Positions 1 through 64,000 of a stretch of DNA of 64,000 bases are shown one piece after another; position 1 is the stretch's first letter; every line of letters starts with the position of its first letter. This stretch comes from Candidatus Marinacidobacterium sp. (lineage in GTDB: Bacteria > Acidobacteriota > Vicinamibacteria > Marinacidobacterales > Marinacidobacteraceae): positions 64,001 to 128,000 of the forward strand of contig OZ242011.1 in the NCBI GenBank assembly GCA_965204755.1. The letters run 5' to 3'. Below the pieces are notes generated by a model. It was not told the origin of the DNA. It saw only the letters and a list, made by a program, of their open reading frames with translations, and made no database searches. The position numbers and the translations under genes are program-made.

Positions 1-2498
1 GGGCCGTCGGCCTCCGGTTCGACCGGGAGGACCTCCGCGCTCCACGCCTCCCCCGGCCCGCCGGGGATCAACTGGCCGGTGCGGATGCGGGCGATCCGGT
101 ACTCCGGGAGCGGCGCGAGGGCGAAGCAGCCGCCCGGGAACCGCGCCCCGCGCTCCGGGAACACGAAGTCGCGGTTCTCGAACCCGTGCCGCCGCCGGTC
201 ACCGGGAAGGGACTCGCGCGCCTCCGGGTAGATGTGCAGGAAGACCCTCGCGGCGGCGTCCTCCTCCGCGCAAGGTCGCTTCAGGTAGGCGAGCGCGCCC
301 CCGTCGAAGTAAGGGTCGAGGTAGAGATCGAACTCGGCCCGGACGGCCGGCTCGCCGCGGCTTCCGGAAGCGAAGGACTCGTAAGCGGAGGCGAGGCGCC
401 GGGAGGAAGGCCGCAACTCCGCGGACCAGATCTCCCCGCGGGCCTCCCCGCCCGCCGCGCCCCGTTGCCCGGTGCGGAGCCGGGCGATCTCGTACGGCGG
501 GAGCGGCGCCGGGGCGACGCAGCGCCCGGCGAGCAGGACGCCGTACCGCGTGAACGGGAAGTGGAGGTTGGCGAAGCCGTGCTCCCGGCGCGCGGCCGGG
601 AGCGCGCCGCGGTCGGCGGGATAGAGGTGGAGGAAGAACTCGTCCAGGAGGTCCTCTTCCGAGCAGGGCGACCGGTGGTAGGTGAGCGTGTCCCCGTCGA
701 GATAGAGATCGAACTCCCCGGCCGCCGCCGGTTCTCCCGCCGCGCCGGAGGCGATGGCGTCGAGCGCGGCCCGGAACCGGTCGGGCGGGTCGCGGTCGGG
801 CGGGTCGGCGGGCGCCCCGGTCGAGGGGTCGCCGGCGCGGCCCACCCGGAGCGCGATCCCGTCCGGGTACTCGGCCACCGGCGCGAGTCCGGGCGTCGCG
901 ACCAGCGCCGGAGGCGGCGTGAACCGGTAGGGCGGCTTCCGGCCGTCCCAGAACCACAGCACCGAAGCCCCCTCCTCCGCTTCCGGCAGCCACCTCTCCA
1001 GGCGCTCCTGCGGCGAGACGATCTCGCCGCTCCCGCCCCTCCGGGAGAGGTCGTAGAGCCCGGAGGGAAGCGGCCGGTACTTCCCGCTCCCGTCGGTGTG
1101 GAAGGCCGCCAGCGCCGGCAGGTTCGAATACACGGCGTCGCCGGGGGCGAAGTGTTCCCGGAGGTGGCGGAGCGTCTCGGAGCGCCGCCACCACGCGCCG
1201 CCGTAGCCGTTTTCGGGAATCGTCTCCGCGGAGTTCGCCCGGGCGACCGCCCGCGCCGTCGGCGCGACCTGTCCGAGCGCCCAGAACGCGGCGGCGGCGA
1301 AGGCGCCTCCGCGAAGGACCCGGAGGCCCCGGGAAGCCGGCGCCCGGTCGAGGAGGACGGCGACCGCGGCGAGCAGCGGCAGGTACGCCGGCGTCAGGTA
1401 CCGCCACTCCACGCCGTTCCAGGAGTTCCCGAGCAGGAGCGCCGCGACGAGCAGCGCGAGGTAGGCGAACGCGTACCCGCCGAAGACCGCCGCGGGGAGG
1501 AGGTCGCGCGCCCGCCCGGCCCCGCCCCCCTCGCCGCGCGCCGGCCGCCGCGCGCCCCAAGCCACCCCCCAAGTCCCGAGGACGACCGCGGAGGCCGCGC
1601 CGAGGAGGAGCAGGGGCCAAGTCCCGAAAACCGCGGTCCCGAAAACCGCCGTCCCGAAGTCCGCCGTCCCCCAACCCGCGACGCCTTCCGCGATGTCGCG
1701 GAGGAGCCCGAGCGGCGAGTAGTCCACCGGGCGCCGGTGCCCGGTCAGCGTCCCGACGAGCAGGAAGTTGCGCGCCAGCCAGAGGCCCATCGGCAGGCCC
1801 GCGATCCCGCAGAACACCAGGGCCCGTCTCAGCCGTTCGCCGAAGGCCGCGCCGGCGCCCGCGAAGAGCAGCAACCCTCCCCCCGCGGCGACCGCCGCCA
1901 CTCCCATGTACCGCGCCAGCAGGGCCAACGCGGCGAACGCTCCCGCGGCGAGCAGGTCCCTTCGGCGTCCGGCGCGCAGGACCGCTTCGATGCGGATCAG
2001 CGCCAGGGTGGTGAACAGCAGGAAGGGGGACTCGGAACGCGCGAACCAGGAGACCTCCGCCAGCGGCAGCGAGAGCGCCGCCGCCAGGGGCGCCCAAACC
2101 CGGAGGAACGGCGATCCCAGCCGGTCGCCGAGGAACCGGGCGGTGAAGAAGACGGCCAGTCCGAACGAGAGCGCCCCCAGCGGGCCGGCGACCGCGTAGG
2201 GGTCGAACCGTCCGAAGCCGAACGCGGCGAGGAACAGGGGGTAGAGCGGCGTCCACAGCGTGAACGGCCCGCCGTCGTGGTCCAGGAACCCCGCGCCGCC
2301 GAGCAGGTGGCGGGCGACGACGATGTAGTTCAGCCCGTCCCAGTCGAGCCCGACGCCGTAAGTCGCCTGCCGGGCCAGCACCAGGCCCGTTGCGAGCGCG
2401 CCGGCGAGCGCCGCGACCGCGACGGCGCCCCGTCCGGAACCCGGCCGCCGCGCCCGGGCCCCGGGCCCCGGCCCTATCCCCCTCGGCCGCCGACCCAC
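1..2498 (-). CDS. GT-C-like (PMT/ArnT-type) polytopic membrane protein with two C-terminal two-Cys domains; 3' end runs off the window
   Basis: Not in the ORF track because its stop lies outside the window. Manual translation from GTG 2498 gives LVLARQATYGVGLDWDGLNYIVVARHLLGGAGF..LWTPLYPLF, SESPFLLF, then EFDLYL..C..FFLHLYP..GFANLHF..C..LRTGQ..WSAE twice. Start and window-edge segments are in the same frame. Paralog of 9981-12584. Confidence 0.8.
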   Translation of the reverse strand, partial: MGRRPRGIGPGPGARARRPGSGRGAVAVAALAGALATGLVLARQATYGVGLDWDGLNYIVVARHLLGGAGFLDHDGGPFTLWTPLYPLFLAAFGFGRFDPYAVAGPLGALSFGLAVFFTARFLGDRLGSPFLRVWAPLAAALSLPLAEVSWFARSESPFLLFTTLALIRIEAVLRAGRRRDLLAAGAFAALALLARYMGVAAVAAGGGLLLFAGAGAAFGERLRRALVFCGIAGLPMGLWLARNFLLVGTLTGHRRPVDYSPLGLLRDIAEGVAGWGTADFGTAVFGTAVFGTWPLLLLGAASAVVLGTWGVAWGARRPARGEGGGAGRARDLLPAAVFGGYAFAYLALLVAALLLGNSWNGVEWRYLTPAYLPLLAAVAVLLDRAPASRGLRVLRGGAFAAAAFWALGQVAPTARAVARANSAETIPENGYGGAWWRRSETLRHLREHFAPGDAVYSNLPALAAFHTDGSGKYRPLPSGLYDLSRRGGSGEIVSPQERLERWLPEAEEGASVLWFWDGRKPPYRFTPPPALVATPGLAPVAEYPDGIALRVGRAGDPSTGAPADPPDRDPPDRFRAALDAIASGAAGEPAAAGEFDLYLDGDTLTYHRSPCSEEDLLDEFFLHLYPADRGALPAARREHGFANLHFPFTRYGVLLAGRCVAPAPLPPYEIARLRTGQRGAAGGEARGEIWSAELRPSSRRLASAYESFASGSRGEPAVRAEFDLYLDPYFDGGALAYLKRPCAEEDAAARVFLHIYPEARESLPGDRRRHGFENRDFVFPERGARFPGGCFALAPLPEYRIARIRTGQLIPGGPGEAWSAEVLPVEPEADG

Positions 2499-2720
2499 TG
2501 CCCGGCGCCGATCTTCAGGATCCGATCCGCCCCGCGCTGCGGGGAGTCGAAGTCCCGGTACGCGAAGTCCCGGTACGCGAAGTCCCGGTACGCGAAGTCC
2601 GAACAGGGAGATCGCGGCGCCGAAGATCCCGAACAGGCCCGACCGGACGCAGGAAGAACCGCCCGCTCACCGCGTCGGGAGCGCCCGGCTCCCGAAGGCC
2701 GGCCGAGGGCCGGCCCCCCG
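2474..2720 (-). pseudogene. Degenerate relic of the C-terminal domain of the 9981-12584 gene
   Basis: GSSAPRSPCSDFAYRDFAYRDFAYRDFDSPQRGA..IGAGQWVGGRG matches GSSAPRSPGPGFENRDFDFPQRGA..IRTGQWVSGRG. It has an internal deletion, a 15-bp triplication and no N-terminal part. Confidence 0.65.
2549..2600. repeat. 15-bp tandem repeat (GAAGTCCCGGTACGC) x3 plus partial copy
   Basis: Read directly from the sequence. Confidence 0.9.
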
Positions 2721-3114
2721 GAAGCCCGCGCTCCACCCGACCCGGGCGCCTCGCGCGCCCGTTCCGCGAAGGCGGCGGCCCCTTCCGGCGGGAGACCGTC
2801 TCCCGGGGGGACTTCCGCGCCGCCGACGCCGGTGGACGCCGCGCCTCCCGCGCGGCCCGGCGCTCGACTGCACCCTCGACCGGGCGCTCGACCGGGCGCT
2901 CGACCGGGCGATCCCGCCGTCGGGAAGCAGAACCATCGCGACCGGGATCGTACCGCCCCCTCCCGCCCGCCGGGGACGCCGCCCGTTCGGTCTCCGCGCG
3001 ACAGCGGCGGCCACGCGAGCCGGGATGCGATGCGACGGCGAAGAGAGCGGTCGGGGGCCGCGAGGAACCGACCGGCCGCATCGCCGGCGCAGGACACCCG
3101 ATCCGCGCGGGGCG

Positions 3115-3126
3115 GTGCGAAGATTC
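3115..3126 (+). promoter_or_regulatory. Conserved upstream motif GTGCGARRATTC, also at 4911, 6668 and 8365; possible extended -10 element of each ASST copy
   Basis: The motif recurs in all four otherwise variable ASST upstream regions. Function is inferred. Confidence 0.4.
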
Positions 3127-3208
3127 CCGGCGGCCGGCGCCGCGACGCCCCTCCGGGTCCCCGGGTCGGCCCGCCGCGGCCGAAAACAGCGCCGGACGCA
3201 TCCCCCGC

Positions 3209-4747
3209 ATGATCCACCCCGCGTCCCTGATCCTCGGGCTGACCGCGACCGCTGCCCTCTCCGCCCCCCTTCCCCGCCTCGAGTCGCTCACGGTCTCCGT
3301 CGCCGGCGGGGAGGAGGGGGCAGCCCGGCGGGCGTGGGGCGCCGCGGAACCGCCGAAGGGCCTGCGACCGGACTTCGACCCGGAGACCTTCCACTACGCC
3401 GTTCGCTGCAGTGACCCGGAAACACTCTCGGTTTCCGGCGCGGCAGCCGGCGATACCGCGACGGTAACCCTGAACGGGGCGCCGGTTCCCCGGAGGTTCG
3501 GGGAGCGGGAAGTCGTCCTCCGGCACGACCAGGACCTGGCGATCGTGGTCTCGGACGGCGGGGACTCCGCCACCTACGCGGTCCACTGCGTGGGCCTCGA
3601 CTTCCCGCGGGTCTGGACGGTGGGCCGGGCGCCGGGGCGCCGGGACGGCCTGCTGCTCGTGGATCCGACCTACATGGGGGAGGACGGAGTGGAAGTGAGC
3701 CACATCGCCATCCTCGACGACAACGGCGTCCCCCGGTTCCACCGGCGGATTCCCGGATGGGTCTTCAACTTCCGCTGGCACGCCGCGCACCGGATGTACT
3801 CGTACAACCGCACGGTGTGGCGCGATACGGAATTCGGCGAGGCCGTGCTGCTCGACGAGCGCCTGCGCCCGGTCGCGCGGCCCGAACCGGTGGGACTCCG
3901 TTGGGCGGACCATCACGACTTCCTGCTCACCGACGAGGGGAACTACCTGTTCGTGGTGCAGGAGCCGACCGAGCGGGATATGAGCCCCTACCCCGACCCG
4001 GACGGGGAGTTCCCCTACTCGACGGCCGAGCCCACCGTGGATTCGGTCATCCAGGAAGTCTCCCCGGAGGGAGAGGTCCTGTTCCAGTGGAACTCGTGGG
4101 GGAAGGACGACGGAAACGGCCGCCCCATCCGGATCGCCGACTGCTGGGGGGCGCCGTGGCTCCCCGCGGGGTACGCGCACCTGAACTCCCTGTTCCTGGT
4201 GGACGGCGACATCGTGGCCTCGTTCCGGGCGTGCGCCCTGGCGCTGAAGATCGAGCGCCCTTCCGGCCGCGTCCTCTGGCAACTCGGAGGCTCGCCGCCG
4301 GCGGTCCCCGACGGGCGGATCCACTACCCCATCGTCGGCGACCCCGAACCGACGGGCTTTTGCGGCCAGCACACCGCCATCGAGAGTCCTCCCGGCGTGG
4401 TAACGCTGTTCGACAACCGTTTCCGCTGCCCGGGGGACGACGACGGGCCGGCGCCCGAGCGGGGCGCGCGCGTCGTCCAGTACCGCCTGGACGGGGACGA
4501 GGCCGTCTTCCTCCGCGAGTACCGCGGTCTCCACGGGAGCCCCGTCGCCGGCGCGGTCCAACTTCTCGAACGGGAGACCTGGCTGATCACTTGGGGACAT
4601 GGCGGCGACCGACCCGATACCGGAGCGATCGAAGTGGACAACGCCGGGCGAGTGGTGTTCGCCGTCGCCCTCCGCGGGAGATACCGCGCGCACCTCTACC
4701 GGGCCTACCGGGAGTACGGGCTGCGCGTGCCGCTGAACCTCCCGTAA
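3209..4747 (+). CDS. Secreted arylsulfate sulfotransferase (ASST) with N-terminal cadherin-like beta-sandwich, copy 1
   Basis: Signal peptide MIHPASLILGLTATAALSA; LRPDFDPETFHYAV..VTLNG..IVVSDG..TYAVH cadherin-like pattern; ASST motifs DHHDF, IQEV..GEVLFQWNS, AHLNS, SFR, LWQLGG, GQH, LFDN. True ATG at 3209 lies inside track ORF 2390..4747. Confidence 0.85.
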   Translation: MIHPASLILGLTATAALSAPLPRLESLTVSVAGGEEGAARRAWGAAEPPKGLRPDFDPETFHYAVRCSDPETLSVSGAAAGDTATVTLNGAPVPRRFGEREVVLRHDQDLAIVVSDGGDSATYAVHCVGLDFPRVWTVGRAPGRRDGLLLVDPTYMGEDGVEVSHIAILDDNGVPRFHRRIPGWVFNFRWHAAHRMYSYNRTVWRDTEFGEAVLLDERLRPVARPEPVGLRWADHHDFLLTDEGNYLFVVQEPTERDMSPYPDPDGEFPYSTAEPTVDSVIQEVSPEGEVLFQWNSWGKDDGNGRPIRIADCWGAPWLPAGYAHLNSLFLVDGDIVASFRACALALKIERPSGRVLWQLGGSPPAVPDGRIHYPIVGDPEPTGFCGQHTAIESPPGVVTLFDNRFRCPGDDDGPAPERGARVVQYRLDGDEAVFLREYRGLHGSPVAGAVQLLERETWLITWGHGGDRPDTGAIEVDNAGRVVFAVALRGRYRAHLYRAYREYGLRVPLNLP

Positions 4748-5044
4748 ACGCCCGCGGAACGCTCCGGGGCGTCGCCGGGACGCGAAGAGCGGACACCCTT
4801 CGCTTCCAAGTTCCCGGATGGCGGGAAGGGCCGCGACCGCGACTACGACCACGACCGCCGCGGCGCCTCGGCCGGCGCCCTGGCCGGCGCCGGTCCGCGT
4901 GAAACCGGTCGTGCGAAAATTCTCGTTGGCCGGGGCAGCGACGCCCCCCTCCCCCTCCCTTGTCCCCGGGTCGGACGACCGCGACCGGGAGCGGCGCCGT
5001 CCGCCGCCGGGCCTCGATCCGCGCGCCCCGGAACCATCCCCCGC

Positions 5045-6592
5045 ATGTTCCACCCCGCGTCCCCGATCCTCGCGCTGACCGCGGCCGCTGCCCTCTCCGC
5101 CCCCCTTCCCCGCCTCGAGTCGCTCACGGTCTCCGTCGCCGAGGGGGGGGAGGAGGGGGCAGCCCGGCGGGCCTGGGGCGCCGCGGAACCGCCGAGGCGC
5201 CTGCAACCGGACTTCGACCCGGAGACCTTCCACTACGCCGTTCGCTGCAGTGACCCGGAAACGCTCTCGGTTTCGGGCGCGGCAGCCGGCGATACCGCGT
5301 CGGTAACCCTGAACGGGGCGCCGGTCCCCCGGAGGTTCGGGGAGCGGGAAGTCGTCCTCCGGCACGACCAGGACCTGGCGATCGTGGTCTCGGACGGCGG
5401 GGACTCCGCCACCTACGCGGTCCACTGCGTGGGCCTCGACTTCCCCCGGGTCTGGACGGTGGGCCGGGCGCCGGGGCGCCGGGACGGCCTGCTGCTGGTG
5501 GATCCGACCTATATGGGGGAGGACGGAGAGGAGGTGAGCCACATCGCCATCCTCGACGACAACGGCGTCCCCCGGTTCCACCGGCGGGTTCCCGGCGAGG
5601 TCTTCAACTTTCGCCGGCACGCCGCGCACCGGATGTATTCCTACAGCAGCGAACGGCTCGACCCGCCGTTCGACGAAGTGGTGCTGCTCGACGAGCGCCT
5701 CGACCCGGTGGCGCGGCCGGCGCCCGTCGGGCTCCACTCCGCCGACACCCACGACTTCCTGCTCACCGACGAGGGGAACTACCTGTTCATCGCGTACGAG
5801 CCGGCCGAGCGGGACCTGAGCCCCTACCCCGACCCGGACGGGGAGTTCCCCTACTCGACCGCCGAGCCGACCCGGGACTCCGTGATCCAGGAAGTCTCCC
5901 CGGAGGGGGAGGTCCTGTTCCAGTGGAACTCGTGGGGGAAGGACGACGGAAACGGCCGCCCGATCCGGATCGCCGACTGCCGGTGGGGGGACAACTGGCC
6001 CCGGGAGTGGGCGCACCTGAACTCCCTCTTCCTGGTGGACGGCGACATCGTGGCCTCGTTCCGGGGGTGTTCCCAGGTGCTCAAGATCGAGCGCCCTTCC
6101 GGCCGGGTCCTCTGGCAACTCGGAGGGTCGCCGCCGGCGGTCCCCGACGGGCGGATCCACTACACGATCGTCGGCGACCCCGAACCGGAGGGCTTCTGCG
6201 GCCAGCACACGGCGATCGAGAGTCCTCCGGGCGTGGTGACGCTGTTCGACAACCGGGCCGCCTGCCCGGGAACGACCCCGCGCGGCGGAGCGGGCCCCGG
6301 CCGAGGCGGGGCGCGCGTCGTCGAGTACCGGCTGGACGGGGACGAGGCCGTCTTCTCCCGGGAGTACCGGGGTCTCCACGGGAGTTACGCCCGCGGCGCG
6401 GTCCAACTCCTCGAACGCGGAGGATGGCTGATCACCTGGGGAGTCGGCCGCGAGGGGCCGGATACCGGCGCGATCGAAGTGGACCGCGCCGGACGGGTGG
6501 TGTTCGCCGTCGCCCTCCGCGGGAGATACCGCGCCCACCTCTACCGGGCCTACCGGGAATACGGGCTGCGCGCGCCGCTGAATCTCCCGTAA
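5045..6592 (+). CDS. Arylsulfate sulfotransferase + cadherin-like domain, copy 2
   Basis: 515-aa intact paralog with the same motifs. Confidence 0.85.
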   Translation: MFHPASPILALTAAAALSAPLPRLESLTVSVAEGGEEGAARRAWGAAEPPRRLQPDFDPETFHYAVRCSDPETLSVSGAAAGDTASVTLNGAPVPRRFGEREVVLRHDQDLAIVVSDGGDSATYAVHCVGLDFPRVWTVGRAPGRRDGLLLVDPTYMGEDGEEVSHIAILDDNGVPRFHRRVPGEVFNFRRHAAHRMYSYSSERLDPPFDEVVLLDERLDPVARPAPVGLHSADTHDFLLTDEGNYLFIAYEPAERDLSPYPDPDGEFPYSTAEPTRDSVIQEVSPEGEVLFQWNSWGKDDGNGRPIRIADCRWGDNWPREWAHLNSLFLVDGDIVASFRGCSQVLKIERPSGRVLWQLGGSPPAVPDGRIHYTIVGDPEPEGFCGQHTAIESPPGVVTLFDNRAACPGTTPRGGAGPGRGGARVVEYRLDGDEAVFSREYRGLHGSYARGAVQLLERGGWLITWGVGREGPDTGAIEVDRAGRVVFAVALRGRYRAHLYRAYREYGLRAPLNLP

Positions 6593-6720
6593 CGGCCCGC
6601 GACCCGCTCCGCCGGCGAACGGGGCGGAGGTATCGCGAAGACGAACGGCGCCGGGCCGCGCGCGGCGGTGCGAGAATTCTCGTCGGCCGGCGCCGCGCGC
6701 GCCCCGGAAGCATCCCCCGC

Positions 6721-8279
6721 ATGACCCACCCCGCGTCCCTGATCCTCGGGCTGACCGCGGCCGCGGCCCTCTCCGCCCCCCTGCCCCGCCTCGAGTCGCT
6801 CACGGTCTCCGTCACCGAAGGGGGGGGGGGGGGGGGGGGGCAGCCCGACGAGCGTGGGGCGCGGCAGAACCGCCGAAGCGCCTGCAACCGGACTTCGACC
6901 CGGAGACCTTCCACTACGCCGTTCGCTGCAGTGACCCGGAAACGCTGTCGGTTTCCGGCGCGGCCGCCGGAAGTACGGCGACAGTCACCCTGAACGGGGC
7001 GCCGGTCCCCCGGAGGTTCGAAGAGCGGGAAGTCGTCCTCCGGCACGACCAGGACCTGGCGATCGTGGTCGCGGACGGCGGGGACTCCGCCACCTACGCG
7101 GTCCACTGCGTGGGCCTCGACTTCCCGCGGGTCTGGACGGTGGGCCGGGAGCCGGGGCGCCGGGACGGCCTGCTGCTGGTGGATCCGACCTACATGGATG
7201 AGGACGAAGGGGAGGTGAGCCACATCGCCATCCTCGACGACAACGGCGTCCCCCGGTTCCACCGGCGGATTCCCGGTTGGGTCTTCAACTTTCGCTGGCA
7301 CGCCGCGCACCGGATGTATTCCTACTACCGCGAAGTGCGGAGCGACCCGCCGTTCGGCGAGGTGGTGCTGCTCGACGAACGCCTCGACCCGGTGGCGCGG
7401 CCGGAGCCGGTGGGCCTCCCCTACCCGGACCAGCACGACTTCCTGCTCACCGACGAGGGGAACTACCTGTTCGTGGTGTTCGAGCCGGTCGAGCGGGACC
7501 TGAGCCCCTACCCCGACCGGGACGGGGAGTTCCCCTTCTCGACGGCCGAGTTGACCGTCGACTATGTGATCCAGGAAGTCTCCCCCGACGGGGAGGTCCT
7601 GTTCCAGTGGAACTCGTGGGGGAAGGAAGACGGGGCCCCCGCCATCCGGGTCGCCGACTGCGTGTGGAGGAATCGGCGGCCGCGGGCGTGGGCGCACCTG
7701 AACTCCCTCTTCCTGGCGGACGGCGACATCGTGGCCTCGTTCCGGGGGTGTTCCCAGGTGCTCAAGATCGAGCGCCCCTCCGGCCGGGTCCTCTGGCAAC
7801 TCGGAGGGTCGCCGCCGGCGGTCCCCGACGGGCGGATCCACTACACGATCGTCGGCGACCCCGAACCGGAGGGCTTCTGCGGCCAGCACACCGCGATCGA
7901 GAGTCCCCCCGGCGTGGTCACCCTGTTCGACAACCGCGTCCTCTGCCTGGCGGACCCTCCCGGGTGGTGGGAATCTCCCGCGGCGTCGAGGCGGGGCGCG
8001 CGCGTCGTCCAGTACCGCCTGGACGGGGACGAGGCCATCTTCCTCCGCGAATACCGCGGTCTCCACGGGAGCACCGCCGCCGGCGCGGTCCAACTGCTCG
8101 AACGGGGACGATGGCTGATCACCTGGGGGCACGGCCGCAACCGACCGGATACCGGCGCGATCGAAGTGGACCGCGCCGGACGAGTGGTGTTCGCCGTCGC
8201 CCTCCGCGGGAGATACCGCGCCCACCTCTACCGGGCCTACCGGGAATACGGGCTGCGCGCGCCGCTGAATCTCCCGTAA
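6721..8279 (+). CDS. Arylsulfate sulfotransferase copy 3, frameshifted at G21
   Basis: ATG 6721 (MTHPASLILGL). The frame breaks at poly-G 6820-6840 and the remainder is in the frame of ORF 7065..8279. G19 or G22 restores it. Confidence 0.8.
6820..6840 (+). repeat. Poly-G tract (G21)
   Basis: Counted in sequence. Confidence 0.9.
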
Positions 8280-8458
8280 CGACCCGCGAAGGGCGCCGGG
8301 CGTCGAGGGGACGCGAAGCCGGCCGTATCGCCGGCGCATGACCGACGCCGGTCCGCGCTCGGCGGTGCGAGAATTCCCGGCGGCCGGCGCCGCGACGCCC
8401 CTCCGGGTCGCCGGGTCGGCCCGCCGCGACCGAAAACAGCGCCGCACGCGTCCCCCGC

Positions 8459-10023
8459 ATGATCCACCCCGCGTCCCCGATCCTCGCGCTGACCGCGGCC
8501 GCCGCCCTCTCCGCCCCCTTTCCCCGCCTCGAGTCGCTCACGGTCTCCGTCACCGAAGGGGGGGGGGGGGGGGGGGGGCAGCCCGACGAGCGTGGGGCGC
8601 GGCAGAACCGCCGAAGCGCCTGCAACCGGATTTCGACCCGGAGACCTTCCACTACGCCGTTCGCTGCGATGACCCGGAAACGCTCTCGGTTTCCGGCGCG
8701 GCCGCCGGAAGCACCGCGACGGTAACCCTGAACGGGGCGCCGGTCCCCCGGAGTTTCGAAGAGCGGGAAGTCGTCCTCCGGCATGACCAGGACCTGGCGA
8801 TCGTGGTCTCGGACGGCGGGGATTCCGCCACCTACGCGGTCCACTGCGTGGGCCTCGACTTCCCCCGGGTCTGGACGGTGGGCCGGGAGCCGGGGCGCCG
8901 GGACGGTCTGCTGCTCGTGGATCCGATCTATATGTGGGAGGACGGAGAGGAAGTGAGCCACATCGCCATCCTCGACGACAACGGAGTCCCCCGGTTCCAC
9001 CGGCGGGTTCCCGGTTGGGTCTTCAACTTTCGCTGGCACGCGGCGCACCGGATGTATTCCTACAACCGCCAAGTGCGGAGCGACCCGCCGTTCAGCGAGG
9101 TGGTGCTGCTCGACGAGCGCCTCGACCCGGTGGCGCGGCCGGAGCCGGTGGGCCTCCACCACCCGGACCAGCACGACTTCCTGCTCACCGACGAGGGGAA
9201 CTACCTGTTCGTGGTGTTCGAGCCGGTCGAGCGGGACCTGAGTCCCTACCCCGACCGGGACGCGGAGTTCCCCTTCTCGACGGCCGAGTTGACCGTCGAC
9301 TATGTGATCCAGGAAGTCTCCCCCGACGGGGAGGTCCTGTTCCAGTGGAACTCGTGGGGGAAGGAAGACGGGGCCCCCGCCATCCGGGTCGCCGACTGCG
9401 TGTGGACGAATCGGCGGCCGCGGGCGTGGGGGTGGGCGCACCTGAACTCCCTCTTCCTGGCGGACGGCGACATCGTGGCCTCCTTCCGGGGGTGTTCCCA
9501 GGTGCTCAAGATCGAGCGCCCCTCCGGCCGGGTCCTCTGGCAACTCGGAGGGTCGCCGCCGGCGGTCCCCGACGGGCGGATCCACTACACCATCGTCGGC
9601 GACCCCGAACCGGAGGGCTTCTGCGGCCAGCACACCGCCATCGAGAGCCCTCCCGGCGTCGTAACGCTGTTCGACAACCGCGTCCTCTGCCTGGCGGACC
9701 CTCCCGGGTGGTGGGAATCTCCCGCGGCGTCGAGGCGGGGCGCGCGCGTCGTCCAGTACCGCCTGGACGGGGACGAGGCCATCTTCCTCCGCGAATACCG
9801 CGGTCTCCACGGGAGCACCACCGCCGGCGCGGTCCAACTGCTCGAACGGGGACGATGGCTGATCACTTGGGGAAACGGCCGCAACCGGCCGGATACCGGC
9901 GCGGTCGAAGTGGACGACGCCGGACGGGTGGTGTTCGCCGTGGCCCTCCGCGGGAGATACCGCGCGCACCTCTACCGGGCCTACCGGGAATACGGGCTGC
10001 GCGTGCCGCTGAATCTCCCGTAA
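8459..10023 (+). CDS. Arylsulfate sulfotransferase copy 4, frameshifted at G21
   Basis: ATG 8459 (ORF 8459..8725) joins the frame of ORF 8338..10023 at poly-G 8558-8578. Closest to copy 3. Confidence 0.8.
8558..8578 (+). repeat. Poly-G tract (G21)
   Basis: Counted in sequence; same position in the gene as in copy 3. Confidence 0.9.
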
Positions 10024-12584
10024 CGGCCCGCGAAAGACTGCGGGCGCCGCTCGCCGCGGTTCCCCGGGCCGCCGCCGGCCGGCGGTTCGACTTCGGGTTC
10101 CGCGCCGCGGCCGCTCCCGGAACCCTCCCCGACCGGGATGTCGAGGCTCCACGACTCCCCGCGGCCGCTGACCCACTGCCCGGTGCGGATCCTGACCACC
10201 CCGCCCGCAGGAAGTTCCACGAGGGCCAGGCACCGGCCGTCCAGCGCCGCGCCGCGCTGCGGGAAGTCGAAGTCCCGGTTCTCGAAGCCCGGGCCGGGAG
10301 ACCGCGGCGCCGAGGATCCCGGGGAAGCCCGGTAGAGATGCAGGAAGAACCGGTCGCCCGCCTCTTCCGGAGCGCAGGGTTCCCGGAGGTAGGCCAGGGT
10401 CCGGCCCCTTCGGTAGAGATCGAAGGCCGCCCGGCCCGCCGGCGGCCCGAACCCGCCGGAGGCGATCTCGCGGTAGGCCTGCCGGAACCGCTCCCGGTCG
10501 AGTCGGACGGACGCCGCCCAGAGCCGGCGCCCGGCGGCGTCCCGCTGCTCGGCGGTGATCCCCCCGCCCGCGCCCGGGGGCAGCGGCGCGACGGCGATGC
10601 ACCTCCCGTCCCGGACGATGCCGTACTCCCGGAACCGGAAGGCCCACTCCTCGGCCCCGCCGCCGGCGGCGGGGCCGGCGTCGGACGCGTGGACGCGCAG
10701 TCGGAACTCGCCCGCCGTGTCCTGCCGGGTGCACGGCTCCCGAAAATAGACCAGCGAGGCCCCGCCGGTTCCCGTCCCGGCGGACGACTCGCCCGCCGGG
10801 CGGTCGGGCCCGCCGCCCCCCCGGTAGAGATCGAACCCGGCGCTCGCGAGCGGCGCCCCGGCGGCCCCGGAGGCGATGCGCTCGTAGGCGGCGCGGTAGG
10901 GGCTCGCCGCCGCGGCGGATTCGGTGTCCGCCCCCGATCGACGGGACACCCTCCACACCGCGCCGTCGGGGAATTCCGCCAACCGGGAGAGGCCGGCGGA
11001 CTCGGCGAGCCCCGGGCGGCCGTAGGCGTAGTAGGCGTAGGAGCCCTCGTCGGCGATCCAGACGACCAGGGCCCCCTCGGGCGCGGTCTCGAGCCACCGG
11101 CGAAGCCGCTCCCCCGGCGGCTGCCCCGGCGGGGGGCGGTCGGTGGAGGGGGGCGGCGGCGCGGCGGTGGCCGGGAGCGCCCGGTACGGGCCGCGCCCGC
11201 CGACATGGTGGTGCAGGAGGAGGGGGAAGTTCGAGTAGGTCGGGCCGTCGAGCCCGTTCTCCCGAAGGTGGCGCGCGGTTCGGGAGTCGTTCCAGGGACG
11301 CCCCGCCAGCCCGGCCGAGGCCCATTCGGAGTTCGCGTCTTCGATCGCGCGGACGACGGAACCGGCCTGCCCGACCAGGCCGGCGGCGACGGCGACGGCG
11401 ACGGCCGCGGCGGCGAAGACCGCCGAACGCGGCCGCCGGCGCCCGGGCCCGGCGGCCTGCGCCGGCTCGCGCGCGAGGCGGAGGTCCGCCAGCAGGGCCG
11501 CGGCGACCAGGCCCGGCAGGTAGAGCGGGGCGAGGTACCGCGCCTGGACGCCCTGCCAGGTGAACCCGACGACGATGGAGAGCGCGAGGGACAGCCCGTA
11601 GGCGAGCGCGAAGGCCGCGAACACCGCCGCCGAGCCCCTTCGCCCGTCGGCGGCCGGGCGCGGGGCGCCGCGCCGGAAGAAGGCGGAAGCCAGGGCGAGC
11701 AGGACGAGCGCCGCCGCGCCCGACCAGGGGACCGGCGACGAAATCCGGTCGAATTCCGCCCAGCGCAGCAGTCCGGCGCCGATCTCCGCGAACGCCTCGG
11801 CGAAGCCGTAGTCCACCGGTTGCCGTTGGCCGCCGAGCCCGCCCGGGCCCCGCGAGACCCGGAGGAACCACAGCCCGGCGGGCGCCGCCGCGATCACCGA
11901 GAACAGCGCCGTCCTCCCGAAGCGCCGGAACCGGTTCGCCGCCGGCGCGAGGAAAACGACGAAGGCGACCGCGAGGGCGAGGGCGGCGCCGACATAGCGG
12001 GTCTGCCAGGCGAGCGCGGTGAAGACAGCGGCGCCGACGAGCGACGAAGTCCGGCCGTCGGCCCGGAAGGCGTCGGCGCGGATCAGGGCCAGGGTGGACA
12101 GCAGGACGAACAGCGGCCCGGAAAGCGCCCACCAGGCGAGGTCGCCGAGCGGGGCCGAGAGCGCGAGGGCCGCCGTCGCCGAGAGCGCGAGGAATCCGGA
12201 GCGGAGGCGCCGCTCCAGGTAACGGCCCGCCGCGAAGACCGTGAGCCCGAAAGCCAGGGCGCCGAGCGGCAGGGCGACCTCGACCGGATCGAAGACGCCG
12301 AGCGTCGCGGCGGCCAGCGCGAGCGGGTAGAGCGGGGCCCACAGGCCGTAGAAACTCCCGTCGAAGTTCCGGAACCCTTCGCCGGCGAGGAGGTTCCGCG
12401 CCACCGCGAGGTAGTTGGCGCCGTCCCAGTGGAGCGCCGGCCCGTGGGTCTCGCCCCGGAGGAGCACCGTCGCCGCGGCGAAGACGGAGGCGGCGGCGAG
12501 GAAGACGAGGAAACCCCGGGAGCGGCGCCGCCCCGACCCGGCCGCGCGCCCGCGGTCGGGGGCGGCGCCCTCCCGATCAGCCAC
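9981..12584 (-). CDS. GT-C-like membrane protein with two C-terminal two-Cys domains
   Basis: HWDGANYLAVARNLLAGEGF..WAPLYP, QTRYVG, ARYLAPLY and many TM segments. GTG 12584 overlaps the upstream stop. The 3' end overlaps ASST copy 4 convergently by 43 bp. Confidence 0.8.
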   Translation of the reverse strand: MADREGAAPDRGRAAGSGRRRSRGFLVFLAAASVFAAATVLLRGETHGPALHWDGANYLAVARNLLAGEGFRNFDGSFYGLWAPLYPLALAAATLGVFDPVEVALPLGALAFGLTVFAAGRYLERRLRSGFLALSATAALALSAPLGDLAWWALSGPLFVLLSTLALIRADAFRADGRTSSLVGAAVFTALAWQTRYVGAALALAVAFVVFLAPAANRFRRFGRTALFSVIAAAPAGLWFLRVSRGPGGLGGQRQPVDYGFAEAFAEIGAGLLRWAEFDRISSPVPWSGAAALVLLALASAFFRRGAPRPAADGRRGSAAVFAAFALAYGLSLALSIVVGFTWQGVQARYLAPLYLPGLVAAALLADLRLAREPAQAAGPGRRRPRSAVFAAAAVAVAVAAGLVGQAGSVVRAIEDANSEWASAGLAGRPWNDSRTARHLRENGLDGPTYSNFPLLLHHHVGGRGPYRALPATAAPPPPSTDRPPPGQPPGERLRRWLETAPEGALVVWIADEGSYAYYAYGRPGLAESAGLSRLAEFPDGAVWRVSRRSGADTESAAAASPYRAAYERIASGAAGAPLASAGFDLYRGGGGPDRPAGESSAGTGTGGASLVYFREPCTRQDTAGEFRLRVHASDAGPAAGGGAEEWAFRFREYGIVRDGRCIAVAPLPPGAGGGITAEQRDAAGRRLWAASVRLDRERFRQAYREIASGGFGPPAGRAAFDLYRRGRTLAYLREPCAPEEAGDRFFLHLYRASPGSSAPRSPGPGFENRDFDFPQRGAALDGRCLALVELPAGGVVRIRTGQWVSGRGESWSLDIPVGEGSGSGRGAEPEVEPPAGGGPGNRGERRPQSFAGRYGRFSGTRSPYSR

Positions 12585-15500
12585 CCCGGCTCCGGGCCCG
12601 CCCGCCGGCGCCGTCGGCCGGCGAGAACTCGGCCCGCCAGACTCGTTCGTAGGAAGCATCGGGACGGCGGAAGGATCGCCCGACCGCCGCGGAACGGATC
12701 GGGTAGTCCGGGAAACGGAGGCCCGCCACGCACCGGGCCCCGGTCTCCCAGGCCCGGTGGTGGAAGAGGAACGACAGGTTCTCGAAACCGTACGGCTTGC
12801 GGTGGGGCGGCAGGTCGTCCGGATCCTCCGGAACCAGGTGCACGATGAAGGTCCCCTCGAGATGTTCCGGACGGCAGTCGTCCTTCGCGAAGAGGAGCCG
12901 CCCGCCGCCGAGGTGGACATCGAACTCCGAACTCACCCGCGGCGCCCCCGCCGCCTCGATCAGGGCGTCGAGTTCCCCGTCGCGGGCGGCGCGGTGGTGG
13001 AGGAACACCGTTTCGTTGCGCGGCGTGAGGAGCCCCCTCGCCGGACCCGGTTCCGTCTCGACGGTGAACTCGGCGAACCGGCGCCGCGCCGGGTCGTCCG
13101 TCAGGACGGCTTCGGGGAGGAAGAACCGGGCGCGCGCCCCGGCCAGGGTCTGCCCGCCCACTTCGAGCGGCGGGAGGAACACCGTCCGCTCCTCCCGCCG
13201 GCGCAGGACGCGGCGGATCCTCCCGAAGTCCTCCCGCAGCCGCTCGTTCGCCGCCCGCGCCACCGGCGTCTCCGGCGCCCCGGCGCCCCCGGCCGGGTTC
13301 CGGTCACCGCCGGGCCCTGCGCCCGGCCGGCCGGCGAACGACCCCCCGCCGAAGGACGCCGCGCCGAAGGACACCGCCCAGACCGCGACCGCCGCTCCCG
13401 CCGCGGCGTAGATCCAGCGGCCGCGAAGGGCCGCGAAGCCCGCGGTCCAGGCGGCCAGCGGAAGCCCCAGCGCGCCGAGGGCCGCCACTTCCGGCGGCGC
13501 GCCCCGGCCGAACCAGAGCGCGGAACCGAGACCCGAGAGCGCCAGGACGAGCAGCGGGAACGACCGCACGAGCGCCGCCCCGGCCAGGCCCGCCGCCGCG
13601 AGCAGCGCGCCCGCCGCGGCCCCCGCCCACCCGCTTCCCTCCCCGGTCGCCCCTTCTCCCGCCGACCACTCGCCGGGGAGCGCCGCCGCCGGGAGGAACC
13701 CCCGCCCGACCCGGCGAAGCCCCTCCGCGACGGTCTCGCCGATGGTCGCCGCCCCGCCTGCCGAGCCTTCCACCAGCCCCGTCGGCCCGCCGACTCCCCC
13801 CGCCGCCGCCAGCGCGGCGGCGAAGACCGCGCACAGCGCCCCCAGCGCCAAGTACGGACTCCCGATCGGTCCCCGAACCGTCACCGCCGGGAAGGGCCGG
13901 AGGAAGGGTTCCGCCTCTCTCCCCGACCGTTTCCCCGACCGTTTTCCGACCCCGTTCTCCCCTTCCCCGCGCTCCCGGCGGCGGCGCCGCCATTCGCCCG
14001 CCAGCCCCAGGAGCACGAACGGAACGAGCAGCGCCGCCGCGCCGAAACCGGGCAGCAGCGCCGCGGCGCTCTTCCCGAGCAACTGCCCGTACTTCCCCTC
14101 CCCCAGGAACACCGCCATCCCGTGGAAGACCAGGAAGACCCCGAAGACCCCCGGCGCTCCCGATGCCGTAACCGTGTCCGCGCCCGCGGCGGCGACCGAA
14201 CCGAACCCGAGCAGCGTCGCCGCGAGCGCGATCCACCGGTCGGAAGCCCGGCGCGCGGGCCGCCGGAACGCGAGGACCCGGCAGAGCGACAGGTAGGCCA
14301 GCAGCGCCGCGCCGCAGAACAGCGCAGCCATGAGCGTCCTCGCCGCGGCGACCTGCGCCCCGAGGTCGTCGCCGAAAGAGCGGAGGACCGCCGCCAGCAG
14401 GTAGTCGAAGGCCGCCGAGCCGCCGGGAACGATCTCCGGGACGACGCGGCCTTCGGCGTCGAGCGCCGGCCGGAACGCGCGGAGGGGCGGCCCGCCCGGA
14501 CGATTCCCCGCGTCGGGAAGGGGCAGGAGTTCCACCGAAGGCGTGATCTCGTAGAAGCCGCGCTCGGAAGGCCGCGCCAAGGCGCGCGCCAGGGTTTCGG
14601 CGCTCTCCCCGTCGTTCCGGAGCGGCCGGTCGAGCCGCCCGTCGGCGGCGAAGTCGGAGAAGATCACCGCGAGGGCGAGGAGGAGCGCGAGGAGCGGCGC
14701 CCCGGCCGCCATCCCGGTCCGCGCCCGCCGGAAGAGCCGCCGCGCCGCCGCGCCGAAGTCGGGGCGAATGCCGAGGTCCCGGAGCAGCCGCCGGGTCAGG
14801 TCCGCGAGCAGGGCCAGGAGCAGCGCCGCGGCCCAACCGATCGGCGCCTCCTCGTAGAAGAACGACGAGTGCGCGTAGGCCGTGAGCGACGCCGCGCCGA
14901 CGACGACCGGGACATACCAGAGCCGCGGGCGGTAGAAGGCGAGCACGATCGCGAAGACATCCGCCGGGAAGAAGTACCGGTCGTGCATCTTCGGAAGGAA
15001 GAACGGCGTGAGCAGCAGGGACAGCACCGCGAGGAACACCACCGTTTCCCGCGTCATCTCGAGCCGGCGGCTCTCGAGCAGGCGCCGGACGCCGTGGACG
15101 AGCGCCAGGGTGAGCAGGACCCCGACCGGCCACCACCGGTAGTGGTCGTTCGAGATCCACCGGTAGAGGTTCGGGGCTTCCGTGTTGAGTTCTGCGTAGA
15201 AGCCCGCCTGGACGACATAGATCGAGAGGAGATCGAAGAGCGATCGGCCGGCGGCCCACGCCGGAACGAGCGCCGCCAGGCAGACGGCGGGAGCCAGCCA
15301 GAACCGGCGGGCGCCGATCGTCTTCTTCGCCTGGAGCCAGTAGAGGAAAGGCGCGAGGAACGCGGCCTGCGCCTTGACCGCGAAAGCCAGCCCGAACGCG
15401 GCGAACGCCCGCGCCTCCCGGCCGCTCAGCAGGCCGTGGAGACACGCCAGCAGGAACGCCGTATGGATCGCGTCGAACTGGCCCCACCGGGCGCCGTTGA

Positions 15501-15900
15501 TCACGACCGTCGGCGCGAGCAGCACCGCGCCGGCGGCCAGGATCGGAAAAGTTCGGGAATCCGGATACCGGAGCCGGACGCACCGGTAGGAGAAAAACGC
15601 CAGCAGGAGGTCGCCGAGGAACGAAATCCCCTTGACCGCGAACAACGCCGGAACCGACGGGGCGAAGTACGCCGCCGCCGTCAGCAGGTACAGGTAAGGC
15701 GGGTTGTAGTGCGCGAAGTCGTACAGCCAGGAATGGAAGTGCCCGTTGGCGGCGATGAAGTCGTAGAAGAAACCGAAGGCGAAGCGGAAGTCGATGGACT
15801 CGTGGGCCAGGAACGGGACCCGAACCGCGATCGCGGCCAAGACGACCGCGGCGGCGAGGCCGATCTCGCCCGCCCGGCGGCTTCGTCTCTCGCTTCCCAT
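12577..15900 (-). CDS. GT87/Gpi18-like mannosyltransferase domain fused to a second membrane domain and a C-terminal two-Cys domain
   Basis: YNPPYLYLL, WGQFDAI, KAQAAFLAP, PNLY, FFLPKMHDRYFFPAD; 1107 aa. Confidence 0.8.
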   Translation of the reverse strand: MGSERRSRRAGEIGLAAAVVLAAIAVRVPFLAHESIDFRFAFGFFYDFIAANGHFHSWLYDFAHYNPPYLYLLTAAAYFAPSVPALFAVKGISFLGDLLLAFFSYRCVRLRYPDSRTFPILAAGAVLLAPTVVINGARWGQFDAIHTAFLLACLHGLLSGREARAFAAFGLAFAVKAQAAFLAPFLYWLQAKKTIGARRFWLAPAVCLAALVPAWAAGRSLFDLLSIYVVQAGFYAELNTEAPNLYRWISNDHYRWWPVGVLLTLALVHGVRRLLESRRLEMTRETVVFLAVLSLLLTPFFLPKMHDRYFFPADVFAIVLAFYRPRLWYVPVVVGAASLTAYAHSSFFYEEAPIGWAAALLLALLADLTRRLLRDLGIRPDFGAAARRLFRRARTGMAAGAPLLALLLALAVIFSDFAADGRLDRPLRNDGESAETLARALARPSERGFYEITPSVELLPLPDAGNRPGGPPLRAFRPALDAEGRVVPEIVPGGSAAFDYLLAAVLRSFGDDLGAQVAAARTLMAALFCGAALLAYLSLCRVLAFRRPARRASDRWIALAATLLGFGSVAAAGADTVTASGAPGVFGVFLVFHGMAVFLGEGKYGQLLGKSAAALLPGFGAAALLVPFVLLGLAGEWRRRRRERGEGENGVGKRSGKRSGREAEPFLRPFPAVTVRGPIGSPYLALGALCAVFAAALAAAGGVGGPTGLVEGSAGGAATIGETVAEGLRRVGRGFLPAAALPGEWSAGEGATGEGSGWAGAAAGALLAAAGLAGAALVRSFPLLVLALSGLGSALWFGRGAPPEVAALGALGLPLAAWTAGFAALRGRWIYAAAGAAVAVWAVSFGAASFGGGSFAGRPGAGPGGDRNPAGGAGAPETPVARAANERLREDFGRIRRVLRRREERTVFLPPLEVGGQTLAGARARFFLPEAVLTDDPARRRFAEFTVETEPGPARGLLTPRNETVFLHHRAARDGELDALIEAAGAPRVSSEFDVHLGGGRLLFAKDDCRPEHLEGTFIVHLVPEDPDDLPPHRKPYGFENLSFLFHHRAWETGARCVAGLRFPDYPIRSAAVGRSFRRPDASYERVWRAEFSPADGAGGRARSRGG

Positions 15901-15991
15901 CAGCCCGCGGGAAACCCCGCCCCCGGCGCCTCGACCGGTGGGCGCCTAGTCCCCGTCGGGTTTCCCGACGGGCCGCTTCTTCCCCCGGCGG

Positions 15992-18900
15992 TCATGGACG
16001 CGAGGGCGCGAACTCTTCGCGCCAGACCCTTTCGTAGGAGCCGTCCGGCTGGCGGAAGGATCGTCCGACGGCCGCGGAACGGATCGGATAGTCCGGGACG
16101 CGGACGCCCGCGGCGCACCGGGCGCCGGTCGCGTAAGCGCGTTCGGCGAAGAGGAAGGAGAGGTTCTCGAAACCGTAGGGCTTGCGCCAGGGGGACAGGT
16201 CGTCCGGATCCTCGGGAACCAGGTGCGCGATGAAGGTCCCCTCGAGATGCTCCGGGCGGCAGTCGTCCTTCACGAACAGCAGCCGCCCGCCGCCGAGATG
16301 GACATCGAATTCCGAGCGCGCGCGCGGCGCTCCCGCCGCCTCGATCAGGCCGTCGAGTTCCCCGTCGTAGGCGGCCCGGTGGTAGAGGAACGCTTCCCGG
16401 TTGCGCGGGGTGAGGAGTCCCTCCGCCGCTTCCGCTCTTTCCGAGATCGCGAACTCCGCCGACGCGCGCGGCGCCGGGGACTCGACCAACACATTGCCGG
16501 CCAGGTAGAAGGAAGCGCGGGCCCCTTCGAGGTTCCGGCCCCCGACGGGAATCGGCGGAAGGAAGACCGTCTCCTCGACCCGCCGGCGCAGGCCCCGCCG
16601 AATCCGGCTGAAGTCGTCCCGGCTCTGCGTCACCGACTGCATCACCGCCTGCCGCGCCTCCGGGGCCCCCGCCGAACCCCGCCGCGCCCCGAGGGGAACG
16701 GCGAGGACGAAGAACGTGAATCCGAGCGCCGCCGCCCGCTGCGGCGCGCTCCGGCCGAACCGCCGGGAAGCCGCCTCGAAGACCAGCGCCCAGGCGACGA
16801 GCGGTATCGCCACCGCCGAGAGCGACTCGATCACCGCCGGCCCCGGGGCGCCGCCGGCCGCTCCCCGCGCGAACGCAACGAAGGAACCGAACCCGGCGAG
16901 CGCGAGCGGAAGGAAGAGGAGGCGCCGGTCCGACCGCGCCGCCGCGACGAGAACGCCCGCCGCGAGGATCACCCCGGCGAACGCCGCCGCGCCGCCCGCG
17001 CCCCCAAACGACTCCGAAGCGTCTCGCCGGGCGGACGAAGCGGCAAGCGGGTACGGAAGGAAACTCCGCCCGATCTTCGAGAACTCCGCGAAAGCGAACG
17101 CACCGAAGTCCGCCGCGCCGGCGGAAACCTCGTAACCCTCCGCCGCGGCGTCCGCCGGCGTATCGGAATCCGGAGGCGAGCCGCCCGAAAGCAGGCCCGG
17201 CAGGAGAACGAACGCCGCGGCGCCGGCCGCGAGCATCGAATACGGACTACGGACGAGATCCCGCAGCGACCGCCGGCGCCCGCCGGAGGCGAGCGGTCGA
17301 TCGTTCCCCCGGGCGTTGCTTCCCCCGAACCCGAGGGCCCCCGCGAGACCGAGCGCCGCGAACGGGAAGACCAGCGCCGCGGCCTGCCATCCGAGCGCGA
17401 GCGCGGCGGCGCACTTCAGGGCCAACTGCGGAAACCGCCCCTCGTCGCGAAAGACCGCCATACCGTGGAACAGCAAGAAGACGCCGAACAGTTCCGGCGC
17501 CGCCTCCACCGCGACCGCGTCCGCGAAACCGGCCGCGGCCGAACCGAACGCGAACAGCGTCGCCGCGAGCGCGATCCGGCTTGAGCCGGGGACTCCCGAA
17601 GGGAGGAGGCGGCGAAGCGAAAGGAAGGCGAGCAGCGCCGCCCCGAAGAAGAGTGACACCATCAGGACCCGGGCCGCCGCGACCTGCGCCCCGAGGTCGT
17701 CCCGGAAGTGGCCGATCACGCCGGCGAGCACCAGGTCGCCGGCGACCGACCCTCCGGCCGCGGTTTCGTAAACGACTCGCCCTTCGGGGTCGAGCGAGCG
17801 GCGGGAGAACGCCGCGAGGCCATGCTCCGGTGAACGGTTCGCCGCCCGGGCCAGCGTCGCCGCGCTCGCTCCGTCGTCGGCGAGCCCCCGCTCGAACCGC
17901 CCCTCGAGGTGGAACGCGGTGAAGAGCGCCGCGAAGGCGAGCGGGAGCGCGAGCGCGGGGGCCGCCGTTCGGACCTTCACCCGGCGCCGCATCCGGTCGA
18001 AGGCGGCGCGGAGGCGAACCCGGTAACCGAGACTCTCCAGCAGTCCCCGGAACAGGGCCAGCAGCAGGAGCAGCATCCCGAACGCCGCCACCGGCGTCGG
18101 GATCGTCGTAACGCCCAGGACGAACTGCGGATAGGTGCTGCCCGACAAGGCGGCGAGCGCGATCGGCGCATACCAGTACCGCGGCCGGTAGAACGCGAAC
18201 ACGATCGCCAGGACATCCGCCGCGAAGAAGAAGCGGTCGTGCATCTTCGGCAGGAAGAACGGCAGGAGCACCGTCGAGAACAGGGCGAGGTGCACGATCG
18301 TCCCGCGGGTCAGCGCCGCGCTCCCGCGCTTCACGCACTGCCGGACGACCAGTATGAGCGCCGCGGTTACCGCGAGACCGACCGGCCACCAGGCGAAGTA
18401 GTCGTCGGGTATCCATTCATACGGGTTCGGCGCGTGGTTGCTGAGTTCATCGGTATGCCCGGCCTGGCGGAAATAGACGAACAGGAGGTCGGTCAGCGGA
18501 CGGCCCGCGAGCCAAGCGGGAACGAGCGCGGCGAAGACGGCGACTGCAGCGAACGCCGAGTAACGGAGATCCACGACCCGCCGCGCTGCGAGCCAGAAGA
18601 ACAGCGGCGCGAGGAACGCGCCCTGCGCCTTCACCGCAAACGCGGTCCCGAAAGCGGCGAAGGCCGGCATCTGCCGCCCGGCGAGCAGGAAATACAGGCT
18701 CGCCAGCAGGAAGGTGGTGTAGATGGAATCCGACTGCCCCCACCAGGCGGCGTTCATGACCACCGTGGGCGCGAGGAGCGTGGCCACGGCCGCGAGGACC
18801 GGGACGCGGCTCGATTCCCCGTACTTCAGCGCCACGCACTTGTAGACGAAGTACGCGGCGGCGAAGTCGAACGCGACGGGAATCGACTTGATCAACAACA

Positions 18901-19165
18901 ACGCCGGCGCGTGGCCGGCGAGCGCGACCGCCACCGAAAGAAGGTAGGGGTATGGAGGGTTGTAGTTGTAGAAGTCGTAAGCGAACGAACGGGCGGGGCC
19001 GTTCGCGATCATGAAGTCGATCCACGGGCCGAAGGTGGCCGGGATGTCCACCGACTCGCGGCCGAAGAGCGGGAGGCGAACCGCGACGGCGGCGAAGACG
19101 CCGGCGAACAGGAGGAGCCGGCGCCCCCGCTGCCGCGCGGCGCCGGACGCCCTCGCCTCGCTCAC
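15992..19165 (-). CDS. GT87/Gpi18-like tri-domain fusion, paralog 2
   Basis: YNPPYPYLL, WGQSDSIY, FFLPKMHDRFFFAAD; C-terminal domain nearly identical to that of 12577-15900. Confidence 0.8.
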   Translation of the reverse strand: MSEARASGAARQRGRRLLLFAGVFAAVAVRLPLFGRESVDIPATFGPWIDFMIANGPARSFAYDFYNYNPPYPYLLSVAVALAGHAPALLLIKSIPVAFDFAAAYFVYKCVALKYGESSRVPVLAAVATLLAPTVVMNAAWWGQSDSIYTTFLLASLYFLLAGRQMPAFAAFGTAFAVKAQGAFLAPLFFWLAARRVVDLRYSAFAAVAVFAALVPAWLAGRPLTDLLFVYFRQAGHTDELSNHAPNPYEWIPDDYFAWWPVGLAVTAALILVVRQCVKRGSAALTRGTIVHLALFSTVLLPFFLPKMHDRFFFAADVLAIVFAFYRPRYWYAPIALAALSGSTYPQFVLGVTTIPTPVAAFGMLLLLLALFRGLLESLGYRVRLRAAFDRMRRRVKVRTAAPALALPLAFAALFTAFHLEGRFERGLADDGASAATLARAANRSPEHGLAAFSRRSLDPEGRVVYETAAGGSVAGDLVLAGVIGHFRDDLGAQVAAARVLMVSLFFGAALLAFLSLRRLLPSGVPGSSRIALAATLFAFGSAAAGFADAVAVEAAPELFGVFLLFHGMAVFRDEGRFPQLALKCAAALALGWQAAALVFPFAALGLAGALGFGGSNARGNDRPLASGGRRRSLRDLVRSPYSMLAAGAAAFVLLPGLLSGGSPPDSDTPADAAAEGYEVSAGAADFGAFAFAEFSKIGRSFLPYPLAASSARRDASESFGGAGGAAAFAGVILAAGVLVAAARSDRRLLFLPLALAGFGSFVAFARGAAGGAPGPAVIESLSAVAIPLVAWALVFEAASRRFGRSAPQRAAALGFTFFVLAVPLGARRGSAGAPEARQAVMQSVTQSRDDFSRIRRGLRRRVEETVFLPPIPVGGRNLEGARASFYLAGNVLVESPAPRASAEFAISERAEAAEGLLTPRNREAFLYHRAAYDGELDGLIEAAGAPRARSEFDVHLGGGRLLFVKDDCRPEHLEGTFIAHLVPEDPDDLSPWRKPYGFENLSFLFAERAYATGARCAAGVRVPDYPIRSAAVGRSFRQPDGSYERVWREEFAPSRP

Positions 19166-19308
19166 CCTACGCCGCTCTTCCGGCGCGAGACCCGATCCGC
19201 CGCCCGGGCGCCTCGCCGCGGCGGCCCGCGGAGGGAGCGCCCCGCGCGCCTCCCCGGTCGGGCCTCCGCGCCGCCGGGCGCTCCCCCGACTTTCGCCGCG
19301 GGCCGATA

Positions 19309-20581
19309 ATGGCGAGCGAACCGTCCCGCTCCGGCCCGAGACCCCGCCCCCGAACCCGCGCGCCTTTCCCCGCTCCCCCCATGTTCCGCGGATTCCCCCG
19401 GACCCTCGCCTGGAACGGACTCTGGGCGGGAACGGCCGTCGCTCTCACGCTTCTCGGCGGCGAAGCGTATCTCCGGTTCTCGCGGCCGTTCATGGCCGAG
19501 GTCCGCCCGGAAGTGTTCCTTCCGGAAGTCGGCGCGCTCCTGGCGCCGGACACGGAAGTGCGCTTCACGAATCGTCTCGACTTCTGGACGGTCTCGCGCA
19601 CCAACAGTCTGGGGTTCCTGGACCGGGAACCGCCGAGTCCGGGCCGCGCGGCGGAGACCTGCCACATCGCCTTCGTCGGCGACTCCTTCGTGGAGGCGCC
19701 CCAGGTCCCGATCCCGGACAAGGCGGCGGCGCAACTCGAAGCCATGGCGCGGGAGGCCCTGCCCCGCCTGGACATCACCACCTCGGCGTTCGGTCGATCC
19801 GACACCGGGCAAGTGCGGCAGTTGCCGCTCTGGGACTGCTGCGCCCGGCGCTTCGCCCCCCGACTCCTCGTGCTCGTCTTCCACCCGAACGACCTCTGGG
19901 ACAACCATCCCGTCCTCCGGCGCGTCGTCCGGCCGCACGACCCGCGGTTCCCCGAGTTCCGGCTGACCGAGTCGCCGGACGGCGCGCTGTCCTTGTCGGC
20001 CCCCCCCCCCCCCCCCCCCCCCCCTACGGCGCGCCGATCGATCGGAATGGAGGACAACGCCGGGAGAGGCCGGCCCGAGGGGGAAACCCCGCTCCTGGTT
20101 CGCAGCCTGGGTCTCGGCGAAATGGCGCGCGATCGGGCGGCTCGGAAGACCCGACGATCTGCGGGAACTCATCGAGACCGATTTCCTCCGCCGTCCGCTT
20201 CCGGAAGGCGCCGGGCCCGGGATGCGCCGGCCGGACTTCGCCGAGGTCCTGGAATACACGGCGTTCGCCCTCCGCGCCTTCCGGGATCGAGCCGAGCGGG
20301 ACGGCGCCCGCCCGGTCGTGCTCGCGCACGAGTCCTCGCGGCGCCGGCGAGTGCTGGAACCCTTGCGGAGCATCGCGGGCCCCCTGGGCCTACCGGTGTT
20401 GGACATTGCGGAGACCCTCCTCCGGGATGGCGTCGATTTCAACGCGGTCCGTTTCCCTCACGAGGGCCACTGGAACTCCGCCGGCCATCGCTTCGCCGCC
20501 CGGACGGTGCTCGACTACCTCGAGGGGCATCCGGAAGTATGCGACCGGCCCCGCCCGCCTTCGCGCGGCGAAGGCCGCTGA
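19309..20581 (+). CDS. Membrane-anchored SGNH (AlgX/AlgJ-like) protein, frameshifted at C25
   Basis: TM anchor, GDSFVEA and HPNDLWDN in the frame of 19309. After poly-C 20000-20024 homology continues in the frame of ORF 20222..20581 (SWFAAWV, TAFAL, EGHWN). C24 restores the frame. Confidence 0.8.
20000..20024 (+). repeat. Poly-C tract (C25)
   Basis: Counted in sequence. Confidence 0.9.
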
Positions 20582-20596
20582 GCCCCGTCGGCGTTC

Positions 20597-22662
20597 TCAC
20601 TCCGGACGGATCTCCGCGCTCCAGGTCTCCCCCTCGCCGCTTCGATATCGGCCGGTGCGCAAGCGGGCGATCCCGTAGTCCGGAAGCGGGACCGTCGCCA
20701 GGCAGGCGCGGCCCCCGTCTTCGAGTTCGAACAGGACGCCCCACCGGAGGAAGTCGAAGTCCAGGTTCTCGAAACGGTGCGGCGCGCGCTCCGCCGGGAG
20801 GACCCCCGGCGCCTCGGGATAGACATGCAGGAAGAAACGCCCCTCGCGCAGCGACTCCTCCCGGCAGGAGTCCCGCCGGTAGAACAGCATCGGCCCCTTC
20901 GCGGCCCACATCGAACCGCGGTCGAAATACAACTCGAAGTCCGCCTCCGCGTCGGGCTCCTTCGTTCGCAGGAACTCGTAGGCCTCCCGGTAGCGATGCG
21001 AAGGCGGCGCGTATCCCCGGTCCACGGCGAAGACCGCGCCGTCGGCGAACTCCGCGAGCGGGCGGAGACCCGGCGTGGCGAACATCGTGGCCGGGGGCCC
21101 GGCCCGGTGGCGGGGCCGCCGGAAGTCGGTGCTCCATACGAACCGGGCGCCCTCGGGAACCCGCTCCAGGAAGGCGGCGAGCCGTTCCTGCGGGAGATCG
21201 GCTCCCGCCTCCCTGCCGCCGACCCAAACCATGCGCGCCCCGCGAAGGTCCGGCCCCCGGCCGAGATTGGCGAAGACCGGCGACCACAGGTTGGTGTAGA
21301 CGCGGCGGGACTCCTCGTAGGCTTCGGCCCGGGCGAACTGCAAGGTCTCCGAACTCGCCCACGGCTCGCCTAAGTAGCCGTTGGCGAAGAGGACCTCCGC
21401 GGAGTTGGCCCGCAGGACCGCCCGCCGCTGGGGACCGATCTGCCCGATCGTCCACGCCGAGAGAAGCGCCGCCGCCGCGACGGCGCCGACGCGTTCGAAG
21501 AGTCTCCTGCCGCGCCCGGCCTCGAGGAGCGGGTCGAGCGCGGTGGCGAGAGCGAGGACGAGGGGCAGCCTGGCGGGAAACAGGTGCCGGGGCTCCACGC
21601 CGTCGAGGCTCTGCCCGAGCATCAACGCCGTGAAATAGAGACCGATGTACGCGAGCCCGAACCCGCCGAAGAGCAGCATCCAGCGCCCGCGCCCGGCCTG
21701 AGTTACGGCCGGGGACGAATGCGCGGCGCCGCGGGTCGCTCCGGTCCGGCGCCGAAGCAGGAGCGCCGCCGGCGGAAGGAGCGCCCCGAGGGCGAGCAGG
21801 GCGGCGGAACTGCCGTCGAATCGGGCCCAGGCGAAGACGGCGCTCCCGATGTCGCCCAGGATCACCGCGGCGTCGTAGTCCGGGTCGCCGTGGCGTCCGG
21901 TCAGGACGCCGCTGACGAAGTAGTTCCGGGCGAACCAGACGGCGTTCGGCAGGCCGGCGATCGCGGTGTAGGCCGCCGCGTTCCGGAGTTTCTCCCGGCC
22001 CCGCGCCCCCCGGCGCAACAGGAGGATCGCGCCGGCGAAGACCAGCAGGACGACGCCGAAGTACCGGGTCGAAAACGCCAGACCGGCGAATACCGCGGAC
22101 CACGCCAGGCAGGCGCGCTTCCCCTCCTCCAGGAACCGGCCCAGCAGGATCAGGGCGAGCAGCGTGAACAGCGCGAAGGGCGGCTCCGAGACCCCGCGCC
22201 AGGCCCACTCGGCGAACGGAAGGGACAGCGCCGCCGCGACCGGCGTCCACAGCCGCAGGAACCTCGACCGCAAATGACGCCCCGCGTACCGGCCGACGAC
22301 GAAGACGGCGAGCGCGAAGAGGGCGGCGCCCGGCAGGTGGATCCCGGAGAGCGGGTCCAGTCCCAGAAGACGCGCCGCGGCCAGGAGGAGCGGATAGAGC
22401 GGAGGCCAGGACACATACGGCGTGACTCCTCGCGAGGAGTGCCCTCTCGTGAAACCTTCGCCGTCCAGCAGGTTGTCGGCGACGCGGAGGTAATCGACCG
22501 ATTTGAGGTCCAGCCCCGGCCCCCAGGTCGCGCCCCTCGCCAGCACCAGCGCGAAAGCGAGCGCGGCCGCCGCGACGACGAACACGCCGTACCGACCCGA
22601 CGGGGATCGGTTCCCGCGAGCCGGGGAGCCCCCCCCCCCCCCCCCCTACGGACTATTTTCAC
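20597..22662 (-). CDS. GT-C-like membrane protein + two-Cys domain, tandem copy A; G18 tract near the start is out of frame
   Basis: Body is ORF 20597..22585. The paralog-equivalent start GTG AAA ATA GTC at 22662 (GTGA-coupled to the upstream stop) is separated from the body by G18; G16 or G19 would be in frame. Confidence 0.8.
22629..22646 (-). repeat. Poly-G tract (G18 on coding strand)
   Basis: Counted in sequence. Confidence 0.9.
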
Positions 22663-24748
22663 GAGCCGCTGCGGGGGCGGATCTCCGCGCTCCAGATCTC
22701 CCCCTCGCCGCTTCGGTATTGGCCGGTGCGCACGCGGGCGATCCCGTAGTCCGGAAGCGGGACCATCGCCAGACAGGCGCGCCTCCCGCCGGGGAGTTCG
22801 AACAGGACGCCCCACCGGAGGAAGTCGAAGTCCAGGTTCTCGAAACGGTGTGGCGCGCGCTTCCCCGGGAGGACCCCCGACGCCTCGGGATAGACATGCA
22901 GGAAGAAACGCTCCTCGCGCAGCGACTCTTCCCGGCAGGAGGCCCGCCGGTAGAACAGCGTCGGCCCCTTCGCGGCGGAAGCGGAACCGCGGTCGAGATA
23001 CAACTCGAAGTCCGCCTCCGCGTCGGGCTCCTTCGTTCGCAGGAACTCGTACGCCTCCCGGTAGCGATGGGAAGGAGGCGCGTATCCCCGGTCCACGGCG
23101 AAGACCGCGCCGTCGGCGAACTCCGCCAGCGGGCGGAGACCGGACGTGGCGAACAACAGGGCCGGAGGTCGGTCCCGGTAGTCCGGCTGCCGGAAATTCG
23201 TGCTCCACACGAACCGGGCGCCCTCGGGTACTCCTTCCAGGAAGGCGGCGAGCCGTTCCTGCGGGAGATCGGCTCCCGCCTCCCTGCCGCCGACCCAAAC
23301 CATGCGCGCCCCGCGAAGGTCCGGCCCCCAGCCGAGATTGGCGAAGACCGGCGACCACAGGTTGGTGTAGACGCGGCGGGACTCCTCGTAGGCCTCGGCC
23401 CGGGCGAACCGCAAGGTCTCCGAACTCGCCCACGGCTCGCCGAGGTAGCCGTTGGCGAAGAGGACCTCCGCGGAGTTGGCCCGCAGGACCGCCCGCCGCT
23501 GGAGACCGATCTGTCCGGCCGTCCACGCCGAAAGAAGCGCCGCCGCCGCGACGGCGCCGACGCGCTCGAAGAGTCTCCGGCCGCGCCCGGCTTCGAGGAG
23601 CGGGTCGAGCGCCGTCGCGAGAGCGAGGACGAGGGGCAGTCTGGCGGGGAACAGGTGCCGGGGCTCCACGCCGTCGAGGCTCTGGCCGAGCATCAACGCC
23701 GTGAAATAGAGACCGATGTACGCGAGCCCGAACCCGCCGAAGAGCAGCATCCAGCGCCTGCGCCCGGCCTGGGTTGCGGCCGGGGACGAAAGCGCGGCGC
23801 CGTGAGTCGCTCCGGTCCGGCGCCGAAGCAGGAGCGCCGCCGGCGGAAGGAGCGCCCCGAGGGCGAGCAGGGCGGCGGAACTGCCGTCGAATCGGGCCCA
23901 GGCGAAGACGGCGCTCCCGATGTCGCCCAGGATCACCGCGGCGTCGTAGTCCGGGTCGCCGTGGCGTCCGGTCAGGACGCCGCTGACGAAGTAGTTCCGG
24001 GCGAACCAGACGGCGTTCGGCAGGCCGGCGATCGCGGTGTAGGCCGCCGCGTTCCGGAGTTTCTCCCGGCCCCGCGCCCCCCGGCGCAACAGGAGGATCG
24101 CGCCGGCGAAGACCAGCAGGACGACGCCGAAGTACCGGGTCGAAAACGCCAGACCGGCGAACACCGCGGACCAGGCCAGGCAAGCGCCCCCCCCCCCCCC
24201 CCCCCCCTCCCCCCCTCCAGGAACCGGCCCAGCAGGACCAGGGCGAGGAGCGTGAACAGCGCGAAGGGCGGCTCCGAGACTCCGCGCCACGCCCACTCGG
24301 CGAACGGAAGGGACAGCGCCGCCGCGACCGGCGTCCACAGGCGGAGAAACCTCGACCGGAGATGGCGGCCCGCGTACCGGCCGACGACGAAGACGGTGAG
24401 CGCGAAGAGCGCGGCGCCCGGCAGGTGGATCCCGGAGAGGGGGTCCAGTCCCGTAAGACGCGCCGCGGCCAGGAGGAGCGGATAGAGCGGGGGCCAGGAC
24501 ACATAGGGCGCGACTCCTTGCGAGGAGCGCCCTCTCGCGAAGCCTTCGCCGTCGAGCAGGTTGTCGGCGACGCGGAGGTAATCGACCGATTTGAGGTCCA
24601 GCCCCGGCCCGTAGGTCGCGCCCCTCGCCAGCACCAGCGCGAAAGCGAGCGCGGCCGCCGCGACGACGAACACGCCGTATCGACCCGGCAGGGATCGGTT
24701 CCGGCGAGGCGGGGACGCCCCCTCCCCCCGACGAAACCGCGAGGTCAT
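22659..24748 (-). CDS. GT-C-like membrane protein + two-Cys domain, tandem copy B, frameshifted at G7-A-G21
   Basis: N-terminus is in ORF 23972..24748 and C-terminus in ORF 22659..24791. The junction is at 24187-24215, where paralogs read LEEGKRACLAW. Confidence 0.8.
24187..24215 (-). repeat. Poly-G tract (G7-A-G21 on coding strand)
   Basis: Counted in sequence. Confidence 0.9.
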
Positions 24749-24923
24749 CCGCGCGCCCGATCCTCTTCCACGGCGCCCGCAATTCCATCACGAACCACGA
24801 GATCGGGAGTCGCGGGCCTCCTCCGGCTCGCGGAGGGAGTGACAGGGCCTCGAGTACTCCCGCGACGCCTCCGCGGCCCCCCGGCGCGCCCCTCCGAACT
24901 TACTCCACCGGCCGCCATCTATC

Positions 24924-24980
24924 GCGGGGAGGGGGCCACCCCCTCCCCGCACCCCTCCCCGGTCGGCGCTTCGCGCCGAC
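24924..24980. terminator. Two adjacent GC-rich hairpins downstream of the gene ending at 25011
   Basis: GCGGGGAGGGGG-CCA-CCCCCTCCCCGC (12-bp stem) and GTCGGCGC-TTC-GCGCCGAC (8-bp stem); no U-tract. Confidence 0.4.
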
Positions 24981-25010
24981 GAGGGCTTCCCGGACTTTCT
25001 CCACGGGCTG

Positions 25011-27094
25011 CTAAGGGCGGATCTCCGCGCTCCAGGTCTCCCCCTCGCCGCTTCGGTATCGGCCGGTGCGCACGCGGGCGATCCCGTAGTCCGGAAGCGG
25101 GACCGTCGCCAGGCAGGCGCGCCCCCCGCCTTCGAGTTCGAACAGGACGCCCCACCGGAAGAAGTCGAAGTCCAGGTTCTCGAAACGGTGCGGCGCGCGC
25201 TCCGCCGGGAGGACCCCCGGCGCCTCGGGATAGACATGCAGGAAGAAACGCTCCTCGCGCAGCGACTCTTCCCGGCAGGAGGCCCGCCGGTAGAACAGCA
25301 TCGGCCCCTTCGCGGCGGAAACGGAACCGCGGTCGAAGTACACCTCGAAGTCCGCCTCCGCGTCCGGCTCCTTCGTTCGCAGGAACTCGTAGGCCTCCCG
25401 GTAGCGATGCGAAGGCGGCGCGTATCCCTGGTCCACGGCGAAGACCGCGCCGTCGGCGAACTCCGCCAGCGGACGGAGACCGGGCGTGGCGAACAACACC
25501 GCCGGGGGCCCGGCCCGGTAACGGGGCCGCAGGAAGTCCGTGCTCCACATCAGCCGGGCGCCCTCGGGTACTCCTTCCAGGAAGGCGGCGAGCCGTTCCT
25601 GCGGGAGATCGTCTCCCGGCGCCTCTCGACCGACCCAAACCCCGCGGATCGCGCGAAGGTCCGGCCCCCCGCCGAGATGGGCCAGGACCGGCGTCCACAA
25701 GTTGGTGTAGACGCGGCGGGACTCCCCGTAAGAGTCGGCCCGGGCGAACCGCAAGGTCTCCGAACTCGCCCACGGCTCGCCGAGGTAGCCGTTGGTGAAG
25801 AGGACCTCCGCGGAGTTGGCCCGCGCGACCGCCCGCCGCTGGAGACCGACTTGCCCGACCGCCCACGCCGAGAGGAGCGCCGCCATCGCGACGGCGCCGA
25901 CGCGCGCGAAGAGTCTCCTGCCGCTCCCGACTTCGAGCAGCGGGTCGAGCGCGGTCGCGAGAGCGAGGACGAGGGGCAACCTGGCGGGAAACAGGTGCCG
26001 GGGTTCGACGCCGTGCTCGATCTGGCCGAGCATCAACGCCGCGAAATAGAAACCGATGAACGCGACCGCGAAGCCGCCGAAGAGAAGCCCCGCCGCGCCG
26101 GTTTCCTCGGGGACGCGAGGCCGATGCCCCGAAGCCCCCCCCCCCCCCCCCCCAATCCGCCGAGGCCGAGGGCTCGGCGGCCGGCGCCCGTCCGGGTCGA
26201 ACGCAGGAGCGCCGCCAACGGAAGCAGGGCCCCGAGGGCGAGCAGCGCGCCGGAACTGGCGTCGAATCGAGCCCAGGAGAGGATCGCGCTCCCGATGTCG
26301 CTCAAGATCTCGGCGGCGGCGTAGTCCGTAGAGGGAGGGCGCCCGGCCCAACTGCCGCTGACGAAGTAGTTCCTCGCGAACCAGGGGAGCATCGGCAGAC
26401 CGGCGATCGCGGTGTAGGCCGCCGCGTTCCGGAGTTTCTCCCGGCCCCGCGCCCCCCGGCGCATCAGGAGAAGCGCGCCGGCGAGGAGCAACAGGACCGC
26501 GCCGACGAACCGGGTCGAAAACGCCAAACCGGCGAAGACCGCGGACCACGCCAGGCAAGCGCGCTTCCCCTCCTCCAGGAACCGGTCCAGCAGGATCAGG
26601 GCGAGGAGCGTGAACAGTACGAAGAACGGCTCCGAGAGCCCGCGCCACGCCCATTCGGCGAACGGAAGGGACAGCGCCGCCGCCACCGGCGTCCACAGGC
26701 GGAGGAAACTCGACCGGAGATGACGCGCCGCGTACCGGCCGACGACGAAGACGGTGAGCGCGAAGAAGACGGCCCCCACCAGGTGGATCCCGGAGAAGAG
26801 ATCGAGTCCGCCGAGCCGCGCCGCCGAAAGGAGGAGCGGATAGAACGGAGGGCCGGCATAGGTCTGGACTCTTCGCGAAGAGGGCCAATGCGTGAAGCCT
26901 TCGCCGTCCAGCAGGTTGTCGGTGACGCGGAGGTAGTTGACCGAGTGGATGTCCAGCGCCGGCCCGTAGGTGGCGCTCCTCGCCAGCACGAGCGCGAACG
27001 CGAGCGCGGCCAGGGCGACGACGAACGCGCCGTACGGACTCGACGGAAACCGGTTGCGGCGAGGCCCGGACGCCCCCCTCCGGACTATCTCCAC
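25011..27094 (-). CDS. GT-C-like membrane protein + two-Cys domain, tandem copy C, frameshifted at G19
   Basis: N-terminus is in ORF 26033..27094 and C-terminus in the frame of 25011..27974; the switch is at 26135-26153. Confidence 0.8.
26135..26153 (-). repeat. Poly-G tract (G19 on coding strand)
   Basis: Counted in sequence. Confidence 0.9.
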
Positions 27095-27100
27095 AAGCGG

Positions 27101-29179
27101 CTAAGGGTGGATCTCCGCGCTCCAGGTCTCGCCGTCGCCGCTTCGGTATTGGCCGGTGCGCACGCGGGCGATGCCGTAGTCCGGAAGCGGGACCATCGCC
27201 AGGCAGGCGCGACCGCCGCCTGCGAGTTCGAACCGGACGCCCCACCGGAAGAAGTCGAAGTCCAGGTTCTCGAAACCGCGCGGCGCGCGTTCCGCCGGGA
27301 GGGCCCCCGGCGCCTCGGGATAGACATGCAGGAAAAACCGATCGCGCAGCGACTCTTCCGGGCAGGAGGCCCGTCGGTAGAACAGCATCGGCCCCTTCGC
27401 GGCGGAAACGGAACCGCGGTCGAAAACCACCTCGAAGTCCGCCTCGAAGTCCGCCTCCAAGTCCGCCTCCGGGGCCGGCTCCTTCGTTCCCAGGAACTCG
27501 TACGCCTCCCGGTAGCGATGCGAAGGAGGCGCGTATCCCCGATCCACCGCGAAGACCGCGCCGTCGGCGAACTCCGCCAGCGGGCGGAGCCCGGGCGTGG
27601 CGAACAACACCGCCGGGGGCCCGTCCCGGTATCGGGGCTGCAGGAAGTCCGTGCTCCACACCACCCGGGCGCCCTCGGGAATCCCCTCCAGGAGGGCGGC
27701 GAGCCGTTCCTGCGCCAAGTCGCTTCCCGGCGCCTCCGCGGGGAACCAGCGCCCCATCGCGCGAAGGTCCGGCCGCCCGCCGAGATGGGGATAGACCGGC
27801 ATCCACAGGTTGGTGTAGACGCGGTCCGACTCCCCGTAAGCGCCGGCCCGGAGGAACCGCATCGTTTCCGAACTCGCCCACGGTTCGCCCAGGTAGCCGT
27901 TGGCGAAGAGGACCTCCGCGGAGTTGGCCCGCGCGATCGCCGCCCGCTGGAAACCGACTTGGCCCGCCGCCCATACCGAAAGGATCACCGCCGCCCCGAC
28001 GGCGCCGACGCGTTCGAAGAGCCTCCGGCCGCTCCCGCCTTCGAGCAGCGGGTCGAGCGCCGTCGCGAGAGCGAGGACGAGGGGCAGTCTGGCGGGAAAC
28101 AGGTGCCGGGGTTCCACGCCGTCCGCGCTCTGCTCGAGCATCAACGCCGCGAAATAGAAACCGATATACGCGAGCGCGAAGCCGCCGAAGACCGCCGCCC
28201 GGCGCCTACGCCCGGACGGAGCGGCGGCCGGGGACGAAGGGCCGGCGCCGCGCGCCGCCCCCGCCCGGATCGGAAGCAGGAGCGCCGCCAACGGAAGCAG
28301 CGCCCCGAGGGCGAGCAGCGCGCCGGAACCGCTGTCGAATCGAAACCAGGCGAAGACCGCGCTCCCGATGTCGCTCAAGATCTCGGCGGACTCGTAGTCC
28401 GGCGCCCGATAGCGTCGCGTCAGGGCGCCGGTGACGAAGTAGTTCCGGGCGAACCAGAGGGTCATCGGCAAACCGGCGATCGCGATGTAGGCCGCCGCGT
28501 TCCGGAGTCCCTCCCGGCCCCGCGCCCCCCGGCGCAGCAGGAGGAGCGCGCCGGCGAAGATCAACAGGACGGCACCGAAGTACCGGGTCGAAAACGCCAG
28601 CCCGGCGAACACCGCGGACCACGCCAGGCAAGCGCGCTTCCCGTCCTCCACAAACCTGCCCAGCAGGATCAGGGCGAGGAGCGTGAACAGTACGAAGGGC
28701 GGCTCCGAAACCCCGCGCCACGCCCATTCGGCGAACGGAAGGGACAGCGCCGCCGCGACCGGCGTCCACACTCGAAGGAACCGCGACCGGAGATGACGCC
28801 CCGCGTACCCTCCGACGACGAAGACGGTGAGCGCGAAGAAGGCGGCGCCCGACAGGTGGATACCGGAAAGGAGTTCGAGCCCGAGAAGATGCGCGGCGGC
28901 CAGGAGGAGCGGATAGAGCGGCGGCCAGGACACATACGGTTCGGCGCCTCGCGCGGAGTGCCGGCGCGTGAAGCCTTCGCCGTCCAACAAGTTGTCGGCG
29001 ACGCGGATGTAGTTGACCGAGTCGGTGTCGAGCGCCGGCCCGTAGGTCGCGCCCCTCGCCACCACCAGCGCGAAGGCGAGCGCGGCCAGGGCGGCGGCGA
29101 ACACGCCGTACCGGCCCCGCCCGTACCGGTCGGGGCGAAGCGGGGACGCTCCCCGGTCTTCGACGGACGAGCGAACCAC
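27101..29179 (-). CDS. GT-C-like membrane protein + two-Cys domain, tandem copy D (intact)
   Basis: DTDSVNYIRVADNLLDGEGF, WPPLYP, SEPPF, STRYFG, EPRHLFP; 692 aa. Confidence 0.85.
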   Translation of the reverse strand: MVRSSVEDRGASPLRPDRYGRGRYGVFAAALAALAFALVVARGATYGPALDTDSVNYIRVADNLLDGEGFTRRHSARGAEPYVSWPPLYPLLLAAAHLLGLELLSGIHLSGAAFFALTVFVVGGYAGRHLRSRFLRVWTPVAAALSLPFAEWAWRGVSEPPFVLFTLLALILLGRFVEDGKRACLAWSAVFAGLAFSTRYFGAVLLIFAGALLLLRRGARGREGLRNAAAYIAIAGLPMTLWFARNYFVTGALTRRYRAPDYESAEILSDIGSAVFAWFRFDSGSGALLALGALLPLAALLLPIRAGAARGAGPSSPAAAPSGRRRRAAVFGGFALAYIGFYFAALMLEQSADGVEPRHLFPARLPLVLALATALDPLLEGGSGRRLFERVGAVGAAVILSVWAAGQVGFQRAAIARANSAEVLFANGYLGEPWASSETMRFLRAGAYGESDRVYTNLWMPVYPHLGGRPDLRAMGRWFPAEAPGSDLAQERLAALLEGIPEGARVVWSTDFLQPRYRDGPPAVLFATPGLRPLAEFADGAVFAVDRGYAPPSHRYREAYEFLGTKEPAPEADLEADFEADFEVVFDRGSVSAAKGPMLFYRRASCPEESLRDRFFLHVYPEAPGALPAERAPRGFENLDFDFFRWGVRFELAGGGRACLAMVPLPDYGIARVRTGQYRSGDGETWSAEIHP

Positions 29180-29180
29180 G

Positions 29181-30473
29181 CTACGGCGAGTCGCCCGCCC
29201 CCGCCGGCTCGCAGAGGTATGGGCGGGACTTCAAGTATTCCCACAGCGCCTCCGCCACCCACCGATGCCCTTGCGGGGTCCAGTGCTCGTCGCGCCGAAA
29301 GCCGGCGTCACGCGGGTCTCCTCCTGCGGAGTCGATGATGTACCGGTATTGGTCGACGACCGGTATCCCGCGCTCTTCCGCCAAGGTCCTCATCGCGTAC
29401 TCCCGCGCGAGTCCGAAGTAGGTGTTCAGGAAGAGCACCAGGCGCGACCCGTCCCGAGCCGCGCGCGCCGAGAACTCGTCCAGCGCGAAAGCCGTCAGTT
29501 CGAGGGCCTCCGCGTAGGCGGGCGCCAGTCCGCTTCCCGCCCGCCGGGCGCTGACGAGTCCGTACTTGACGAGAGTGTCCCCCAGGTCCATACCCGGAAG
29601 CCTCCAACCGGACAGCGACGCGGTCCCTTCGGAGAGCCGGCGCCAACGGTCGCGCCTCTCCCATCGGTCCTGGTGCTCCCGGAGGTCGTTCGCGATCCGG
29701 TTCCTCCACAGGAGATTCCACAGGAAGGTTCCGGTAACTCCCCTCGACCATCGCCTCGATGCGTCGAGCCGCGCCCGCACCGCCGGCGAGGCCCCGTCGG
29801 GAAGCCGCAGTTCGATCCGTCCGTCGGCGCCTCGTTCGGCCATCGCATGCCACGCGGTGCGCAGCGCGCCCGAGGAAACCTCGGTCAGGACCCCGGAGTT
29901 GCCGGAATAGTCGTTCGGAGTGGCCATCAGCACGAGCACCTTCGGCCGCATGGGTCGGGCGTAAGTGTCGTAGAGGGGAATCTGGGAGGTTTGCGAGGTG
30001 GCGCTGATCCCGAACGCCGAGGTCGTGATGTCGAGGTCCGGCCGCGCCCGCGCCGCCAGGGCTTCGAGTTGGACCTGCGCCTTGTCCGGCGCCTCGACCT
30101 CCCGCGCTTCGACGAAGGAGTCCCCGACCAGCGCGATGTGGCAACTCGACGCGGCCCGTTCCGGGGACACCGGTTCCCGGTCGAGGAAGCCGAGGCGGTT
30201 CGTTCTCGAGATCGTCGAGAAGTCGAAGAGGTTCGTGTGCCGCACTTCCCCATGGGGTTCCAGCATGACGCCCACTCCCGGAACGAACCGCAGCGGATAC
30301 CGACTGGCCACGAACGGGTGCGACCGGCGCAACCACGCCTCGCCGGCGAGCGCGAGCGCGCACGCGCCGACGAGCGTGAACAACAGGTTCACGCCGAAGA
30401 CACGCAGGAATCGGCGGCCCGGTCCGCCGCGCGCTCGCGCCTCTTCGACGCGCCTTCGGGCCCGGCGGCGCAT
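29181..30473 (-). CDS. Membrane-anchored SGNH (AlgX/AlgJ-like) protein
   Basis: GDSFVEA, PNDYSGN, DEHWT. ATG 30473 lies just after the upstream stop. Confidence 0.8.
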   Translation of the reverse strand: MRRRARRRVEEARARGGPGRRFLRVFGVNLLFTLVGACALALAGEAWLRRSHPFVASRYPLRFVPGVGVMLEPHGEVRHTNLFDFSTISRTNRLGFLDREPVSPERAASSCHIALVGDSFVEAREVEAPDKAQVQLEALAARARPDLDITTSAFGISATSQTSQIPLYDTYARPMRPKVLVLMATPNDYSGNSGVLTEVSSGALRTAWHAMAERGADGRIELRLPDGASPAVRARLDASRRWSRGVTGTFLWNLLWRNRIANDLREHQDRWERRDRWRRLSEGTASLSGWRLPGMDLGDTLVKYGLVSARRAGSGLAPAYAEALELTAFALDEFSARAARDGSRLVLFLNTYFGLAREYAMRTLAEERGIPVVDQYRYIIDSAGGDPRDAGFRRDEHWTPQGHRWVAEALWEYLKSRPYLCEPAGAGDSP

Positions 30474-30475
30474 CT

Positions 30476-31795
30476 CTACGACGAATCGCCGACCTCCGCC
30501 GGCGCGCACGGCGACGGAAGTTCCTTCAGGTACTCCCAAAGCGCTTCCGCGGCCCACCGGTGCCCCCGCGGATGCCAATGCGAATCGCGCCTGAACGACG
30601 CATCATGCCAGTTCCCCTTCGCCTCACCGATGTGCCGGTACAGGTCCACGACCGGAATCCCGCGCTCTTCCGCCAAGTCCTTCATCGCCGTCTCCCGCGC
30701 GGCGCCGAAGTATTGGGACAGGAAGAGCACCAGGCGCGATCCGTCTCGAGCGGCGCGCGCGGCGAACTCGTCGAGCGCGAACGCCGTCAGTTCGAGGGCC
30801 TCGGCATACGCGGGCGCCGGTTCGCCTTCCGCCCGCCGGGCGTTGAGGAGACCGTACTTGACCGAGTCCCCGTACAGCCTCACCCCCGGAGGCCTCCAGC
30901 CGGACAGCGACTCCGTCTCGCCGGACAGACGCCGCCACCGTTCGCGCGCCCGCCATCCTTCCCTCGACTCCCGGAAACCCCGGGCGATCCGATCCCTCTC
31001 CAGGCGGCTCCACAGGAAGGAGGCGCGGCGCAGTCCCGTCTCGCGTCGGCGCGCCGCGCGCAACTGCTCCCGCACCGCCGGAGAGGCGCCGTCGGGGCGC
31101 CGGAGTCCGATCCGTCCGTCGGGCCCCCGGTCGGCCCTCGCATACGAATCGGCCAGCGGCGGAACGGTCGAGATCCCGGTCAGGACGCCCGAGTTGCCCA
31201 TGTAGTCGTTCGGCGTGGCCTGCAGCACGACCACTTTCGGCCGCAGGGGCCGGACGAAGGCATCGTAGATCGGGATCTGTTGGACTTGGGCGGTGGCGGT
31301 CAGCCCGAACGCCGAAACCGTGAGGTCGAGGTCCGGCCGCTCCCGCGCCGCCAGCGCCTCCAATCGGACCTGCGCCTTGTCGGCCATCACGACCTCCCGC
31401 GCCTCCACCATGGAGTCCCCGACCAGCGCGAGGTGGCAACCCGCGGCGGCCCGCCGCGGCGATATCGGCTCCCGGTCGAGGAAGCCGAGGCGGTTCGCCC
31501 GCGAGATCGTCCAGTAGTCGAAGAGGTTCGTGTGCCGCACCTCCCCGTGCGGCTCCAGCAGGAGGCCCGCTCCCGGAACGAACCGCAGCGGCAGCCGATT
31601 GGCGGCGAACGGAAGTGACCGGCGCAGCCACGCCTCGCCGGCGACGCCGACCGCGGATACGCCGACGAACGAGAGCAACAGGTTGACGCCGAGGACGCGC
31701 CGGAGTCGGCGGCGGGCGCCGGTGCGACCGAGCGGACGAGGGACAGCGGCGCACTCACCTTCGAGCCCCCCCCCCCCCCTACCAGTCAGCGCCAT
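30476..31795 (-). CDS. Membrane-anchored SGNH protein with in-frame G14 near the start
   Basis: GDSMVEA, PNDYMGN, DSHWH. Confidence 0.8.
   Translation of the reverse strand: MALTGRGGGGLEGECAAVPRPLGRTGARRRLRRVLGVNLLLSFVGVSAVGVAGEAWLRRSLPFAANRLPLRFVPGAGLLLEPHGEVRHTNLFDYWTISRANRLGFLDREPISPRRAAAGCHLALVGDSMVEAREVVMADKAQVRLEALAARERPDLDLTVSAFGLTATAQVQQIPIYDAFVRPLRPKVVVLQATPNDYMGNSGVLTGISTVPPLADSYARADRGPDGRIGLRRPDGASPAVREQLRAARRRETGLRRASFLWSRLERDRIARGFRESREGWRARERWRRLSGETESLSGWRPPGVRLYGDSVKYGLLNARRAEGEPAPAYAEALELTAFALDEFAARAARDGSRLVLFLSQYFGAARETAMKDLAEERGIPVVDLYRHIGEAKGNWHDASFRRDSHWHPRGHRWAAEALWEYLKELPSPCAPAEVGDSS
31766..31779 (-). repeat. Poly-G tract (G14 on coding strand, in frame)
   Basis: Counted in sequence; codons 6-10 from ATG 31795. 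Confidence 0.9.
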
Positions 31796-31807
31796 GCCCG
31801 GCGCCCG

Positions 31808-34339
31808 CTATTCGGCGACGCGGATCTCGGTCCTCCACAGACCCTCTCCGCCGATGATGTATTGACCGGTCGCGATGCGCGACACGGGATGCTCCGGAAG
31901 CGCCACCCGCGCCACGCACCTCCCGTCGAAACGCCAACCCTCGTCCGCGAACCAGAAGTCGTGGTTGGCGAAGCCGTACCGCGCGCGGTCCTCCGGCAGG
32001 ACCGACGCGTCGGCGTAGAGATGCAGGAAGAACCTCGCTTCCGTGTCGGCCGGCGAGCAGGACTCCCGGAGATACAGGATCCGGTTCCCGTCGATATAGA
32101 TGTCGAACTCCGAACGGGCGCGCGCCTCTCCGGCGGCTCCGGACGCCATCCGTTCGTAGATCGGTTCGTACACCCGCCGCTTCAGCGCGTCCGGCGAGAT
32201 CACCGCGCTCCAGGCCCGCGCCGCCCCGGGGACGCCCTGGCCGGTGGATGCCTCGTCGAAGTCGTGGAGCGGGCCCGGCGCCACCGCCACGCAGGCCCCG
32301 TCCACGACCGCCCCGTAGTCCGAGAACCGAAACGGCCGATCCTCGAACGGCCGGTCCTCCAACGCAGCGGAAACCGGCGCGCCCTCCGCCCCTTCGGGCG
32401 GCGAGCGGCGAAGGCGCAGGTGGAACGCTTCCGCCACATCCGCCGGTGAGCAGGGTTCCTTCACATAGAAGAGCGACTCCCCGTCGCCGTAGATGTCGAA
32501 GACCGAGCGGACCACCGGGTCGCCGAAGCCGCCGGAACGAACCGTCTCGTGGATCTTCCGCCAGCGGTCGTCGGCCGGCGTGTACGACCGGTTCACTTCC
32601 AGGACGACGCCGTCGGTTACATCCACGAGCGGCTCGAGGCCCGGCGTCATGCCGAGGAGCGGCGGGCCGTAGCCGTAGCCGCCATTGCTCCCGGCGAAGC
32701 GGAACCAGACGACCCAGGCGCCTTCCGGGGCGCCCTCGAACCATTCCGACAAGACCTGCGGCGTTACATGGCCGTCGGTCGTCGGCGCGAGTTCGCCGCG
32801 CTTCGGCAGCGGCGAGAACCCCCGGCCGCCGGAGGTGTACTGGTAAACCAGCGCCGGCCGGTTGGAGTAGATGCGCAGCGGCGTCGGCGTGTGCAGGACG
32901 AATCTCAGGGTCTCCGAGTCATGCATGGCGTGCCCGGTGTTCCCGGTGAGGAGGGGCACCTCGTTCCCGTTGAGGCGCTCGATTTCGCGGGCGTTCGGAA
33001 CCGCCTGCCCGGCGACCCACAGGGTCAGCGCCGTCATCACGGTGAGGGCCGGCCCGCTGAGCGCGTCGAACCGGTCCAGGGCGCCGGCGATGCCGGCGGC
33101 CGGCGGTTCCCCGGCCGGGCGCTCCAACTCGCGGACCGGCTCGGCCCGGAAGAACCGGTCGAAGCCGAAGGCCGCCGCGACCACCAGGGCGAGAAAGACC
33201 GGCGCGAGCAGCCCTTCCTCCGCTGCCTCGCGCGCCGCCCCGAAGCGGAACGCCAGCGCCGCGACCGCGGTATGGACCGCCGCGAACCCGAGGAACACGG
33301 GGATCGCCCGACCGCCCGACCGCCCGCCGCGCGCCGCGCGCCGCGCCGGCCCGCCGGTCTGCCTCCCGGTCTTCCTCCTTGCCAGCGCGGAAGCGACGAA
33401 CGCCCCGGCGACCACCGCCGCTAGCGCGAACACTTCCCAGCGCCCCGGAGCGAAGGGAAGGAAGTTCGCGTCCGCCCAACTCGAAAAGACCCGGAGCAGG
33501 CCGCCCGGCCCCTCCGGCCGCGAGAACCAAGCCGCGGCGCCGCTCCCGGGCAGCGAGACCGCCCAGGGGATGAACGCAACCGCCGCGGCGCCGCCGAGAA
33601 CGGCCCGCCGCGCCAGCGTCGCCCGCCGGTCGAAGAGCAGCGCGGCGCCCACCGCGCCGACCAGCGCGGCGACCCCCAGGTACTGCGTCCAGCAGGCCAG
33701 CGCGGCGAAGGCCGCCGCGCCGACGAGCGACGCCGGTCGCCCCCGCTCCAGGTACTCCTCGGTCCGGATCATGGCCAGCGCGGACAGCAGCAGGAAGAGC
33801 GGCCCCGGGAGCGCGAAGCGGGACATCTCGAGCAGCGGGAGGGCCGCCGCCAGGGCGAACGGCGCCCAGACCCGCAGGAACCCGGAGTCGAGGCGCCGAC
33901 CCAGGTAACGCCCGACCACGAACACCGTGGCGCCGAACAGCGCGGCGTTCCCCCACTCCGCCACCGGAAGCGGGTCGATCCAACCCGGGCTGAAGAGCGT
34001 CAGCAGGAGCGGGTAGAGCGGCGGCCCCAGGGGGACTTCGGGCGTGGCGAAACCGACGAATCCCGCGCCGTCCCAGTAGTTCCGGGCCGCGGAGAGCAGG
34101 TGGACGGCGCGCCCGGTGAGCCCCGCGCCATGTTCCGACTCCCGCCACAGGACGAGCGCGGCGCCGAGCGCGGAGGCCGCGGCGACCGGCAGCGTCCACC
34201 AGCCGGACCGCTGCTTCGGCGCGTCTTCCGGCGCGTCTTCCGGCGCTGCGGGCTCCCCCTCTCTCCGGGTCTCCCCCGGAGTCGCCGCCGCGGGGTCGGC
34301 GTCCGGCGCCTCTTCGGGTCCTGCTGTCCGAGCCTCCAT
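31808..34339 (-). CDS. GT-C-like membrane protein with two C-terminal two-Cys domains
   Basis: GPPLYPLLL, FLRVWAP, SETLRF, YSN, EGAWVVWF, then SVFDIY..C and SEFDIY..C..RFFLHLY..GFANHDF..C..TGQY..W. Confidence 0.8.
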   Translation of the reverse strand: MEARTAGPEEAPDADPAAATPGETRREGEPAAPEDAPEDAPKQRSGWWTLPVAAASALGAALVLWRESEHGAGLTGRAVHLLSAARNYWDGAGFVGFATPEVPLGPPLYPLLLTLFSPGWIDPLPVAEWGNAALFGATVFVVGRYLGRRLDSGFLRVWAPFALAAALPLLEMSRFALPGPLFLLLSALAMIRTEEYLERGRPASLVGAAAFAALACWTQYLGVAALVGAVGAALLFDRRATLARRAVLGGAAAVAFIPWAVSLPGSGAAAWFSRPEGPGGLLRVFSSWADANFLPFAPGRWEVFALAAVVAGAFVASALARRKTGRQTGGPARRAARGGRSGGRAIPVFLGFAAVHTAVAALAFRFGAAREAAEEGLLAPVFLALVVAAAFGFDRFFRAEPVRELERPAGEPPAAGIAGALDRFDALSGPALTVMTALTLWVAGQAVPNAREIERLNGNEVPLLTGNTGHAMHDSETLRFVLHTPTPLRIYSNRPALVYQYTSGGRGFSPLPKRGELAPTTDGHVTPQVLSEWFEGAPEGAWVVWFRFAGSNGGYGYGPPLLGMTPGLEPLVDVTDGVVLEVNRSYTPADDRWRKIHETVRSGGFGDPVVRSVFDIYGDGESLFYVKEPCSPADVAEAFHLRLRRSPPEGAEGAPVSAALEDRPFEDRPFRFSDYGAVVDGACVAVAPGPLHDFDEASTGQGVPGAARAWSAVISPDALKRRVYEPIYERMASGAAGEARARSEFDIYIDGNRILYLRESCSPADTEARFFLHLYADASVLPEDRARYGFANHDFWFADEGWRFDGRCVARVALPEHPVSRIATGQYIIGGEGLWRTEIRVAE

Positions 34340-34501
34340 CGTTCCGGTGAAGAATTATGACCGGACGGGTACGCGCCCCGACTTCGTGGACGATCCCCCG
34401 GGGCGCCGAGCGCCCGGGAAGGCCCGACTTCTCGAGCCGGGAGGATGGCCGGTCACCCGGGGGTTCGGCCGCGACGGGCCGGGGCGGGAGCGCCGCCGCC
34501 G

Positions 34502-35929
34502 CTACCCGTCGAGTCGGACGGCGACCGGCGGGATGAAACGGGCATAGGCCCGGGCGGCGCGGTCTTCCGAAAACCGGGCGCCGCGCCGCCGGAGGGACTC
34601 CCGATCGGGCGGCCGGTCGAGGGTCGCGAGGATCGCCTCCGCCATCGCCGGCGGGGCGCCGACGGGAACCAGCCGGCCCCAGGTCCCGCCGTCGAGGATC
34701 TCCGCCGGGCCGGAAGGGCAGTCGGTGCTCACCACCGGACAGCCGCAGGCGAGCGCTTCCGCCAGCACATTGCCGAACCCCTCCCACTTCGAGGAGAGGA
34801 CGAACACCCCGGCGCGGGCCATCCAGGCGAACGGGTTCCGCGCGAACCCGGGGAACAGCGCCTCCCGCCGGACCCCGAGCCGGTCGGCGAGTCCGCGAAG
34901 CGAGGGGAGGAGTTCGCCGTCGCCGAGGATCGCCAACCGGGCGGGGCGCCGGCGGCGAACCAGGGCGAAAGCGCGCAGCAGGGTCTCGAAGTCCTTCTGG
35001 GGCGCGAGGCGTCCGGCGCCCAGGATCAGCGGGGGGCCGTCCTCCCGGAACCAGGGGTGGTGGAGCGGCGCCGCCGCCAGGGAGGCGACGGCCTCCCCGA
35101 CCGCCGGGTTGTGGATGGCCGCGATGCGGCTCCGGGGGACGGCCGCGTCCTCGGCCCACTCGTCGGCGAGGCCGCGCGAGGCGGCGACGATCCCGTCGGC
35201 GCGGTGGAGCGCCCGGCGGATGCCGCGGGCCAGCAGGCGGGCGCGCCACCGCCCTCCCGCTCCGCCCGCCGCCGCCCGGCGCTTCGGGACGGCGGCGTGG
35301 AGCCCGGCGATGACCCGCGTCGGCGCCCCGGAGAGGCCCCGCGCGGCGACCGCGAGGAGGTTCGCGGTCTCCCCGACCGGGTAGAGGACCGCGGGGCGGG
35401 CGGTCTCCAGGTACCGGGCCGTCTCCCGGAGCCCGCCGAGGAGCCAGAGCCTCGACGCCCCGGCGTAGGGGCGGACGAAGGGAAAGCGGGAGAGCAGCGC
35501 CTGCCGGAGCAGGAGGGCCCGGGCGTCCCGATGGCGGGCGGCCCGGCGGAGGAGGCGGAACGGCCCGGCCCCGGACTCTTCCCCGGATTCTTCCCCTGAC
35601 TCTTCGGCGCCCGGCGCCCCGAGCCGGATGACGGCGGCGCCCGCTCCGGTCGGCGGCGGGACGGGCCCGGGAGCCTTGAAGAGGACGAGGTCGGCGCGGT
35701 ACCCGGCGCGGACGAACGCCGCCGCGAGTCCGGCGGCGACCCGGCCGTGCCCGCCGCCGGAGAGTCTCCCGACGAGCAGCGCGACCCGGGTTCCGGGCGC
35801 GGCCGGCCGACGAGGCGGGAGTTCGCCGGACGAAGCCCGACCGCGCGCTTCCCCGGGTTCCCCGGCATCCCCGCCGTCGGGGAGGGCGCCCCCCCGCCCC
35901 GCCGGGGTCACCTGCCCCGCCGGGGTCAC
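34502..35929 (-). CDS. Glycosyltransferase family 4
   Basis: LSGGGHGRV, IHNP, GAGRLAPQKDFETLLRAF, FVLSSKWEGFGNVLAEALACGCPVVSTDCPSGPAEIL. Start approximate (GTG 35929). Confidence 0.9.
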   Translation of the reverse strand: MTPAGQVTPAGRGGALPDGGDAGEPGEARGRASSGELPPRRPAAPGTRVALLVGRLSGGGHGRVAAGLAAAFVRAGYRADLVLFKAPGPVPPPTGAGAAVIRLGAPGAEESGEESGEESGAGPFRLLRRAARHRDARALLLRQALLSRFPFVRPYAGASRLWLLGGLRETARYLETARPAVLYPVGETANLLAVAARGLSGAPTRVIAGLHAAVPKRRAAAGGAGGRWRARLLARGIRRALHRADGIVAASRGLADEWAEDAAVPRSRIAAIHNPAVGEAVASLAAAPLHHPWFREDGPPLILGAGRLAPQKDFETLLRAFALVRRRRPARLAILGDGELLPSLRGLADRLGVRREALFPGFARNPFAWMARAGVFVLSSKWEGFGNVLAEALACGCPVVSTDCPSGPAEILDGGTWGRLVPVGAPPAMAEAILATLDRPPDRESLRRRGARFSEDRAARAYARFIPPVAVRLDG

Positions 35930-35942
35930 CGACCCGCCGGGG

Positions 35943-37631
35943 TCATCGGCCCGCCGGCGGGGCCTCGGCGCCGGGAAGCGAGAACGCGAAGACCGCCGGC
36001 CCGGCGGCCGCCGCGACGAACTGCTCCCCGTCGATCGCGTACGACATCGGCCCCGCCAGGAGCGGCCCGCCGGCGCGGAACGACCACCGCCGCTCCCCGG
36101 TGTCCGAGTCCAGCGCGACCAGCGAGTCCCCGTCCCCGGTGAACAGGAGGCCGGTCGCGGTCGCCAGGAGCGAGAGGTACCGGGGATGGTTGCGCCGAGG
36201 CGCCTCCCAGCGGACGGCCCCGGTGTCCAGGTCGAGCGCCCGGAACGCGCCCTCGGGCTCGCCGACGGACTCCTCGTACCCGGCCAGGAACGGCTCGCCC
36301 GGCCGGTAGTCCGGTTCGCTCCGGTAGTACCGGGAAGCGACATCCAGGGCGGCGACGAACAGCGTCCGCCGGCCGGGGTCGTAGGCCGGGCTCTGCCAAC
36401 TGGTCGCGCCGCCGAGCGTCGGCCACAGGAGCGTCCCCTCCTCGGAGGGCTCGGTGTCCGGCCGCAGGATCGGCCGTCCGTTCCCGTCCATCCCTTCCGC
36501 CCAGGTCTGCTTCCCGAACTCGGTCGCCCGGAGGAACTCGCCGGTCTCCCGGTCGAGCACATAGAAGAACGCGTTGCGGTTGGCCAGGATCACCAACTTG
36601 CGCGGCTCGCCGTCCCAGACCGCGTCCGCCAGCACCGGGATGTTCGCCGCGTCCCAGTCGTGGGTGTCGTGCGGGGTGAACTGGAAGTGCCAGCGGAGTC
36701 TTCCGGTGGAGGCGTCCAGCGCGAGCAGCGAGCAGGTGTAGAGGTTGTCGCCGGGTCGGGAGTCCCCGTTCAGCGCCGGCGCCGGGTTCCCGGTGGGCCA
36801 GTAGAGGAGGCCGAGTTCCGGGTCGTAGGAGCCGGTGAGCCAGGTGGCGCCGCCGCCGGTCTTCCAACTCGTCCCGCCGCCCCAGGTGTCCCCGCCGGGC
36901 TCTTCCGGCGACGGGACCGTCCAGAACCGCCAGGCCCGCTCCCCGGTCTCCGCGTGGTAGGCGTCCAGGAAGCCGCGGGCGCCGCCGATCCCGCCGCTCA
37001 TCCCGAAGACGACCAGCCCGTCCAGCGCCAGCGGCGCGCCGGTGATCCCGTAGCCCAGCCGGTTGTCGGCGAGGGTCACGCTCCAGCGCAACTCGCCGGT
37101 GGCGCGGTCGAGGGCGACCGCCCGCCCGTCGAACGCGCCGAAGAACACCGAATCCCCCAGGAGCGCCACGCCCCGGTTCGTCCGCGGGTAGCCCGGGGCC
37201 CGGGCGTCCCGGGGCACCTGCGCGTCGTACCGCCAGAGTTCCGCGCCGGTGGCGGCGTCGAGGGCGACCGCGGTGCTCGTCGGCTCGACCAGGTACATCA
37301 CCCGGTCCGCGACCAGCGGCGTGGACTCCATCCGCCGCCCGCCGCGCGGGATCTGGTGCACCCAGGCCGGCCGGAGGCCGGAGACATTCCCCGGCGTGAT
37401 CCGGTCGAGCCGGGTGAACCGCTCCGAGCGGTAGGCGCCGGAGTAGGTGAGCCACTCCTCCGGGGTCTCCTCCGCGGCGGCCAGGCGGGCGTAGGTGACC
37501 GGCGGGAGGGCGTCCGCCGCGCCGGCGGCGGTCGGCGGGGAATCGGGCGGGGCCTGCGGCGGCCCGCAACCGACCCAACCGACCGAGCCGGCGAGGGCCG
37601 CCGCCGGGAGGAAGCGCCGGCGGCGCCTCAC
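35943..37631 (-). CDS. PQQ-dependent dehydrogenase-like beta-propeller protein, probable lipoprotein
   Basis: Lipobox-like GWVGC, ESTPLV, NRGVA, GGGATWLTGSYDPEL, GNPAP, GDNLY, QFTPHDTHDWD. GTGA-coupled start at 37631. Confidence 0.85.
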   Translation of the reverse strand: MRRRRRFLPAAALAGSVGWVGCGPPQAPPDSPPTAAGAADALPPVTYARLAAAEETPEEWLTYSGAYRSERFTRLDRITPGNVSGLRPAWVHQIPRGGRRMESTPLVADRVMYLVEPTSTAVALDAATGAELWRYDAQVPRDARAPGYPRTNRGVALLGDSVFFGAFDGRAVALDRATGELRWSVTLADNRLGYGITGAPLALDGLVVFGMSGGIGGARGFLDAYHAETGERAWRFWTVPSPEEPGGDTWGGGTSWKTGGGATWLTGSYDPELGLLYWPTGNPAPALNGDSRPGDNLYTCSLLALDASTGRLRWHFQFTPHDTHDWDAANIPVLADAVWDGEPRKLVILANRNAFFYVLDRETGEFLRATEFGKQTWAEGMDGNGRPILRPDTEPSEEGTLLWPTLGGATSWQSPAYDPGRRTLFVAALDVASRYYRSEPDYRPGEPFLAGYEESVGEPEGAFRALDLDTGAVRWEAPRRNHPRYLSLLATATGLLFTGDGDSLVALDSDTGERRWSFRAGGPLLAGPMSYAIDGEQFVAAAAGPAVFAFSLPGAEAPPAGR

Positions 37632-38497
37632 CACGAATGCTCCGAATACCCGCCGACAGCGAAGTCCTCGGCGTAGCGGCGGAGCAACGACTCGCGCGCC
37701 CGCCCGGTGAGGTCCTCCGCCGCTTCCCGGCGCGCCGCCGCGAGTTCCTCGGGGGCCGCCTGCCAGCCCGCCATGGTGTTCAGCAGCGGCAACCGCGGCG
37801 GGGCGATCCCCAGGCGGTCGGCGAGTTCGCCGAGGTCGCGTCCGAAGTCCTCGAACCGGCCGACGAAGTCCGGCAGGCGGTGGTCGTCCAACCGGATCTG
37901 CAGGTGCTGGGAGAGGTAGTGCCGGTCGGCCAGCGGGTCGGCGCCCGACGGGGTCGCCAGCCAGGCGCAGAAGTCCTCGAATCCGCTCGCCCGGCCCAGC
38001 CCGGAATGTTCCCGGAAGAGCCGGCGGCGTTTGTCCTCCTTCCTCACCGGCGACGCCAATTCGGAGAGCGGCGACCGGAAGCGGACCTCGCGGCCGGCCG
38101 CCGGGTCGAAGAAGGCCGGCTCGCGGCGGTCGCGGTACTTCGGGTGCTGCCGGGCGTAGAGGGCCGGGGAGCGGAACAACTCGCGGTGGAGCGAGAGCGC
38201 GCGGGTGAACGGGTGCCGGACGAAGGCGAAGGAGAAGTAGTCGCGCGCTTCGGGCCGGGCGGACAGGACTTCGGAGACGCTCGCGTCCCGGAAGATTTCC
38301 AGGTCGGGGGCGGCGTTCCGGAACGCCGCCATCAGGCTGCGCGTGGCCGCCTTCGGGACCAGGAGGCCGAGGAACCGGCCCCGGCGGGAGAGCAGTTTCT
38401 CGGCCCCGAAGTCCGCCGCGCCGCCGCGCGCCCGGAAGGCCCGCCGGGCGTCGCGGAGGGCGCCGCGCCCGAGGGCCCGGGCCGCGGCGCCCATCAC
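37628..38497 (-). CDS. PAPS-dependent carbohydrate sulfotransferase (Sulfotransfer_2-like)
   Basis: VPKAATRS (5'-PSB loop), FSFAFVRHPFTRALS (3'-PB), DRHYLSQ, DFVGRFE. Confidence 0.8.
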   Translation of the reverse strand: MMGAAARALGRGALRDARRAFRARGGAADFGAEKLLSRRGRFLGLLVPKAATRSLMAAFRNAAPDLEIFRDASVSEVLSARPEARDYFSFAFVRHPFTRALSLHRELFRSPALYARQHPKYRDRREPAFFDPAAGREVRFRSPLSELASPVRKEDKRRRLFREHSGLGRASGFEDFCAWLATPSGADPLADRHYLSQHLQIRLDDHRLPDFVGRFEDFGRDLGELADRLGIAPPRLPLLNTMAGWQAAPEELAAARREAAEDLTGRARESLLRRYAEDFAVGGYSEHSW

Positions 38498-39921
38498 GCC
38501 GGCGCCCCGCCGCAGATTTCGGGACGGTCGCGCAGGTGGTCGAGCAGCGCCTCGGCGGCGAAGCGGTGGCCGGCGGGGTTCCAGTGGATGTCGTTCGGGA
38601 AGTGGAGTTCCCCGATGCGGGCCGCGCCCCCGTCCCGGCGGACGAGCCGCTCATGGAGGTCCAGAACCGGAATGCCGCGTTCGGCGGCCAACTCTTCCAT
38701 GACGCGGAACGGCGCCTTCCAGGCGCCGAAGAGCGGCGGCGCGAGCAGGACCAACTCGGCGCCGTCGCGCTCCGCGCGCTCCCGGAACTCGTCCAGCGCG
38801 AACGCCGTGAGTTCCACCGCGTCCCGATACGGCGGCGGGAGCCTCGCCCCGCTCCACTCGGCGCTGTCGAGGGCCAGGGCCACCGCCCACGGCAGGTAGC
38901 CCGGCGGACGCCGCCACCCCTCGAGGAGGGCCCGGTACTCGGGGGTCTCCCGGTACTCGGGGATCGTCCGCAGGGGCGCCCCTTCGTCCGCCGGCCTGTC
39001 GTCCGCTTCCCTGTCGTCCGCCGGCCTGTCGTCCGCTTCTCCGACGCCGCGCCGAACTCCCAGCCGGCCCAGGGAGCCGTCCAGCGGGCGGATCACGCGG
39101 ACGGTGAGCCAGTCGAGGAGCCGGGACGCGTCCCGCGCCCACGCCCACGCCCGCCGGACCGGGGGCGGCGCCGCCGCGGCGAGCCCCGACCCGGCCGGCC
39201 TCCGGCGGGCGAGCGCCTCGGGGTGGGGCGGGCGCAGGCGGATCTCTCCCTCCTCGCTCCGGTAGGCGGAGGCGAACGGCATCCGCGCCGGATCGTACCC
39301 GCCCTGGATCGCCTGGAGGAACGCCGAGTTGTCGCCGAAATCGCTCCAATACACCACCAGCGCGAGCAGGGCCGGCCGGAGCGGGCGGGCGAAGCGGTCG
39401 TAGAACGGCAACTGGTTGACCTGGCCGGTGTCCCCCCACCCGAAGGCCGCGGTCCTCACCCGGAGACCGGGGAGTTCCCCGGCGGCGAGGCGTTCGAGGA
39501 CGACCTGGACCTTGTCCGGGATGGCGACCTCCCGCGCGTCCACATAGGAGTCCCCGATGAGGACGACCCGGCAGGTCCCGCCCGCCTCCTCCGGGTCGGG
39601 GGGCTCCCGGTCCACGAAGCCCAGGCGGTTCGCCCGCGAGACGGTCCAGAAGTCGAGACCGTTCGTCGCCCGCACTTCGGCGCCGGGTTCGGCCAGGAAC
39701 CCCGCCCCGGGGACGAAACGCAGCGGCGTCCGCCAGGAACCGAAGGGCGCCGAGAGGCGCAGGGCCCCCTCCGCCGCCAGTCCGACCACGAGCAGGAGCC
39801 CGGCGAGCGCCGCGGCGTTCCCGGCGGCGAGCCGGGCGAGCCGGCCCGGCCGGGCCAGCCGGACCGGCCGCGCCCTGCGGCCCCGCGCCCGCGGTCCGTC
39901 CCGGCGGAGGCGGCCCATCAC
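38494..39921 (-). CDS. Membrane-anchored SGNH protein
   Basis: GDSYVDA, SDFGDN, DIHWN. Confidence 0.8.
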   Translation of the reverse strand: MMGRLRRDGPRARGRRARPVRLARPGRLARLAAGNAAALAGLLLVVGLAAEGALRLSAPFGSWRTPLRFVPGAGFLAEPGAEVRATNGLDFWTVSRANRLGFVDREPPDPEEAGGTCRVVLIGDSYVDAREVAIPDKVQVVLERLAAGELPGLRVRTAAFGWGDTGQVNQLPFYDRFARPLRPALLALVVYWSDFGDNSAFLQAIQGGYDPARMPFASAYRSEEGEIRLRPPHPEALARRRPAGSGLAAAAPPPVRRAWAWARDASRLLDWLTVRVIRPLDGSLGRLGVRRGVGEADDRPADDREADDRPADEGAPLRTIPEYRETPEYRALLEGWRRPPGYLPWAVALALDSAEWSGARLPPPYRDAVELTAFALDEFRERAERDGAELVLLAPPLFGAWKAPFRVMEELAAERGIPVLDLHERLVRRDGGAARIGELHFPNDIHWNPAGHRFAAEALLDHLRDRPEICGGAPA

Positions 39922-41312
39922 CGATCAGCCGCGCCGCGCGCCGGCGGAGACCCCGGCGGAGTCTCCGCGCAGACCTCCGGATGCGCCGCCAGGTATTCGA
40001 GGACAGATTCGGCCGCCCACCGGTGCCCTTCCCGGTTCCAGTGGCCGTCGCGCCGGAAATGGGCGTCTTCGGGGCGGCCGCCTCGCCGCCGGATGAACTC
40101 GTACTGGTCGATCACCGGGATTCCGGAGTCGGCGGCGAGCCGCCGCAGCGCCTCCACGACTTCCGGCCCCGAGTCCGGGGTCGTCCGGTGGGTGACGAGG
40201 AGGACGAGCGCCGCGCCGTCCGACTCCGCGCGTTCGGCGAACGCGGAAAGGGCGAAAGCGGTGGCCTCGATCGCTTCCGAGATCGGCGGCGCCGCGCCCC
40301 CGCCCCGGAGGATCGCCCCGGCGGCGGCGGCGGCGAAGACCGCCGGGTCGGCGAGGCCGCCCGACCGGCCGCCCGACTGGCCGCCGCCCGCCTCCCCGGA
40401 ACCCCCGGTCGGGGCGGTCGGGCCGTTCGGGTCGTTCGAGGCTGTCGCGCGGGCTTCCCGGTTTCGGGCGACCCGGGCCGCCAGCAGGGTCGCCGCCCGC
40501 TCCCGGAGCAGGTCGAGGAGGTGGGACTTCCCTCGCGCGGCCTCCCAGGCCCCGCGCAGCGGACGCGCCCACGACGGCGGGAGCCCGAGGCCGCGCGCCC
40601 AGCGGAAGTCGGCCGCCTCCGGGTGGGGCGGACGCAGTTCCATCCGCCCGGCGGCGTCCCGCGCGACGGACAGGTAGGGCATCCGCTCCGGGTCGAACCC
40701 CCGCCGCCGCGCCCGGTGCTCCGTGGTGTTGTCCTCGAAGTCGTTCGAGTAGAAGACGAGGACCACGACCCTCGGGCGCAGCCGGCGGGCGAAGCGGTCG
40801 TAGAAGGCCAGTTGGTTCACCTGCCCGGTGTCCCCCCGGCCGAACGCCGAAGCCGCGACGCCGAGGGCCGGGAGTTCCCGGCGCGCCATTTCTTCCAGCC
40901 GGACCGGGAACTTGTCGGCGATCGGGACCTCGTTGGCTTCGACGAACGAGTCTCCGATCGCGACCACCCGGCAGCCTTCCGGGGCCCGGGCCGGCGGCTC
41001 CCGGTCGGGAAATCCCAGCGAGTTCGTCGTCGTCTCGGTCCAGAACTCCCGCCCGTTCGTCCAGCGCACGAGGGCATGCGGTTCCGCCAGGAACCCGACT
41101 CCGGGGACGAACCGGACAGGGAAGTGGCGCCCGATGAAGGGGCTCCGCGAGCGCAGCCAGACTTCGGCGGCGGCGCCCGCGAGGAGGCCCCCGCCCAGGA
41201 CCAGGGCGGCGTTCACCGCGGCCGCTCGGAGGAATCGCCGCCGTCCCGCCCCGGCCCCCTTCCCGACCGTCGGCCCGCCCCCCGGTCCGGTCGCCCGGTC
41301 TCCCGCTTCCAC
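39918..41312 (-). CDS. Membrane-anchored SGNH protein
   Basis: GDSFVEA, NDFEDN, DGHWN. Confidence 0.8.
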   Translation of the reverse strand: MEAGDRATGPGGGPTVGKGAGAGRRRFLRAAAVNAALVLGGGLLAGAAAEVWLRSRSPFIGRHFPVRFVPGVGFLAEPHALVRWTNGREFWTETTTNSLGFPDREPPARAPEGCRVVAIGDSFVEANEVPIADKFPVRLEEMARRELPALGVAASAFGRGDTGQVNQLAFYDRFARRLRPRVVVLVFYSNDFEDNTTEHRARRRGFDPERMPYLSVARDAAGRMELRPPHPEAADFRWARGLGLPPSWARPLRGAWEAARGKSHLLDLLRERAATLLAARVARNREARATASNDPNGPTAPTGGSGEAGGGQSGGRSGGLADPAVFAAAAAGAILRGGGAAPPISEAIEATAFALSAFAERAESDGAALVLLVTHRTTPDSGPEVVEALRRLAADSGIPVIDQYEFIRRRGGRPEDAHFRRDGHWNREGHRWAAESVLEYLAAHPEVCAETPPGSPPARGAADR

Positions 41313-41316
41313 CGGC

Positions 41317-42870
41317 TCAGGTGGCGGCGACGGCGCCGGCCGGAGGCGGCTCCCGGCGGCCGGGCGTTCCCCGGAGGACGGAATGGAGCAGCAGCGCCGC
41401 GGCCAGGACCTCGAACGGCCACATCGCCGCGGCGTACCTCATGGTGGCGAAGTTGAAGACGGCCACGGTCAGGAAGTAGCCGTGGACGAAGAACCCCGCG
41501 GTAGCCGCCAGGACGAGGGCGGGGTCGGGAGGCTTCCCGGAGAGCCGCCGCCGGCCGGCGAGGCCGAGCGCGGCGAGCGAGGCGGCGAAGGAGAACGCGG
41601 CGGCGGCCCGGTTCGCCGCGATCACCCAGGGCGGGAACCGCCGGTTCTCCGAAATCGGCGCCCCGAGGCGGCTTCCCGGAGCGGGGGAGTCGGCGGCGAA
41701 CGCCCTCCCGCGGTCCTCCAGGGCCCGGGCGAACGAGGCGGTGTGGAGGGCGTGGCGGCTGAACAGCGCGGCGTAGTGCGTCGCGGCGTTCGCCGCCCAC
41801 TCGCCCGGCGCGGCGAAGAGCGCGCGGCGGCCGAGACCGCCGAGGAACTCCGCGGAGGTCGCGCCCCGCTCGGCGGCCAGGGCGGCGACCCGCTCCTCGA
41901 GTCCGAACGCCGGGTCGTGTTGGGCCGCGGTTTCCGCCCGCCGCAACAGGACGGAGCGCAGTTGCGGATCCCCGGCGCCGGCGACCAGCGCCCGCAGGGG
42001 GGCCGCCCGCCGCCGCGCTTCCGAGAACAGTTCGTCCACCGGCGGATCCCCGGAGGGAGGGGGTTCCGACGGGAGGACCAGGGCCTTGGCGAACAGGTGG
42101 GCGCCCGCGCTCCGGGGCCGGTGGTCGAGGCCCGGGTGCGCCCGGCGCCAAGCCTCCCCCTCCAGGACGAAGACCGCGACGATCGGCAGCGTTGCGGCGG
42201 CGGCGAGTCGCAGGCGTCCGCCGGCCGGCGGACGGCCCCCGCCGGGCCCCCGGAGGCCCCCGGCGGCCTTCCGCCCGGAAACGAGCCAGAGGAGCGCCGG
42301 CCATACGAGCAGGAGCGCGGCGCCCGCCGGCCGGACCGAGACGGCCAGCGCGGTGCAGGCGGCGCCGGCGGCGAATCGGGCGGCGGTCGGACGCGCCGCG
42401 GCGAGGGCGGCGCAACCCAGCGCGACGACCAGCAGCGGGACGAAGAGCGCCTCCGACAGGAGGTAGGCGTCGAACCGCGACGCCGCGCTCGGGGCCAGCA
42501 CCGCGATCGCTGCCACCGGCGCGAGGAGGGGAGCGCCCGAAGCCCGGGCGGCGGCCCCGGCGAGGAACAGCGCCGACGCCGCCGTGATCGCCGCCTGGAT
42601 CGGGGGAACGGCTTCCGGAGTCCCGAAGAGCCCGACGACCAGGGCGAGGAAGGCCGGGTATCCGGCCCAGGTGCGCGGATCGGCATCCAAGCGGAGATAG
42701 GAGGCGCTGTCAGGCGTCGCCATACTCGGCCCGAACGGGGCCCAGGCCCCGGCGCCGACCGGGTTCCACCAGGAAAGGGCGGCGTAGCCGAGGGCGAGGA
42801 CGGCGGCGCCGGCGATCCAGGGAAACGCGCGCCGGCGCGCCCCGGCGGCCGGCGGCGGCGGGCGGGACAT
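41317..42870 (-). CDS. Polytopic membrane protein, probable GT-C glycosyltransferase (no two-Cys domain)
   Basis: TPDSASY, GYPAFL, LLSEALF, VRP, MRY; paralog of 52607-54127. Confidence 0.7.
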   Translation of the reverse strand: MSRPPPPAAGARRRAFPWIAGAAVLALGYAALSWWNPVGAGAWAPFGPSMATPDSASYLRLDADPRTWAGYPAFLALVVGLFGTPEAVPPIQAAITAASALFLAGAAARASGAPLLAPVAAIAVLAPSAASRFDAYLLSEALFVPLLVVALGCAALAAARPTAARFAAGAACTALAVSVRPAGAALLLVWPALLWLVSGRKAAGGLRGPGGGRPPAGGRLRLAAAATLPIVAVFVLEGEAWRRAHPGLDHRPRSAGAHLFAKALVLPSEPPPSGDPPVDELFSEARRRAAPLRALVAGAGDPQLRSVLLRRAETAAQHDPAFGLEERVAALAAERGATSAEFLGGLGRRALFAAPGEWAANAATHYAALFSRHALHTASFARALEDRGRAFAADSPAPGSRLGAPISENRRFPPWVIAANRAAAAFSFAASLAALGLAGRRRLSGKPPDPALVLAATAGFFVHGYFLTVAVFNFATMRYAAAMWPFEVLAAALLLHSVLRGTPGRREPPPAGAVAAT

Positions 42871-43160
42871 GACGGCGCGCGAGGTCGGATCCGGATCGGG
42901 TCGGGCGGTCGTCGGGGAAAGGCCGGCCGGAGGTCGGTTCGAGGCGGCCCCCGGCGCCCGCCGCCGTCCGCCCCGGGGGGCGAACCGGCCGGGCGCCGCC
43001 CGGTCCGGTGGGAGTCGGGGATTCGAACCCGCCGGCCGCGGGAAATGGTAGGGCGTGAGACGCCGCCGACAGCCGTCCGTACCGGCGCCCGGACCGCCGC
43101 CCTGGGCGCTCCGCCGGCTCGCCGCCCTCGGCGATACTTCCCCGCCGAGCCTGTCAGCCC

Positions 43161-44183
43161 GTGGAGAAAGCGCCGCCGCGGATCGCCGTGGTGGTTCCCG
43201 CCTACCGGTGCAGCCGGCAGATCGAATCGGTGATCCGGCGGATCGGCCCGGAGGTCGCCGACATCGTGGTGGTGGACGACGCCTGCCCGGACGGGACCGG
43301 GAGTCGAGTCGAGGCCCTGGTCGGCGCCGACCCGGCGTTCGCGCGCGTGGTCGTCCTCCGGCAGGAGGAGAACACCGGGGTCGGCGGCGCCGCGCTCCGG
43401 GGGATGACCCACGCCCGGAGGAACGGGGCCGACATCCTGGTCAAGATCGACGGCGACGGCCAGATGGCCCCGGAACTGGTCCCGCGGTTCGTGGGCCCGA
43501 TCGCCGCCGGCGCGGCGGACTACGCCAAGGGGAACCGCTTCTACGCCTACCGCCTGCTCAAGGGGATGCCGCTGCCCCGGCTCCTCGGGAACGGCGTCCT
43601 CTCCTTCATCACCAAGGCGTCGAGCGGTTACTGGAATGTGTTCGACCCCACGAACGGCTATGTGGCCATCGCCGGCGAGGTCTTCGACGAGTTGCCCGCC
43701 GCCCGGCTGGAGCGCCGCTACTTCTTCGAGACCGACCTCCTCTGCGAGTTGGGCCTCCTGCGCGCCGCGGTGACCGACATCCCCATGCGCGCCTCGTACG
43801 GCGACGAACGGAGCGGGCTCTCGCCGATCCGCCAACTCTTCCCCTTCCTCCGCCGCCACCTGTCGCGTTTCGTCCGCCGGGTGTTCTACGGCTACTTCCT
43901 GCGCGACTTCTCGATCGGCTCGCTCTACCTGCTGACCGGGCTCCCCCTGCTGGGGTTCGGCGTGGTCTTCGGGACCCGGCGCTGGATCGAAGTCCGCGCC
44001 GCGGACCTCACCGCCACCGCCGGCACCGTGATGTTGGCCGCCCTTCCGGTGATCCTCGGCGTCGTCCTCCTCCTGAACTTCCTCTCGGTGGATGTGCTGA
44101 TGACGCCCCGCGAGCCGATCCACCCGAAACTCGGGAGGGCGGGCCCCCGCGAACCCCCGGCGCCGCCCGGTTCCCGCGGTTGA
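43161..44183 (+). CDS. GT2 polyprenol-phosphate glycosyltransferase (DPM synthase/GtrB-like) with two C-terminal TM helices
   Basis: VVVPAY, VVDDACPDGT, NTGVGGA, KIDGDGQM, KGNRF, DPTNGY, YFFETD. Confidence 0.85.
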   Translation: MEKAPPRIAVVVPAYRCSRQIESVIRRIGPEVADIVVVDDACPDGTGSRVEALVGADPAFARVVVLRQEENTGVGGAALRGMTHARRNGADILVKIDGDGQMAPELVPRFVGPIAAGAADYAKGNRFYAYRLLKGMPLPRLLGNGVLSFITKASSGYWNVFDPTNGYVAIAGEVFDELPAARLERRYFFETDLLCELGLLRAAVTDIPMRASYGDERSGLSPIRQLFPFLRRHLSRFVRRVFYGYFLRDFSIGSLYLLTGLPLLGFGVVFGTRRWIEVRAADLTATAGTVMLAALPVILGVVLLLNFLSVDVLMTPREPIHPKLGRAGPREPPAPPGSRG

Positions 44184-46402
44184 AGACGGCGCGGGCCGTC
44201 GGCCCGGCCCGGAACGCCGCCGGGCCTTCGGTCGGCTTCCTCGTCTTCCTCGGGGGCTGTTCCGCGTGGGCGGCGGCGGCCGCGCTCCTCCCCCCGACCC
44301 CCTGGGGCGCCGCGCTCGACCCGACTTCGATCCAGTTCATCGCCGTCGCCCGGAGCCTGTTGGCGGGCGAGGGCTTCACCTCGTTCGACGGGAGTCCTTA
44401 CACCCTGCGGCCGCCGCTCTTCCCGCTGGTCCTCGCCGCCGCGGGACTGCTCGGCGGGGACCCGCTCCACCTCGCCGGCCCCCTGAACGCGGCCTTCTTC
44501 GCGCTCTCCGTCTTCCTCGTCGGCCGTTTCCTCGCCGACCGGCTCGAGTCGCGTTTCCTCCGGCTCTGCTCACCGGCGGCGGCCGCGCTCTCGCTGCCCC
44601 TCGCCCACTACTCCTCGTTCGCCGGGGCCGAAGCGCTCTTCGTTCTCCTCACGATCCTCGCGCTCCTGCTGACCGGGGACTACCTCGCCCGAGGCGGGGG
44701 GCGCCGGCTCGCCGCCGCCGCCGTATTCGGCTCGCTCGCGTGGCTGACTCGATCCATCGGCGCCGCCGTCCCGGCGACCGTCGTCCTCGCGCTCCTCTTC
44801 CTCCCCGGCGCCGCCGGCCCGACCCGGCCGAGGATCCGGGCCGCCGCGTTCGCCGCCTCGGCGGCCGCGGCGCCGATGGGCCTGTGGGTCTGGCGCAACT
44901 TCCTCGTCGCGGGCGTTCCGACCGGCCAGACCCCGTCGTCCGGAGTGCAGTTCCCGCTCGGGCAAGTCCTCCGGGAAATCGCCGCCGGCCTGGCCGGGTG
45001 GACCTGGATCGAGGCCGGAATCCTCCCGGGGTTGGCGCTCGCTTCCTGCGCCCTGGCGGTCCCGGTCTCGGCCTTCCTCCTCCGGGCGGCCCTGCCGATG
45101 ATCCGTCCGGATTCCGGCGCCCGCCGCCGCCTCCCGGAGGAGTCGCCGGATGGCGGGGCGGCCCGCTCCTCCGGCGCCGGGGAGGGAACGGACGCGGCGC
45201 GTACGGTCGCGTTGTTCGGCGGCTTCACCGCCGTGTACCTGACCCTGCTCCCGGCCGCCCTGGCCGCCGGATTCAACCGGACCGGACTCGAGCCCCGGTA
45301 CCTCGTTCCGGCGTACCTCCCGCTGCTGGTCTCGGGCGCGGTGCTGCTGGATCGCCTGTACCGGCGGGAGCGGTGGCGCCGGGGCCGCCGGCGGCGGCTC
45401 CCCCGCCTTCCCTTCCTCCGACGCTTCGCCGGGAGAACCGTCCCGACCGGGCCCGCGCTCGTCTCGATGGCGGCGCTCGGGCTCTGGACCCTCGCGCAAG
45501 TCCCGCCGGGCGCCCGGGCGGTCGCGGGACGGGAGAGCCCCCGCCCGCCGTACAACTGGCCCGACGCCGGTGACTACGCCTCCGAGCGGTGGACGAACTC
45601 CCCGACCGTCCGCCTTCTTCGCGCCGATCCGCTCGGCCCGGCGGCCGGCCCGATCTGGTCGAACCTGCCCGAACTCGTCTATCTGCACGAAACCCGCGGC
45701 CGCGGCCCGATCCTGCGCCTGCCGCCCCATCGGCCCGGCGTGCACGGGTTCGGGCCGCGCGCCGGCCGCGGCGGCCGCCGGCCGCTCCCCCGCGACGCGG
45801 CGCGCCGGTGGCTCCGGAGCGCGCCCGAGGGCGCCGCCGTCGTCTGGTTCCGGGCGCCGCTCCCGAGCCGGAACCTGGATTTCGGCCCCCCGGCCCTGCG
45901 GAGGACTCCCGGAGTCGAGCCGGTGGCCGAACTCGAAGACGGCGCCATCTTCGTCGTGAACCCCGGCTATTCGCCCGCCGCGAACCGCTACGACGCCGCG
46001 CTCGACCGGATCCGCTCCGGCGCGGCCGGCCCGCCGGCGGCGCGCTCCGCCTTCGACCTCTACCTCGAAGAGCGGGCGATCCTCTACCTGCGGGAGCCCT
46101 GTTCCCCGGAAGACGAAGCCGTCCGGGGACTCTTCTTCGTGGAAACCGCGCCGCCGGACGCTTCGACCGGCGGAGGCGGATTCGTGTTCCCGTTCGTGGA
46201 ACATGGCGCGTACCTCCCCCGGGGGGCGGCCTCCGCCACCGGGGGGGGCGAAGGACGGGAAGCCGGTCGCGGCGAGACCTGCGTCCTGGTCGTCCCGCTC
46301 GAAGCCGGAGCGGGGCGCCCGACGCGCGCCGGCGCGCTCGCGCGCGACCACCGCGAAGTCTGGGCGGCGGACCTCCCGCCGCCGGAGACCGGCGCCCGGT
46401 GA
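44180..46402 (+). CDS. GT-C-like membrane protein with one divergent two-Cys domain
   Basis: TTGA-coupled start 44180 inside ORF 43055..46402; ARSLLAGEGF, PPLFP, EALF, EPRYLVPAY, SAFDLYL..YLREPC. Confidence 0.8.
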   Translation: MKTARAVGPARNAAGPSVGFLVFLGGCSAWAAAAALLPPTPWGAALDPTSIQFIAVARSLLAGEGFTSFDGSPYTLRPPLFPLVLAAAGLLGGDPLHLAGPLNAAFFALSVFLVGRFLADRLESRFLRLCSPAAAALSLPLAHYSSFAGAEALFVLLTILALLLTGDYLARGGGRRLAAAAVFGSLAWLTRSIGAAVPATVVLALLFLPGAAGPTRPRIRAAAFAASAAAAPMGLWVWRNFLVAGVPTGQTPSSGVQFPLGQVLREIAAGLAGWTWIEAGILPGLALASCALAVPVSAFLLRAALPMIRPDSGARRRLPEESPDGGAARSSGAGEGTDAARTVALFGGFTAVYLTLLPAALAAGFNRTGLEPRYLVPAYLPLLVSGAVLLDRLYRRERWRRGRRRRLPRLPFLRRFAGRTVPTGPALVSMAALGLWTLAQVPPGARAVAGRESPRPPYNWPDAGDYASERWTNSPTVRLLRADPLGPAAGPIWSNLPELVYLHETRGRGPILRLPPHRPGVHGFGPRAGRGGRRPLPRDAARRWLRSAPEGAAVVWFRAPLPSRNLDFGPPALRRTPGVEPVAELEDGAIFVVNPGYSPAANRYDAALDRIRSGAAGPPAARSAFDLYLEERAILYLREPCSPEDEAVRGLFFVETAPPDASTGGGGFVFPFVEHGAYLPRGAASATGGGEGREAGRGETCVLVVPLEAGAGRPTRAGALARDHREVWAADLPPPETGAR

Positions 46403-47835
46403 CGGCGTCCCGACCCGGCGGGCGGGTGGCGCGGTTCCTGTTCCCGGTCGGGCTCGCCCTCGCCGCCTTCGCGGCGGGAGGCGTCGTCGGCCGGTACCGG
46501 GTCTTTCCCTACCGCCTGATCGCGGACGGCGTGACGACCTTGCGGAACCTGGGCGAGGGGGCCGCGCGTCCGCCCGTGGGCCGGTTCCGCCGGTTCGTCG
46601 AGGTTCCGCCGGGCGAAGCCCCCGCCCGCCGTTTCGCCTTCCCCGGCGCCGGCCCCCTCGCCGGGCCGGTCCTCTGGACCGGGGGGCTCGACAAGTTCCT
46701 CGACCTCTGCCCGGAGTTCGGCTGCGCGGCGGTCGAGTTCACCGCCGACGGCGAAGTCGCGCGCGCCTACCCCTACCGCGCCGCCGAACTCGAGACCGCG
46801 CTCTTCGACGCCGCCTCCGACGAGTTCCCCTTCGAAGTCCCGCCCAACTTCTCGTTCCTCCGGGATGTCTATGTCCAGAGCGTCCGGCGCTACCCGGACG
46901 GCGACCTGCTGGTCGTCTTCCAGCAGCGCCGCGCCTTCCCCTACGCCGCCGGCGCCGCCCGCCTCGACCGCCGGGGCGTTCCCCGCTGGGTTCGCCGCGA
47001 CTACAGCCACCACTGGCCGGGGATGGAACCGGACGGCGGCGCGCTCGTCCCGGCGTTCACCGTCGGCGACCGGTCGATTTCCATCCCGATCGGCGACCGG
47101 GAGGCGGAGATCCCCTGCCCGACCGGTCGGCCGTACCGCTCGGCGATCCACTTCCTCGACGCGCGCGGGCGCCTCGCAAGACGCCTCTCGGTCCTCCGGG
47201 CCCTCCTCGACTCCCCGTTCGCCCCGGTCCTGGCGCAGACCCTGGAGCCGCGCTCCGGCTTCACCCGCGACGGTTGCGACCCGCTCCACCTCAACTTCGT
47301 CTCGCGCCTGGGGGAGAGCGCGGGAGGCGCCCCCGGGATCGCTCCGGGCGACCTCGTGGTCTCCCTGCGCAACCTGAGCGCCTTCGCCATCCTCGACGGC
47401 GCTTCCGGGCGCCTGCGGCGCCTCGTTCGGGGAACCTTCTCCTGGCAGCACTCGGTGCAGCACCTCGAAGGGTCGCGGTTCCTCCTGTTCGACAACTTCG
47501 GGGGGCGCTCGTCCCCGCCTTCGAGCCGGATCCTGGAAGTGGACCTCGCGGACGGGGAGGAGCGCGTCGTCTTTCCGAACGAGCGGACGCCCGCCCGCCT
47601 GCGCTCGCTGTTCACCGACATCGTCGGCCACCTCTCGCTTTCCCCGGACCGCTCCCGGGTCCTCGCTTCGTTCTTCGAGGACGGGGTCGCCGTGGAGATC
47701 CGCCTCGCTGACGGCGAAGCGTCAGCCGTCCTCCGCTCGCTCCACGATGTCTCCGGACGGGACGCCTACCCGGAGGCCCGCGCCTCCCGGTCGGCGGCGT
47801 TCGCGCTCAACGGAGTGGACTACCTCCACCCGTAG
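46399..47835 (+). CDS. Membrane-anchored arylsulfotransferase-family protein (second ASST subtype)
   Basis: GTGA-coupled start 46399; TM anchor, SHH, DPLHLN, SLRN, WQH, LFDN. Confidence 0.75.
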   Translation: MTASRPGGRVARFLFPVGLALAAFAAGGVVGRYRVFPYRLIADGVTTLRNLGEGAARPPVGRFRRFVEVPPGEAPARRFAFPGAGPLAGPVLWTGGLDKFLDLCPEFGCAAVEFTADGEVARAYPYRAAELETALFDAASDEFPFEVPPNFSFLRDVYVQSVRRYPDGDLLVVFQQRRAFPYAAGAARLDRRGVPRWVRRDYSHHWPGMEPDGGALVPAFTVGDRSISIPIGDREAEIPCPTGRPYRSAIHFLDARGRLARRLSVLRALLDSPFAPVLAQTLEPRSGFTRDGCDPLHLNFVSRLGESAGGAPGIAPGDLVVSLRNLSAFAILDGASGRLRRLVRGTFSWQHSVQHLEGSRFLLFDNFGGRSSPPSSRILEVDLADGEERVVFPNERTPARLRSLFTDIVGHLSLSPDRSRVLASFFEDGVAVEIRLADGEASAVLRSLHDVSGRDAYPEARASRSAAFALNGVDYLHP

Positions 47836-47865
47836 CGGCGGCGCGCCGCCGGCCCGGACCGCCGG

Positions 47866-48762
47866 TCAGTCCGCCGCCTCGTCGAAGTAGCGGCCGAGCA
47901 GGAGTTCGCCCGACGGCGAATAGAAGGTGGTCAGGCCGCGGGTCGGACAGGGGGTCAACTCCCCGACCCGCACTTCGGAGTCGGTCGCGTAGAGGTCCAC
48001 CCGTATGAAATCGAACGGTGCGGCCAGCCGTTCGGCGAGGGCGAGCATCAGCGGGAGTCGGCGCGGGCGCTCCGCCGGGAAGGTCCCGGGAGACGGCCTC
48101 GTTACCGGCAGCGGATTCCACTCGGGGTCGTGGACCGACTTCCGGTAGGCGTCGGTGAATCGCCCGAGAGCGGCCACCACGAACCGGACCCTCCCGCCGA
48201 AGCAGAAGAACTTGTACTCCGGCGCCGTCGTCCGCCCGTCCTCGGTGAAGAACTCCTCCACGATGATCTGCCGGCGAACGCCCAGGTAGTTCTGTTCCCG
48301 CCCGGAGCGGTAGAAGTCCCGGCGGAGCCAGCCGAGCAGGGTTTCGGGGGAGGGCGCCTCCGCCGGTTCGCGGCAGTACGCGACCTCGTGGGTCCCGTGG
48401 GTCGGCTTGATGATGCAGGGAAACCGCTCCGGGCGGAACGAAGCCGCTTCTTCCGGCGTCCGCAGGATGCGGTAGGTGGCGAGGTTGTACCGCTCGCCCA
48501 CCGTGGCCGCGATGTAGGTCTTCACCCGTTCCTTGCAGGTGACCGAGCGCCGCAGCGGGTCGAGGAGCCGACCGCTCACGCGGAGCGCGAAGACCCGGTC
48601 GTTGAACCGCCGCGGGCGATATTCCGGGAACCTGCCCCGCTTCGCCAGGAACTCCAGGACGGCGAACCAGCGGTCGCCCGCGGGGGTTCGGGGGAGGACC
48701 CGCTCGACCCGGCGCAGCGCGCACCTCAGGCCCCGCTCCCGAAAGGAAGGGCCGCCGCTCAC
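47866..48762 (-). CDS. TupA-like ATP-grasp amidoligase
   Basis: K..VK.YI, IIKPTHG, IIVEEF, EYKFFCFGG, FDFIRVDLY, GELT. Confidence 0.85.
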   Translation of the reverse strand: MSGGPSFRERGLRCALRRVERVLPRTPAGDRWFAVLEFLAKRGRFPEYRPRRFNDRVFALRVSGRLLDPLRRSVTCKERVKTYIAATVGERYNLATYRILRTPEEAASFRPERFPCIIKPTHGTHEVAYCREPAEAPSPETLLGWLRRDFYRSGREQNYLGVRRQIIVEEFFTEDGRTTAPEYKFFCFGGRVRFVVAALGRFTDAYRKSVHDPEWNPLPVTRPSPGTFPAERPRRLPLMLALAERLAAPFDFIRVDLYATDSEVRVGELTPCPTRGLTTFYSPSGELLLGRYFDEAAD

Positions 48763-48769
48763 TTCCGCT

Positions 48770-49754
48770 TCACGCCCGGCCGAAAGGCGCCCGCCCCCTC
48801 CGCTCCGGCGCCGGGTGTTCGGACCGGTCCGCCGGCTCGTCGAAGTACCGGCCGAGGAGGAACTGGGCGGACGGCGGATGGACCGGCGAGCAGCCCCGGT
48901 TCGGACAGTTCGTCAACTCGCCGACCCGAACCTCGGTGTCCGTGGCGTAGAGGTCCACCCGCAGGAAGTCGAACGGGGCGGCCAGCCGCTCGGCGAGTTC
49001 CAGCAGCAACCGGCGTTGCGCCGGGGGAGCGGGAGAGCGACCGCTGTCCGTCCGCGTCGGGGGGGGGGGGGGGGGGGGGGTAGCGAATGCCCGCCGGCAG
49101 CCGGTTCCAGGACGGGCAGTCGCGAAGCGTTCTGAGGTAGGCATCGGTCCCTCGTCCGGTCTCGACCTGGACGAAGCGGGCTCTCCCGCCGAAGCAATAG
49201 ACCTTGTATTCGGGCGCCGGGACCTTCCCGTCCGCGCTGAAGAACTCCTCGACGATGATCTGCCGGCGCAGGCCGCGGTAGTTCCCTTCCCGCCCGTTTC
49301 GGTAGAAGTCGTCGGCGAGCCAGCCGAGAAGCGTCTCCGGAGGCGGCGCGTCCGCCGGTTCGCGGCAGATGCGGAACCGGCCGGCGGCGTGGGTCGGCTT
49401 GACGACGCAGGGAAACCGCTCCGGGCGAAACGAAGAGGCTTCTTCCGGCGTCCGCAGGATCCGGTAGGTCGCGAGGTTGAATCGCTCGCCCACCGCGGCG
49501 GCGATGTAGGTCTTCACCGACTCCTTGCAGGTGACGAAGCGGCGGAGCGGGTCGTCGAGGCGCCCGCCGGCCCGGAGCGAGAACAGGTGGTCGCTGTACC
49601 GCTTCGGGCGGCGCTCCGGCAGGCGGCCGTGCGCGGCCAGGAACTCCAGGACGGCGAACCAGCGGTCGCCCGCGGGGGTTCGGGGGAGGACCTGCTCGAC
49701 CCGGCGCAGCGCGTACCTCCGGCCCCGCTCCCGAAGGGAGGGTTCGCGGCTCAC
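48770..49754 (-). CDS. TupA-like ATP-grasp amidoligase copy 2, frameshifted at C22
   Basis: GTG 49754. N-terminal part is in the frame of 48759..51116; FDFLRVDLY..GELT is in the frame of 48770..49144. The switch is at 49059-49080. Confidence 0.8.
49059..49080 (-). repeat. Poly-C tract (C22 on coding strand)
   Basis: Counted in sequence. Confidence 0.9.
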
Positions 49755-51172
49755 TTCCGTTTCGCGCCGGTCGGGGGGGCCGGTTGGGGGCCGGTTGGGG
49801 GCCGGTTGGGGGGCCGGCCGCCTCCTCCGCCGAAGCCGCCGGCCCCCCCGCAGACCTCGGGCTCGGCCTCGAGTCGGGCGAGCACCGCCTCCGCCGCCCA
49901 CCGGTGCCCGGCCCGGCTCCAGTGGTGGTCGCGCGGCGAGAGGGACGCCTCCCGCGGGTCGCCCCCGGCGCGGACGATCGCTTGGTACTGGTCCAGGACC
50001 GGGATGCCCCGGGCCTCGGCCAGCGACCGGAGGGCCGCCACGGCTTCCCGGCCGGCGACTTCCGTCGTCCGGTGGGTGGCGAGCAGCCACAGCCGGGCGC
50101 CGTCCCGGTCGGCGCGGGAGCGGAACTCGTCGAGCGCGAAACCGGTCATCGCGACCGCCTCCCGATAGGCGGGAGGCAGGCGGGCCTCCCATCCCCCCTC
50201 GCCGCCGTCGGCGGCGAAGGCCCGCCCGATCTCCCGGGTCACGGAGTCGTACAGGGCCTCGCCGCGCCCCGGCCGCCAGTCCCCGAAGGGCGGAGGGCCG
50301 GCCGCCGCCCCGATCTCCTCCAACCGGTCGGAACGGTGGCGCCCGAGACGGGCGAGGTACAGCGTCCGCGCCCGGCCATACACCCAATCGGCGGCGTAGG
50401 AGACCTCGCGCAGGCGAAGGGCAAGGGCCCGGAGAAGCCTCGAAGCGGATTCCGGGACGCCGAGGCCGGCCGCCCACTGCCCCGCCGCCGCGTCGGGGTG
50501 CGGCGGACGCAGCCGGATCCTCCCGTCCCCGCCCCTCACTGCGGTCGCGAACGGCAGGCGCTCCGGGTCGAAGCCCTCGCGGAGGGCGTACAGCATCGCG
50601 TGGTTGTCCGGGAAGTCGTTCCGGTGGAAGACGAGGATCACGAGTTTCGGGGAGAGGCGGCGCGCGTAGCGGTCGTAGAAGGGCAGTTGGTGGACCTGCG
50701 CGGTGCCGCCCCGACCGAAGGCGGAGACCGTGAGGTCCAGGGCCGGAAAGGCGCGCGCACCGAGGCCCTCGAGGATCGCCGGGAACTTGTACTCCACGGC
50801 GACTTCCTTGGCCTCGACGAAGGAGTCCCCGATCACCGTCAGGTGGCAGCCGGCCGCCGCCCGCTCCGGCGAGGGAGGCTCGCGGTCCAGGAAGCCCCAG
50901 CGGTTCGTCCGGGACACCGTCCAGTAGTCCCGCCCGTTCGTCCATCGCACTTCGCGGTCGGGCGGCAGCAGGAGCCCCGCTTCCGGGACGAACCGGGCCG
51001 GATAGACGCTGTGCAGGAAGGGCCGGGTGGAGCGGAGCCGGATCTCGGCGATTCCTCCGACCAGGAGGAGCAGGCCGGCGAGGACGGCGGCGTTCACCCC
51101 GACCACCCGGCGCCATCCCCGCCCGGCGCCCGCCCGCGAACCCTCGACCGGGCCCGCCGTCGAACCCGTCAT
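49751..51172 (-). CDS. Membrane-anchored SGNH protein
   Basis: GDSFVEA, NDFPDN, DHHWS. Confidence 0.8.
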   Translation of the reverse strand: MTGSTAGPVEGSRAGAGRGWRRVVGVNAAVLAGLLLLVGGIAEIRLRSTRPFLHSVYPARFVPEAGLLLPPDREVRWTNGRDYWTVSRTNRWGFLDREPPSPERAAAGCHLTVIGDSFVEAKEVAVEYKFPAILEGLGARAFPALDLTVSAFGRGGTAQVHQLPFYDRYARRLSPKLVILVFHRNDFPDNHAMLYALREGFDPERLPFATAVRGGDGRIRLRPPHPDAAAGQWAAGLGVPESASRLLRALALRLREVSYAADWVYGRARTLYLARLGRHRSDRLEEIGAAAGPPPFGDWRPGRGEALYDSVTREIGRAFAADGGEGGWEARLPPAYREAVAMTGFALDEFRSRADRDGARLWLLATHRTTEVAGREAVAALRSLAEARGIPVLDQYQAIVRAGGDPREASLSPRDHHWSRAGHRWAAEAVLARLEAEPEVCGGAGGFGGGGGRPPNRPPTGPQPAPPTGAKRK

Positions 51173-51215
51173 CGCGCGGTCCGGAGCACTCGGGGGACGG
51201 CTCTCGAAGGTCGGC

Positions 51216-52610
51216 TCAGGGGTACGGGCCGCCGGGGCCCGGAGCGGCGCCGCCCCCTTCGCCGGGGCCGGCCTCCCCCCCGCAGACCTCGGGGCCGGCC
51301 GACATCCGGGCGAACACCGCCTCCGCCGCCCACCGGTGCCCGGCCCGGTTCCAGTGGAGGTCGCGCCGCGAGATGGACGCCTCCCGCGGATCGCCCCCGG
51401 CGCGGACGATCGCCTCGTGCTGGTCGATGACCGGGATACCCCGGGCCCCGGCCAACGACCGGACGGCCGCCACCGCTTCCCGGCCGGCGACCGCCGTCGT
51501 CCGGTGGGTGACGAGCAGCCACACCCGGGCGCCGTCCCGGTCCGCGCGGGAGCGGAACTCGTCGAGCGCGAAGCCGGTCAGCGCGACCGCCTCCCGATAG
51601 GCCGGCGGCAGGCGGGCCTCCCAGCCCTCCCGGCCTTCCCGGCCTTCCCGGCCCTCCCGGCCCTCCCGGCCGCTGCCGCCGGCGGCGAAGGCGCGCCCGA
51701 TCTCCTTCGCCGCCCAGCGGTACAGCGGCTCGCCGCGCCCCGGCCGCCAGTCCCCGAACGGCCAGGGGCCGGCCCCCGAATCCATCTCCTCCAAGCCGTC
51801 GGAGCGGCGGCGCTCGAGACGGGCATGGAACCCCGACCGCGCCCGGCCATAGACCCAGTCGGCGGCGTAGGAGACTTCGCGCAGGCGGAGGGCGAGGGCC
51901 CGAAGAGCCCGGGAAGCGGATACGGAGACGCCGAGGCCGGCCGCCCACCGGCTCGCCGCCGCGTCCGGATGCGGCGGGCGCAAGCGGATCGTCCCGTCCC
52001 CCTCCCTCGCCGCTGTCGCGTACGGCAGGCGCTCCGGGTCGTATCTCTCGCCGAGGGCGTACAGCATCGGCGCGTTGTCCGCGAAGTCGTTCAGGTGGAA
52101 GACCAGGACCACGAGTTTCGGCGACAGGCGCCGCGCGTAACGGTCGTAGAAGGCCAGTTGGTGGACTTGCCCGGTCCCGCCGCGACCGAAGGCGGAGACC
52201 GTGATCCCCCGGTCCGGAAAGGCCCGCGACGCGAGGCCTTCGAGGAGCGCCGGGAACTTGTCCTCCATGGCGACTTCCTTGGCTTCAACGAAGGAGTCCC
52301 CGATCACCGTCAGGTGGCAGCCCGCCGCCGCCCGCTCCGGGGAAGGAGGCTCCCGGTCCAGGAAGCCCCACGAGTTCGTCCGGGACACCGTCCAGTAGTC
52401 CTCCCCGTTCGTCCATCGCACTTCGCTGTCGGGCGGCGCCAGGAAGCCGACTTCCGGAACGAATTCCGCCGGATAGACGCTGTGCAGGAAGGGCCGGGTC
52501 GAGCGGAGCCGGACCTCGGCGGCGAGGGCGGCCAGGACGAGCAGTCCGCCGAGGACGGCGGCGTTCGCCCCGATCACCCGGAGCGTCCGCCGCCCGGCGC
52601 CGCGGGTCAC
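51216..52610 (-). CDS. Membrane-anchored SGNH protein, close tandem paralog of 49751-51172
   Basis: GTGA-coupled start 52610 within ORF 51216..55574; GDSFVEA, NDFADN, DLHWN; (GRE)x5 insertion. Confidence 0.8.
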   Translation of the reverse strand: MTRGAGRRTLRVIGANAAVLGGLLVLAALAAEVRLRSTRPFLHSVYPAEFVPEVGFLAPPDSEVRWTNGEDYWTVSRTNSWGFLDREPPSPERAAAGCHLTVIGDSFVEAKEVAMEDKFPALLEGLASRAFPDRGITVSAFGRGGTGQVHQLAFYDRYARRLSPKLVVLVFHLNDFADNAPMLYALGERYDPERLPYATAAREGDGTIRLRPPHPDAAASRWAAGLGVSVSASRALRALALRLREVSYAADWVYGRARSGFHARLERRRSDGLEEMDSGAGPWPFGDWRPGRGEPLYRWAAKEIGRAFAAGGSGREGREGREGREGREGWEARLPPAYREAVALTGFALDEFRSRADRDGARVWLLVTHRTTAVAGREAVAAVRSLAGARGIPVIDQHEAIVRAGGDPREASISRRDLHWNRAGHRWAAEAVFARMSAGPEVCGGEAGPGEGGGAAPGPGGPYP

Positions 52611-54127
52611 CGCGCGTCCGCCGCGGGAACCCGGCGCGGCCGCCGTCCGAACAGGGCGTACGCGAGGAGCGCCCAGAGGCAGACGACTTCGAGCGGCCAC
52701 ATCGCGGCGCTGTATCGCAACTTCCCGAAGTTCAGCGCCGCGATGAGCGCGAAGTAACCGTGCGCCGAGACCGAGGCCGCGGCCGCCAGGGCGAGCAGCG
52801 GCCCCGGGCGCCCGTCCCGCCCGAGCCGCCGAAAGGCGGCGAGTCCGACGACGAGCAGCGAAGCGGCGAAGACCGCGAACACCGCGGCGCGGTGGGCCGA
52901 CCGGAGGGTTCGCGACCGGCCGCGGCTCTCCGGCGGCGGCGCCGCGGCGCGGGCCTCCCGGAACAGCGGCGTCGGCGCCGCGGTCCCGGCGTAGGCCCGG
53001 AAGGTCCGGGCGAACTCCGGCGAATGGATCGAGGTGTGGGTCCAGAGGGTGACCAGGTGGCGCAGCGCGTTCGCCGCCCACTCGCCGGGCGCGGCGAGCA
53101 GGGCGGCGCGGCCGATCTCCCCGGCGATCCGCTCCGGCGGAAGGTCCCGCCGGGACTCCGCGCCGGCGGCCAACCGCTCGAGCCGCGGGCGGAAACGCCG
53201 CCGGTAGGTCGGGTGCTGCAGCGCGGTCTCCGCCCGGCCGAGCAGCAGGGCGCGGAGGGCCGGGTCCGGCGCGCGGTGGACGAACTCGCGGAGCGGGGCG
53301 GTGTAGCGGCGCTCCTCCGCGAAGAAGCGGTCCACCGCCGGGTCGCCGAACGAGTCCGGCGCCGACGGGATCAGCAGCGCCTTGGCGAAGAGATGGCGGT
53401 GGACGATGTTGGGGCGCTTCCCGATCTCCCCGCGCGCCGCGGAATGGGCGCGGCTCTCCCAGGCGATCCCCGCGGCGATCGAAACCGCGCCGAGGGCGAG
53501 CAGGAACCCCCGCCGCCTCGGGCCGGCGGTTCCGAGGTCGCGCCAGAGGAGCCAGAAGACGAGCGGCCAGGCGAGCAGGAGCAGCGCCCCGGAGGGCCGG
53601 ACCGCCACCGCCAGGCCGGAGCAGAGGGCCGCGGCGGCGAGCGGCGCCGCCCGGGGGCGCGCGGCGAAGAGCGCCAGCGCGCCGACCGATCCCATGACGA
53701 GCGGGACGAAGAGGGCCTCGGAGAGGATGTAGGCGTGGAACCGGGGGACGGCGGCGGCGGCGAGGAGGCCGGGCAGCAGGAGGAGCGCGAACCGGGGGGC
53801 GCCGGCGGCGCGGCCCAGCGCGAAACCGAGGAAGGCGAGCGCCGCCGCCGTCAGGACGAGTTGGGCGCGGGTGACGCCTTCGAGACCGCCGAGCCGGGGA
53901 AGCGCCAGGTCCAGGAAGACCGGGTACCCGGCGGAGCGCCCGGCGTAGAAGTCCAGGTAGGAGCGGCTCTCCTCGAGCACCAGCGGCGTCTCCCCGAACG
54001 GGGAGAACGCGCCGCCGCCGATCGGGTTCGACCAGAACAGAGCGGTGTAGATCGCTCCGGCGAGCGGCCAGCACCAGGGCGCGAGACGCCCCGACGGCCC
54101 GCGGGGAGAGCGGGGCGCTTCTTCCAC
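52607..54127 (-). CDS. Polytopic membrane protein, probable GT-C glycosyltransferase
   Basis: EESRSY, RSAGYPVFL, ILSEALF, HLFAKAL, LRY; paralog of 41317-42870. Confidence 0.7.
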   Translation of the reverse strand: MEEAPRSPRGPSGRLAPWCWPLAGAIYTALFWSNPIGGGAFSPFGETPLVLEESRSYLDFYAGRSAGYPVFLDLALPRLGGLEGVTRAQLVLTAAALAFLGFALGRAAGAPRFALLLLPGLLAAAAVPRFHAYILSEALFVPLVMGSVGALALFAARPRAAPLAAAALCSGLAVAVRPSGALLLLAWPLVFWLLWRDLGTAGPRRRGFLLALGAVSIAAGIAWESRAHSAARGEIGKRPNIVHRHLFAKALLIPSAPDSFGDPAVDRFFAEERRYTAPLREFVHRAPDPALRALLLGRAETALQHPTYRRRFRPRLERLAAGAESRRDLPPERIAGEIGRAALLAAPGEWAANALRHLVTLWTHTSIHSPEFARTFRAYAGTAAPTPLFREARAAAPPPESRGRSRTLRSAHRAAVFAVFAASLLVVGLAAFRRLGRDGRPGPLLALAAAASVSAHGYFALIAALNFGKLRYSAAMWPLEVVCLWALLAYALFGRRPRRVPAADAR

Positions 54128-54133
54128 GGGCCG

Positions 54134-56047
54134 CTAGTCGGGCGCGAACTGCAGCCGGTGGGTTTCGGCGCGGAGCCCCGCCGGCTGCTCCCGCTTCCAC
54201 AGGAAGAAACCGCCGACGGCGAGAGCGTCGAGTTCCGTTCCCATGAAACAGCGGAAGGCGTCTTCCGGGGTGCACACGATCGGCTCGCCGCGCACATTGA
54301 AACTGGTGTTCACGAGCACCGGACAGCCGGTTTTCCCGTAGAACGATTCGAGCAGCGCGTGGAAGAGCGGGTTCGTTTCGCGATGGACGGTCTGCACCCG
54401 GGCGGAGCCGTCCACATGGGTGACGGCCGGGATTTCGGACCGCTTCTCCGCGAGGAGTTCGAATCCGGTTTCCGCTCCCCGCGCGGCGCGGGCGGGCGGT
54501 TCCACCGCGAGGCGCCGCTTCCGATGCACCTCGGCGACGAGCAGCATGTACGGGCTCTCCCGGTCGAGTTCGAACCAGTCGGCGGCCTCCTCGGCGAGGA
54601 CGCTCGGCGCGAAAGGACGAAACGACTCCCGGTACTTGATCTTCAGGTTCAGGTTCCGCTGCATGTCCGGGGATCTCGGGTCGGCCAGGATGGAGCGGTT
54701 GCCGAGGGCGCGCGGTCCGAACTCCATCCGCCCCTGGAACCAGCCGAGCGCCCGGCCGGCGGCCAGCGCCCCGGCGGCGGTTTCGACCAGGCCGTCTTCG
54801 TCGAGGACCTCGTACCGCGCCCCCCGGGCGTCGAGCGCCGAGCGGATCGCCGCCTCGTCGAATTCCGGCCCCAGGAAGGCGCCTTCCATGGCGTCCCGAT
54901 CTCCGGAAACGACGGACGGAGCGGGAGCGGCGCCGGCCCGGCGTCCGCCCTCCCGACGGCGGGTCGAAGCGCGGACGCGGGGGACGCCGAGCAGCCGGTG
55001 GCTCGCCGCCAGCGCGGCGCCGAGCGCCCCTCCGGCGTCTCCGGCGGCGGGCTGCACCCAGATCCCCTCGAACCGGCTGTCGCGCGCCACCCGGCCGTTC
55101 GCCACGCAGTTGAGCGCCACCCCGCCGGCGAGGCACAGGTTGCGAAGCCCGGTCTCCTCCCGGAGCGACCGGGTGAGCCGGAGCACCGCTTCCTCGACCA
55201 CCGCCTGCACCGAAGCCGCGAGGTCCCGGTGCCGCCGGGTCAGCGGCTCGCCGGGCCGGCGCGGCGGGCCGCCGAACAACTCGTCGAACTTCCGGTTGGT
55301 CATGGTGAGGCCGGTGCAGTAGTCGAAGTAGTCGAGGTCGAGGCGAAAGGTCCCGTCCGGCTTCAGGTCCAGGACCCGGTCGAGGATCAGCGGGGCATAG
55401 CGGGGCTCGCCGTACGGCGCGAGCCCCATCACCTTGTATTCCCCGGAGTTCACCTTGAACCCGGTATGGAAGGTGAAGGCGGAATAGAGGAGGCCGAGCG
55501 AATGCGGAAAGTGGATTTCCTTTACCACCTCCAGGTCGCCGCCATACCCGATCGCCGCGGAAGTGGTGGCCCATTCCCCGACGCCGTCCATGGTGAGCAC
55601 GACCGCGTCTTCGAACGGCGACGGGTAGAAGGCGCTGGCCGCGTGCGACTGGTGGTGTTCGGCGAACAGCAGGCGCTCTTCCCAGGGGGCGTCGGGAGCG
55701 ATCTTCCGGAGTCGGCGGAGCAACAGGTTCTTCTGGAACAGTTTCTCCGTGATCCAGATCGGCGCGGCCAGCCGGAACGAACGAAACCCCTTGGGCGCGA
55801 ACGCGAGCCCGGTCTCCAGCAGCCGCTCGAACTTGAGGAACGGCTTGTCGTAGAAGACCACCCGGTCCACGGCTTCGGGCGCGATCCCGGCGCGTTCGAG
55901 ACAGAACGAGACCGCCCGCTCCGGATAGTCGGCGTCGTGCTTTCGCCGGGTGAACCGCTCCTCCTGGGCGGCGGCGACGATCCGCCCGTCCTCGACCAGG
56001 GCGGCGGCGCTGTCGTGGTAGAACGCCGACAGGCCGAGGACGCGCAA
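54134..56047 (-). CDS. O-carbamoyltransferase, NodU/CmcH/TobZ family (SxtI-like)
   Basis: FYHDSAAA, HHQSHAASAF, DGVGE, GEYKVMGLAPYG, GGVALN, EFGPRALGNRS, RESFRPFAP, HVDGSARVQ, NTSFN. Confidence 0.95.
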   Translation of the reverse strand: MRVLGLSAFYHDSAAALVEDGRIVAAAQEERFTRRKHDADYPERAVSFCLERAGIAPEAVDRVVFYDKPFLKFERLLETGLAFAPKGFRSFRLAAPIWITEKLFQKNLLLRRLRKIAPDAPWEERLLFAEHHQSHAASAFYPSPFEDAVVLTMDGVGEWATTSAAIGYGGDLEVVKEIHFPHSLGLLYSAFTFHTGFKVNSGEYKVMGLAPYGEPRYAPLILDRVLDLKPDGTFRLDLDYFDYCTGLTMTNRKFDELFGGPPRRPGEPLTRRHRDLAASVQAVVEEAVLRLTRSLREETGLRNLCLAGGVALNCVANGRVARDSRFEGIWVQPAAGDAGGALGAALAASHRLLGVPRVRASTRRREGGRRAGAAPAPSVVSGDRDAMEGAFLGPEFDEAAIRSALDARGARYEVLDEDGLVETAAGALAAGRALGWFQGRMEFGPRALGNRSILADPRSPDMQRNLNLKIKYRESFRPFAPSVLAEEAADWFELDRESPYMLLVAEVHRKRRLAVEPPARAARGAETGFELLAEKRSEIPAVTHVDGSARVQTVHRETNPLFHALLESFYGKTGCPVLVNTSFNVRGEPIVCTPEDAFRCFMGTELDALAVGGFFLWKREQPAGLRAETHRLQFAPD

Positions 56048-56051
56048 GGAC

Positions 56052-56201
56052 TCAGAAGATCGTGTAGATCATGGGCGCGACGGCGGTGGTCTGGGCGAGC
56101 GCGATCAACCCGGCCAGCATCAGCAGGGTCACGATGACCGGAAACAGCCAGTACTTCTTGCGCACGCGCAGGAAAGCCCACAGTTCGCGGAGGAAAGACA
56201 T
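56052..56201 (-). CDS. DUF5989 / SxtK-like 49-aa single-TM peptide
   Basis: Below the ORF-track cutoff. Manual translation gives MSFLRELWAFLRVRKKYWLFPVIVTLLMLAGLIALAQTTAVAPMIYTIF, with an AAAAGGGGA RBS upstream. Confidence 0.9.
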   Translation of the reverse strand: MSFLRELWAFLRVRKKYWLFPVIVTLLMLAGLIALAQTTAVAPMIYTIF

Positions 56202-56279
56202 GCGGTGTCCCCTTTTCGGTGTCGGTGTCGCGATCGGTCGTCGGTTCCGCGGGAGTCCCGGGAGGTCGGTTCCCCCGGT

Positions 56280-56741
56280 TCAGAACTGACGCGTCAGGGA
56301 ATCCGGGGCCGGACCGGGCGGCTCCCGGAGGATCCAGTAGGTCTTCGCGGAGGGCGCCCGCGAAAGGCGCAACGGGTCCTTGCCCAAGGCCCGGCCGAGC
56401 AGCGCGATCGGGGTGACCACCCCGAAATAGATCCCGCCGAGGATCACCGTCTGGGCCACCGGCTGGACGAAGCGGCGCAACAGCGACCCGAGGCGCTGCC
56501 AGAGGAAGTGGAGCGGCGCGAGCAGCCCGGGGGCGGCGAGCGAGAGGAGGAGGAAACCGGCGGAGACGGCGAACGCCCAGGCGCGGAAGGGCCGCCCCCC
56601 GAGCATCGGCAGGGCGCCGAGCGCGGAGAAGGCGACGACCATGACCAGCCCGAAGGCGCGGTCGGAACTCGGCGCCGGCGCGGTCGCCCGGCCCGCCCGC
56701 TCGTGGGTCTGGCGCTCGTGCGTTTCGATGCTTCTCGGCAT
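56280..56741 (-). CDS. SxtJ-family membrane protein
   Basis: SDRAFG, LAPL..W, YFGVVTPI, GKDPLRL, TYW, terminal RQF; ATG 56741. Confidence 0.85.
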   Translation of the reverse strand: MPRSIETHERQTHERAGRATAPAPSSDRAFGLVMVVAFSALGALPMLGGRPFRAWAFAVSAGFLLLSLAAPGLLAPLHFLWQRLGSLLRRFVQPVAQTVILGGIYFGVVTPIALLGRALGKDPLRLSRAPSAKTYWILREPPGPAPDSLTRQF

Positions 56742-56962
56742 GTGGGGCGGTGGTCGGTCCGGCCGGCCTCGCGGCGGTTCCCGGGGCGGGCGGCGCGAAT
56801 ATCCTACGCCCGCCCGCTCCTCCCCCCACCGCAGCGACTGCGGACCCGCCCGCCCCGGCGGGGCGCTCGATCCGGGTTCCCCCGGCCCGCGCCGGCCGCG
56901 CGGCTTCGCCGGTTGCCGGAGCGGTCCGCCCCCCTTATCGAGTCGTCCCACCCCGCACCGCA

Positions 56963-58132
56963 GTGGCCGCGCGGATCCTCTGCCTCGTTCCCGCGCTGGA
57001 ACACGCCCACTACTCGCGGCGGGCGGCGATGCTGCAGCGGGCCGGCTTCGCGGTGGAAGCGATCGGCTTCGACCGCGAGGGGCGGCCCGGCGGCGGCTTC
57101 GCCTGTCCGGCCACCTCCCTCGGCGCCTTGCCCCGGGGGAAGTACGCCCGGCGCCTGCTCCTCCTGGCGAGGGCCCTGCCCCGTCTCCGCCGGGCCATGC
57201 GCCGCGCCGACCTCCTCTACGCCTTCGGCCCCGACCTGGCCGGGCTGGCCCTGCTGGCGGCCGTTCGCGTCCGGGGGAGGCCCCTCGCTCCGGTGGTGAT
57301 CGAGACCCCGGACATCCGGCCGCGCCAGACCGGCGACGGCGCCGTTTCGCGGATCCTCCGCTTCGCGGAGCGCGCGCTGACGGCCCGCTGCCGGTTGCTG
57401 GTCCTCACCGCCGCCGACTACCGGATCTACTACCGGGAGTGGCTGCGGGTGGAGACGCCGAGCCTGCTGGTGGAGAACAAGGTGGCCCCCGACGCCGCCG
57501 ACGCCTTCGATCCCTCCTCGTCGGCCCCGCCGCCGGGGACGCCGTTCCGCGACCGCCCGCTGCGCCTCGGCTGGTTCGGCCTCCTCCGCGACGACTGGTC
57601 CCTCCGCCTGCTGGAGGCGCTCGAGCGGGACTTCCCCGGCCGGTTCGAGTTCACGGTGGCCGGCGCCCCGGCCCCGGTCCTCCCGGATTTCGAGCGGCGC
57701 GCCGCCCGCCTCGCCGGGCTCGATTACCGGGGGCCTTACCCGCAGGAACAGGCGCCCTCGCTCTTCGCCGGAGTGGACCTGGCCCTCGCGTGCTACCCCC
57801 CGGGGCCCCCGCACTGGCGGTGGTCGCGATCGAACCGTTTCTACCTGGCCTGTCTCGCCCGGACCCCGCCGGTCACCCGGGCCGGCACCGCCGACGCGGC
57901 GGAGGCCGAACGGGAGGGGCTCGGCCCCCTTCTCCGCGACGGCCGACCGAGCCGGGCCGCCGCCGCCCTCGACCGGATCACCGCCGACGACCTGGCCCGC
58001 TGGCGCCGGAACCTGGGGCGTCTCCCCCGGGCCCGCTATGTCGCGACGCCGGAAGACGACGCCCGGCTGGCGGGCGCGCTCGGCGCCGCGGCCCGGCGTC
58101 CGGCGGGCGTCCCCCCGGAGCGGCCCCGTTGA
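56963..58132 (+). CDS. ExoL-like glycosyltransferase (GT-B)
   Basis: RRAAMLQRAG..GFDR, PDI, LLVENKV, LGWFGLLR, YRGPY, NRFY; GTG 56963. Confidence 0.7.
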   Translation: MAARILCLVPALEHAHYSRRAAMLQRAGFAVEAIGFDREGRPGGGFACPATSLGALPRGKYARRLLLLARALPRLRRAMRRADLLYAFGPDLAGLALLAAVRVRGRPLAPVVIETPDIRPRQTGDGAVSRILRFAERALTARCRLLVLTAADYRIYYREWLRVETPSLLVENKVAPDAADAFDPSSSAPPPGTPFRDRPLRLGWFGLLRDDWSLRLLEALERDFPGRFEFTVAGAPAPVLPDFERRAARLAGLDYRGPYPQEQAPSLFAGVDLALACYPPGPPHWRWSRSNRFYLACLARTPPVTRAGTADAAEAEREGLGPLLRDGRPSRAAAALDRITADDLARWRRNLGRLPRARYVATPEDDARLAGALGAAARRPAGVPPERPR

Positions 58133-60639
58133 CGGCGCTCCGGGCGCTCGCCGGGCGTCAGGCCGACCGGGACCGGGTCGCCTCGTGGCTCCTTTCCGCC
58201 TACTTGGGCTCGGCCCCGGCCTACCGGCTCCCCGGGCTCGAACGGGAACTGCTCGACGGGCTCAAGATCGCGGCGTGGGTCGCGGCGGTCGGCCTGGTGC
58301 TCCTCCCCGCCGCGCTGGAGGGGCGGCTGAGGCTCCCGCGGCGGATCTTCGGCCCCCCGGCGTTCGCCGCCGTCGCCCTGCTGACCGTCCCCGGGCTGGT
58401 CCGGGCCAGCGCCGGCGTGGACATCGCGCGGTTCGTCCTGGACATCGGCGCCGGCGTGGTCTTCCTCTGGTGCTTTTTCGACCTGGCGCGGCGCGGGTTC
58501 GACCTCCGGCCGCTCCTCCTGCGGGCCGCGCTCGTCGTCAGCGCGCTGGGCGCGGTGTCCCTGGGGCTCGTCCTCACGGAGATCCCGAACTGGAGCCTTC
58601 CCTGCCGGGCGCTCTACTGGATCCCCGCCGCCCTGGGCTTCGGGGTCACCCGCACCGGGTGGTCCATCGGCCTCGGACTCCTGCTGCCGGCCCTGGCGCT
58701 GACCGCCGGACTCCCCGGCGGGCGGAGGAGCCGGGCTCTCCTCGCGGCCGCGGCGGCGAGCGGCGCCGCGGTGATCCTCGCCAGCCAACTCGCCTCCGGC
58801 GGCCGCACCGGGCTCGCCCTGTCCGGGATGACGGTGCTGGTCTTCCTGCTGCGCCGCCCCTCCCGCCGACTGGCGCTCGCGCTCCTCGGGGTCGGGCTGG
58901 TCCTCGCCTGGACGGCCCTGGACCGGACCTGCCTTCGCCATCTCAAGGTTCCGGCGCCCCTCGCCGCAGCCCGCGCCCCCGAGGGGCCGCCGGCCTGGTG
59001 GACGCCGAGGATCCTCCGCCCGCTCCCGCCTACGGTGGCGCAGTACTACACGGCCGGTCTGAACCGGGCGCGGAACACCGGGGACACCCTGAATTTCGTC
59101 GGCGGCCACCGGGTCTGGCAGTTCGACCTCTCGGTCGAGCGGATCGCGGAGCGTCCGCTCGTCGGCCACGGCTGGCGGCAGGTGCTGTTCCGCGAGACCT
59201 ACGAAGACCGGCTCGTCGAGGTGCACAACCTGTGGCTCAAGTGGGCCCTCTACACCGGGCTCCCGGCGCCGCTGTGGTTCGCCTTCCTCGCGCTCTCGAT
59301 CCTCGCGGCGGCGGTCCGGCTCGCTTTCCGGCTGCGCCGGACGGAGGAGGCGGGGCTCGCCGGAACGCTGGCGCTCATCGTGTTCCTCGGACTGTTCGCT
59401 TCGCTCTTCGAGGGGTCGGTGCTCGTGGGCTCGTTCCACCTGACGGCCATCTGGTGGGGCGCCGCCGGGGCGGCGCTCGGCCTCGAAGCGCGCCTCCGGG
59501 AGCGGGAGCGGACCGACCGGTCTCCCCCCGCCGCGAACCGGCCGGCCGGGACGGCGGACGCGCCGATCCTCCCGGGGGAGTCGCCGCCGATTTCCATCGT
59601 CATCCCCGCGCGGAACGCCGAAGAGACGCTTCCGGCCACGCTCGAGGCCGCCCGGGCCCAAGACTACGCCGGCCCGGTCGAGGTCGTGGTCGCGGACGGC
59701 TCGGATACCGGCGCGACGGCCGAACTCCTGCGGCGGCGGTTCCCCGAGGCGCGGCGGGTCGAAAACCCGGAGCGGACGACGCCGACGGCGCTGAACCGCG
59801 CCGTCGCCGCCGCCTCGCACCGGATCCTCGTCCGCTGCGACGCCCACGCGGTGCTCCCGCCGGGCTACCTGACGCAGGCGGTCGCGACGCTGGCCCGGAC
59901 CGGCGCCGCCAATGCGGGCGGGACGCAGGCCCCGGCCGGGCGGACCCCGTTCGAACGCGCCGTCGCCCTCGCCACCGGCACGCTGCTCGGCGCCGGCGGC
60001 GCCCGGTGGCGGATGGGGGGCCGCGAGGGGCCGGCCCACACGGTGTACCTCGGCGCGTTCCGCCGGGAAGCCCTGGAGGCGGTCGGCGGCTTCGACCCCT
60101 CCCTCCTCCGGAACCAGGACTACGACCTGAACCGGCGTCTCCGGGAAGCGGGCGAGACCGTCTGGTTCGACCCGGAACTCTCGGTGGCCTACCGGCCGCG
60201 CTCCGACCTCCCGGCGCTGGCGCGCCAGTACTTCCAGTACGGCTGGTGGAAGCGGGTCGTGCTCGACCGCTACCCGGAGTCGAACCGGTTCCGGTTCTGG
60301 CCGGCGCCCCTGCTCGTCGCCGGGCTGGTCTTCTCCGGTTTCGCGGCGCTGCTCGGCTCGCTCCTCCCGCTCGTCGGCGGCGGCGCCCTCCGGGGGCCGA
60401 CCCTCGCCGCCGCCGCGGCCGTCCCGGTCACCTACCTGGTCGCGGTCCTGCTCGGCTCGCTGCTCGCCGGGCTCCGCCGCCGGGACCCGGCAGCCCTGCT
60501 GCTGCCGGTCGTCCTCTCCGCGATGCACCTCTGCTGGGGCGCGGGGTTCTGGCTCTCCGGCTGGCGCAGCGCCCCGCCGGAGGGGCTCGGCGCCCGGTCA
60601 GCGGGAGGCGCCGGCCGGGTCCGCGGAAGCCCCGCCTGA
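58129..60639 (+). CDS. O-antigen ligase/Wzy-like domain fused to ExoA-like GT2
   Basis: TTGA-coupled start. SGGRTG, RPLVGHG, EVHNLWL, then ISIVIPARN, RCDAHA, GGFD..RNQDYDLNRRL, LARQYFQYG in one frame with no stop. Confidence 0.8.
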   Translation: MTALRALAGRQADRDRVASWLLSAYLGSAPAYRLPGLERELLDGLKIAAWVAAVGLVLLPAALEGRLRLPRRIFGPPAFAAVALLTVPGLVRASAGVDIARFVLDIGAGVVFLWCFFDLARRGFDLRPLLLRAALVVSALGAVSLGLVLTEIPNWSLPCRALYWIPAALGFGVTRTGWSIGLGLLLPALALTAGLPGGRRSRALLAAAAASGAAVILASQLASGGRTGLALSGMTVLVFLLRRPSRRLALALLGVGLVLAWTALDRTCLRHLKVPAPLAAARAPEGPPAWWTPRILRPLPPTVAQYYTAGLNRARNTGDTLNFVGGHRVWQFDLSVERIAERPLVGHGWRQVLFRETYEDRLVEVHNLWLKWALYTGLPAPLWFAFLALSILAAAVRLAFRLRRTEEAGLAGTLALIVFLGLFASLFEGSVLVGSFHLTAIWWGAAGAALGLEARLRERERTDRSPPAANRPAGTADAPILPGESPPISIVIPARNAEETLPATLEAARAQDYAGPVEVVVADGSDTGATAELLRRRFPEARRVENPERTTPTALNRAVAAASHRILVRCDAHAVLPPGYLTQAVATLARTGAANAGGTQAPAGRTPFERAVALATGTLLGAGGARWRMGGREGPAHTVYLGAFRREALEAVGGFDPSLLRNQDYDLNRRLREAGETVWFDPELSVAYRPRSDLPALARQYFQYGWWKRVVLDRYPESNRFRFWPAPLLVAGLVFSGFAALLGSLLPLVGGGALRGPTLAAAAAVPVTYLVAVLLGSLLAGLRRRDPAALLLPVVLSAMHLCWGAGFWLSGWRSAPPEGLGARSAGGAGRVRGSPA

Positions 60640-61596
60640 CCCGGCGGCCGGGGGAGGGCGGGAGGACGCCGCCCGGAGGTACACGCCCTCGGCCACTTTC
60701 GCGGAACTTCCTTCCACGATCTCGACGCACTCGCGGTAACTCCGCTCGAGGTTCCGCCGCCCCGAGTCGCTGAGCCGGAGGGCGCCCTCGGTCCGGAGCG
60801 GGGTGAAGAAGAGGGCGCCGACCCGCGGATGGTCCTTGAGCCGCTGCAGGGTCTTGCGGAACCCCAGGCGGCGGAGCGCGAGGGCGATCCCCTTGCCGAG
60901 GGCGGAGAACCACACCGCGCGGGCGTCCACCGCTTCGTTGGTCCGGTCCGTCGGGCGGATCTCCACCCGTTCCAGACCGCACCGCGCGATCAGCGCGGCC
61001 AGGACTTCCCGGGTCCGGTTCACGAGCGCCGGGAAGGCGATGACCATGAGGTCCGCCGGCAGTTCGTACAACTCCCGAAGGCGCTCCGGGGTCAACCGGT
61101 CGCGGAGCACCGCCTCTTCGAGCGCCCGGGGCCCGAGCAGCGCGGAGACCTCGCCCCGGCTGCGCCGGAACCGCATCATGGATTCGGCGCGGACCCCGTG
61201 GTGGCGGAGGAGCGCCACCACCAGGATCCGGACCCCCTCCTCCCGGATCCGGCCCAAGCCGGGAACGAGCGCCGGGTCGCGGTATCCGAGGTTCGCCACA
61301 TCGAGCAGCACCGTCCCCGGCCCCCCGGCGGCCGCGCGCGCCCGGTGGAAGGCGGCCGGCGAGCGGTAGTAGTAGCCCTCCTTGAGTTCCGGGGAGACCA
61401 TCGCCGGATGCGCCAGCAGGTTCCGGAAGAGGAACTCGCTGCCGGAGCGCCCCGGCCCGACGACGAGCAGGTAGTCGTACGCGGCGGAGGGAAGCCCCGG
61501 TTGCATCGCTCCGCTCGCCACGACCGTCTCCGGCTCTTCCTCCGCCCGCCGCCCGGTACGGTACTCCGCCGCGAATTCCCGCCCCCGGATTCCCAA
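60598..61596 (-). CDS. Sulfotransferase-like P-loop protein
   Basis: LLVVGPGRSGSEFLFRNLLAHP..KEGYYY, ILVVALLR. The start could instead be ATG 61506. Confidence 0.65.
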   Translation of the reverse strand: MGIRGREFAAEYRTGRRAEEEPETVVASGAMQPGLPSAAYDYLLVVGPGRSGSEFLFRNLLAHPAMVSPELKEGYYYRSPAAFHRARAAAGGPGTVLLDVANLGYRDPALVPGLGRIREEGVRILVVALLRHHGVRAESMMRFRRSRGEVSALLGPRALEEAVLRDRLTPERLRELYELPADLMVIAFPALVNRTREVLAALIARCGLERVEIRPTDRTNEAVDARAVWFSALGKGIALALRRLGFRKTLQRLKDHPRVGALFFTPLRTEGALRLSDSGRRNLERSYRECVEIVEGSSAKVAEGVYLRAASSRPPPAAGSGGASADPAGASR

Positions 61597-61636
61597 CCCG
61601 CGAATTCCCGGTCCCGCCCCCGGCGCTCCGGCCCGT

Positions 61637-63031
61637 TCAGCGCGCCTGCGTCACCTCGGCCGCCCGGAGTTCCCCGTCGTCGGCCCGACCCGGGAGCCGG
61701 CCGGCGGCGGCGAGTTCCCCGGCCACCGCGCGCGCCGCGGCCCGACCGTCCCGGATCGCGTAGTTGGTGCCGCGGTCTTCGGGATAGATCTGGGCCATGG
61801 TGGACAGGAACAGGTTCCCGAGCGGGGTCTTCCGCTCCGGGACCAGCCGGGCGTATCCGCGCTCGACCACCGGCTGGGCGTAGCGGGCGCGCCAGATGTG
61901 GGCGGCCAGGACGCTCTCGTCGGTCAGCGCGGGGAACATCCGGCGCAGGTGCTCCACGGTGAACGCCGCCACTTCTTCGTCGGGGCGGCGGTAGAGCGGT
62001 TCCTCCGCCGGCAGGTAGCGGGCGGCATAGACGATCCGCCTCCCGGAGTAAGTGGCCGCCGGTTCGAAGTTCGTGTGTTCGATGACCCCGACGAACGGGA
62101 AACCCGGATCGTTGACATTCAACCAGTAGAAGTCGGAGAGGCTGCGGTCGAGTTCGAGCACGACGCAGAGCGCCGCGAGGTAGCGGATGCGCCTCAGCCG
62201 CGCCGCGTACTCCGGAGAGACATGCGGCCCCACCAGGTCGGCGACGATCGGCAGCGCCGGCGTGGCGACCACCGCATCGGCGGGCAGGACGCCCGACGCC
62301 GTCTCGACCCCGGTGACCCGGCCGCCCTCGACCCGGAGTCCGGTAGCGGCGGCGCCGGTGCGCACTTCCCCCCCCTGCCCCCGCACCGAGTCCGCCACCG
62401 CATCGGCGAGGGCGGCGAACCCGCCCCGGAAGTAGGCGAGCCGCTCCTCCCCCCGACGCCCGCGGCTGCCGCCTCGCAACTTCAACTTGTTCCAGATCCA
62501 CACCGCGGCCACTTCGTCCGCGAGTTCGCCGAACTTCCCGCGGAGGAGCGGCTCCCAGACCACCCGGTACACCCGCTCGCCCCCCAGTTCGCGGAGCCAG
62601 TCGGCGGCGGTCCGGTCCTCGAGCGGCCGATGATCCCGCACCCACCGGGAGCGGAGGGTGAGCGCGCCGAGCCGCAGCCGGTCGAGGAACGGGAGCGCGG
62701 AGAACCGGAGCAGGTCGAGCGGCGTCGCCAGCCGGAAGAAGCGGTGCGCGAAGTAGGCCCCGGTGCGGGTGGCCCGGAGCAGCATGCGATCCGAAAGCCC
62801 CAGGTCTTCGACCAGCCGGGTGACTTCCCGGTCGCTGGCGAACCAGTGGTGGTAGAACTTCTCCAACCGGGCGCCGCCGGCGAGGAAACTGCCGGCCAAC
62901 CCCCCGACCTCCGCGTCGCGCTCGAGAACCGTCGCCCGAATCCCCAGGCGCCCGAGTTCGTAAGCCGCCGCCAACCCGCCGAACCCCCCGCCGATGACCA
63001 CGACCCGCGGGCGGGAGGACGCGCCGCTCAT
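61637..63031 (-). CDS. FAD-dependent oxidoreductase (amine oxidase/protoporphyrinogen oxidase-like type found in glycan loci)
   Basis: VVVIGGGFGGLAAAY, GGLA, LEKFYHH, YWLN, EHTNF, YAQP, IYPEDRGTNYA; ATG 63031. Confidence 0.85.
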   Translation of the reverse strand: MSGASSRPRVVVIGGGFGGLAAAYELGRLGIRATVLERDAEVGGLAGSFLAGGARLEKFYHHWFASDREVTRLVEDLGLSDRMLLRATRTGAYFAHRFFRLATPLDLLRFSALPFLDRLRLGALTLRSRWVRDHRPLEDRTAADWLRELGGERVYRVVWEPLLRGKFGELADEVAAVWIWNKLKLRGGSRGRRGEERLAYFRGGFAALADAVADSVRGQGGEVRTGAAATGLRVEGGRVTGVETASGVLPADAVVATPALPIVADLVGPHVSPEYAARLRRIRYLAALCVVLELDRSLSDFYWLNVNDPGFPFVGVIEHTNFEPAATYSGRRIVYAARYLPAEEPLYRRPDEEVAAFTVEHLRRMFPALTDESVLAAHIWRARYAQPVVERGYARLVPERKTPLGNLFLSTMAQIYPEDRGTNYAIRDGRAAARAVAGELAAAGRLPGRADDGELRAAEVTQAR

Positions 63032-63494
63032 CGTCTTCCGGAAAGGATATCCGCGCCCCCTCCGGGTCCTGCCGCCGCTCCTTCTCCTCCCGCCCGGACC
63101 GCCCCACCGCCCGAAAATCGGCGGCTGCATCGCTGGCGGCGTCGGTGGCCCGCCCGGGCCGCAGCCCCTCGCAACGCCCGACCGGAAGGCCCGCGCGCCC
63201 GGCCGGCCGGGGCGACCCCGCGACCGGGCCGAGAGCCGGGATTTCCGAGCGCTTCCCCGCCATCGCTGCCCGTTGCCCGGGCCGCCCCGCCTCGCGGACC
63301 GCGCGCTGGACTCTTTGGTTTGCACGGTCAGTTACGAAGATGGCGATGAGACACCCACCGGGAAGATCGGGAACGGTCATCCGACCCTCGCGCCGGTCGG
63401 TCCGGGGAGTCCTTGGGCGCTCGGCGCCAGGTCTCGACCCGACGGGCGGCCGCGCATCGGCCGCCACCGACCGGCGCCCCCGAAAGCCGCTGCC

Positions 63495-63866
63495 GTGGCG
63501 CGCCTGACGCTCGTCATCGCGTTGCTCGGCGCCACTGCCGGTATGGCCGGCATCCTGCTCTACTTCAGCACGATTCCGTTGCAGAGCGTCGTGCGGGGCG
63601 ACGAACTGGAATTCATTCTCGACCGCCTCGGACTCCAACTCTGGGTCCTGGAAAACATCCTGGTCATCACGGCGCTCGTCTTCGCCATCATCGGCGTTAT
63701 CGGCTACCAGGCCATAAAGGACGAGGCAACCAAACAGGCGGTCGGACAGGCGGAAAAGCAAGTCCGCGAATATCTGAACACGCACGCCGAAGACCACCGC
63801 GGTTCGGATACCGGCCAGCGAGCGCGCGGTGTGAAACAGCACGACGAGGAGGCTCCCGATGAATGA
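63495..63866 (+). CDS. Small two-TM hypothetical protein
   Basis: Protein-like 3' part of ORF 62994..63866 with two hydrophobic segments and a helical tail; start uncertain. Confidence 0.6.
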   Translation: MARLTLVIALLGATAGMAGILLYFSTIPLQSVVRGDELEFILDRLGLQLWVLENILVITALVFAIIGVIGYQAIKDEATKQAVGQAEKQVREYLNTHAEDHRGSDTGQRARGVKQHDEEAPDE

Positions 63867-64000
63867 GAACGGCAGTTTCATGGAGATCATCCGGCGCCAC
63901 CAGCAAGAGCCCCCGGTACCGGTGTCCCGCATCGCCCACGATCTCGGACTCAAGGTGTATCGGTCCAGCGGGTGGCCGGACAGCATCTCCGGAATGATCC
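63859..64000 (+). CDS. ImmA/IrrE-family metallopeptidase, N-terminal fragment
   Basis: MNENGSFMEIIRRHQQEPPVPVSRIAHDLGLKV..ISGMI resembles the PVP..IA..LG..ISG N-terminus of this family. The HExxH motif would lie beyond the window. Confidence 0.55.
   Translation, partial: MNENGSFMEIIRRHQQEPPVPVSRIAHDLGLKVYRSSGWPDSISGMI

Follow-up and report, generated by a model that had tools for sequence, protein, structure and literature searches.

Why is an O-carbamoyltransferase gene of Candidatus Marinacidobacterium sp. (Acidobacteriota) accompanied by the genes of two very small membrane proteins and of two SGNH-family proteins? These genes lie in a 64,000-nucleotide stretch of contig OZ242011.1, the whole of which we refer to as the window. 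In the reading developed here, to which we give about an even chance, the operon encodes a machine, bound to the membrane, that carbamoylates a glycan of the envelope. Below, we discuss the evidence for this reading together with its alternatives.

The operon and its genomic setting

Six genes are located on the minus strand at 49751-56741, in the order SxtJ, DUF5989 peptide, carbamoyltransferase (CT), multi-TM protein, SGNH, SGNH (Table 1); both the families and their order are those given in the first-pass annotation. Their packing is operon-like, with successive gaps of 78, 4, 6, -4 and 43 nt, the negative value being a GTGA overlap in which the stop of the multi-TM gene overlaps the GTG start of SGNH protein 1. 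Pfam and NCBIfam gave no matches for this multi-TM protein. The ESM-Atlas clusters nearest to it are named RgtA/B/C/D-like, or carry PMT/PMT_2 on a minority of their members, and it is possibly a GT-C-like glycosyltransferase, the sole basis for this being that language-model lead.

Table 1. Features of the operon and SGNH paralogs elsewhere in the window (positions are those of the window).
Feature	Position	Strand	Support
SxtJ-family membrane protein, 153 aa	56280..56741	-	Pfam PF19588 E 3e-10
DUF5989 microprotein, 49 aa	56052..56201	-	Pfam PF19451 E 2.2e-23, 1-49/49
NodU/CmcH-type O-carbamoyltransferase (CT), 637 aa	54134..56047	-	Carbam_trans_N E 1.6e-102; Carbam_trans_C E 3.2e-74
Multi-TM protein, 506 aa, no named family	52607..54127	-	Possibly GT-C-like glycosyltransferase
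SGNH-family protein 1, 464 aa	51216..52610	-	Lipase_GDSL_2 E 8e-10, ALGX E 4e-5 (both weak); subfamily HMM E 2.7e-64
SGNH-family protein 2, 473 aa	49751..51172	-	Weak Lipase_GDSL_2 and ALGX Pfam matches; conserved blocks I, III, V; AF2 model
Tandem SGNH paralogs, same subfamily	38494-39924, 39918-41438	-	Subfamily HMM E 1.8e-47, 2.4e-59; ALGX match E 4.8e-6
Tandem SGNH paralogs	29181-30602, 30476-31807	-	Subfamily HMM E 8.7e-38, 2.6e-41; Pfam matches
Seventh SGNH copy, split across two frames	19429..20581	+	Two partial HMM matches, HMM positions 19-186 and 225-351

The window was said to hold seven SGNH paralogs, and this count is correct: six are intact, and the seventh, split over two frames, is a frameshift or a pseudogene. 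The whole genome contains 13 genes of the SGNH subfamily (seven of them in the window), one peptide gene and one full copy of the CT gene, the latter two being those of the operon. The SGNH paralogs are located among GT-C-like, sulfotransferase and glycosyltransferase genes. It had also been stated that the window contains no MBOAT gene; this holds, and extends to the entire genome, a single contig of 3.98 Mb with a marker-based completeness of 89%. A single AT3 gene is present, 575 kb from the operon.

The DUF5989 peptide and its tail

The peptide consists of a basic amphipathic N-terminus (RVRKK), one TM helix and the tail APMIYTIF-stop. It matches the Pfam family DUF5989 from the first to the last residue (82.5 bits against a cut-off of 27), and the third-position GC of its ORF is of the coding type. 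Among the coding-type ORFs of its own genome, a shuttle-like C-terminus occurs only in this peptide; the relaxed C-terminal pattern [FMLIVWY]xYxx[FWYLM] is present in only two ORFs genome-wide, and the true motif only in the peptide.

Conservation of the tail was assessed in samples that all consist of the best-scoring matches of their searches, and one of the two search patterns used to gather the peptides included the tail itself. With this provision, all 31 Acidobacteriota peptides end AP[FM][IV]Y[TS][LIV]F-stop, all 83 distinct peptide ORFs (80 loci, many phyla) end [AL]P[FM][ILV]Y[TA]xF-stop, and 119 of the 120 database DUF5989 proteins among the matches listed end P-[FM]-x-Y-x-x-F-stop. 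The invariance of Tyr(-4) and Phe(-1), which had been put forward as a check, is therefore found in every sample (31, 83 and 119/120). In alignment A1, W8, K15, K16, W18, L19, P21, L32, A42, P43, Y46 and F49 are invariant. The ending M-I-Y-T-I-F noted earlier is right for the window copy, but the family differs, its consensus being PFIYT[LI]F-stop; in the window copy, its M at position -6, a rare variant of the lineage, is found elsewhere in 1/83 peptides. The DUF5989 protein of Dolichospermum ends APFIYTIF, and SAR11-type streamlined genomes also encode the peptide.

The peptide is conserved along its whole length across phyla, including the TM helix, and its most conserved part is the uncharged C-terminal tail. 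The number of K/R residues is 5.0 preceding the TM helix versus 0.14 following it. By the positive-inside rule, the tail is thus predicted to be located outside the cytoplasm, which favours the non-cytoplasmic C-terminus assumed in the first-pass annotation.

Similarity to acyl-shuttle tails

The sequence FXYXXF at the extreme C-terminus is described as the acyl-shuttle hexapeptide of DltX and of MBOAT tails (PMC12148441). The proposal that the peptide has a tyrosine tail of this type is well founded, since the tail fits both the published motif and the MBOAT tails of the phylum itself. Of 20 Acidobacteriota MBOAT genes fetched, 15 end F[ILV]Y[FG]xF, mostly PFIYFQF or PFIYFIF, which is nearly identical to the peptide tail PFIYTLF. 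An hhalign comparison of the peptide with MBOAT C-termini gave an end-to-end alignment of 12 columns (E 1e-4, probability 58%), and the context of the tails is alike, as in SQGSSAKFIYFDF against SQGSAVAPFIYTLF. In the PatA/AlgI-type MBOATs of this phylum, a basic stretch and then a TM helix come before the tail, as in the peptide. The microprotein is built like DltX and like the final helices of AlgI/PatA-type MBOATs, with a basic helix at the membrane periphery, a single TM helix and a free C-terminal F-x-Y-x-x-F. Other bacteria employ this tyrosine motif in handing acyl groups to enzymes at the cell surface, and the peptide may therefore carry carbamoyl to the envelope by a novel route.

DltX, which functions with the MBOAT DltB and the SGNH protein DltD in the D-alanylation of teichoic acids, is likewise a single-TM microprotein, some 45-50 residues long, whose C-terminal F-x-Y-x-x-F contains an invariant Tyr and whose SGNH partner is membrane-anchored (PMC12148441). 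The DUF5989 peptide is also small, with a single TM and an invariant tail Tyr, the window copy having M for the first F; its membrane-anchored SGNH partner is seen as an association (37/80 loci, 154/160 genomes), not as a contact. However, its operon contains neither an MBOAT nor a carrier protein, and an MBOAT is absent from its own genome and from 73 of 160 peptide-positive genomes. In addition, the donor enzyme is a soluble ATP-dependent CT, and the membrane partner, unlike DltB, is a small SxtJ without a conserved histidine. Membership of the DltX family itself (Pfam PF12459) was considered and rejected: three peptides were unlisted even at E up to 10, and the profile had no match in the own genome, whereas the controls B. 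subtilis and L. lactis did match.

Genes of the same SGNH subfamily also lie beside MBOATs of the PatA/PatB and AlgI/AlgJ type. Here, on the other hand, the putative shuttle helix is a separate gene that travels with a CT instead of an MBOAT body, and it would carry carbamoyl in place of acetyl. Acetyltransferases of the AT3-SGNH type (OatA) likewise pass an acyl-tyrosine intermediate to an SGNH serine (PMC12148441), with the tyrosine inside the AT3 domain, unlike the separate peptide; as mentioned above, the only AT3 gene of this genome is far from the operon.

The carbamoyltransferase and SxtJ

The CT carries both NodU/CmcH domains, and neither a TM segment nor a signal peptide was found in its sequence. 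It is not NodU itself, because it scores 151.6 bits against the cut-off of 1000 of the NCBIfam NodU equivalog. Two-domain enzymes of this kind (TobZ, NodU, CmcH) make carbamoyl-AMP and then pass the carbamoyl group to a hydroxyl, and they reportedly carbamoylate the final acceptor directly and alone. The branch to which the present CT belongs, in contrast, is nearly always accompanied by SxtJ and the peptide: a CT gene is present in 160/160 peptide-positive Acidobacteriota genomes and lies at most 3 kb from the peptide gene in 75/80 loci, and SxtJ lies at most 1 kb from it in 68/80. In peptide-negative genomes CT matches score far lower (median E 1e-54 vs 1e-97), with only one high-scoring case. 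Together, CT, SxtJ and the DUF5989 microprotein make up a triad that is nearly obligatory.

SxtJ (41.2 bits against a cut-off of 24.4, profile positions 4-99/99) contains about three hydrophobic helices, and its C-terminal tail, which is basic and conserved, ends ...SLTRQF; in alignment A3, containing 57 SxtJ sequences, this tail reads SYWIxR..PPGP..SMxxQF-stop. In the membrane part, the same alignment showed no conservation of His, Ser, Cys, Asp or Glu, and it gives no direct backing to the view of the first-pass annotation that SxtJ replaces the MBOAT as a conduit.

These data bring in the main rival to a shuttle, namely that SxtJ and the peptide form a membrane dock only, which tethers, and perhaps activates, the CT at the cytoplasmic face. 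The CT would then directly carbamoylate a lipid-linked sugar or a nascent glycan, the tail of the peptide would be a protein-contact motif, and the exported glycan would be the substrate of the SGNH proteins in a later, separate step. This would agree with the direct action of characterised CT relatives on their acceptors, and the basic conserved tail of SxtJ, together with its lack of a catalytic-type residue, suits a cytoplasmic partner. Moreover, the triad is far tighter than its link with SGNH genes, which are adjacent in only 37/80 loci. However, a dock leaves unexplained why conservation in the peptide peaks in an uncharged tail, predicted to be non-cytoplasmic, that ends in the exact shuttle motif, nor does it account for two features of the SGNH genes discussed below. 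We regard it as rather unlikely.

The SGNH proteins

Both SGNH proteins of the operon have an N-terminal membrane anchor, and protein 1 contains a GREGREGREG repeat insertion. Protein 2 has GDS at 115-117, D186 and H417; in alignment A2 (60 sequences), G115, S117 and D186 are conserved at 90% or more and H417 is invariant. The GDS of block I, the Asn/Asp of block III, the DxxH of block V and the fold place the proteins in the SGNH superfamily. Their ALGX Pfam matches are weak and local, around the DxH motif (E 2e-5 to 5e-6), and mostly under the cut-off. The net charge around the anchor indicates an N-in orientation in 40 of 60 sequences, the reverse in 10 and a tie in 10, and from this moderate bias the SGNH domain is predicted to be on the outer face of the membrane. 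Neither a lipobox nor a conserved cysteine pair was found in the subfamily.

An AF2 model of protein 2 (pLDDT 86, pTM 0.85) matched SGNH folds with Z 12-19.7. The top match was CgnD of the crocagin pathway (PDB 8A2N; Z 19.7, 242 residues, rmsd 4.0), the next reaching 14.9; PatB scored Z 13.2, within the range of esterases, which gave Z 14-15. The fold does not discriminate between transferases and hydrolases, and so gives no backing to the claim that these SGNH proteins transfer carbamoyl groups instead of hydrolysing.

CgnD is a soluble protein without a membrane anchor, has 15% sequence identity to protein 2, and is reported to be a slow leader-peptide hydrolase. Its cluster, too, includes a carbamoyltransferase, as well as a peptide whose C-terminal core contains a Tyr. 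This likeness raises the idea that the DUF5989 peptide is a precursor or substrate that itself becomes the end product, as does crocagin with its modified, carbamoylated C-terminal I-Y-W core. However, the entire peptide is conserved across phyla, TM helix included and without a variable core; it is always accompanied by a membrane protein, and it occurs in SAR11-type streamlined genomes. We consider this idea extremely improbable.

It is also conceivable, but improbable, that the SGNH proteins are editing hydrolases, either decarbamoylases or deacetylases, forming a write-and-erase pair with the CT. SxtL, encoded by the GDSL gene beside sxtK, is annotated as serving decarbamoylation in the saxitoxin literature (PMC2885083; PMC2679770), and both the hydrolase CgnD and the esterases among the other best fold matches would agree with such a function. 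However, these two sources only propose that SxtL is a decarbamoylase and do not report it as a result. Furthermore, the same SGNH subfamily partners MBOATs, whose SGNH partners are transferases (PMC12148441), and 13 paralogs per one writer, with up to six in tandem elsewhere, better suit many acceptor specificities.

Association of SGNH genes with the triad

An SGNH-subfamily gene is present within 10 kb of the triad in 43/80 loci, and within 500 bp in 37/80, while 37/80 loci have none within 10 kb. Sometimes the SGNH gene is inserted between SxtJ and CT (L079, L101). A Trichodesmium locus has six SGNH genes in tandem after SxtJ and the peptide, and the sole CT lies 22 kb off.

At the genome level, we compared 401 Acidobacteriota genomes, 160 peptide-positive and 241 peptide-negative. 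The SGNH subfamily occurs in 154/160 of the former versus 29/241 of the latter, a co-occurrence that is partly built in because the subfamily profile was made from neighbours of the peptide, and whose Fisher P overstates because the genomes are kin. The subfamily is present in 68 of the 73 peptide-positive genomes without MBOAT, and in only 12 of the 70 genomes that are MBOAT-positive and peptide-negative. Adjacency and genome-wide co-occurrence together tie one membrane-anchored SGNH subfamily to the triad, as the first-pass annotation had anticipated. Its description of the system as MBOAT-free applies to the own genome, but not to the family, as 87/160 peptide-positive genomes also have an MBOAT. 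The near-confinement of this subfamily to peptide-positive genomes, and the SxtJ-peptide-SGNH arrays with the CT 22 kb away, are the two features that a mere dock does not explain.

The same subfamily is also found beside MBOATs ending FIYFDF or FIYFQF (L046, L095, L106). In L046, a divergent DUF5989-like peptide heads an operon of three SGNH genes and an MBOAT, and at L095 the peptide lies beside SGNH and MBOAT genes in an assembly (G403) in which no CT was found. On the basis of these two loci, the tyrosine might carry another acyl group, such as acetyl, from an unrecognised membrane enzyme, the CT being a mere neighbour in glycan-tailoring islands. However, the completeness of G403 is not given, the CT accompanies the peptide in all 160 positive genomes, and the own genome has no MBOAT and only the distant AT3 gene. 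This makes another acyl group very improbable.

A possible carbamoyl shuttle

Returning to the shuttle, we consider the chances evenly balanced that carbamoyl travels on the tail Tyr from the CT to SGNH transferases that face outward and modify a glycan of the envelope. The cytoplasmic CT would make carbamoyl-AMP from carbamoyl phosphate and ATP, and would place the carbamoyl group on the tail Tyr as an aryl carbamate. Aryl carbamates carbamoylate serine hydrolases; the tail may in a similar way hand its group to the catalytic serine of an SGNH protein at the outer membrane face, which would transfer it to a sugar hydroxyl. SxtJ would be the scaffold, its TM helices holding the peptide and its basic C-terminal tail holding the CT. 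One donor module could thereby serve many acceptor-specific SGNH transferases.

Loading of the tail Tyr would be the weakest step of this scheme: the CT has no membrane segment and its active site is cytoplasmic, with the Tyr predicted to be across the membrane. Other observations against a shuttle are that SxtJ has no residue able to do the job of the MBOAT histidine, that the window tail has M instead of F at the first motif position, and that the SGNH fold is no nearer to known transferases than to esterases, its top match being described as a hydrolase.

The saxitoxin genes and wider meaning

A comparable gene set is known from the saxitoxin cluster, after whose SxtJ Pfam names the family. 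As described in PMC2679770, sxtI-sxtJ-sxtK-sxtL encode an O-carbamoyltransferase, SxtJ, a 54-codon ORF and a 426-codon GDSL protein, which is like our operon in content and, in order, like the loci L075, L088 and L104; this likeness is drawn from the literature. In that cluster a small alkaloid serves as the acceptor, where a glycan is proposed here, and SxtL is assumed to be a decarbamoylase (PMC2885083; PMC2679770).

Our literature search found no published account of the DUF5989 peptide as a carbamoyl shuttle. The broadest form of our proposal, which we place just short of an even chance, is that of a widespread tyrosine-carbamate shuttle that needs no MBOAT and has DUF5989 (SxtK) as its carrier. 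In it, an SxtJ-docked soluble CT would load the Tyr, and the membrane-anchored SGNH subfamily would comprise the true envelope-glycan O-carbamoyltransferases in many phyla. SxtJ, SxtK and SxtL would then be reassigned, SxtL as a transferase, not a decarbamoylase.

So far, acyl-tyrosine shuttles are known only where a membrane enzyme of the MBOAT or AT3 kind loads the acyl group. If true, our proposal would introduce a donor chemistry and a way of loading that are both new, by an ATP-dependent CT via a small non-catalytic membrane protein, and would give a function to two unassigned families with more than 8000 protein clusters. It would also provide a testable answer to a question standing since 2008, namely why the CT branch that includes SxtI is always found with the genes of two tiny membrane proteins. 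Such a shuttle would span many phyla, including SAR11-type marine bacteria, Nitrospira, cyanobacteria and about 40% of Acidobacteriota, and would predict O-carbamoylated surface glycans in abundant environmental bacteria.

Operon and genomic surroundings

Because the G+C content of the window is about 74%, reading frames were chosen by third-position GC. Six tightly packed genes on the minus strand, separated by gaps of 78, 4, 6, -4 and 43 nt, make up the operon under study: genes for SxtJ, a DUF5989 peptide, a NodU/CmcH-type carbamoyltransferase (CT), a multi-TM protein and two SGNH-like proteins. We refer to the first three as the triad. Translation of the DNA gave the peptide as MSFLRELWAFLRVRKKYWLFPVIVTLLMLAGLIALAQTTAVAPMIYTIF, exactly as the first-pass annotation had read it. 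SxtJ, the peptide, the 506-residue protein and SGNH protein 1 received no name from the NCBIfam search; the closest language-model neighbours of the 506-residue protein are GT-C-like, which we take as a lead only.

Features of the window and of related loci (L-numbers, loci among the 80 with the best peptide relatives)
Feature	Position (strand)	Observation
Six-gene operon	49751-56741 (-)	
SxtJ	within 49751-56741 (-)	PF19588, E 3e-10
Conserved SxtJ tail	56280-56380	SYWIxR..PPGP..SMxxQF-stop
DUF5989 peptide, 49 residues	56052-56201 (-)	PF19451, E 2.2e-23, entire profile matched
CT, NodU/CmcH-type	54134-56047 (-)	N domain E 1.6e-102, C domain E 3.2e-74
506-residue multi-TM protein	within 49751-56741 (-)	no Pfam or NCBIfam match
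SGNH protein 1, 464 residues	51216-52610 (-)	N-terminal hydrophobic anchor; GREGREGREGREGREG repeat, missing in its 79%-identical neighbour
SGNH protein 2, 473 residues	49751-51172 (-)	N-terminal hydrophobic anchor
TupA-like ATP-grasp gene	47866-48762 (-)	intact, PF14305 E 1.9e-25
Close paralog upstream of the TupA-like gene	~48770-49700 (-)	N- and C-terminal halves in different frames
Seventh SGNH copy of the window	19429-20581 (+)	two parts in different reading frames; flanked by a large membrane-protein gene on either side
Arylsulfotransferase-like pair	3209-4744 and 5045-6589 (+)	N-termini near-identical within the pair
Arylsulfotransferase-like pair	7065-8276 and 8803-10020 (+)	N-termini near-identical within the pair
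L046, divergent DUF5989-like peptide	~9115-9350 (-)	E 4e-7, end LPFLYALF; heads the operon of the next line
L046, operon	4483-9096 (-)	three SGNH genes plus one for an MBOAT with the tail FIYFDF; divergent from SxtJ-peptide-CT
L066, Trichodesmium erythraeum IMS101	9572-20149	SxtJ and peptide, then six tandem SGNH paralogs
L095, genome G403	9992-13484	DUF5989 peptide directly followed by an SGNH gene; beside this pair an MBOAT with a frameshift (tail FIYFDF) and another SGNH gene

Outside the operon, the window consists of an envelope-glycan island, containing six PMT_2/GT87-like membrane proteins, five arylsulfotransferase-like and two sulfotransferase-like genes, one GT2 gene, one weak GT4-like gene and TupA-like ATP-grasp genes. 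To judge from their sequences, the arylsulfotransferase-like pairs of this island look like recent tandem duplications. The host genome, a single 3.98-Mb contig with a marker completeness of 89%, has one DUF5989 gene, one full-length CT gene and one AT3 gene, the latter 575 kb distant from the operon, and no MBOAT was found in it. With a profile built in this analysis, 13 copies of the SGNH subfamily were counted in the genome: seven in the window, five at 251-332 kb and one at 1.22 Mb. Either decay to a pseudogene or a frameshift introduced in assembly accounts for the split copy in the window.

The peptide tail and its likeness to the acyl shuttle motif

Across the sequences sampled, conservation in the very large DUF5989 family, present in 160 of the 401 Acidobacteriota genomes sampled, is highest in the C-terminal tail. 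All 31 Acidobacteriota loci retrieved end in AP[FM][IV]Y[TS][LIV]F directly before the stop codon, and Y46, F49, P43, A42 and a KK pair are invariant in an alignment of 28 of these 31 peptides. A scan of one genome per species, using two patterns of which one included the tail itself, yielded at least 554 relatives. The best 80 of these loci belong to Alpha-, Beta- and Gammaproteobacteria (many of them Pelagibacteraceae), Desulfobacterota, Nitrospirota, Gemmatimonadota, Cyanobacteriota, Planctomycetota, Omnitrophota, Patescibacteria and others; their 85 profile matches lie in 83 distinct ORFs, every one of which ends in [AL]P[FM][ILV]Y[TA]xF-stop. The end APFIY[TS]xF was likewise found in 119 of the best 120 of at least 8000 database clusters, all of these tail samples being top-scoring matches. 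In the host genome, the relaxed C-terminal pattern [FMLIVWY]xYxx[FWYLM] retrieves two ORFs, and the true motif occurs in the peptide only. Relatives of the membrane peptide were found at only two loci on viral contigs, so this form is not typically viral. The idea that the peptide is a RiPP-like precursor was discarded on the grounds that conservation extends across the entire peptide, and we regard it as extremely improbable.

The motif has a counterpart in a known system. As described in PMC12148441, DltX carries D-alanine on an invariant tyrosine near its extracellular C-terminus, within the six-residue 'acyl shuttle' motif FXYXXF; in PatA-type MBOATs, FXYXXF forms the C-terminal end of the MBOAT itself, following a peripheral helix and the last TM helix (FIYANF in NgPatA), and the acyl-tyrosine donates to the catalytic serine of an SGNH partner. 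In 15 of 20 fetched Acidobacteriota MBOAT regions the longest ORF ends in F[ILV]Y[FG]xF, mostly PFIYFQF or PFIYFIF; of the other five, two ran past the fetched DNA and three have different ends. A profile-profile comparison aligned the C-termini of the peptide and the MBOATs end-to-end over 12 columns (E 1e-4, probability 58%), a sequence match that we read as being at the level of the motif and no proof of common descent. The context of the motif is also similar, ...RRIRIAAVRMR-TM-SQGSSAKFIYFDF in one MBOAT, for instance, resembling ...RVRKK-TM-SQGSAVAPFIYTLF in one of the peptides. The peptide does not belong to the Pfam DltX family, and a Pfam search at E values up to 10 gave no DltX match to it.

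Association of the peptide with CT, SxtJ and SGNH genes

Of the 80 loci, 75 have a CT gene no more than 3 kb from the peptide and 68 an sxtJ gene no more than 1 kb from it, the exceptions being mostly contig ends or cases in which an SGNH gene is inserted between; at L079 and L101, the SGNH gene lies between those for SxtJ and CT. The triad occurs in two orders, SxtJ-peptide-CT and CT-SxtJ-peptide. Clustering of the neighbours of the peptide produced a family of proteins of about 350-420 residues with an N-terminal anchor and GDSL Pfam matches. With an iterated profile, a member of this SGNH subfamily was found within 10 kb in 43/80 loci, and the nearest copy is at most 500 bp from the triad in 37/80, the chance expectation being about 1% given about a dozen copies per 4 Mb. 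In Trichodesmium erythraeum IMS101, the genome's only CT gene is located 22 kb upstream of the SxtJ-peptide-SGNH array on the same strand.

The SGNH subfamily also adjoins MBOATs ending in FIYFDF or FIYFQF (L046, L095 and L106). At L095 there is no sxtJ nearby, and no CT was found in the whole 6.5-Mb G403 assembly, whose completeness is not given. This one assembly, with peptide, SGNH protein and MBOAT, suggests that the peptide might be a shuttle for a different acyl group, a reading that we consider very unlikely.

At the level of genomes, searches of the 401 Acidobacteriota identified 157 with an MBOAT, 183 with the SGNH subfamily (profile A2, E cut-off 1e-15) and 209 with Carbam_trans_N (E cut-off 1e-30).

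SGNH subfamily in classes of Acidobacteriota genomes
Genomes	With SGNH subfamily	Leaving out G152, G024 and G049
Peptide-positive	154/160	153/159
Peptide-negative	29/241	28/239
Peptide-positive, MBOAT-free	68/73	67/72
MBOAT-positive, peptide-negative	12/70	11/68
Neither peptide nor MBOAT	17/171	

Four of the six peptide-positive genomes that lack the SGNH subfamily are less than 90% complete. G152, G024 and G049, which the full counts include, are flagged as unpublished. CT was detected in all 160 peptide-positive genomes (159/159 when these three genomes are left out), with a median best E of 1e-97; 49 of the 241 peptide-negative ones also have it (median E 1e-54), only one of these 49 with a similarly high score. 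Since the sequences behind A2 were taken from beside the peptide, membership of the SGNH subfamily depends in part on the very feature being counted, and because the genomes are kin, the Fisher P overstates the association; the informative part of the co-occurrence is the rarity of the subfamily in peptide-negative genomes.

Properties of the SGNH proteins and SxtJ

The glycine and serine of block I, the aspartate of block III and the histidine of block V are conserved in 60 aligned SGNH members. The AF2 model of the 473-residue copy is confident (pLDDT 86, pTM 0.85); its elements are a long helix at the N-terminus, a small beta domain, an SGNH core and a large helical insertion. Foldseek returned generic SGNH matches (E ~1e-5). 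A search of 48,161 representative chains placed CgnD of the crocagin pathway first (PDB 8A2N; Z 19.7, rmsd 4.0 over 242 residues), well above the runner-up (Z 14.9); PatB had a Z of 13.2, and AlgJ, AlgX and DltD were not among the best 50 matches listed. CgnD is described, in PMC10070186, as a very slow hydrolase whose cluster also contains a carbamoyltransferase. Given these matches, the fold does not tell a transferase from a hydrolase. That the SGNH proteins are editing hydrolases would follow the guess made in the literature for SxtL, the product of a GDSL gene proposed to be a decarbamoylase (PMC2885083, PMC2679770 and bioRxiv 10.64898/2026.06.11.731795); we hold this to be improbable. 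In these papers, the functions of sxtJ and sxtK are called unknown and thought to be exerted together with sxtI.

The 57 SxtJ sequences aligned (A3) have about three hydrophobic helices and a conserved basic tail; none of the His, Ser, Cys, Asp or Glu residues in their membrane part is conserved. SxtJ looks like a scaffold rather than a catalyst. The CTs likewise share a common C-terminus, ...F[EA][LP]D, and both tails may be docking motifs. If SxtJ and the peptide did no more than dock a directly acting CT at the membrane, the triad would be accounted for; the tail and the SGNH dependence would not, and we see this reading as possible, if rather unlikely.

With regard to topology, the peptides have a mean of 5.0 Lys/Arg before the TM helix and 0.14 after it, from which the tail should lie outside. 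The net charge around the SGNH anchors (60 sequences) predicts N-in/domain-out for 40 and the reverse for 10, with 10 ties; this inferred N-in/domain-out topology has no support from a lipobox or cysteine pair, as the 62 SGNH proteins contain no true lipobox and no conserved cysteine column or pair. CT is expected to be cytoplasmic, since its sequence contains no membrane segment and its reaction depends on ATP and carbamoyl phosphate.

A prediction of the complex of SxtJ, peptide and SGNH protein gave no verdict (score 0.00 in both runs) and weighs neither way. P0130, a database protein with SxtJ and peptide as one chain, was modelled with AF2 from the alignment A5; the SxtJ part is confident, and because the pTM is only 0.53 and the pLDDT of the tail is <50, the model is silent on how the peptide packs. 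Longer 'fused' DUF5989 forms gave 683 matches, of which the best 120 were considered; 13 such proteins (10 + 3), P0130, P0150, P0193 and P0227 among them, were fetched, joining the peptide with SxtJ, CT or an SGNH protein. In five of the 13, one Q or K residue occupies precisely the position where the upstream gene should stop, and we rejected these as real fusions, their sequences probably reflecting stop-codon read-through by the gene caller; the remaining ones have no Q or K at the junction.

A possible carbamoyl relay

The invariance of the motif and its identity, the triad and the association with SGNH genes are direct observations. A full relay fits them, and we put it at an even chance, every one of its chemical steps being inferred. 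CT would load a carbamoyl group onto Tyr46 of the peptide, from which it would pass to the SGNH serine and then to a hydroxyl group of a glycan. The part proposed for SxtJ is to anchor the peptide in the membrane and to bind CT by its tail. The loading of Tyr46 is the weak link of this relay. A tyrosine on the outer side is barred from a cytoplasmic active site, so loading needs either an extended tail of 10-13 residues reaching back along SxtJ or a topology other than the predicted one. In the literature searched, which consisted of papers outside subscription journals, there was no mention of DUF5989 and nothing that joined 'acyl shuttle' with 'carbamoyl', and broader searches brought up no pertinent title or abstract; an earlier description may exist elsewhere. 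If the relay operates as proposed, a single donor module would feed many SGNH transferases.
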